Source of the DNA: Thecamonas trahens ATCC 50062
Taxonomy: Eukaryota > Protista > Apusomonadida
Length of the DNA: 19,283 nucleotides
Reading direction: 5' to 3'
Assembly (NCBI RefSeq): GCF_000142905.1
Contig: NW_013657640.1
Location: 145,395 to 164,677 of the forward strand
Part shown: in pieces, positions 1 to 19,283 of the stretch
Layout of the letters: the number at the start of each line of letters is the position of its first letter
Numbering within the stretch: the first letter of the stretch is position 1
The notes under the pieces: model-generated
Seen by the model: only the letters and a program-made list of their open reading frames with translations
Told to the model about the DNA's origin: nothing
Database searches by the model: none
Position numbers and translations under genes: made by a program

Positions 1-69
1 CCAGAACGTCAGCCACCACCGACAGACCCCTCCCTCTCCCTTCCCCTCGCCCAGCCCTCTCCATCCTCC

Positions 70-1587
70 ATGCCACCCATCCACCCGCTGCTGGCGGCCG
101 TGGCTATGGCTGTAGTCTGCCTCGTGCTCGCTATGGCCAGCCCGCCACCCGCTGCAGGCGCCAGGCACTCGCTGGGGACTACTGATGCTGTGGAGTATGC
201 TGCACAGGTGGAAGCTGCGGCGGCTGCGGCGGCTGCAGGGGCAGCGGCGGCAGCAGAGGCGTCCGGTGCGCGCACTACGTCATCGCTGGGGTCTGGAGAC
301 TGGCTTGCTGGTGCAGGGACAACTGGCGAGCCGGAACAAGTCCACGTTGCGCTCACCGGCTTCCCGCATGCCCTCCGCGTCATGTGGGTCACCTTTGGTG
401 GCGCGGGCGCAGGCGCAGAGGCTGCGTGGGGCACGGCGCCGGGCGTCCTGGCTGCTACCGCCCGGGCCAATGCATCGACATACGACGTTGGCATTCTCGG
501 CGGCTGGCACGGCACCATTCACACCGTAGACATGGTCTTTCCTTCCCACCTGCCCCCACGGACGACGGTCTACTACGCGGTCTCGGGCACCTGCCCCACC
601 GCCTGCTGGTCGCCGGTCTTTTCAGTCGCGCTACCGGCGGCGATCGGAATGGAGACGGCAACCACGCTCGCACTGTGGGGTGACATGGGGACGGTCATTC
701 CTGACGGCTGGCGTGTTGCCGCCGATGTGGCTGCCGCGGCCCGTCGCGCGGATGGGGCCTGGAACGCTATGCACATTGTCGGCGACTTGGCGTACGCCGG
801 CATGGGCGCCCACGATGCTTGGCAACCGATCTGGGACATGTTTGGCCGCCAGATGCAAGACGCCGCAGTCCAGGTGCCGCTCATGGTTTCGGTCGGCAAC
901 CACGAGGAGTACTACGACTTTGAGGCCTACGTCAAGCGCTTCTCGGCTCCGGGAGCCGTCCTCACTCCTGGCGCCAACCGCCACTTCTGGTACTCGTACG
1001 AGGTCGGCAACATCCATGTCACCTCGATGTCGACTGAGCACCCATACCTACCGGGCACGCCGCAATACGCCTGGCTCGCCGCCGATCTCAAGGCTGTTGA
1101 CCGCCGCCGCACCCCGTGGCTTGTCCTCGTCTCGCACCGTCCGTTTCTTGCCTCGGACGCCTTTGAGCACACCGCCCACATCCCCGGCGCACCGCTAGTT
1201 GACTCTGTCGGCCGACTTGCGGCTGCGGCCGGTGTTGATCTTGTTGTCTCGGGCCATTGTCACGTGTACGAGCGGACGCTGCCGACGCTCCCGTCGGGCG
1301 CCGTCACCTCGCACGGCGCCGCCAACGGGACCGTCTTCCACGCCCCGGGCGCGCCCATCTGGATCGTCGCCGGTACCGGCGGCGCCATCTACCCAGACTC
1401 GTGGGTCGTCCCCATTCCACCTTGGTCCGCCGTTCGCATCCACAAGCTCGGCGACGACATCGTGTACGGCTACGGCGTCGTCTCCACAAACGCCACTGCG
1501 CTCGAGTGGACCCTTCATCGCGCCGCCCACTCCAGCTACCCCGGCGGCCCCAGCCACATCCTCGACCGCTTCACACTCATCCGGTGA
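70..1587 (+). CDS. Secreted purple acid phosphatase (metallophosphoesterase superfamily)
   Basis: ATG at 70 to TGA at 1587, 505 aa. The N-terminus is a hydrophobic signal peptide (MPPIHPLLAAVAMAVVCLVLAMASP). All five PAP metal-ligand blocks are present in the canonical order: GDMG, VGDLAY, VGNHE, LVSHRP (VxxH) and SGHCHVYER (GHxH). An N-terminal FN3-like PAP segment (EPEQVHVALTGFPHALRVMWVT) precedes the catalytic domain. Confidence 0.85.
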   Translation: MPPIHPLLAAVAMAVVCLVLAMASPPPAAGARHSLGTTDAVEYAAQVEAAAAAAAAGAAAAAEASGARTTSSLGSGDWLAGAGTTGEPEQVHVALTGFPHALRVMWVTFGGAGAGAEAAWGTAPGVLAATARANASTYDVGILGGWHGTIHTVDMVFPSHLPPRTTVYYAVSGTCPTACWSPVFSVALPAAIGMETATTLALWGDMGTVIPDGWRVAADVAAAARRADGAWNAMHIVGDLAYAGMGAHDAWQPIWDMFGRQMQDAAVQVPLMVSVGNHEEYYDFEAYVKRFSAPGAVLTPGANRHFWYSYEVGNIHVTSMSTEHPYLPGTPQYAWLAADLKAVDRRRTPWLVLVSHRPFLASDAFEHTAHIPGAPLVDSVGRLAAAAGVDLVVSGHCHVYERTLPTLPSGAVTSHGAANGTVFHAPGAPIWIVAGTGGAIYPDSWVVPIPPWSAVRIHKLGDDIVYGYGVVSTNATALEWTLHRAAHSSYPGGPSHILDRFTLIR

Positions 1588-1735
1588 TATTTCATAGTTT
1601 CCAACTGCAAACACTCTTCCGCCGTCAGACAGGCCGCGCGGCCCAGCCAGCTGCCATCGATCCGGGGCCAATCGGTCGTGCCGCTCCGCCACGACGGCCA
1701 GCCAGCCAAGCCAACTAGTCAGCCAGCCAGCCACC

Positions 1736-1999
1736 CCCCACCACGGGCGCACCCACTCCCACGGGCACCCCACTCCACCCTTCCCACCCCCCACCCCCCA
1801 CCCCCCACCCCCCCACCCCCACGCCAAAACCGCCCCCTCCACCCCACCCCCCCCACCCAGGTACGCCCTGCCGCCTCCCGCTGCCCGTTGCCGGTGCCTG
1901 CCTGCGCCCCTTCCCCGAAGCCTCCAACGAATTTTTGCCGGTGGCAGACCACCCCTCTCACACCCGTCCACCGCCCCCTCCCCCTCCCCCCCACGCACA
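1736..1999. repeat. Poly-C / (C5-6A)n low-complexity tract upstream of the PP2C-MOB4 gene
   Basis: The tract reads ccccccaccccccaccccccacccccccacccccacg...ccccctcccccctccccccc. On the minus strand the same runs are G-rich. Confidence 0.7.
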
Positions 2000-2001
2000 G
2001 C

Positions 2002-4257
2002 ATGGCGGACCAGACACTGGGCATCTCGTTTGCGGCTGCAGAGCCCCTGGATGACTCGGACTCGGACGAAGGCGTCGTGGCGCATGTGGCTGACGAGGAC
2101 GACTCGTCGTCGGACCCGCTGTCGTCCGACGACGACGCTACCGAGTCGGACGACGGCGACGGCGGTGATGGCCGCGACGGCGACGGGAGCTCAGCAGTGC
2201 TCGGCATCTCGTTCTCGTCGGCCGCTGGTGGCGACGGCGACGGCGACGACGACGGTGGCGACGACGACGACGACGACGGGCTGCCGGACTCGGACGCCGA
2301 CGATTCGGACGAGGAGCTGTCGGACGATTCGTACGACGAGGACGGCCTGGTGCTTGTGCTCAAGTACGGGGCGCACGGGCTGACCGGGCGGCGCAAGACG
2401 ATGGAGGACGCGCACTTTGCAGCGGTGCAGGCGTCGCAAAAACTAGAGACGGCCGAGACGCAGGGCGGCCCTGCGGTGGGCTTTTTCTCAGTCTTTGACG
2501 GCCACGGCGGCGACGCGTGCGCGCTGTATCTCTCACAGAACATGTTCCCCGCAGTGTTGGAGACGATGCCCGAGCTGGCGATCCGGACCAAGGAGGTTGA
2601 CCCGGAGAGCCTCCCGTCGCAGGCCGAGGAGCTGCAGGCGATGGAGACCAGTCTCCGCGAAGCGTACGCGCTCGCCGAGTCGCGGTTCATCTCGCTTGCC
2701 GAGAGCAAAAACGTTGATTCAGGTGCGACAGCCGTCTCTGCCCTCATTCATGGCAACAAGCTCGTGGTTGCCAACGTTGGCGACTCTGAGGCTGTGCTCT
2801 CGCGTGATGGCATGCCTGTCAACCTGACAGTCATCCACAACCCGGCCAAGAACCCGGCCGAGGAGGAGCGAATTGTGGCTGCCGGCGGGCGGGTGTACAA
2901 GAAGCGGGTGGCGCTACCGTCGGTCCCGCCGCACCTGTGCAACATTGCAGTCTCGCGGGCGTTTGGCGATATCCTGTTCAAAAACACGCCTGACGGGACA
3001 GCGTCGGGGCTGACGGCGGATCCGGACGCAGCCACGTGGCTCATTGAGCCGCAGGATGAGTTTCTCATTTTGGCATGCGATGGGGTGTGGGACGTGATGA
3101 CACACGAGGAGGCTGTCGACGAGGTGTCATCGAGCCTTGCGGCGTCGCAGTACGACCCGCAGGCTGCTGTTGAGTGCCTGGTCAAGGCGGCGTACGCGCG
3201 CGGCTCGACCGACAACATCACTGCGCTGGTGGTGCTCTTCGAGTTTGTGCCCGAGGAGGACCTTCTTGAGCTGCTGGAGGACGACCCGAGCCCGCCGCTG
3301 GCGCTGGATGTCAACGGCGAGCCCGCGAGTACCGAGTTTGAAGGCAAGGTGAGCGAGCTGCAGGCGCTCGGTAACGGGTTCTCACCGGTCGCGCCGGTCC
3401 ACCAGACCGGGACTATCAAGCTTATGCCGCGGACGGCGGCGGGCCCGTCGACGCCGACCGCAGGCGGATCGGGCATTACCTTTGCGGCCACGGGAGCAGG
3501 CTCGGACTCTGACGACGGTGTCTCGCCGTTTGGCGTCGACTCGGACGAGTCGGGCTCTGACGACGAGTGGGACGAGAAGGCGCTGTGGCCGGGCAAGCTC
3601 GCGGCTTACACCGAAGAGACACCACTCAACGGTGCGCAGCGCAACGTGCCGGGCACCAAGCGCGACGAACTGTTTGCATGGAAGGCCGCGCCGCTCGAGG
3701 AGCAGACCGGCTCGCTTGAAGTCCAGCAGTACCTGCAGCAGCTGATCCGGAGCGACCCCGCAGACGTGGACAAGATTGTGGAGACGCCCGAGGGCGTGTC
3801 GTCGGTGGTGTGGCAGTACGAGCACCTGCGCCAGCTGACACTCGAGCTCTCGCATCTGGCAGTCATGCTGGAAGAGTGCGGGTGCTCGCCCGAGTCGTGC
3901 CCCAAGATGAAGGCGACTCAAGAGTGGATGTTCCTCTGCGCAGCCCACAAGGAGCCGCAGGAGTGCTCCGCCATCGACTACATGTGCCACACGCTCGAGG
4001 GCGCCGCCGCGCTGCTCAACTCGCAAAAGTACTTCCCCTCGCGCATCAACCTCAAGGAGGCCGACGCCAAGCCGAACCTCCAGTCGGTCGCCCGCCGCCT
4101 CTATCGTATCTGCGCCCACGCCTTCTTTGCCCATAACGACGCCTTTGAGGAGTTTGAAGCCGAGACGCACACTACCGAGCGCGCCGTCAAGCTCGCTGCC
4201 CGCTACAAGCTTGTTGGCCGCAAGATGCGCATCATCCCGCCTGTCGAGGAGTGGTAA
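2002..4257 (+). CDS. PP2C (PPM) phosphatase fused to a MOB4/phocein (Mob1-family) domain
   Basis: A continuous ORF runs from 1678 with no internal stop. The first ATG after the upstream poly-C tract is at 2002 (MADQTLG); the stop is TAA at 4255-4257. The N-terminal region is rich in acidic D, S and G residues. PP2C motifs at about 2347-3246: RRKTMEDAH, FFSVFDGHGG, VANVGDSEAVLS, IAVSRAFGD, LILACDGVWDV, GSTDNITALVV. The C-terminal ~215 aa match MOB4/phocein almost motif for motif: RNVPGTK..F.W, VQQYLQQLIR.D..DVDKIVE.PEG...VWQYEHLRQ..LEL..LAV.LEEC, C..MKATQEWMFLCAAHK.PQECSAIDY..HTLEGAA.LLNS.KYFPSR, RRLYRI.AHA.F.H.D.FEEFE.ET. Confidence 0.8.
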   Translation: MADQTLGISFAAAEPLDDSDSDEGVVAHVADEDDSSSDPLSSDDDATESDDGDGGDGRDGDGSSAVLGISFSSAAGGDGDGDDDGGDDDDDDGLPDSDADDSDEELSDDSYDEDGLVLVLKYGAHGLTGRRKTMEDAHFAAVQASQKLETAETQGGPAVGFFSVFDGHGGDACALYLSQNMFPAVLETMPELAIRTKEVDPESLPSQAEELQAMETSLREAYALAESRFISLAESKNVDSGATAVSALIHGNKLVVANVGDSEAVLSRDGMPVNLTVIHNPAKNPAEEERIVAAGGRVYKKRVALPSVPPHLCNIAVSRAFGDILFKNTPDGTASGLTADPDAATWLIEPQDEFLILACDGVWDVMTHEEAVDEVSSSLAASQYDPQAAVECLVKAAYARGSTDNITALVVLFEFVPEEDLLELLEDDPSPPLALDVNGEPASTEFEGKVSELQALGNGFSPVAPVHQTGTIKLMPRTAAGPSTPTAGGSGITFAATGAGSDSDDGVSPFGVDSDESGSDDEWDEKALWPGKLAAYTEETPLNGAQRNVPGTKRDELFAWKAAPLEEQTGSLEVQQYLQQLIRSDPADVDKIVETPEGVSSVVWQYEHLRQLTLELSHLAVMLEECGCSPESCPKMKATQEWMFLCAAHKEPQECSAIDYMCHTLEGAAALLNSQKYFPSRINLKEADAKPNLQSVARRLYRICAHAFFAHNDAFEEFEAETHTTERAVKLAARYKLVGRKMRIIPPVEEW
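2347..3246 (+). other. PP2C catalytic domain segment of the fusion ORF
   Basis: Extends from DGLVLVLKYGAHGLTGRRKTMEDAH to STDNITALVVLFEF. The conserved Asp-rich metal-binding motifs are intact. Confidence 0.8.
3640..4254 (+). other. MOB4/phocein (Mob1/phocein family) domain segment of the fusion ORF
   Basis: Residue pattern RN.PGTK...F.W...VQQY.QQ.IR.D....DKI.E.PEG....W.YEHLRQ..LEL..LAV.L..EC...C..M.AT..W.FLCAAHK.P.EC.AIDY..HTL.GAA.LLNS.KYFPSR matches phocein across its whole length. Confidence 0.75.
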
Positions 4258-4352
4258 AGTGCTTTTTCGTTTCCTGCCTGCAGCCGGTCGAGCCCTGCCT
4301 CGCTCGCAAGCCGTGTTGCTGGCTCCTGTTTACGGCAGTGTCTTGTTGAGAG

Positions 4353-5112
4353 TCAAAGAAAGTAATCGGGCACCTGCTTGGCCTGGCCCGACGGCACCTC
4401 ACGGCGGTCCTCGGGCGCAGCGGAGAAGACGTTGAACTCGCGGTTGAGCGAGGCGTCGATCTCGCAGATGGACGCCACGTTGCCGCAGCGGTAGCAGTAG
4501 TTGGGCGCGGACCAGACGGTGGCCAGCAAGCCGTCAAAGTGAATCTGGTAGCCTTCCATGCACAGCTGGTGGGCGCGAAGGACAGTGGAGAGGCCGTTGA
4601 CGTGCAGGAAACGCTCGACGGTGTCTTTGCCGAACAGATGGCCGGCGTTGCGCTGTGAGAGGTTGAATCCGTCACGGTCGGACGGATCCGACCACAGCAG
4701 GTCAGCAAAGACGCCCTCGGACGGCGGCTCGCGGAAGCGGTCGATGAGCTTGATCTGGTCAACCGAGAGCACCGCCGGCGAGAGCCCACCGTGGACACAG
4801 AAGATCTTGCCGGCAATGATGGCCGAGAGCGGGAGGTAGTCAAAGACCTCGCAAAAGTACGACCAAACGTCGGCCGACCCGTACTTTTGCACGACCTCTT
4901 TGTAGAACCCGTACACTTGTGTAATCTGCCGCGACTCGTGGTTGCCGCGCAGCAGCGTGATGCGGTCCGGCCACCGGAGTTTGAGGCACGTCAGCAGCGT
5001 GATCGTCTCCAGGTTAAAGTGCCCGCGGTCCACGTAGTCGCCCAGAAACAGGTATCGCGTATCGGGGCACTCGCCGCCGATCTGGAAGATCTCCAGCAGA
5101 TCGTAGAACTGA
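4353..5112 (-). CDS. Ser/Thr protein phosphatase 4 catalytic subunit (PPP family, PP2A-like), exon 2 of 2
   Basis: Reading the reverse complement gives [83 protein letters not shown], ending in the PP4-like tail [24 protein letters not shown]. Stop is TGA at 4353-4355. The acceptor is ctgcag|T at 5112/5113. I derived the first 26 codons by hand from the reverse complement of 5034-5112, upstream of the listed ORF. Confidence 0.85.
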
Positions 5113-5378
5113 CTGCAGTATCCAGCCGCGATACCGTTACCGTGTTGTTGTGTCGCACCCCGGCTGTCTGTCAGTGGCGAGCCGTCTCTTCTACCCGCCC
5201 CCCCTCCCCCCCTCCCCTCCCCTCTGCGCCCTACCTACCAACCTTCTGCCCACCGCTATCCCACGACAATGCCCACGGCCACCGCCCCCCATCCCCCTCC
5301 CCCCCCCCCTCGCCCCTCCCTCCCTCCCCCTCCCCCCCCCCCCCCCCCCCCCCCACCCCTCCCCCACCCTCAACCTAC
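5113..5378 (-). other. Spliceosomal intron of the PP4c gene (GTAGGT...CTGCAG), 266 nt
   Basis: The consensus donor and acceptor bracket a frame-preserving join. The intron is almost entirely a CT-rich tract on the + strand (GA- and G-rich on the transcript) and includes a C23 homopolymer at 5332-5354. Confidence 0.75.
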
Positions 5379-5539
5379 CCATGGACGTCACCCACAACAG
5401 TCACCGGCGCGTCGACCTCGCACACGTTCGACTCGTCCAGAAGGACGTCAATGACCCGGGTGCAGATGTCCTTGATCGTTGCCTGCGACAGCAGCTCGCA
5501 CCGCTTGAGCTTCTCCAGGCACTTGTCCACGTCGTCCAT
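5379..5539 (-). CDS. Protein phosphatase 4 catalytic subunit, exon 1 of 2
   Basis: ATG at 5539-5537 opens MDDVDKCLEKLKRCELLSQATIKDICTRVIDVLLDESNVCEVDAPVTVVGDVHG, which matches the PP4/PP2A N-terminus. The exon ends with GG|gtaggt, so the donor GT lies at 5378-5377. Splicing joins GG+T to give Gly and continues QFYDLL in frame. The spliced CDS is 921 nt, 306 aa, the normal size for PP4c. Confidence 0.8.
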
Positions 5540-5608
5540 GCCTCCCCCCCGAACGCCTGACAGAGCCAAGTGTTGCTCGCTCCCCTCCTCCCTCATTTCA
5601 ATCCACAG

Positions 5609-5644
5609 GCTCAGCAGTGCTGAGCATGTCTTGCGGCAAGACAT
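5609..5644 (-). promoter_or_regulatory. Two adjacent perfect stem-loops in the 143-nt MVP-stop / PP4c-start spacer
   Basis: gctcagc-agt-gctgagc at 5609-5625 (7-bp stem, 3-nt loop) is followed immediately by atgtcttgc-g-gcaagacat at 5626-5644 (9-bp arms). The second palindrome contains an ATG on the minus strand (5644-5642) that is in frame with the PP4c initiator 35 codons downstream. Confidence 0.5.
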
Positions 5645-5682
5645 CGTTTATCACTTTACATCCAGGGGCCGGCCGTCTCCAA

Positions 5683-8310
5683 CTACTGACCCTGCTCCGA
5701 GACGGCAAGCGCAGAGCCGACAAGGCCGTTGGCGGTGTTGAACAGGTTGACCGGCGAGTTGCCGTCGGTGAGGAGGACAGACGAAAGGCCGAGCGAGCCC
5801 AGGAGCTTGGCCTGCATCTCGGGCCCGGCCTTGGCAATGTCCTTGATGACCTCGGGCGTGATGGCCTCGATCATGGCCTTGAACTTGCCGGTCTCGATCT
5901 CGGTCAGCTGGGCCTTCTTGTCGAGCTCGAGCTTGTTGAGTGCGGCGACGTGGGTGAGCTCGGCGGCGTAGTGGGCCTGCAGCCGCTTGAGCTCAAAGGC
6001 AGCCTCGACGTCTGCGGCGTCTGCACGGAGCTGGGCCTGCTCGACACTGGCCTCGCACTCGATGACGGTGGTGGTGGCCTGGGCCTTGGCCTCGGCCTTG
6101 GCCTTGCCCGTCGTCTTGATCGACTCGCACTCGGCCTGCAGCCGGAGAAGCTCGATCTTGGCAGCCTCGGAGAGGCACGAGTCGCGGATGCGGAGCTGCT
6201 CGAGCTCGCCAAGCGCGTCCTGCTCCTCTCGCTTGGCGACGTTGCGCGCCCGCGCTTCGAGCGCGTCGGTGGTGATCTCGATGGCGAGCGAGACCGACTT
6301 TTGCAGCGAGTCCCGCGTCCGCTGGTCCACGGGGTCAACGTTCTGGATGTCGACGTTGGTGATGACAAGGCCGTTGGCCGGAAAGACCCGCTCGTCGCAG
6401 ACCGAGCCATTGTCGTCGAGGCCAAAGACGGCTGCGCGGATGATACGTGCCGAGTTGGCGTGGAACTCCTGGAACGGAATCGAAGCCACCGTGCCGCGGA
6501 TTGACGAGCCGAGCGCCTTGCACGCGTCGCCCACAAAGTCGGCAACCGAGAAGATCTTGCGGGTCGAATCCTCCGTCGACCGGTCGACACGGAACTCCCA
6601 GTTGTACCCGAGCTGAAGCGAGAGGCGTGCATGGTCCGACGTCTCCACCACGATGACGTCGATCATAAAGTCCGGGCCAAGGTAGAGGAGCAGCGACTTG
6701 ATGGCGTTCGACTGCTTCGGCCGCCCGCCCGAGAGCGAGAAGACCGTGAGGTGCTCATTCGGCTGGAGAAGCACCAGCTCTGGGCCAAACACCACCCGGG
6801 CATCCTTGGTCTTGTAGTCAAAGATCTGGACCGCTGCGTTGTGCGGGACACGGTAGGTGACAACCCGCCACTTTTCGCGCCGCTGCATGCCTGTCAGGCC
6901 AGCCGCCCGCGAGCCGGTCGACGCAAGGTTGAGGATCGTCGACTGCAGGCCCGGCGTGCGGCTTGCAGACGAGGAGAACAGCACGTTTGAGCCGGCAGCA
7001 AGCTCGACCGGGGTGTCGGTGAACGGCGTCTCACCGTTGATGAGCGCCTCCATGTCGGCAGGCAGCTCCTTCTCCCACAGCTCCTCGTCGGCCTGCAGCA
7101 TGTACGACGCGCCGATCTCGGCGCGCACCTTGCCGGTCGTCATGTTGCGGACGTACACGCCCTCGTTCTTGTCGAGCGGAATGAGCCACCGCTGCGCCGC
7201 CACACTGCATTGCGGTGCTGGGTAGTAGTCGCGCGGCCCAAAGACCATCCACCGCTCACCCGGCTCCCGCGCCACGCCCTCGTCGTCCACGTACGCCTCG
7301 ACACACCGCAGCACTAGCGCGTCCTGCTTCGACAGCAGGTGCGCCGTCTGCTTGCCGGCAAGCAGCCGCTCGCCGGGCTGCAGGAAGAACGTCTTGGGCC
7401 CTCGGACCATGGTCTTGGTTCCCAGCACGTTCTTGCCGGTCGACGCGTCCACAGGATCCACAATGACGCAGTAGTCGGTGTTTGAGAGCGAGATCGCCGT
7501 CACAGGCGTCACCAGCTGCTCAAAGACCCCGAGCATGTGCGTCGGCGCCTCGGCAAGCGTCACCAGCCACTCGTCGCCGACCTTGCGCTCGATGCCGTAG
7601 ACATCGGTGAAGGCTTGCGTTGCGCGCAGGTGAAGGCCCGTCGTCTCGGTCAGGACATGCAGCTCCTGCACCTCGACAAGCTCCTCCGTTACCCGGCACA
7701 GGTATCGCCCCGGCTGCCGCACAATCCACTCGGAGCCAGCAAGCCGCGCCGTTCCATCCGGCTCGGTAAAGTCCTCCGTCGCCCGCAGCCGCAGCGCCTG
7801 GGTCTCGAGCACCACTACAGAGTGCACCTCCTCCAGCACCGTCACCACCCGCGACGGCAGATACGTCCGCGGGCCCTTGACCAGCCACTGCTCGCCCGCA
7901 GCACGCGTCACCCCACCCTCGTCCTTCACCTCGCGCTCCGCACGCACCCGCAGCGCAGCGCCGTCCTCAATCACGCGCAGCGGCGTCACGCCCAGCACAA
8001 GTGCCTCGCCCGGGTACAGCGGGAACGGGTCCGGAAAGTCGGCCGCAAGCCGCACCTCCTCGTCACCCCACACGCACACGTAAACCCCGTGCTCGTCAAT
8101 CACAGGCTGCCCGGCGTCATCACGCTCCACAGGATTGGCCACCACGCAGTACGACGCCGGCGGCAGGACAATCATCGCCAGCGGGCCATCCACCACGGTC
8201 TCATGTGCCTTCTTGGTGAACGTCGCTGGGCCAACCACCAGCCGCTGCACATTCGTGTTGTTGTCCTCCACCGTCACATACGAATACGGCCGGATGCGAA
8301 TGAGCGACAC
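5683..8310 (-). CDS. MVP: Major vault protein (MVP), apparently intronless
   Basis: The 875-aa ORF is collinear with metazoan MVP from [19 protein letters not shown] through the repeats (GDEWLV, ALRLRA.E.F.D..G..R..G.EWL, FFLQPGE) and the shoulder ([54 protein letters not shown]). It continues through the A/E/K/Q-rich cap helix to [26 protein letters not shown]. Stop is at 5683-5685. The codon at 8310 is GTG, not ATG, and an in-frame TGA lies two codons upstream. The true initiator is therefore probably in a short upstream exon or is non-AUG. Confidence 0.88.
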
Positions 8311-8344
8311 TACTCACGACCACCCACAACACAGTCTGCTTCGT

Positions 8345-8900
8345 GAGTTCATTGCCTTGCTCCCTCCTTCCCTCTCTGTCCCTTTCCCCCGTCCCTTTCC
8401 CCCTTCCCTTTCCCGCCCCCCCCCCCCCCCCCCTTTTGTTTTTCTGCGCCACCAATGGAAAGAAAAATCATCCGAGTGGAACAAGGAAGAAAGCCACCTT
8501 CCCCTCCCCGTCCTTCCCTCCACAGCACAGGCACCTCCCCACCCCCACCCCCCCCCAACGCCCACCCCCCTCTCCCCCTTCCCCTCCCCTTCCCTCCCCT
8601 CCCCCACTCACACCGTACTCTTGTTGCGGGTTGGTGAGACGGATGGTGCTCACCCCCACTCTCACCGCCTCACCCTCCTGCCTGCCCGTCTCCACTTCGG
8701 CCAGCCCCGATCGATCACCCGCCACCACCAGCCAGCCAGCCAGCCAGCCAACCGGAAGACGACCAAACCCCAAACCCACAGGTCTTTCCTTTTCCCTTGA
8801 CACATTGCCTGGCGGGTGGACCACAAAGTCACCACCCCACCCCCCACCCCGCCTTCCCCCCCCTCCCTCCTCCCTCCCCCCCCCCCCTTCCCAAGTGGGC
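8345..8900. repeat. CT- and C-rich divergent spacer between MVP (-) and the arrestin-kinase gene (+)
   Basis: The spacer contains several CCCTYCC(C) runs, a C18 run at 8416-8433, a C12 run at 8876-8887 and a (GCCA)6 microsatellite at 8727-8752. Confidence 0.7.
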
Positions 8901-8905
8901 GCATC

Positions 8906-11826
8906 ATGTCTGTTGCCATCCGCATCGAGCTGGATAAGCCGTCAGGATTTACCTCGGCGGTGAGGCCGTCCATGGTGTGGTGGTGGTGGACTGCTCAGCA
9001 CGTGCCGACGCTACGGCCTTCAAGAGCCTCGAGCTGGCGGTCCACTCGGCGGAGCATGTCGAGTGGCAGCGCCAGGAGATGCAGAAGGTTGCCATCGATC
9101 CGTTTGGCCATGGCCACAACCACAGTCATCATCATTCCCACCGCAGCCACAGCCACGGCCACGGCCACCACTCCCACTCTCGCAGCGACAGTGGCTACGG
9201 CGGCGACCGGTTTGTCATCACCCACTCGGGCGGGCAGACCCAGATGGTGATTGAGGATGGAGCAGCTTCGCATGGCTCGTCACACTACGGATCGACCGTC
9301 TGCGAGCCGGGCTACGAGATGCGCCAGGTGACCGTGACTGTCAGCGACTCGGCGCCGGTCGTCACCCTCCGCATCGCACTCGATGCCAAGGGCGGCTCAT
9401 TCGACTCACATGGCGTCTATCACTTTCCGTTTGCCTTTGCCCTTCCAGTCGATACCCAGGGCTCGCTGGAGGTGCCACAGGGCGGGACTGGGACGCCCAT
9501 CACCGGCTCGGTCCGCTACTGGCTCAAGGCCATGCTCACCCGCAAGGGTCTCAAGTTTAACGTAGGCTCGCCACAGCGCGACTTTGTTGTCGCACCGCTC
9601 TTCACCTCGGTTGTTGCCCGGCCCAAGGCGTTGCCTCGCAGCCGGTTGCCGGCGGTGGCGCCTACACTGCCACCCTCTCGCTTGATCGCAATGCTGCTGT
9701 CCCGGGCGAGACCGTTATGGCTCATCTCCACGTCGCCAACAACTCGCCCATGCCCATCTCCTCGGTCACCTTTCAGATTGTCCAGACCATCTCGGGAACA
9801 CGCCGCTCGCCGCCCGAGTCGGGCCAAAAGTCGCTGGTCATTTTCACCTCGTCGCGTCCAGGTGCACAGCCGTACACTCCCCTCACCATCGAGATCGGCA
9901 TCCCGCTGCCGCCGGCATTGTGGGCGACCGTCACCGGCCCGCTCCTCCGCAACGAATACGCCGTTGTCGCTGTCATCCATCCGGCGTCTGGGCCTGACGT
10001 CCATGCCGGTGTCGGCCTCTCGGTTCTCGCTCCGAACGCGCTTGACGGCGGCGCGCTTAAGGCTACCCCTTTGGCACTCCGCTCCGCCTCATCGCCGCCA
10101 AGGCACCGCCGTCAGTTGTCCTCGCTCCGCCACCGGGCGTCGACCCGCTGCCGCTCGACGGCACCGTCCTGCCAGAACGCAAAGTCGGCCTCAAGTCGTG
10201 GCACATGTACTTTATCGACGTTCCCGCCCTCACTCACGAGGCCCGCCTCGAAATCGTTCTTCGTGGAACGTCCAAGGCCACGCTGGCCCTTCGCCTTCGC
10301 AAAGCCTCGCAACCCTCTCATTTGACCTCGTACGACTTTGCCGGCACCAAGGCCGGCAAGCACGTCTACTCGATCGCCATCAACAAGAACAACGGCGTGC
10401 CGCTCCAGCAGGGCCGCTGGTTTGTTGGCGTCTGGGGTACAAACGTCTTCCCACCCTCCTCCAAATATGTTCTCTCCGCCACACTCACTGGTGCCGCTCC
10501 GCCGCCGCCGCCTGCTGCGCTTCCGGAGCGAAGGTCATCGCTAGAGTTGGAGTCTGGCGGCGCATCGTCGTCGGCTGCGCCGTCCACCTCACCGGTCGTT
10601 GCCGACGAAACGCCGCCCCTCCCGCCGTTATCCGGGAATCCGAGAAGTCTGCTACCGCCTCAGCTTCAGCACCGCCGCCGCCGTCGTTTCACGATCCCAA
10701 CTATGCCTCACTCGCGTCGGTGGCTTTGGCGGGATCTGCGTACGCTGCGCCGCCTCCAGAGCCCGGAGCAGGCTCGGCAAGTAGTGTCGAGTCGTCGGCG
10801 GCCGATGGTGCCGGAGTTGCCGACGGCGCCGACGACAACAGCTCGTACAGCATTGCGGCCAGCGAGCTGCAGCGCGGCGAGTTGGTCGGATCAGGCGCGT
10901 TTGGAGTGGTCCATCGCGGTACCTGGCGCGGCGGCGACGTGGCCATCAAGACCATCAAGGTCGATTCGTTGGCTTCCGACGCCGTGGCAGAGTTCAAGGC
11001 CGAGGCCAAGCTCATGCGCCTCCTCCCACCACACCCCAATGTTGTCCAGTTTCTCGGGGTGTGCAAGGCCGGCGAGAACGAGCTCTGCATCGTCTCTTCG
11101 TTTGTGCCTGGCGGCACCCTCCTCGCTCTCCTCCATCCAACCTCGGGCTTTGTGTGGAACGTCGAGAAGAAGCTTGGCGTGGCAGTCGGCATTGCCGCCG
11201 GCCTCCTGCATCTCTCAGCCGAGTCGATTGTCCACCGCGATCTTGCCGCCCGCAACATCCTTGTCTCGGTCGGCGGCCATGGCCCGGCAGCCACAGTCAC
11301 GCCACTCCTCACCGACTTTGGCATGAGCCGCGACGCGTCAGGCGCCGGCGACAACTACACCGCGTCCGTTGTCGGCCCGGTCAAGTGGATGGCGGTCGAG
11401 GCCATCACACATCGCAAGTACTCGGCCAAGTCGGACGTCTGGTCGTTCGGCGTGCTTCTCTTTGAGATCTTCACCCAAACTGAGCCGTACGCCGGCCTCA
11501 CTCCGCTGCAGGTTGCAGCCGGTGTCTCCAGTGGCTCACTCACCCTCGACCTCGATGGCCACGCAGCTGACATCCCTCCGCCCGTCGTTGATCTCATTCA
11601 AGCCTGTATGGCCCACGAGCCCGAAGACCGACCCTCAGTTCGTGACCTGTTCCGCACCGTCTCGCACCTCCGCACTCAACTCAGCCCAACGCCCAGGCCT
11701 ATCAGCTATGCCACTGTCAACCCGTTTGCCCCATCGTCGTCGGCGTCGTCGTCCCCGGCCGCAACCCCGACACAGACCGCAACCTCAGGCCCGGCCTTTG
11801 CCTACTCGGAGAATCTGGGTGGATAA
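8906..11826 (+). CDS. Arrestin-fold (N+C) / beta-sandwich / TKL protein kinase multidomain gene, reading frame broken in four places (possible pseudogene or assembly indels)
   Basis: ATG at 8906 opens MSVAIRIELDKP (arrestin-N-like start) in frame 2. From 8938 frame 1 continues arrestin-N: VRIYLGGEAVHGVVVVDCS...GVYHFPFAFALPVDTQGSLEV...GSVRYWLKAMLTRKGLKFNVGSPQRDFVVAPLF. An arrestin-C domain sits in frame 3 at about 9640-10060: GGGAYTATLSLDRNAAVPGETVMAHLHVANNSPMPISSVTFQIVQTI...LLRNEYAVVAVIHP. A beta-sandwich (PPC/P-domain-like) domain sits in frame 2 at 10061 to about 10560: LPLDGTVLPERKVGLKSWHMYFIDVPALTHEARLEIVLRG...GKHVYSIAI...GRWFVGVWGT...YVLSATL. The kinase is back in frame 1 at about 10864-11685: GSGAFGVV, VAIKTIK, HRDLAARN, DFG, PVKWMAVE. 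Stop is TAA at 11824-11826. The listed 949-aa ORF at 8977..11826 stays open only because frame 1 has no stop; its middle 350 codons are an R/S/P-rich off-frame translation. Confidence 0.6.
10864..11685 (+). other. Protein kinase catalytic domain (tyrosine-kinase-like, TKL) of the arrestin-kinase gene
   Basis: Gly loop LVGSGAFGVVHRG, VAIK lysine, HRDLAARN catalytic loop, DFG and PVKWMAVE (APE-like) are all present. The domain appears catalytically competent. Confidence 0.85.
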
Positions 11827-12046
11827 TAATGCCATTCAGGAGGTTAGTGCGATGCCAGCCGATGCCAGCAGCAACCAGAGGGCGACTGGCGTCGTAGTTT
11901 CCCCCGGAAAGGCACCTGACGCAAACCCGGCGTGAGGAGCGGTGGCCGCGATGAGCGGCGGCGGTCAGAGATAAACAAGACAACACGATGAGAGTGGCAG
12001 TTGGGGATCGTTTGTGTGGAGGAGCGAGAGGCAAAGGTTGATTGGA

Positions 12047-13249
12047 TTAGCCGGTAAACGCGAGAGCAATGTTGACGCCAGAGAGGACGCCAGCGTTGAG
12101 GAGGAAGCTCATCTGGATGCCACCGTTCTCCTTCTCGTACGGCTCGAGCTCGTCGGGCCCATACATCATCGCCAGCGTGCCACAGTAGCCGTTGGAGAGG
12201 GCAAAGAAGGCCATGAAAAGAAACGGGTAGCCGGCCCAGCTGGTAAAGTACGGCTCGGTAAAGGTGCCGGCAGCGAGGAGGAAGAGCGGGACAAAGGCGA
12301 GGCGGCAGAGGATGGGGATGAGCAGGGTCCGTGGCGAGAAGAGGCGGATGAAGCGCGGCGAAGTGCGGCCGATATAGTCAAAGAGCATAAACTCGGAAGT
12401 GAGGAGGACCTGGTACCAACCCGAACTGAGAAAGTTGGGGTCCTTGGGCTTGATCTGCGAGGTGACGCCCGGGAACATGGAGAGGGTGACGACAAAGACA
12501 ATGTAAACGCCGAGTCCCTCCTTCCAGAGCTTGGAGAAGACTTCGACGACGGACGGGTCTGTGCGGCAGACGATGACACCGTCCGAGTAGACGTCTAGCT
12601 GCGGGCGAGGGCTCAGTGCCTGAGAGTCGGCGGTAGTGACGTCTGTGGCATCCAGCGCAGGCGGCTGCGACTGGGCCACGATGTGGTACTTGACAAACGG
12701 GTGGCGGAGCATGGCAAAGTACAGGGTGATGCAGACAGCCAGGACAAGACCGGCGAGTGAAAAATAGATAAACGTCGACTCGCGCAGGCCCTTCTCGGTG
12801 TTGGGCAGCGAGGCCTTGGTGACGATACGGAGGGCAGCGGCGACGATTCCGGAGAGGCCGATGCCCGACATGGCGGCGGTGATGTACGACGAGGGGAAGA
12901 GCGAGGCAAATCCCAAGACGGTGCCAAAGACCACTCCGGTGCAGACACCCGTGATAAAGACAGCGAAGAGAGTGAGCCAGAGCTCGACGTCGTAGGAGAG
13001 GCCGAGCAGCGAGAGGCAGGGTGTGACGACGAGCATGACTAGCGAGATGGAGTACGTGGCGGCGATACGAGTCGAGACCGACCATGAGGCGGCGTAACGG
13101 ACCGAGACAAACAGCATGATGAGCGAGGGATAGTTGAAGGCGCACGAGATGCGGAACTCGATGTTGTTGCCGAATCGCTCCGAGAAGTAGTCAAAGGCCG
13201 AGATGAACGAGTTCCAGGCCATCAGCACGCCCGTACCCAGAATGACCAT
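12047..13249 (-). CDS. Equilibrative nucleoside transporter (ENT/SLC29 family)
   Basis: The 404-aa ORF contains ENT hallmarks: GTGVLMAWNSFISAFDYF (the TM1 PWN region), SGIGLSG, the MFPGV...TSEFMLFDYIGR segment, LAFVPLFLL, and FALSNGY near the C-terminus. It has multiple hydrophobic TM segments and a central hydrophilic loop. Stop is TAA at 12049-12047. The codon at 13261 is GTG with an in-frame TAG three codons upstream. The first ATG is at 13249-13247 (MVILGTG..), so the 5' end is uncertain. Confidence 0.85.
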   Translation of the reverse strand: MVILGTGVLMAWNSFISAFDYFSERFGNNIEFRISCAFNYPSLIMLFVSVRYAASWSVSTRIAATYSISLVMLVVTPCLSLLGLSYDVELWLTLFAVFITGVCTGVVFGTVLGFASLFPSSYITAAMSGIGLSGIVAAALRIVTKASLPNTEKGLRESTFIYFSLAGLVLAVCITLYFAMLRHPFVKYHIVAQSQPPALDATDVTTADSQALSPRPQLDVYSDGVIVCRTDPSVVEVFSKLWKEGLGVYIVFVVTLSMFPGVTSQIKPKDPNFLSSGWYQVLLTSEFMLFDYIGRTSPRFIRLFSPRTLLIPILCRLAFVPLFLLAAGTFTEPYFTSWAGYPFLFMAFFALSNGYCGTLAMMYGPDELEPYEKENGGIQMSFLLNAGVLSGVNIALAFTG

Positions 13250-13261
13250 CGCCAGCCACAC

Positions 13262-13480
13262 CAGATGGTACTACCCTCCTCCATCCGTCCGCCCGTCCGT
13301 TCCATCCGTCCGTCATCCATCCCTCACCAGCCCATGAGTCCCATCCCTCCCCTCCCCTGACCCCCTTCCCCAGGTCACATGGCCGTCACTGCGGGCGTGG
13401 ATGCTACGTCGCCGCTTCCCCTCCCCCTTCCCCCTCCCCTCCCCTCCCCTCCCCTCCCCTCCATCTCCCGCATCCCCTTA
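13262..13480. repeat. C-rich (ccatccgtcc)n and (cccctc)n tracts upstream of the nucleoside transporter
   Basis: ccatccgtccgcccgtccgttccatccgtccgtcatccatccc is followed by cccctcccctcccctcccctcccctcc at 13420-13460. A G11 run lies on the + strand at 13695-13705, further along the same divergent spacer. Confidence 0.65.
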
Positions 13481-14059
13481 CCTTGTCACGTGGCGCCTTG
13501 CGCAAAAGGGGCTGGCCAGCCTTTCCGTCCTCCTCGCCATGGAGGCGCTCATACGACTTGCCCATGTGGCCGTGGCAACGGAGAGGTGGGGCAAAGGGAG
13601 GTACGGCTGGTGATGGCACCGCTTTCGCCAGAGCCATTGCCGATGGACGACCAGCCGGTGAAAGGCGGCCAGTGGCAGGGGAGGGGGAGGGGAAGGGGGG
13701 GGGGGAGGAAGGCAGTTGCTGTGTGATGGATGATGAATGGTATGATCGACGGGGAGAGTGGCATCATACAGATGCTGTCGATGTCGATGATCGTCTCTGG
13801 GGACTCATCGCACCATGCACACCCCCGGGATGGAATAATCATCGGTGGGGGTGCTGGACATGTGATGATCGTTCCATGTGCAGGCTCTGGGACGTGTGTT
13901 GATCGACCACCGGGGGAGGGTGATGGCTGTGGTTGAGCCGCGTGTGGCGGGAAGGCCGTGCACTCTCGTCGCCGGCGGGGCGGGCCTTGGCCGGGTGCCA
14001 TTGGGCCAGCCACCTGACTCGGACTCGGCGGTAGCAGGGCGGGCCTGGGCGGGGCGGGC

Positions 14060-15397
14060 ATGGACGAGCTTGATTCGAGTGCCACCGACAATGACGAGGT
14101 GAGGCTGCTGGCCGGGGACTGGGGACTGCTAGACGGTGACTCGAGTAGTGGCGGTGTGCATGGCGAGGCCGACGTGGCGAGGAAGCCGCCGCCGCCTCTG
14201 GACTCGCCGCCGCCTGCTGCCCAACCATCGCCTGATGCCCGGCCGCCACCACCTCCGGACTCACCGCCGCCTGATGCCCAATCATCGCCTGATGCCCGGC
14301 CGCCACCACCTCCGGACTCGCCGCCACCTGCTGTCCAACCATCGCCGCCTCCGGACTCACCGCCGCCTAATGCCCGGCCGCCACCTCCTCCGGACTCGCC
14401 GCCGCCTGATGCCCAATCATCGCCTGATGCCCGGCCGCCACCTCCTCCGGACTCGCCGCCACCTGCTGTCCAACCATCGCCGCCTCCGAACTCACCGCCG
14501 CCTAATGCCCGGCCGCCACCTCCTCCGGACTCGCCGCCGCCTGATGCCCAATCATCGCCTGATGCCCGGCCGCCACCTCCTCCGGACTCACCGCCGCCTG
14601 CTGTCCAACCATCGCCGCCTCCGGACTCACCGCCGCCTGATGCCCGGCCGCCACCTCCTCCGGACTCGCCGCCGCCTGTTGCCCAATCATCGTCGCCTCC
14701 GGACTCGCCGCCGCCTGATGCCCAATCATCGCCTGATGCCCGGCCGCCACCTCCTCCGGACTCGCCGCCACCTGCTGTCCAACCATCGCCGCCTCCGAAC
14801 TCGCCGCCGTCTGATGCCCGGCCGCCACCTCCTCCGGACTCGCCGCCACCTGCTGTCCAACCATCGCCGCCTCCGGACTCACCGCCGCCTAATGCCCGGC
14901 CGCCACCTCCTCCGGACTCGCCGCCGCCTGATGCCCAATCATCGCCTGATGCCCGGCCGCCACCTCCTCCGGACTCGCCGCCACCTGCTGTCCAACCATC
15001 GCCGCCTCCGAACTCGCCGCCGTCTGATGCCCGGCCGCCACCACCTTCGGACTCGCCGCCGCCTGCTGCCCAACCATCGCCTGATGCCCGGTCGCCACCT
15101 CCTCCGGACTCACCGCCGCCTGCTGTCCAACCATCGCCGCCTCCGGACTCACCGCCGCCTGATGCCCGGCCGCCACCTCCTCCGGACTCGCCGCCGCCTG
15201 TTGCCCAATCATCGTCGCCTCCGGACTCGCCGCCGCCTGATGCCCAATCATCGCCTGATGCCCGGCCGCCACCTCCTCCGGACTCGCCGCCACCTGCTGT
15301 CCAACCATCGCCGCCTCCGAACTCGCCGCCGTCTGATGCCCGGCCGCCACCACCTCCGGACTCGCCGCCGCCTGCTGAACTCACCGCCGCCTGATGC
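14060..15397 (+). CDS. Proline-rich tandem-repeat protein, N-terminal part (frame 2) ending at a TGA created by a 20-nt deletion in one repeat unit
   Basis: ATG at 14060 opens MDELDSSATDNDEVRLLAGDWGLLDGDSSSGGVHGEADVARK. Repeat units follow: DAQSSP / DARPPPPPDSPPP / AVQPSPPPDSPPP / NARPPPPPDSPPP. Frame 2 ends ..SPPPAELTAA* at 15395-15397. There, gctg|aactcaccgcc lacks the canonical tccaaccatcgccgcctccg. Confidence 0.55.
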
Positions 15398-15672
15398 CCG
15401 GCCGCCACCTCCTCCGGACTCGCCGCCACCTGCTGTCCAACCATCGCCGCCTCCGAACTCACCGCCGCCTGTTGAACAAGCATCGCCGCCTCCGAACTCG
15501 CCGCCGCCTGATGCCCGGCCGCCACCACCTCCGGACTCGCCGCCGCCTGTTGCCCAACCATCGCCTGATGCCCGGCCGATACCACCTCCGGACTCACCGC
15601 CGCCTGTTGCCCAATCATCGCCTGATGCCCGGCTGCCAATGCCCGGCTGCCACCTCCTCCGGACTCGCCGCC
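14184..15672 (+). repeat. Coding tandem repeat with higher-order structure: 39/18-nt subunits forming 135-nt units, with nested duplications up to about 520 nt
   Basis: The gatgcccaatcatcgcct landmark recurs at 14273, 14408 and 14543 (135-nt spacing). It then recurs at 14718, 14930 and 15239. The gttgcccaatcatcgtcgcct variant recurs at about 14680 and 15200, a spacing near 520 nt. On the + strand the units translate as PPPPDSPPP-type repeats; the minus strand gives GGGESGGG. Confidence 0.85.
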
Positions 15673-17449
15673 GCCTGCTGCCGCTGCCCGCCTGTACAAA
15701 ATTGTGGCTGAAGAGGTCACCCAAGAACTCGCTGACGCCACCATTGACGCTGTCACTACCGAATTGTCCCACAACATCACCCGCGATGTGCTGCTCGTCG
15801 CTGACGCCTCTTCAGTCGTCGAAGATCTTGTCACCGACGCTGCCGCCGCTGTGGCTGCCGCCGTCCATTCTTCGGCCGTCAACGAGGCCAACGCGGCCGC
15901 TGAGATTGTGGACAATGTGATTACAGATGGAGTCGCTGTATTGCTCTCCATGCTTGCTGCAGAAGCTGTATCTGAACACGCTGCCGCTCTGGACGCCGCT
16001 CTGGACACCGTTATTGCTGACCTTGCTGCAGACGTCATCGATCATGATAGTTCACTCGTCGCCGCCGCTGCCCTTGACCACGCTCGCGATGTCGACGCCG
16101 CCAGCCATGGACTCGCTGATGAGATCTTTGATGCTGCGGTGACGACTGCACTTCTTGCCAGCGCTGAGCACGCGCTGGACGTTGATCTTGCCGGGCGCGA
16201 GGTTGTTGACGAGCTCGTCGATGGCGTCTGTGCCATTGTCGCTGACGCCGCCCTGCACCACGAGCGCCTTATCGAGGCCGCATTCGCCGAGCTCGTGGAG
16301 CAGCTTACTGATGATCTCGGCCTTGAGGCGGGAATGGAGGCCTGGGATGAGCTAGTCTTTGAAGACGCCGTTGACTGCTGTGTATCGGAGCTCACGGATG
16401 ACTTTTCGGCCTTCCTCGCCTTTGACACCTACATCATGCAGGAGGCCATTGAGGCCGGGACCCAGGAGTGCTATGCCGAGTATGTGGGCGAGGTCACTGC
16501 CTTCTGTGCAGCTGACATTCTGCTTTACGAGCGCGCTCTTCATGCCGCGCTGGTTGAAGAGCTGCAGCTGTGGACCGACGATCTTGCGCTCGAGGTGGCG
16601 TCGGACGTTGTCACCGACGCACTCATTGTGGCCATGCCGCTGATGGAGCCACAGCTTCCGCGGACCACGCACTATACCCCAGCTATCCAGGCTCAGCTGG
16701 CGGCATTTGCCGAGTGGACCGGCGCCGTCCGCGCCCTTCTCCCCAAGATCGATGCTGGTCTCGACGCCGAGCTCGCGGTTGCTGCCGCCTGGCCACCACC
16801 GCCAGAGCTACACCTCGCGCACGATGGCATTGCCCTCGTTGGTCCTGCGCCCGACGAGCCTGGCGACCTCGCGCTGGTTGTGCTCACCGAGCCCGAGCCC
16901 GCCACGCTCGCCGCCGCCGCGCCTCTTGCGCTCGCCTGCATCCCGCGACTTGCCCGCTCAGGCGTTGTCCCTCCACGCTGCTCCATCGTTGCGCACGTTT
17001 CTATCTCTGCTGCATCTGCTGCGCTTCACTACGCGCTGCAGCCGTCGGTCCGCGCCGCCTGCGCCGCCCTCTCCGACGCACTCGAGCACGAGCCGTACGA
17101 TGTTGCTCGCGCTGCCGACGCCCTCGAACTGCCACAGCTCTACGTTTTGGCTATGGCCTTTACGTACAACACCCTTGACTCACTGGCGTCGATGCTCGAC
17201 GAGCTCGGTACCTCGTTTATGATGCGCCTCTCGCCGCGAGCATGGCGCAAAGTCGACCGCGCGCTTGCGGGCAAGCCTCGGGACACGCCTTCGCTGCCGG
17301 CGCAAAAGACAGTCATGGACCTGCTCTGGTTCCTTCGCACGACTGCGTTGGTGCCAATCCGCCTCAACTACCAGTCTGCAGCCTCGCGCTGGCGCATCGA
17401 GTACGCACGCGCGGCCGTGGCAGCGCCTGGTGCATCGGCTCCGCTGTAA
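15626..17449 (+). CDS. C-terminal part of the same gene: final repeat units plus an acidic A/D/E/L-rich helical domain of unknown family (frame 2)
   Basis: Frame 2 reopens at 15626: ..NARLPPPPDSPPPAAAARLYKIVAEEVTQELADATIDAV... It runs 600 codons to TAA at 17447-17449. The domain has a complex protein-like composition (FLAFDTYIMQEAIEAGTQECYAEYVGEVTAFCAADILLYERALHAALVEELQLW...). Between 15398 and 15625 the repeat is readable only in frame 3. I recognise no conserved domain. Confidence 0.55.
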   Translation, partial: CPAANARLPPPPDSPPPAAAARLYKIVAEEVTQELADATIDAVTTELSHNITRDVLLVADASSVVEDLVTDAAAAVAAAVHSSAVNEANAAAEIVDNVITDGVAVLLSMLAAEAVSEHAAALDAALDTVIADLAADVIDHDSSLVAAAALDHARDVDAASHGLADEIFDAAVTTALLASAEHALDVDLAGREVVDELVDGVCAIVADAALHHERLIEAAFAELVEQLTDDLGLEAGMEAWDELVFEDAVDCCVSELTDDFSAFLAFDTYIMQEAIEAGTQECYAEYVGEVTAFCAADILLYERALHAALVEELQLWTDDLALEVASDVVTDALIVAMPLMEPQLPRTTHYTPAIQAQLAAFAEWTGAVRALLPKIDAGLDAELAVAAAWPPPPELHLAHDGIALVGPAPDEPGDLALVVLTEPEPATLAAAAPLALACIPRLARSGVVPPRCSIVAHVSISAASAALHYALQPSVRAACAALSDALEHEPYDVARAADALELPQLYVLAMAFTYNTLDSLASMLDELGTSFMMRLSPRAWRKVDRALAGKPRDTPSLPAQKTVMDLLWFLRTTALVPIRLNYQSAASRWRIEYARAAVAAPGASAPL

Positions 17450-17459
17450 CACCTCGGCG

Positions 17460-19073
17460 TCAGAGCTCGTCGCCGGGCGCAAAGGAGTTGTGTCCGTCCG
17501 ACGAGCACGACGAGCACGAGCCGGCTCCCCGCCGCCCACCAGGCTCCAGCACCGCCAGTGCGTCGGGCGTAAACAGATCGTCGCCGAGCATGTGGTGGTA
17601 CCGGCTGGAGCCGCGCCTGTGGTACCAGTACCCGCCACCAGCAACGCACCCAATCACGCCGCACACCAGCAGCAGGATGATAGCCACCGTGCCGGCATCT
17701 GTCGGCCCGGCCGCAGGCGCCGGGCTCGGCGACGAGGCTGTCTCCCGCCCGCATGCCGCGTCCCAATCGTCGTAGAATGAATCACGAGTAGCGTCGAGGA
17801 ACGCGTCCAGCGGTACGATGCACGCGTCGCTCCGGGTGTCCAGCGCCACGCTCGCGGCGCTGACGCAGATGCCGCCGGAAAAGACCAGCGGGGCGTCATT
17901 GTAAAACGCCGAGACGTACGCCGCCCCAGTATCGGTTATGTGCAGCTCAAAGACGACTGACGAGGCGTACGGCGGAATGCCACCGGCTTCGGTGACTGGA
18001 AGCGCTGCCAGGAGCGACGCCAGCGTTGTGTCGTGGGCAGAGAGCAGGTAGAACTTGCGGAGGTCGGCGGGCAGCTCGCCAGGGCCGATCGACGGCGATG
18101 GCGAGGCTGTAAAGCCCTCGGAAGCAGCGGCCGGCGGTGGCGGCGGCGGCGCCACGTAGGCCTGGAACAAGTCGCGGAGAGTGGCCACCATGTTGCCACC
18201 AGCCAGCTTGCCGGCCTTGTCGTGCGAAAAGGTATGAGCCGTGACCCAGTCGGCCGTGGCAATGATGTCGTCGAGCATCGGGAGCGTGACCTTGCCGTTG
18301 AGCAGCGGCTTGCCGTGCGACCACGCACAGAAGAGTGGGTCGTAGATCAGGTACCACTTGCCGAGCGTCACCTCTTCGCCGGCGAGCTCAGCCAGCGTCT
18401 CGGCCAGCGTTGCCACGTCCGCAGCCTTGGCCACAAACTCTGGCGAGCTCTGGCGCGCCTTCTCCAGTGCGTCAAACTCGGGACAGTTGTTGTACCCGCG
18501 GAGCAGCGTGTCGTAGACCACCGGTCGCGAGTGGATCGGCACGTACTGCACCCGCTCCGGCGAGTCGGCCGGGCCGGTCCCGGCCGGGAAGAGCCCGGCT
18601 AGCAGCGCCTGCGCCGACTGGATGGTCCGATCGACAGCGGTGGCACGGGCGTAGACGTCAAAGACCGAGTACGTCTCCATGGCTAGCAGCGCCGAGTAGT
18701 TGGCCCTTAGCCGCTGGCCCAGCGCCACGTGCTGCGCCATGCCGCGCCCGGTCAGCTGACCGCGGCCCTGCGGCCACTCATTGTCATCCTCGGGCAGCGC
18801 ATGGACCGGCGTCCGGTCGCCATGCCGGGTGAAGACCACCACCGCCTGCAGCGTACCAGGCCGAGCCCCTGCCGCCCGCTTGCCCACCCGTCCGCCCCAA
18901 TGCGGTCCTCCAGCCTCGTCGGCCAGTCCGCCGTCCCACCAGCCGCCGACCTCCTCGTCGGCTCCCACCGCAGTCACCACCAACGCCACCACCACCACCG
19001 CCAGCACCAACACCACCACCACCCCAGCCACCCCATGTCCTGGACCATCCGTCCGTCTGCGGGCACTTGCCAT
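17460..19073 (-). CDS. Histidine acid phosphatase (lysosomal/prostatic acid phosphatase-like), type I membrane topology
   Basis: ATG at 19073-19071 (MASARRRTDGPGHG) is followed by a hydrophobic VAGVVVVLVLAVVVVALVVTAV. The RHGxRxP signature is present (VVVFTRHGDRTP), as is the proton-donor motif LLSAHDTTLASLL. A C-terminal TM segment (TVAIILLLVCGVIGCVAGGGYWY) is followed by a short tail ending ..SFAPGDEL. Stop is TGA at 17462-17460. The listed ORF runs on to 19265, but that upstream part is a repeat-derived read-through. Confidence 0.85.
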   Translation of the reverse strand: MASARRRTDGPGHGVAGVVVVLVLAVVVVALVVTAVGADEEVGGWWDGGLADEAGGPHWGGRVGKRAAGARPGTLQAVVVFTRHGDRTPVHALPEDDNEWPQGRGQLTGRGMAQHVALGQRLRANYSALLAMETYSVFDVYARATAVDRTIQSAQALLAGLFPAGTGPADSPERVQYVPIHSRPVVYDTLLRGYNNCPEFDALEKARQSSPEFVAKAADVATLAETLAELAGEEVTLGKWYLIYDPLFCAWSHGKPLLNGKVTLPMLDDIIATADWVTAHTFSHDKAGKLAGGNMVATLRDLFQAYVAPPPPPPAAASEGFTASPSPSIGPGELPADLRKFYLLSAHDTTLASLLAALPVTEAGGIPPYASSVVFELHITDTGAAYVSAFYNDAPLVFSGGICVSAASVALDTRSDACIVPLDAFLDATRDSFYDDWDAACGRETASSPSPAPAAGPTDAGTVAIILLLVCGVIGCVAGGGYWYHRRGSSRYHHMLGDDLFTPDALAVLEPGGRRGAGSCSSCSSDGHNSFAPGDEL

Positions 19074-19115
19074 TCCAGACCAGTAGCGAGAGGAGTCGTG
19101 AAGAAGAGTCCACCA

Positions 19116-19181
19116 GGCAGGAAGGTAGCCAGGGAGGAAGGTAGCCAGGCAGGTGGGTAGCCTGGCAGGTGGGTAGCCACA
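19116..19181. repeat. Four degenerate tandem copies of a 16-nt motif, 45-110 nt upstream of the acid phosphatase ATG
   Basis: The copies are caggaaggtagccagg / gaggaaggtagccagg / caggtgggtagcctgg / caggtgggtagccac. Confidence 0.6.
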
Positions 19182-19283
19182 CCAGGCCACCCCGGTCATC
19201 CTACGCCCATCCACCCCATCCACCCACCCCCCCCACCCCATCCACCTACATTCCATTCCATCCACCCACCCCCACGAGATGCC

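Follow-up and report, generated by a model that had tools for sequence, protein, structure and literature searches.

A predicted PP2C-MOB4/phocein fusion protein of Thecamonas trahens and its conservation in an uncultured marine relative

Gene structure and conservation of the fusion

The window (the whole stretch of 19,283 nucleotides of Thecamonas trahens ATCC 50062 DNA that was analysed) carries a gene whose product is predicted to join a PP2C phosphatase domain and a MOB4/phocein module in one polypeptide, and comparison of the sequence with that of a second species indicates that this gene fusion is genuine and selectively maintained in the apusomonad lineage and is not a merged gene model. 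The reading that we favour, with a probability of roughly 0.6, is that of a selectively kept fusion in which a competent PP2C is tethered by a flexible linker of about 130 residues to a MOB4 domain serving as its phosphatase-targeting subunit, the mechanism being one that we infer from these parts.

The reading frame is open from 1678 to 4257, its first ATG lies at 2002, and the single 751-aa ORF that starts there on the forward strand runs without an intron to a TAA stop (Table 1). The product is 100% identical to KNC52390.1 (XP_013755434.1, A0A0L0DJK6) of T. trahens ATCC 50062, whose public label is 'protein phosphatase 2C' only. The initial annotation had proposed that one uninterrupted frame encodes both domains; the ORF, the NCBI model and the orthologue of the second species agree with the continuous frame, and the Pfam profiles PF00481 and PF03637 both match within it.

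Table 1. Coordinates of the fusion gene, its parts and its convergent neighbour in the window
Feature	Position	Strand	Evidence
PP2C-MOB4 fusion CDS (predicted)	2002..4257	+	ORF scan; identity to KNC52390.1; 65%-identical marine orthologue with equal layout
N-terminal disordered acidic region, aa 1-115	2002..2346	+	Composition, motif scan, pLDDT <50
PP2C (PPM) catalytic domain, aa 116-415	2347..3246	+	Pfam, solved relatives, motif invariance
Disordered linker, aa 416-545	3247..3636	+	Alignments, pN/pS, codon GC, AF2 pLDDT
MOB4/phocein module, aa 546-751	3637..4254	+	Structure-chain matches, Foldseek, residue mapping
Intergenic spacer, 95 nt, between convergent stops	4258..4352	.	Sequence
PP4c/PP-X catalytic subunit gene, 306 aa, convergent neighbour	4353..5539	-	Product identical to KNC52391.1

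The decisive evidence for a real fusion, as far as sequences can tell, is its conservation in a second species. The search in related genomes that had been suggested at the outset recovered the fusion in one uncultured marine relative, whose metagenomic orthologue (P0002/P0242, 740/742 aa) is 65% identical to the T. trahens protein and lies on five fetched marine DNA contigs (L001, L002, L083-L085) from five assemblies, every one of which carries the uninterrupted fusion ORF with the PP4c neighbour tail-to-tail. Between the two orthologues the synonymous differences are saturated (pS 0.49-0.88), pN ranges from 0.15 to 0.40 with the linker included, and all indels are in frame. In both species the periodicity of GC content by codon position extends across the linker, and the open stretch upstream lacks it; the GC1/2/3 values are.77/.45/.84 for the N-terminal region and.70/.52/.81 for the linker, the latter resembling those of the flanking domains. 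Since the frame, the codon periodicity and conserved peptides have all persisted despite saturated synonymous sites, the junction appears to be translated under selection.

A stop-free linker of about 130 codons is weak evidence when taken alone at 65% GC, with an estimated P of about 0.04 plus a 1/3 chance of a frame match. Stop-free stretches are indeed common at this GC content, many spurious overlapping ORFs are found in the window, and the fusion frame itself extends without a stop 324 nt upstream of the true ATG, all of which could be taken to favour an artefact, that is, an assembly chimera or neighbouring genes merged by annotation. This explanation is nevertheless effectively refuted, because independent metagenome assemblies of a different species show an equal continuous ORF, the linker combines purifying selection with coding periodicity, and the one plausible intron lacks conservation and would ruin the reading frame of MOB4. 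That candidate, a GT-AG interval of 115 nt at 3349-3463 (GTGAGC to CCGCAG), was rejected: its removal shifts the frame, leaving a truncated protein of 542 aa that lacks MOB4, neither its donor nor its acceptor is conserved in the orthologue, and the interval encodes conserved residues.

The PP2C domain

The PF00481 profile matches aa 121-406 over positions 2-255 of 255 (E=2.6e-54; 185 bits, cut-off 20.3). The motifs that bind metal and phosphate, namely RRKTMED (130-136), DGHGG (166-170), GDSE (260-263), CDGVWD (359-364) and STDN (402-405), are present, all of their residues are invariant between the T. trahens protein and the marine orthologue, and the domain as a whole gives a pN of 0.21 versus a pS of 0.63 in this comparison. 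Among solved structures the best matches are PPM1B (3.8e-30) and PPM1A (3e-26), and what is shared with PP2C/PPM enzymes of this type is an entire catalytic domain in which no conserved metal-binding motif is missing. In the AF2 model the core at 160-300 has a pLDDT of about 90 and aa 302-352, which are poorly modelled, fall below 50; Foldseek matched PP2C structures at E of about 1e-9, with a TM of only 0.35-0.50. Judged by its motifs, the domain is a working-looking, catalytically competent-looking Ser/Thr phosphatase.

The nearest free-standing PP2C relatives are labelled ILKAP-like by JGI. One of them, P0003, is 43% identical to the PP2C of the fusion, including the HNP.KNP.E..R..A.GGR motif and a helix after the domain. 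The partners of PP2C in the other architectures met in the searches are FHA, kinase, LRR, RhoGAP or Arf/Ras-type domains; Mob is not among them, whereas the fusion carries a MOB4 module.

The N-terminal region and the linker

The first 115 residues include 38 Asp and 18 Ser and contain two conserved G-I-S-F motifs, at aa 7-10 (2020-2031) and aa 68-71 (2203-2214); the start of the protein, 'MA..LGISF', is kept in the marine orthologue. The linker had been described as rich in acidic residues and serine, and its composition confirms this and adds glycine and proline. Its pLDDT in the AF2 model is mostly <50, and its pN is 0.40 (0.25 in the block 466-496) versus a pS of 0.79-0.82. Two blocks in it are conserved, LDVNGE at aa 435-440 and GT[IV]KLMPR..GPSTPT.GGSGI[ST]F at aa 469-494 (3406-3483), and the second of these is followed by an acidic and Ser-rich tract and then by a conserved LWPGK. 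The block at 469-494 holds a third motif of the same kind, G-I-T-F (3472-3483), together with Met475. The codon for this methionine is the internal ATG that the initial annotation had placed at 3421; its position is 3424-3426.

Met475 raises the question of two products, in which an internal promoter or a start at this codon would yield a PP2C and, separately, a MOB4 of about 277 aa, with the full-length fusion as a minor or additional form. The conservation of Met475 in both species within the KLMPR block and the usual size of standalone MOB4s (200-260 aa) speak for such an arrangement. We regard it as improbable, however, given that GT[IV]KL, GN.F.PV and LDVNGE just upstream of Met475 are conserved as protein where synonymous sites are saturated, that neither species loses frame or codon periodicity anywhere along the linker, and that the PP2C part has no in-frame stop of its own.

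The conserved GI[ST]F and S/T-P motifs of the linker probably serve docking or autoregulation. The full-length AF2 model, in which docking of the linker or of GISF on either domain was sought, gave no confident inter-domain geometry (pTM 0.47), and comparison of GI[ST]F with the known phosphatase docking motifs RVxF, LxxIxE and FxxP gave no consistent fit.

The MOB4/phocein module

The initial assignment of the C-terminus to MOB4/phocein is upheld by both profile and structure-chain matches. PF03637 (Mob1_phocein) matches aa 588-741 over profile positions 8-165 of 170 (E=2.5e-32; 112.7 bits, cut-off 27), and the C-terminal 227 aa align to residues 11-213 of the 225 of human MOB4 in STRIPAK (7k36_H) with E=5.5e-66; 5yf4_A matches at 6.7e-53. 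The MOB1 and MOB2 chains match far more weakly (best MOB1 1.3e-9, MOB2 1.9e-5), and the named database matches of the Mob domain are phocein, MOB4 or 'preimplantation protein 3'. By match scores, the C-terminus of the fusion is a full-length MOB4/phocein orthologue that is nearer to MOB4 than to MOB1 or MOB2.

The module is modelled by AF2 with a pLDDT >90, and Foldseek superposes it on the cryo-EM STRIPAK MOB4 (7k36_H) with a TM (target) of 0.89 and an rmsd of 2.3 A. The putative Zn-site residues C628, C633, H706 and H711 align with C79, C84, H161 and H166 of MOB1A, and the basic triad R698, R699 and R702 aligns with K153, R154 and R157. The RRxxR triad of the fusion is kept in both species and forms a putative phosphate pocket. 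In MOB1A the basic pocket of the K153/R154/R157 type has a role in phospho-Thr binding, and the binding of MOB4 to MST4 through an analogous pocket requires phosphorylation of the kinase linker (PMC7096357). In fold, Zn ligands and basic phosphate pocket, the C-terminal 206 aa resemble a full-length class IV Mob (human MOB4, 7K36 chain H, 5YF4). The MOB4 homologues from our searches differ: nearly all of them stand alone, at about 200-260 aa, and none has PP2C, whereas in the fusion the module makes up the C-terminal portion of a 751-aa enzyme. Identity of the Mob domain to the standalone MOB4s of animals, fungi and amoebae is 48-53% (48-50% to human MOB4), an ordinary level which suggests that it has not drifted after the fusion.

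These features also bear on the possibility that the module was repurposed to regulate the PP2C in cis and is not a STRIPAK or kinase adaptor; MOB4 could, for example, bind S/T-P sites or sites flanking GI[ST]F in its own linker or N-terminus when these are phosphorylated, and so gate the active site. Conservation of S/T-P sites and repetition of GI[ST]F in disordered regions of the same polypeptide are consistent with this, as are the conserved phosphate-binding triad and the autoinhibition of MOB1 by its own N-terminal segment (PMC7096357). We consider cis regulation unlikely all the same, in that identity to standalone MOB4s over the whole length of the module argues for constrained surfaces facing external partners and AF2 predicted no intramolecular docking.

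Occurrence of the architecture

The combination of domains had been flagged as unusual, and an exhaustive phmmer/HMMER scan of 1.84 billion cluster representatives substantiated this, since besides the T. trahens protein only a single orthologue, the marine P0002, spanned both domains. The long Mob4 matches, once checked with Pfam, were vertebrate models with a spurious N-terminus, WD40+Mob or abhydrolase+Mob, and none carried PP2C. The scan of JGI metagenomes gave 80 loci that were all PP2C-only, with no Mob found by tblastn. A word-index search with the MOB4 domain returned 140 matches, all Mob-only; it missed the query protein itself and was not relied on. A literature search for a description of a PP2C-MOB4 fusion, including Thecamonas, apusomonad and STRIPAK, found none. 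Among the databases searched, PP2C-MOB4 is, by predicted domain content, a new architecture of known parts that is confined to one lineage. With carriers known in no more than two species, the fusion may be a quirk of its lineage and mean little in general.

Proposed mechanism and its implications

In animals, the basic pocket of MOB4 binds phospho-Thr linker motifs of Ste20-type GCKII/III (MST) kinases, and a surface of MOB4 docks into the striatin/STRIP1/PP2A (STRIPAK) core. What the fusion suggests is that MOB4 is the arm by which a phosphatase is targeted. In the reading that we favour, the MOB4 module would be the targeting subunit of the tethered PP2C, its phosphate pocket docking phosphorylated Ste20/GCK kinases, or STRIPAK. 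As the pocket binds kinases and the surface docks STRIPAK, this would bring kinases in their active, phosphorylated state, or other clients of STRIPAK, close to the PP2C active site to be dephosphorylated there. The fusion would in this way supply STRIPAK with a phosphatase activity that depends on Mg/Mn and is insensitive to okadaic acid, or replace PP2A in it. The logic is shared with STRIPAK itself (striatin-PP2A A/C-STRIP1-MOB4), in which a phosphatase is coupled to MOB4, a binder of activated Ste20-type kinases (PMC7096357). The difference is that STRIPAK uses PP2A, a PPP family enzyme, coupled non-covalently via striatin, whereas the fusion is predicted to have a PPM enzyme in covalent linkage to MOB4.

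Whether MOB4 recruits substrates for dephosphorylation has yet to be settled (PMC7096357). The fusion, kept across saturated synonymous divergence, would provide an independent argument for MOB4 as a phosphatase-targeting module, and it offers a single-chain system for testing MOB4-directed PP2C on phospho-MST peptides. It also puts forward a PP2C subfamily as a possible partner of STRIPAK or of the Hippo pathway in other eukaryotes. Its reach is that of one small protist lineage and of an already public sequence, with a function that we infer.

The case resembles Rosetta-stone fusions in that two proteins which are separate in all other organisms sampled are here joined and kept under selection; it differs in that no separate sign of an interaction between a PP2C and MOB4 was met in other eukaryotes, and the literature naming both, as judged by titles and abstracts, seems to draw no link between them. 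Read in this manner, the fusion would imply that MOB4 was ancestrally the phospho-dependent, substrate-recruiting arm of a phosphatase and that a PPM/PP2C enzyme is a bona fide catalytic partner of MOB4/STRIPAK, which we think quite unlikely. Were it true, the apusomonad STRIPAK would be a dual-phosphatase (PP2A + PP2C) or PP2C-driven machine, and a free PP2C elsewhere (P0003-like or ILKAP-like) might, so far unrecognised, interact with MOB4/STRIPAK and inactivate MST/GCKIII kinases.

The convergent PP4c neighbour

A PP4 catalytic subunit gene had been noted 95 nt tail-to-tail from the fusion, and both the stop positions (4255-4257 for the fusion, 4353-4355 for the neighbour) and the homologues support this. 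The gene consists of exons 4353-5112 and 5379-5539 on the reverse strand, separated by a G-rich intron of 266 nt (5113-5378), and its spliced product exactly equals KNC52391.1. Most of its named homologues are 'phosphatase 4 catalytic subunit' or 'PP-X', and against the human enzymes it shows 58% identity for PP4C, 56% for PP2A and 54% for PP6. The gene is context and need not belong to the system. A third related organism came to light through its PP4c (P0378, 70% identity); the tail-to-tail neighbour there is an Ala-rich coiled-coil protein, so that this organism is uninformative on the fusion. On the marine contigs the spacer measures about 22-43 nt, and the PP4c neighbour is broken at the matching intron position.

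Domain composition of the fusion protein

The window comes from the nuclear genome of Thecamonas trahens ATCC 50062, an apusomonad flagellate, and the product of its fusion gene was 100% identical to KNC52390.1 / XP_013755434.1 / UniProt A0A0L0DJK6, for which 'protein phosphatase 2C' is the sole database name. The frame is open from 1678 and its first ATG, at 2002, begins a conserved 'MA..LGISF'. The 324 nt upstream (1678-2001) are C-rich and lack codon periodicity (GC1/2/3 =.75/.71/.77); they form a polypyrimidine tract resembling proline codons, with ccccacccc repeats, which leaves the frame open and probably belongs to the 5' UTR or the promoter.

The initial annotation had described this frame as an intact PP2C phosphatase joined to a MOB4/phocein module, and profile searches bore out both assignments. 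The PP2C domain identified by Pfam spans aa 121-406 and is complete (E=2.6e-54, profile positions 2-255 of 255); its metal and phosphate-binding motifs RRKTMED, DGHGG, GDSE, CDGVWD and STDN are all present and are invariant between T. trahens and a marine relative. The nearest solved structures were PPM1B and PPM1A, and the nearest free-standing proteins were the ILKAP-labelled group (e.g., the standalone PP2C P0003, 43% identity). Mob1_phocein was found at aa 588-741 (E=2.5e-32). The last 227 residues matched residues 11-213 of the 225 of human MOB4/phocein in the STRIPAK cryo-EM structure (7K36 chain H) with E=5.5e-66, and the MST4-MOB4 crystal structure (5YF4) with E=6.7e-53, in comparison to only 1e-9 to 2e-5 for the solved MOB1 and MOB2 chains; the module is therefore a MOB4 orthologue and not just a Mob protein. 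Based on alignment to human MOB1A, whose landmark positions fell correctly, the Cys2-His2 zinc ligands (C628, C633, H706, H711) are retained, as is a basic triad (R698, R699, R702) aligned with MOB1A K153, R154 and R157. The MOB1A triad coordinates phosphate and MOB4 has an analogous pocket, and the binding of MOB4 to MST4 depends on phosphorylation of the MST4 linker (PMC7096357).

An AlphaFold2 model was computed from 94 sequences in a composite alignment. Its Mob module had pLDDT above 90 and, superposed on 7k36_H, gave TM 0.89 and rmsd 2.3 A; confidence in the PP2C core was high at aa 160-300 and poor at aa 302-352, and the N-terminus and linker were disordered; the pTM was 0.47, and the predicted inter-domain arrangement is therefore unreliable.

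Evidence for a single polypeptide

Taken alone, a stop-free linker in DNA of 65% GC is weak evidence of a single protein, and the ORF listing of the window contains many spurious long ORFs. A second species, however, carries an orthologue of 740 aa (P0002) and an allele of 742 aa (P0242) that differs by an in-frame 'DA' repeat unit. Their genes lie on five contigs that were retrieved from as many marine metagenome assemblies, Tara Oceans among them, all five with a single uninterrupted fusion ORF. The marine protein is 65% identical to that of T. trahens and shares its order of acidic N-terminus, PP2C, linker and MOB4. By the Nei-Gojobori method, synonymous sites were essentially saturated (pS 0.49-0.88), and pN was 0.21 for PP2C, 0.15 for Mob and 0.40 for the linker, with 0.25 against a pS of 0.82 in the linker block aa 466-496. 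All indels between the two species are in frame, and in both the GC3 of the linker is much higher than its GC2, the same pattern as in the flanking domains. Judging from these substitution patterns, the linker is under purifying selection, and so, on the same comparison, is translation across the PP2C-MOB4 junction.

The lone intron-like signal in the linker (3349-3463, 115 nt) would upon removal shift the frame and lose MOB4; it is unconserved and the interval encodes conserved residues. An assembly or annotation artefact is excluded by the second-species ORF, the selection, the frame, the periodicity and the failed intron signal together. An additional MOB4-only isoform may start from Met475, which is conserved; its ATG lies at 3424-3426 and not at 3421, the one coordinate of the initial annotation that needed correction.

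Rarity of the architecture

When 1.84 billion cluster representatives were scanned exhaustively with HMMER, P0002 alone spanned both domains (949 bits), and the next-best score, 222 bits, is at single-domain level. The longer Mob4 proteins listed were mis-extended vertebrate models or putative WD40+Mob or abhydrolase+Mob models. A JGI metagenome scan for further fusions returned nothing but PP2C-only loci, and a word-index search with the MOB4 segment gave 140 homologues, all Mob-only (157-389 aa, mostly 200-260 aa), although this search missed the query's own protein (P0001) and P0002 and its negatives should not be over-read. No description of a PP2C-MOB4 architecture was found in the literature searched. 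Since these searches gave no other case, T. trahens and a single uncultured marine relative are the only known carriers of the fusion. The domain architecture is new, combines two well-known families, and is selectively conserved and phylogenetically very restricted; its sequence was already in the databases, unremarked. The original observation is confirmed and its interpretation supported, the domains by Pfam, the single frame by the second species, and the rarity by the scans.

Two library proteins, P0310 (501 aa) and P0352 (612 aa), are candidates for other non-canonical MOB4 architectures, WD40+Mob and alpha/beta-hydrolase+Mob.

Possible role of the MOB4 module

MOB4 is a core STRIPAK subunit in animals and fungi, and the Ste20-type kinases bound by it are inactivated by the PP2A of STRIPAK. 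These kinases are bound in their activated, phosphorylated form, and a review treats the contribution of MOB4 to substrate recruitment as an open question (PMC7096357). On the most parsimonious interpretation of the fusion, MOB4 would be the targeting arm of a tethered PP2C: the module may dock phosphorylated MST/GCK kinases, the striatin/STRIP1 scaffold, or both, and the linker, flexible and about 130 residues long, would bring client phospho-sites within range of the PP2C site. The Mob domain has kept 48-53% identity to free MOB4 orthologues, the ordinary MOB4 level, an argument for the continued use of its external interfaces. Alternatively, MOB4 could act in cis by binding phosphorylated sites of its own linker and so regulate PP2C.

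A G-I-[ST]-F motif occurs at homologous positions, with three copies in T. trahens and four in the marine relative, within acidic disordered regions that are otherwise poorly conserved, and the third copy ends the conserved linker block GT[IV]KLMPR..GPSTPT.GGSGI[ST]F. It fits none of the known phosphatase docking motifs RVxF, LxxIxE and FxxP; the repeats and the GPSTPT block point to putative docking or regulatory elements. The main value of the fusion is as a natural experiment on the role of MOB4, and it also hints at a possible link between PP2C and STRIPAK.

Genomic surroundings

Features of the window and motif copies in the marine orthologue
Feature	Position	Strand	Remark
Purple acid phosphatase	70-1587	+	
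PP2C-MOB4 fusion gene	2002-4257	+	751 aa
G-I-[ST]-F copies, T. trahens	2020-2031, 2203-2214, 3472-3483 (aa 7-10, 68-71, 491-494)	+	motif scan
G-I-[ST]-F copies, orthologue on marine contig L001	aa 5, 68, 72, 479		motif scan
PP4c/PP-X gene	exons 4353-5112, 5379-5539; intron 5113-5378	-	spliced product exactly KNC52391.1
Major vault protein gene	5683-8310	-	intron-free, 875 aa; Vault repeats and shoulder domain; adjoins PP4c gene
949-aa ORF with kinase	8977-11826	+	clear tyrosine-kinase-like/TKL domain in last third only, aa 632-893
Equilibrative nucleoside transporter	12047-13261	-	
Histidine acid phosphatase	17460-19265	-	

The PP4 catalytic subunit gene reported as tail-to-tail neighbour does lie 95 nt away (4258-4352). 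Most of its named homologues carry the label 'PP4 catalytic subunit' or 'PP-X', and its identity to the human sequences was 58% for PP4C, 56% for PP2A and 54% for PP6, a small margin. With the stops this close, the two 3' UTRs must be extremely short or overlap on opposite strands; the spacer in the marine contigs is about 22-43 nt (L001 2597-2639). In the marine species the PP4c/PP-X gene likewise follows the fusion gene, with a break at the same intron position. In a more distant organism, whose PP4c is 70% identical, another gene is the neighbour; we regard the adjacency as conserved synteny of close relatives and not as a sign of a functional unit. The lone 266-nt intron consists mostly of long stretches of G in the coding strand, and its position (after GDVHG) is apparently common to the marine relative, in whose contigs the match does not begin before residue 55; on L086, a contig of a more distant relative, the CDS is uninterrupted.

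The 19 kb hold four phosphatases of unrelated folds (PP2C, PP4c, purple acid and histidine acid), a clustering that is probably coincidence. Upstream of its kinase domain the 949-aa ORF resembles Arg/Pro-rich sequence read out of frame; the real gene therefore probably starts later or contains introns. Tandem repeats at 13549-16038 are very GC-rich (0.72) and open for >440 codons on both strands, reading GGGESGGGGGRASGDDWAS on the minus and PPPPDSPPPDAQSSPDAR on the plus strand, with coding putative on either.

Follow-up and report, generated by a model that had tools for sequence, protein, structure and literature searches.

An arrestin–kinase gene of Thecamonas trahens short by four single nucleotides: most likely an error of the draft sequence or a pseudogene of very recent origin

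Introduction

How can one gene encode an arrestin and a kinase when its successive domains lie in different reading frames? The question is raised by a locus of Thecamonas trahens ATCC 50062 within a window of 19,283 nucleotides (the whole stretch of DNA that was analysed), for which a preliminary description, made from the sequence alone, had proposed an arrestin and a kinase joined across four apparent -1 frame shifts. We found that the coding region of the deposited sequence is short by one nucleotide at each of four places (Table 1). Most likely an error in the draft sequence or a very young pseudogene lies behind this, and not new biology; poor local sequence and a young pseudogene are also the two explanations that the preliminary description had put forward, and both are still live.

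Table 1. Features of the arrestin–kinase locus (positions in the window, read 5' to 3').
Feature	Position	Strand	Remarks
Arrestin–kinase gene	8906-11826	+	Thecamonas trahens ATCC 50062; frames 2, 1, 3, 2 and 1 in this order
Start codon and first 12 codons (MSVAIRIELDKP)	8906-8941	+	Frame 2; beta-strand 1 of the arrestin N-domain
Site 1, frame 2 to 1	8939-8943	+	CCG (Pro) and GTC (Val) share base 8941
Arrestin N-domain	8941-9620	+	Frame 1; Pfam Arrestin_N; tblastn HSP 8959-9615 in frame 1
His-rich disordered insert in the N-domain	~9105-9290 (residues 70-129)	+	AF2 pLDDT <50; remainder of the N-domain confident
Annotated 'intron 1', 29 nt	9613-9641	+	GTTGCC...CGCAG; judged coding (VARPAQGVASQ)
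Site 2, frame 1 to 3	9616-9630	+	Inside GCCCGGCCCAAGG
First C-domain strand, Arrestin_C, start of interdomain linker	9621-10072	+	Frame 3; Pfam; frame-3 HSP 9600-10100, 35% identity
Annotated 'intron 2', 80 nt	10023-10102	+	GTTCTC...CCAAG; judged coding (arrestin-C end and interdomain linker, site 3 inside)
Site 3, frame 3 to 2	10061-10075	+	In ACCCCTTTGG
Linker, PPC-like beta-sandwich (~10139-10492), Ser/Ala/Pro-rich linker	10073-10642	+	Frame 2; phmmer, AF2, frame-2 HSP 10067-10642
Annotated 'intron 3', 50 nt	10595-10644	+	GTCGTT...CCGAG; judged coding linker in frame 2 (VVADETPPLPPLSGNP)
Site 4, frame 2 to 1	~10640-10650 (best guess); allowed range 10528-10650	+	Least certain of the four
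Linker, kinase domain (10870-11655), C-terminal tail, TAA (11824-11826)	10645-11826	+	Frame 1; Pfam PK_Tyr_Ser-Thr

Reading frames of the locus

Using Pfam searches frame by frame, we identified Arrestin_N (PF00339) in frame 1 (nt ~9409-9567, 30.3 bits against a gathering score of 24.9), Arrestin_C (PF02752) in frame 3 (nt 9660-9986, E 1.1e-10, 42.4 bits against a gathering score of 27.7; 40.8 bits in the repaired protein) and PK_Tyr_Ser-Thr (PF07714) in frame 1 (nt 10870-11655, E 3e-58, 197.6 bits against a cut-off of 23.1). GC3 periodicity and codon log-odds, calculated with a model trained on the neighbouring genes, place the coding signal in frame 2 at 8906-8940, in frame 1 to ~9612, in frame 3 at 9642-10022, in frame 2 at 10103-10594 and again in frame 1 from 10645. 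The single-frame protein of a relative, encoded on Logan contigs that are identical in two runs (L001/L002 from SRR30952584/5), was aligned with the locus by tblastn and gave three HSPs with overlapping ends, in frame 1 (8959-9615), frame 3 (9600-10100) and frame 2 (10067-10642). Pfam domains, GC3 and codon statistics, and this frameshift-tolerant alignment concur on the frame order, and 4/4 frame switches are of the -1 type with one base missing. The layout of one domain per frame, the uniform direction of the switches and the presence of both arrestin lobes in alternate frames, all proposed in the preliminary description, are thereby confirmed, the two lobes scoring above the Pfam cut-offs.

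The relative, which is the closest one found, has its two arrestin lobes and its sandwich in a single reading frame and is colinear with the locus from arrestin-N to the sandwich and the linker motif PLSG.P, with 31-35% identity over the three tblastn pieces. It differs in that this same region needs no change of frame and in its two canonical introns (90 and 93 nt, both starting with GTACGT), located at other positions. Its contigs end in an ANSA repeat, so the comparison covers the part upstream of any kinase; there was no synteny between the contig and the neighbours of the gene in the window, and a Logan search intended to link the contig to a kinase returned kinase matches only from unrelated, AT-richer organisms.

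A naive ORF finder meets no interruption at this locus, as 8938-11823 is a single stop-free frame-1 ORF of 962 codons, a feature that had gone unnoticed in the preliminary description. The openness of frame 1 over ~330 off-frame codons (Poisson P 0.007, codon-shuffle P 0.002) was given no weight; the null for off-frame stops is miscalibrated in this genome, since a control gene (17460-18900) has 0 off-frame stops where 8.9 are expected.

Position of the frame switches

Site 1 was read directly from the sequence (GATAAGCC^GTCAGG), with a frame-1 stop at 8935-8937 and a codon change-point at 8938-8946. Because the codons overlap and there is nothing to splice out, this switch is not explicable by any intron; it contains no homopolymer of three or more and no slippery heptamer. 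The piece upstream of it (8906-8940) scores +1.03 bits/codon in frame 2 versus -0.81 in frame 1, and the N-termini of homologues read MSVTITLDNAPP, MSVSVVLENAPP, MRMSVSIALVG and MSLSVRF. With the piece (8906-8941) included, the Arrestin_N score increases to 43.4 bits, from 30.3, and the match gains HMM positions 2-64; AF2 predicts a strand at residues 4-9 (mean pLDDT 88 over residues 1-10). At site 2, with CCC runs at 9617 and 9622, the codon change-point falls at 9619-9630 and the frame-1 and frame-3 HSPs overlap at 9600-9615. Site 3 is bounded on the left by a frame-2 stop (10058-10060) and has its change-point at 10061-10064 and the HSP overlap at 10067-10100; here ...SALAPAGTPLAGL of the relative aligns to GALKAT in frame 3 and to GTPLRLI in frame 2. 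For site 4, which also lacks a homopolymer of three or more, the frame-2 homology extends to 10642, frame 1 gives plausible protein from 10645 (KSATASASAPPPPSFHDPNY) and frame 2 past 10645 turns into Arg-rich junk. The codon change-point at 10528-10530 lies in the low-complexity linker, was distrusted and was overridden by homology and amino-acid plausibility. The positions originally given for the first three switches stand and could be narrowed, whereas our best guess for the fourth falls slightly to the right of the original 10560-10625. All four sites lie in a C/G-rich context and each could be fixed by one base added to an existing C or G run.

If the deficits were real, a full-length protein might still be rescued by -1 ribosomal frameshifting, transcriptional slippage or insertional RNA editing at four sites of one nuclear mRNA. 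All shifts are indeed -1 in a gene that otherwise looks fully functional, and site 3 holds C_CCU_UUG at 10067, the only in-frame X_XXY_YYZ heptamer among the four sites, on which a slip would yield exactly the homologous sequence. Against this, a slippery heptamer is absent at 3/4 sites (1, 2 and 4), the fold of the 100 nt of RNA downstream is not more stable than that of shuffles (z = -0.46, -1.31, +1.11 and -0.02 for sites 1-4), and at the corresponding places the relative requires no recoding; we also know of no such nuclear recoding system in apusomonads. Programmed frameshifting was rejected after the heptamer scan and the downstream folding, and we consider recoding of any of these kinds extremely improbable.

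The repaired protein

Repair of the four sites gives a protein of ~974 aa, in which both lobes (N and C) of an alpha-arrestin are followed by a PPC-like beta-sandwich, then by a disordered linker and finally by a PTK-like kinase. In the AF2 model of the repaired N-part (mean pLDDT 80.3), a two-lobed beta-sandwich arrestin is predicted, for which the best Foldseek match is the alpha-arrestin ARRD-6 (7usy_J, E 1.4e-15), followed by beta-arrestins (~1e-11 to 1e-10), TXNIP and VPS26. Arrestin_N, Arrestin_C and the predicted two-lobed fold are shared with the alpha-arrestins/ARRDC (C. elegans ARRD-6, human TXNIP, ARRDCs, yeast ARTs), from which the protein is set apart by its PPC-like sandwich, its C-terminal kinase, the long His-rich insert in the N-lobe and the lack of PPxY. 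PPxY/LPxY motifs recruit HECT (Nedd4-type) ligases and are typical of alpha-arrestins, though not universal; a regular-expression search of the repaired 974-aa protein found none, only DPNY and EPGY.

No Pfam family matched the frame-2 segment at E<=0.1, nor the sandwich within the repaired N-part. The phmmer matches of the sandwich (P0003, E 1.5e-18; P0008, 5.7e-08; P0017, 9.8e-05) are bacterial and fall in regions that Pfam calls PPC (PF04151), a transitive link, and in the AF2 model residues 414-530 are predicted as an all-beta domain, most of it with pLDDT >85. The label PPC-like, given to the sandwich in the preliminary description, seems reasonable on these matches.

By direct reading, the kinase motifs GSGAFG, VAIK, HRDLAARN, DFG, PVKWMAVE and DVWSFG are intact. 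The domain appears catalytically complete, as had been proposed, with GxGxxG, the VAIK Lys, the HRD Asp and the DFG Asp in place, but the APE motif reads AVE. HRDLAARN and PVKWMA.E in this kinase are presumably of the tyrosine-kinase type, the NCBI name of the gene product is TKL protein kinase, and the closest kinase relatives are generic TK/TKL kinases, 43-45% identical (among the 110 best listed). The PK_Tyr_Ser-Thr profile and the two motifs are shared with TK/TKL kinases of amorphean protists; it differs from them in having no SH2 or receptor ectodomain, in its N-terminal arrestin partner and in AVE standing in place of APE. PTK homologues have been described in T. trahens (PMC4053784). 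Arrestin Pfam domains are absent from all of the 110 best kinase relatives listed, no kinase accompanies the arrestin-type matches examined, and we met the combination in no other protein, which agrees with the view that the architecture is uncommon.

The T. trahens paralog AMSG_01112 (KNC52285.1) and the homologues P0005, P0006 and P0014 share with this gene the MSV... N-terminus, arrestin N and C and the sandwich in the same order, together with a common sandwich motif (...RWYIGVWG...PP.S.Y...), and among these the kinase C-terminus is confined to the gene studied here. AMSG_01112 is kinase-less and has a Pro-rich tail with PPxY-type motifs, which are present in the relative as well, and P0014 ends in a SAM domain.

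The annotated introns

The public model of the gene (KNC52393.1 / XP_013755437.1) has 807 aa, starts with the Met at 9244 and spans sites 2-4 by means of three 'introns' that have GT..AG borders and lengths of 29, 80 and 50 nt. The earlier statement that the locus offers no room or GT..AG support for introns is incorrect in this respect, as these GT..AG pairs (all 3n+2) exist and are publicly annotated. If the annotation were correct, sites 2-4 would be genuine very short spliceosomal introns with GT..AG borders and 3n+2 lengths, yielding an open product of 807 aa. The annotation may also have drawn on transcript data; a preprint that has T. trahens among its genomes retained only transcript-supported annotations (10.1101/283549).

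The homologues speak against splicing. All 4 homologues carry residues in the columns of 'intron 1', which lies inside the frame-3 HSP and whose residues 241-248 (nt 9621-9644) form a predicted beta-strand with pLDDT ~95 that splicing would remove. The annotated model without 'intron 2' (codon path score 22) leaves a 36-column gap versus all homologues; the columns of introns 1 and 2 are filled in the four homologues, including AMSG_01112, and P0002 also matches in sequence. In 'intron 3' (codon path score 12.8-15.9) the frame-2 HSP continues to 10642 with PPLSGNP opposite VPLSGEP of the relative, and we judge this segment to be probably coding, with weaker support than for the other two in its low-complexity sequence. 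The HSPs of the relative, colinear in one frame, run through all three annotated introns. Jointly, the three segments have a coding path score of 41.5, compared with 38.4+-13.0 for coding sequence with a 1-nt deletion, -0.4+-8.5 for real introns, 3.5+-7.8 for intergenic sequence and 4.7+-7.6 for shuffles (0/2000 reach 41.5 in each of these three nulls). The result was unchanged after removal of a 581-aa acidic ORF (15704-17449), for which a homolog search gave no matches, from the training of the codon model.

The GT..AG borders at sites 2-4 are uninformative, since 596/600 simulated 1-nt deletions (99%) could likewise be bridged by a GT..AG 'intron' of 3n+2 length. Furthermore, the 5' hexamers GTTGCC, GTTCTC and GTCGTT and the lengths of the segments are unlike those of all three reference introns compared, namely the two of the relative and a real T. 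trahens intron of 266 nt starting with GTAGGT, the only homology-anchored T. trahens intron in the window. The start at 9244 would, in addition, cost the protein half of its arrestin N-domain; the N-terminus that corresponds to those of the homologues is found further upstream, in frame 2. With the overlapping codons at site 1, the homolog-filled columns, the colinear relative, the coding scores and the predicted strand, the view of the preliminary description that these are not introns is upheld; the public annotation is very unlikely to be correct, and its three introns are almost certainly patches drawn by the gene predictor around the frame deficits.

Spurious gene models are known to arise when an automatic gene finder is run on a draft assembly (PMC3426473). 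Indel-caused spurious models likewise have short, weak-signal 3n+2 introns exactly at the frame changes and a truncated N-terminus; unlike in the documented cases, the indels here may be real mutations rather than errors. A literature search for T. trahens intron statistics, sequencing technology and frameshifts gave nothing usable. A tandem-duplication origin of the 'introns' was considered and dropped, the flanking direct repeats being only short two-copy matches of chance quality.

Sequence error or pseudogene

Sequence error, slightly favoured here over a pseudogene or null allele, has in our estimate about an even chance of being the correct reading. One base would have been lost from the deposited sequence at each of four places, the frame stepping back by one each time, and the gene predictor would have drawn short introns around three of the deficits while the late start codon avoided the fourth. 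The deficits would be base-calling or assembly errors, a cause that we infer, at a place where the GC-rich draft genome is locally of poor quality, and the organism would then have an intact, functional gene. The gene looks alive: no segment has a stop in its proper frame, codon bias is at 0.41-0.67 bits/codon throughout the segments, the residues that are invariant or nearly so in the family are all retained, the kinase catalytic motifs are intact and the repaired N-part is predicted to fold as an arrestin; among signs of relaxed constraint, neither stops in the proper frames, nor lost codon bias, nor lost conserved residues were found, the change of APE to AVE being the sole oddity. The four events are identical in type, lie in a C/G-rich context and are accompanied by other anomalies within a few kb.

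Against an error stands the clustering of four deficits within 1.7 kb while ~11 kb of neighbouring single-copy CDS (PAP, PP2C-Mob1, MVP, ENT, His_Phos_2) reads through cleanly, which fits a gene-specific event better than uniform error. The preliminary description had gone further, stating that the seven other genes of the window show no such break. This does not hold: a Pro-rich repeat gene changes frame at ~15377 (a 20-nt deletion relative to sister repeats) and returns at 15625-15652 (an exact 14-nt tandem duplication), and the MVP ORF has no in-frame ATG and starts at a GTG located exactly at the conserved N-terminus. Clustering thus speaks against sequence error less strongly than had been claimed. 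Searches for antisense ORFs and in Rfam gave nothing.

Two other observations sit poorly with an error, as sites 1 and 4 fall outside a simple homopolymer-undercall model and the AVE in place of APE could be a first sign of decay. Both would fit four genuine deletions, present in the organism or in one of its alleles, that mark a very recently inactivated pseudogene or null allele, as would the confinement of the breaks to one gene. The kinase-less paralog AMSG_01112 could cover the arrestin function, and no kinase-bearing ortholog was found, so that the fusion may be young and dispensable. Any translated product of such an allele would be the open frame 1, with a partial arrestin-N, ~330 residues of Arg/Ser/Pro-rich junk and the kinase. 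However, all four lesions are of the same type, neither insertions nor larger indels nor in-frame stops occur within 2.9 kb, and the codon bias and every conserved residue are kept; at the typical substitution-to-indel ratio, taken from general knowledge, four neutral indels would predict tens of substitutions and probably a stop. We regard an inactivated gene as a serious contender whose chances are somewhat short of even. No independent T. trahens sequence came from exact searches with P0001, P0004, the PAP ORF or the 949-aa frame-1 ORF, and scanning metagenomes for site 1, with the spacer set to 5 or 6 nt, gave 0 matches.

Implications

The model KNC52393.1 / XP_013755437.1 is probably wrong, being without the first 113 residues (half of the arrestin N-lobe) and 53 internal ones, including a predicted core strand, and domain surveys that use it would therefore under-call its architecture. 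This suggests that other T. trahens gene models may likewise hide frameshifts behind tiny introns. Judged from its domain parts, the arrestin module would bind membrane cargo or receptors, to which the protein would in this way deliver its own kinase, and the PPxY-type tails of the kinase-less paralog would recruit ubiquitin ligases instead. Should the frameshifts be real, the locus is no more than a young pseudogene. With an intact gene, a lineage that branches close to animals and fungi, as their outgroup, would have an alpha-arrestin and a tyrosine-kinase-like domain joined in one polypeptide. Adaptor and kinase would share a single chain, where animals have separate arrestins and kinases, and for the evolution of receptor-adaptor signalling this would be a real, if modest, piece of evidence.

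Reading frames of the target gene

The domains of the arrestin-kinase gene lie successively in frames F2, F1, F3, F2 and F1, with one base missing at each step; this layout, proposed in the preliminary description, is borne out by Pfam, GC3 periodicity and codon log-odds, and the observation as such is sound and well described. The Pfam matches to Arrestin_N and to the kinase lie in frame 1 and the Arrestin_C match in frame 3 only, GC3 periodicity passes from F1 to F3, F2 and back to F1 with changes at about 9640, 10070 and 10550, and under a codon model trained on the neighbouring genes each segment scores +0.41 to +0.67 bits/codon in its own frame and negatively in the other two, the value for 8906-8940 in frame 2 being +1.03 bits/codon. 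In a mechanical ORF list the gene appears as a frame-1 ORF (8977-11826) without stops, open from 8938 to 11823 (962 codons), whose translation is Arg/Ser/Pro-rich and out-of-frame in appearance at residues ~230-600. Openness over these ~330 off-frame codons has P 0.002-0.007 under simple nulls, which are untrustworthy because the control gene 17460-18900 has 0 off-frame stops where 8.9 are expected; avoidance of off-frame stops may be a general property of the T. trahens genome.

Features of the window and of the target gene
Feature	Position	Strand	Remark
Purple acid phosphatase	70-1587	+	
PP2C plus Mob1 ORF	1678-4257	+	PP2C at residues 229-514, Mob1/phocein at 696-849, acidic low-complexity region N-terminal
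PP2A-family phosphatase	4353-5644	-	with intron
Major vault protein (MVP)	5683-8310	-	
Target gene	8906-11826	+	
Site 1	8939-8943	+	
His-rich low-complexity insert	9105-9290	+	HGHNHSHHHSHRSHSHGHGHHSHS..., inside arrestin N-lobe; none in homologs
Exons of public model	9244-9612, 9642-10022, 10103-10594, 10645-11823	+	
Site 2	9616-9630	+	within GCCCGGCCCAAGG
Site 3	10061-10075	+	within ACCCCTTTGG; left bound is frame-2 stop 10058-10060
Low-complexity linker	between sandwich and kinase	+	
ENT nucleoside transporter	12047-13261	-	
Pro-rich repeat gene	14018-15720	+	PPPPPDSPPPAVQPSP...
581-aa ORF	15704-17449	+	acidic/Ala/Val-rich
Histidine phosphatase	17460-19265	-	

At site 1 the codons CCG (8939-8941, frame 2) and GTC (8941-8943, frame 1) have one base in common, therefore no segment there can be spliced out. 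The position of site 4 is the least certain of the four: the codon model prefers 10528-10530, and we would place it at about 10640-10650, since the frame-2 translation is plausible as a Ser/Ala/Pro linker as far as 10642, its end PPLSGNP aligning to VPLSGEP of P0002 (the protein of the closest relative), and frame 1 is plausible as protein only from 10645 on. Lengthening a C or G run already present by one base repairs each site, although the placements are not unique, and runs of at least 3 lie inside the preferred intervals of sites 2 and 3 only.

The frame-2 piece at the gene start, MSVAIRIELDKP, is the true N-terminus of the target protein. The kinase-less T. trahens paralog, AMSG_01112, begins with MSVTITLDNAPP, P0002 with MSLSVRF, and two further relatives with MSVSVVLENAPP and MRMSVSIALVG; once the piece is added, the Arrestin_N score rises to 43.4 bits (30.3 without it) and the match newly covers HMM positions 2-64, and the piece forms beta-strand 1 in the predicted structure.

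The public gene model and its introns

The single protein retrieved by homolog search with the repaired query was KNC52393.1 / XP_013755437.1 ('TKL protein kinase [Thecamonas trahens ATCC 50062]', 807 aa), with 92% identity over 79% of the query; in the exhaustive search its matched stretches are 100% identical. This assigns the window to the public T. trahens genome. The KNC52393.1 model avoids site 1 because it begins at an internal Met, and crosses the other sites with three GT..AG introns of 29, 80 and 50 nt, all 3n+2 in length and starting GTTGCC, GTTCTC and GTCGTT, so that the earlier statement that introns lack GT..AG support was wrong as fact. These boundaries are nevertheless uninformative, because 596 of 600 random 1-nt deletions simulated in the real genes of the window could likewise be patched with a GT..AG intron of 3n+2 nt that is 20-120 nt long and free of stops (median 17 solutions).

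That the three introns are real is highly improbable, splicing being impossible at site 1 in any case. An exhaustive HMMER run, with the repaired protein minus its kinase as query, yielded 31 relatives. Multiple alignment shows that none of the four close homologs lacks residues in the intron-1 and intron-2 columns, where the annotated model has gaps of 12 and 36 columns; P0002 residues match those encoded by intron 2 directly (VLAPNALDGGALKAT / GTPLRLIAAKAPPSVVLAPPPGV against VIAPQPSPGSALAPA / GTPLAGLPAPAAPYMILAPPVGV). The frameshift-tolerant alignment called for in the preliminary description, run as tblastn of the spliced P0002 protein against the window, gave exactly three HSPs (F1 8959-9615, F3 9600-10100, F2 10067-10642) with overlapping ends, which between them cover all three introns. 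Together the intron segments reach a coding score of 41.5 on the best frame-switching path, within the range of coding sequence after deletion of 1 nt in simulation (38.4+-13.0), against -0.4+-8.5 for bona fide introns, 3.5+-7.8 for intergenic sequence and 4.7+-7.6 for shuffles; in each non-coding null, all 2000 samples stay below 41.5. AlphaFold modelling of the first 531 residues of the repaired protein (mean pLDDT 80.3) places a strand with pLDDT about 95 at residues 241-248 (nt 9621-9644, mostly within intron 1), and the intron 2 product is mostly disordered interdomain linker. The annotated starts also differ from those of real introns: the one T. trahens intron of the window that is anchored by homology, a genuine 266-nt intron (5378-5113, minus strand, GTAGGT...CTGCAG) between GDVHG and QFYDL of the PP2A/PP4/PP6-family gene, starts GTAGGT, and the two real introns of the P0002 gene (90 and 93 nt) both start GTACGT. 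The public gene model thus conceals the frame breaks with spurious introns.

The P0002 gene was read from Logan contigs L001 (1-3755) and L002 (1-2295) of SRR30952584/5, identical in their overlap. The organism that they come from has a GC content of about 64%, and both contigs end in an (ANSA)n-coding repeat. A 503-aa ORF upstream of the gene (L001 139-1650) does not resemble the window and is without a recorded Pfam hit.

Origin of the frame breaks

Programmed frameshifting or editing would explain the switches, and an in-frame slippery-type heptamer, C_CCU_UUG (10067-10073, plus strand), lies exactly at site 3, where a slip would lead into homolog-like sequence. However, sites 1, 2 and 4 have no equivalent X_XXY_YYZ heptamer, stimulatory structure is lacking downstream, where the 100-nt stretches next to the sites fold no more stably than shuffled sequence (z -0.46, -1.31, +1.11 and -0.02), and the P0002 gene, with arrestin-N, arrestin-C and sandwich all in one frame, needs no recoding; recoding is therefore exceedingly unlikely.

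The most likely interpretation of the four same-direction shifts is that the deposited sequence is defective or that the gene is a young pseudogene. We give sequence error an even chance: the lesions are all of the same kind, the target has no in-frame stops, undiminished codon bias, all conserved residues and intact catalytic motifs, and further anomalies lie nearby (frame shifts in the repeat gene, an MVP ORF beginning at GTG). Real lesions in a very recent pseudogene or null allele are a possible but somewhat less probable cause; four lesions fall within 1.7 kb as against about 11 kb of clean neighbouring CDS, two sites lack homopolymers, the APE motif of the kinase is AVE, and the paralog could render the gene dispensable.

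The Pro-rich repeat gene uses frame 2 as far as a TGA at ~15390, beyond which the same repeat carries on in frame 3 until ~15625; the gene then returns to frame 2 and runs into the 581-aa ORF. Its first switch is at a 20-nt deletion (~15377) relative to sister repeats and its second at an exact 14-nt tandem duplication (ATGCCCGGCTGCCA twice, 15625-15652), a net change of -6 nt; the breaks may stem from real indels, from an intron or from collapse of repeats in the assembly. The MVP ORF starts GTG-TCG-CTC-ATT at 8310, exactly at the conserved N-terminus, with a TGA two codons upstream and no in-frame ATG ahead of that N-terminus (8290-8320, minus strand). With ATG for GTG it would have a textbook MVP start, and a substitution error, non-AUG initiation or a 5' intron could account for it.

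The window is ~65% GC, with densely packed eukaryotic genes. The PP2C-Mob1 ORF represents an unusual fusion or else two genes merged. Poly-G tracts (>20 G) occur in the PP2A-family intron and in intergenic sequence at 8415-8435. The 581-aa ORF is only a putative gene: Pfam recognises no domain in it, the protein search gave no homolog, T. trahens entries included, and its antisense frames resemble protein even less.

The encoded protein

The repaired protein has about 974 aa. Its alpha-arrestin part has C. elegans ARRD-6 as top structural match (E 1.4e-15), with beta-arrestins, TXNIP and VPS26 next, and the His-rich insert (residues 70-129) is predicted to be disordered, with pLDDT below 50. 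The beta-sandwich is PPC-like: it has no direct Pfam hit and matches bacterial proteins at regions called PF04151. The kinase carries HRDLAARN and PVKWMAVE, and its closest relatives are generic TK/TKL kinases, just 43-45% identical; T. trahens PTK homologues are on record (PMC4053784). Elsewhere the arrestin-plus-sandwich module ends differently, with PPxY-type tails in AMSG_01112 and in P0002 and a SAM domain at the C-terminal end in the homolog P0014. The repaired target has no PPxY motif. The arrestin-type hits examined lack a kinase, and none of the 110 best kinase relatives listed has an arrestin domain. The architecture is an unusual variant of the alpha-arrestin family, in which, judged from the domains, the arrestin module would bring the kinase to membrane cargo or receptors.

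Follow-up and report, generated by a model that had tools for sequence, protein, structure and literature searches.

A proline-rich repeat gene of Thecamonas trahens whose reading frame is interrupted by two local length changes

The MUC1 VNTR frameshift of ADTKD-MUC1 is a slippage-generated frameshift allele in a coding VNTR. It resembles the locus described here: in both, the coding minisatellite is G+C-rich and Pro/Ser-rich, and the protein is truncated by a small frameshifting indel of a sort that ordinary sequencing can hardly detect or verify. The present locus differs in having two lesions of opposite phase and in belonging to a single-celled protist, as an orphan gene known from sequence alone. 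Draft eukaryotic assemblies with frameshift-type errors in G+C-rich coding repeats provide a further comparison. As in those cases, the locus combines 72% G+C with near-identical higher-order repeats and has isolated breaks that are not multiples of 3, a perfect downstream ORF and a nearby gene with error-like breaks; unlike them, both of its lesions lie in locally unique sequence and are clean and slippage-like rather than collapse junctions. The tandem units, with their PPPPP and S-PPP motifs, recall extensin/HRGP wall proteins and the FH1 region of formins. The trait shared with extensins and HRGPs is the repeated Ser-Pro(3–5) motif, but the locus protein has no signal peptide (as judged by eye) and none of the Tyr cross-link motifs (YXY, VYK). 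Unlike the formins (FH1-FH2), it contains no FH2 or other Pfam domain, and its C-terminal part is without relatives. The repeat units probably form polyproline-II structure and carry putative ligand sites.

The locus occupies positions 14060–17449 of a 19,283-nt stretch of T. trahens DNA (the window). In the preferred reading it is a single protein-coding gene, ancestrally one ORF of ~1,131 codons, and this ORF probably persists in the living organism. Its features are as follows.

14060–14185, plus strand: acidic N-terminal head, unique sequence (MDELDSSATDNDEVRLLAGDWGLLDGDSSSGGVHGEADVARK); codon-usage log-odds best in frame 2
14186–15376, plus strand: proline-rich tandem array in genomic frame 2 (TRF, self-alignment, unit lengths)
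15376–15377, plus strand: 20-nt deletion junction, GCCTGCT/GAACTC (alignment to the upstream copy)
15392–15394, plus strand: first frame-2 TGA, terminating the 444-aa ORF 14060–15394 (ORF scan)
15377–15638, plus strand: shifted zone of more diverged repeat units, with the proline motif in frame 0
15625–15652, plus strand: exact tandem duplication of the 14-nt ATGCCCGGCTGCCA, returning the proline frame to frame 2 (TRF)
15653–15700, plus strand: final repeat unit (PPPPDSPPPAAAARLYK), frame 2, running on into the C-terminal ORF
15701–17449, plus strand: C-terminal orphan region, stop TAA at 17447–17449 (codon usage, composition)
13549–16038, minus strand: antisense 829-aa ORF, a Gly-rich reading of the array repeats, judged spurious (codon usage)

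The ATG at 14060 is the sole ATG following the frame-2 stop at 14015. The head that it opens (MDELDSSATDNDEVRLLAGDWGLLDGDSSSGG...) is acidic and, by eye, has no hydrophobic core or signal-peptide-like stretch. The array behind it has a G+C content of 72%, contains no Tyr and is made of units of 19, 26 or 32 aa, each ending in [DN]AR and each containing DSPPP, NSPPP and SPPPP. Periodicities of 135 nt and about 520 nt had been noted in the initial annotation, and both were recovered: TRF reports a period of 135 nt (45 aa) over 14229–15622 (10.5 copies), and the identity of the sequence to its own shifted copy is highest at offsets of 135 nt (0.71) and 522 nt (0.69). At the latter offset there are exact runs of 185 nt (14309–14493) and 259 nt (14571–14829), within two near-identical 522-nt higher-order copies (~14309–14830 and ~14831–15352). 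A reading of the array as a non-coding C-rich minisatellite was rejected because its sub-periods (18, 21, 39, 57, 78, 96, 135, 174 and 522) and its unit lengths are all multiples of 3.

The two length changes lie at the 3' end of this array. Alignment to the upstream copy identifies 20 nt (GTCCAACCATCGCCGCCTCC) missing at 15376/15377, between ...GCCTGCT and GAACTC..., and this deletion, defined relative to the canonical PPPAVQPSPPPNS unit, moves the proline frame from frame 2 to frame 0. The junction k-mer CTGCTGAACTC occurs once in the window, and the near-repeats CGCCGCCTGCTG and CGCCGCCTCCG are spaced 21 nt apart at the deletion. A TGA in frame after the deletion had been placed at 15395; the stop exists but is located at 15392–15394, and it is there, as anticipated, that a ribosome starting at 14060 would terminate. 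It is the first of five frame-2 TGAs between the lesions, the others being at 15473, 15509, 15566 and 15623. The 14-nt partial duplication reported downstream is an exact tandem copy of ATGCCCGGCTGCCA (period 14, 2.0 copies, 100% identical by TRF) at 15625–15652, only a few bases from its earlier coordinates, and it does restore the frame. Within the window the motif starts at 15625 and 15639 only, and the variant GGCTGCCA is restricted to the two copies. Because the copies match at 100% and both carry a private C>T variant, the duplication appears to be recent. The proline frame thus passes from frame 2 to frame 0 and back to frame 2, preserved through a shifted genomic frame as the initial annotation had described, and frame 2 is then open from 15626 into the C-terminal region and through to the TAA at 17447–17449.

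The lesions are ~262 nt apart, with a net length change of -6 nt. When the 20 nt are restored and one 14-nt copy is removed in silico, a 3,396-nt ORF of 1,131 codons without an internal stop is obtained, which bears out the proposal of one gene with exactly two lesions. Repair gives the damaged unit the canonical 26-aa form and makes the final unit read as the canonical LPPPPDSPPP, and the repaired gene has ~20 proline-rich repeat units. The description of the lesions as compensating is misleading: because five stops lie in the intervening segment, the second lesion rescues nothing translationally, and two random frameshifting indels would cancel each other with a probability of ~1/2, which is not significant. 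The open frame downstream is another matter, since at the off-frame stop density of the window's genes (~1.5–1.7% per codon) a run of 598 open codons is unlikely by chance (P ~1e-4).

The head and the C-terminal 598 codons show host-like codon usage in frame 2 only. For the head, the log-odds score is 0.195 in plus-strand frame 2 and negative in the five remaining frames; for the C-terminal 598 codons, frame 2 is the best of the six (0.30 bits/codon) and positive in all three thirds. The first ~330 aa of the C-terminal region are Ala-rich and strongly acidic (69 D/E versus 7 K/R), and the last ~268 aa have balanced charge. The region is predicted, at low confidence, to be almost wholly helical; AlphaFold2 run without an alignment gave pLDDT values of 43 (598 aa) and 41 (last 268 aa), and the models are untrustworthy. 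As had been surmised, the region matches no known family. The C-terminal 581 aa gave no match in a word-index protein search, not even a T. trahens self-match, and none in a full HMMER scan of 1.84 billion representatives. Pfam at E<=10 on the 598 aa returned noise only and no domain, a PDB sequence search with the region likewise returned noise, and the N-terminal 444 aa had no database match. Metagenome scans, run with the protein and with an exact 25-nt DNA tag from the array/C-terminal boundary, yielded no second copy. Fifteen simple ORF models of the locus (both strands, several frames and starts) were absent from the protein collection by exact look-up, a procedure that did retrieve the neighbouring genes. 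Since no protein-database match was found, not even to T. trahens itself, the locus appears to be an unannotated gene of ~3.4 kb. Motifs such as AAEIVDNVITDG gave a lead to an AKAP-like amphipathic-helix (RIIa/DPY-30 docking) protein, which was rejected by a shuffle control: the pattern [AVLISE]xx[AVLIF][AVLI]xx[AVLI][AVLIF]xx[AVLISE] matched 12 times in the first 330 aa as compared with 8.6 +/- 3.4 in 2,000 shuffles, 358 of which reached 12.

Exact matches of three neighbouring proteins to NCBI entries identify the window as nuclear DNA of T. trahens ATCC 50062. The PP2C (751 aa) is exactly KNC52390.1, the MVP is 100% identical to KNC52392.1, and the spliced ENT product (435 aa) is exactly KNC52394.1 and provides the window's verified intron. 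The window also codes for a purple acid phosphatase (PAP) ORF and a histidine phosphatase. The frame of the arrestin-kinase gene (8906–11826), 4 kb upstream of the locus, is apparently broken four times, each time by 1 nt at a short G/C run. Addition of one base per break yields an Arrestin_C match (39 bits) that is absent from the unrepaired ORF, and increases the Arrestin_N score to 36 bits, both domains then lying in one protein with the kinase domain. This suggests that the breaks reflect local sequence-quality problems in the assembly.

The -20 and +14 lesions are most likely draft-sequence errors, to which we assign a probability of about 0.45. The gene would then comprise a short acidic head, ~20 proline-rich units and a C-terminal region that is acidic, helical and lineage-specific, and its frame would be interrupted by just two local length changes, both at the array's diverged 3' edge. 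The source of the lesions would be a low-coverage, clone or PCR template-switch artefact, or a consensus artefact in the 72% G+C repeat; no biological mechanism would be involved, and the cell would make the full-length protein. From composition only, we guess at a role for this protein as a cytosolic scaffold, with the polyproline tracts as putative profilin/SH3/WW/EVH1-type ligand sites. Sequence error is favored by the finding that undoing just two lesions gives an uninterrupted 1,131-codon ORF of canonical units, the other length differences among units always being multiples of 3. There also seems to have been no time for decay, because the 598 downstream codons are fully open and host-like in usage despite an off-frame stop density of ~1.6%. 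Sequence of 72% G+C with exact higher-order repeats of 185 and 259 nt is difficult to sequence and assemble, the frame breaks of the arrestin-kinase gene point to poor local sequence quality, and one bad read or patch could explain two lesions only ~262 nt apart. However, tandem-array collapse, which the initial annotation had offered as a cause, is not a natural explanation: 31-mers are unique at 15345–15378 and from 15520 on, so that the lesions are in locally unique sequence, and GGCTGCCA is present in the duplication copies only. Replication slippage in vivo, moreover, classically yields changes of just this sort, namely exact tandem copies and losses between near-repeats. The -20/+14 pair differs in class from the errors of the neighbouring gene, each of which involves 1 nt. 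Elsewhere in the window, ~11 kb of coding sequence is free of frame breaks, and neither protein databases nor metagenome scans yielded an independent copy of the locus. A search of the literature on T. trahens intron statistics, frameshifts, sequencing technology and the neighbour accessions produced nothing usable.

The same slippage-like character makes it quite conceivable, at somewhat short of an even chance, that the lesions are real and very recent. A slippage deletion of 20 nt and an independent 14-nt duplication would have given a truncated allele or young pseudogene whose product is a 444-aa head and proline-repeat protein ending ...PPPAELTAA, with the C-terminal ORF no longer translated. 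Both lesions are of types typical of slippage and lie in unique local context, and the identity of the duplication copies, down to the shared C>T, indicates a recent event. An orphan gene without a detectable homologue may be dispensable or fast-evolving, and the fact that neither half is matched by a T. trahens protein would fit annotators faced with a broken locus. Against this, two independent lesions are required within 262 nt, yet none is found in the next 1.8 kb; the coding statistics of the downstream ORF are still intact; the adjacent gene has error-like frame breaks; and pseudogenes are infrequent in compact protist genomes. Artefact and genuine recent slippage are indistinguishable here, and the neighbouring gene tilts the balance to local error. 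The other readings have far less to recommend them. If the sequence is correct, a full-length protein could be made by removal or bypass of the 262-nt segment, either with the lesions marking the ends of a non-canonical intron or with recoding at two points, but we regard this as very improbable. Nor did the earlier suggestion of an unconventional intron find support. T. trahens does have introns, as the ENT gene shows, and ten in-frame GT...AG combinations would remove all five stops and link the repeats to the C-terminal ORF, both in frame 2. However, such pairs are expected by chance given the many GT sites, and array positions 14186–15711 contain a single AG (15479). All ten candidates use the acceptor GCTGAAGAG/G at 15715 (GAAGAG). 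Their donors (GCT/GTCCAA or CCT/GTTGCC; lengths 417–1,383 nt) have identical motifs recurring across the array, the sites differ from the verified local intron AAG/GTAAGG...GGGTAG/T, and the putative intron consists of perfectly coding-like repeat units; an ordinary spliceosomal intron is accordingly improbable.

Two further possibilities concern the reading of the locus itself. The antisense 829-aa ORF is the longest over the array and is interrupted by neither lesion; on this view the gene would encode a Gly-rich repeat protein on the minus strand, and the plus-strand reading would be its mirror image. Its repeat register shifts at both lesions nevertheless, its codon-usage scores are negative in the unique flanks (-0.39 upstream, -0.17 under the head and -0.37 under the C-terminal ORF), and a plus-strand ORF that scores as coding lies opposite its first 110 codons. 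Five start variants were absent from the protein collection, and such a G+C content would be expected to give long antisense ORFs; we consider the chance of an antisense gene to be slight indeed. The least probable reading, with hardly any likelihood, is translational recoding. As in antizyme-type +1 frameshifting at a stop, a sense codon is followed by UGA-U (GCC-UGA-U, 15389–15395), and a ribosome skipping the T of the TGA at 15392 would enter frame 0, here the proline frame. Unlike in that system, the motif is a by-product of the repeats, CCTGATG being an out-of-frame reading of the P-D-A-R codons that is repeated throughout the array. A second, -1 event near 15639–15652 would be needed to return to frame 2, and the sequence near 15625–15652 lacks an X XXY YYZ slippery heptamer. 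Protein-database searches found no relatives in which conservation of a frameshift site could be judged, and we know of no precedent for a gene that is recoded twice.

The finding is of an ordinary kind. If the 262-nt segment were indeed bypassed, this would be a new way to express a repeat gene across a frame-shifted block. Genuine lesions would make the locus a clean case of slippage in a coding minisatellite knocking out the gene that carries it. No relative of the C-terminal domain was detectable among about 15 billion proteins, which lends it modest interest as lineage-specific; with low probability, its 598 aa represent a new helical domain family confined to apusomonads. The main value is curatorial. 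The apusomonads, a lineage used to root studies on the origins of animals and fungi, have just one long-standing reference genome, and the locus is a gene of ~3.4 kb that appears to be unannotated in it. Like the arrestin-kinase gene, the locus warns of frame-breaking lesions in this assembly that are able to hide or distort comparative gene models.

Entered at the ATG at 14060 on the forward strand, frame 2 encodes an acidic head of 42 residues and then a proline-rich array with a period of 135 nt (45 residues) and a higher-order period of 522 nt; self-comparison at an offset of 522 gives exact runs of 185 and 259 nt within the array. When the 3' part of the array is aligned to its upstream copy, a clean gap of 20 nt appears between 15376 and 15377, the lost bases being GTCCAACCATCGCCGCCTCC. 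Beyond the gap it is frame 0 that carries the proline motif, and frame 2 meets a TGA at 15392–15394 and four more TGAs, the last at 15623. The 14-mer ATGCCCGGCTGCCA then occurs twice in exact tandem (15625–15652), the proline motif is back in frame 2, and that frame is open downstream to the TAA at 17447–17449, so that the broken repeat gene described in the initial annotation is borne out. In silico repair, with the 20 nt restored and one 14-mer removed, yields a 3,396-nt ORF of 1,131 codons, free of internal stops, in which the damaged unit is a canonical 26-residue PPPPPDSPPPAVQPSPPPNSPPPDAR unit. With five stops in between, the "compensation" of the two lesions is of no consequence for translation; the chance that two such lesions cancel is about 1/2.

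The repeat sub-periods (18, 21, 39, 57, 78, 96, 135, 174, and 522 nt) and the unit lengths (19, 26, 32, and 39 residues) are all whole codons, which is unexpected for a non-coding minisatellite. With a codon-usage log-odds table trained on six confident genes of the window, which themselves score ~0.55, forward frame 2 is the best of the six frames both in the head (0.195) and in the C-terminal region (0.30 bits per codon, each third positive). Off-frame stop density in the genes of the window is ~1.5–1.7% per codon, and therefore the 598-codon open frame is not a chance event. An antisense ORF (13549–16038, reverse strand, 829 residues) is open across both lesions, but outside the repeats its frame always has a negative codon-usage score, and its repeats change register too; on these grounds we regard it as an antisense ORF of the kind commonly seen in G+C-rich coding DNA.

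The encoded head has no signal-peptide-like segment, and the repeats bear PPPPP and S-PPP motifs. The ~330 residues directly after the repeats are alanine-rich and very acidic (69 Asp/Glu versus 7 Lys/Arg), and the final ~268 residues have balanced charge. No relatives were found in Pfam or the PDB, in a word-index search of 5.8 billion proteins, in a full HMMER scan of 1.84 billion representatives (0 matches in each of the latter two), or in a metagenome scan, in agreement with the earlier impression of a C-terminal domain without a recognized family. Single-sequence AlphaFold2, the structure prediction proposed for this region, did return helical models, but with pLDDT of 43 and 41 they are unreliable. 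A resemblance to AKAP docking helices was discarded, such motifs not being enriched relative to shuffled sequence. Judging from composition, our guess would be a cytosolic scaffold with putative polyproline ligand sites.

The window is ~65% G+C and eukaryotic, with genes on both strands. The ORF at 2002–4254 (forward) is identical to the deposited Thecamonas trahens ATCC 50062 protein KNC52390.1; annotated as "protein phosphatase 2C," it has a Mob1/phocein domain at its C terminus besides its PP2C domain, a combination of phosphatase and kinase co-activator that is unusual in a single protein. The major vault protein (MVP) is identical to KNC52392.1, and the equilibrative nucleoside transporter (ENT) equals KNC52394.1 exactly after removal of a 211-nt intron (GTAAGG...GGGTAG). 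The genes of all three deposited proteins lie on a single contig of 338,342 bp. The annotated MVP begins M-SLIRIR where the genome (8308–8620, reverse) reads GTG TCG CTC; a G-rich 5' intron of ~300 nt (A/GTACGG...GAGTAG/TG) may interrupt the start codon, or the start may have been forced in the annotation. Long C-rich or G-rich tracts lie in intergenic and intron DNA (5285–5371, 8378–8414, 8840–8892, 13417–13462, and 13677–13712) and include a near-pure C run of 85 nt and (TCCCC)n; that at 13417–13462 is inside the ENT intron and reads (GGGGA)n on the coding strand. Neither the intact-looking purple acid phosphatase ORF (70–1587, forward, 505 residues) nor, with several starts tried, the histidine phosphatase ORF (17460–19265, reverse) has an exact match in the protein collection; start sites or introns are probably different in the deposited models. 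The stop of the histidine acid phosphatase ORF (17460–17462) converges on the TAA of the orphan gene, 10 nt away. Each half of the orphan gene searched separately gave no T. trahens self-match, and none of 15 simple ORF models is in the protein collection, where neighboring genes were found; the deposited proteome therefore seems to lack the locus, at least as read on this strand and in this frame. ENA metagenome proteins on short contigs include an MVP 73% identical to that of T. trahens and an ENT in the same 90%-identity cluster, which indicates that a close, unsampled relative of Thecamonas is present in public metagenomes; no counterpart of the orphan gene's C-terminal domain was found in that organism.

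The sensible frame of the arrestin-kinase gene (8906–11826, forward) switches four times (2>1>0>2>1) at short G/C runs:
8959, forward, frame 2 to 1, with no room for an intron (SA/GEAVHGVVVVD)
near 9624, forward, frame 1 to 0, short G/C run
near 10061, forward, frame 0 to 2, short G/C run
near 10636, forward, frame 2 to 1, short G/C run
Each sensible segment has zero stops, and addition of one base per site gives a 974-residue protein with Arrestin_N (raised to 36 bits), Arrestin_C (39 bits, absent from the unrepaired ORF), and a TK-like kinase domain. The frame-1 ORF is open for 949 codons regardless. Four 1-nt losses, all in the same direction and in a gene that is healthy otherwise, resemble sequence errors; the cause is either such errors or a pseudogene.

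For the orphan gene, we slightly favor an artefact of the sequence, with a probability of about 0.45. Nothing is damaged in the ORF downstream, the region combines a G+C content of 72% with long exact repeats, the arrestin-kinase gene has error-like frame changes, and one faulty read or patch could have caused both lesions because only ~262 nt separate them. Genuine, recent lesions are a reading that we rate as nearly as probable: both lie in locally unique sequence (31-mers are unique at 15345–15378 and from 15520 on), a private GGCTGCCA variant is confined to the two copies of the duplication, and both lesions are of types that slippage classically produces. The deletion joins near-repeats at a spacing of 21 nt (CGCCGCCTGCTG and CGCCGCCTCCG) whose lengths differ by one base, which would account for the −20. 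No independent copy of the locus was found in metagenome scans.

The remaining probability is spread over the antisense gene, an intron, and recoding. Ten in-frame GT-AG pairs would remove all stops, but the array has only one AG, and the donors (GTCCAA or GTTGCC) and the acceptor (GAAGAG at 15715) are poor and unlike those of the verified ENT intron. The interpretation given in the initial annotation is partly supported: of its proposed origins, an artefact and recent decay stay plausible, and the unconventional intron is not supported. Nor is recoding: skipping the T of the TGA at 15392 would bring the ribosome into the proline frame, but CCTGATG is a mere out-of-frame reading of the P-D-A-R codons that recur in the array, and the ribosome would have to shift a second time where there is no slippery site. 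The phenomenon is ordinary in kind, a repeat gene frame-broken by error or very recent slippage; its residual value lies in an apparently unannotated orphan gene of T. trahens and in a quality warning for this part of the assembly.
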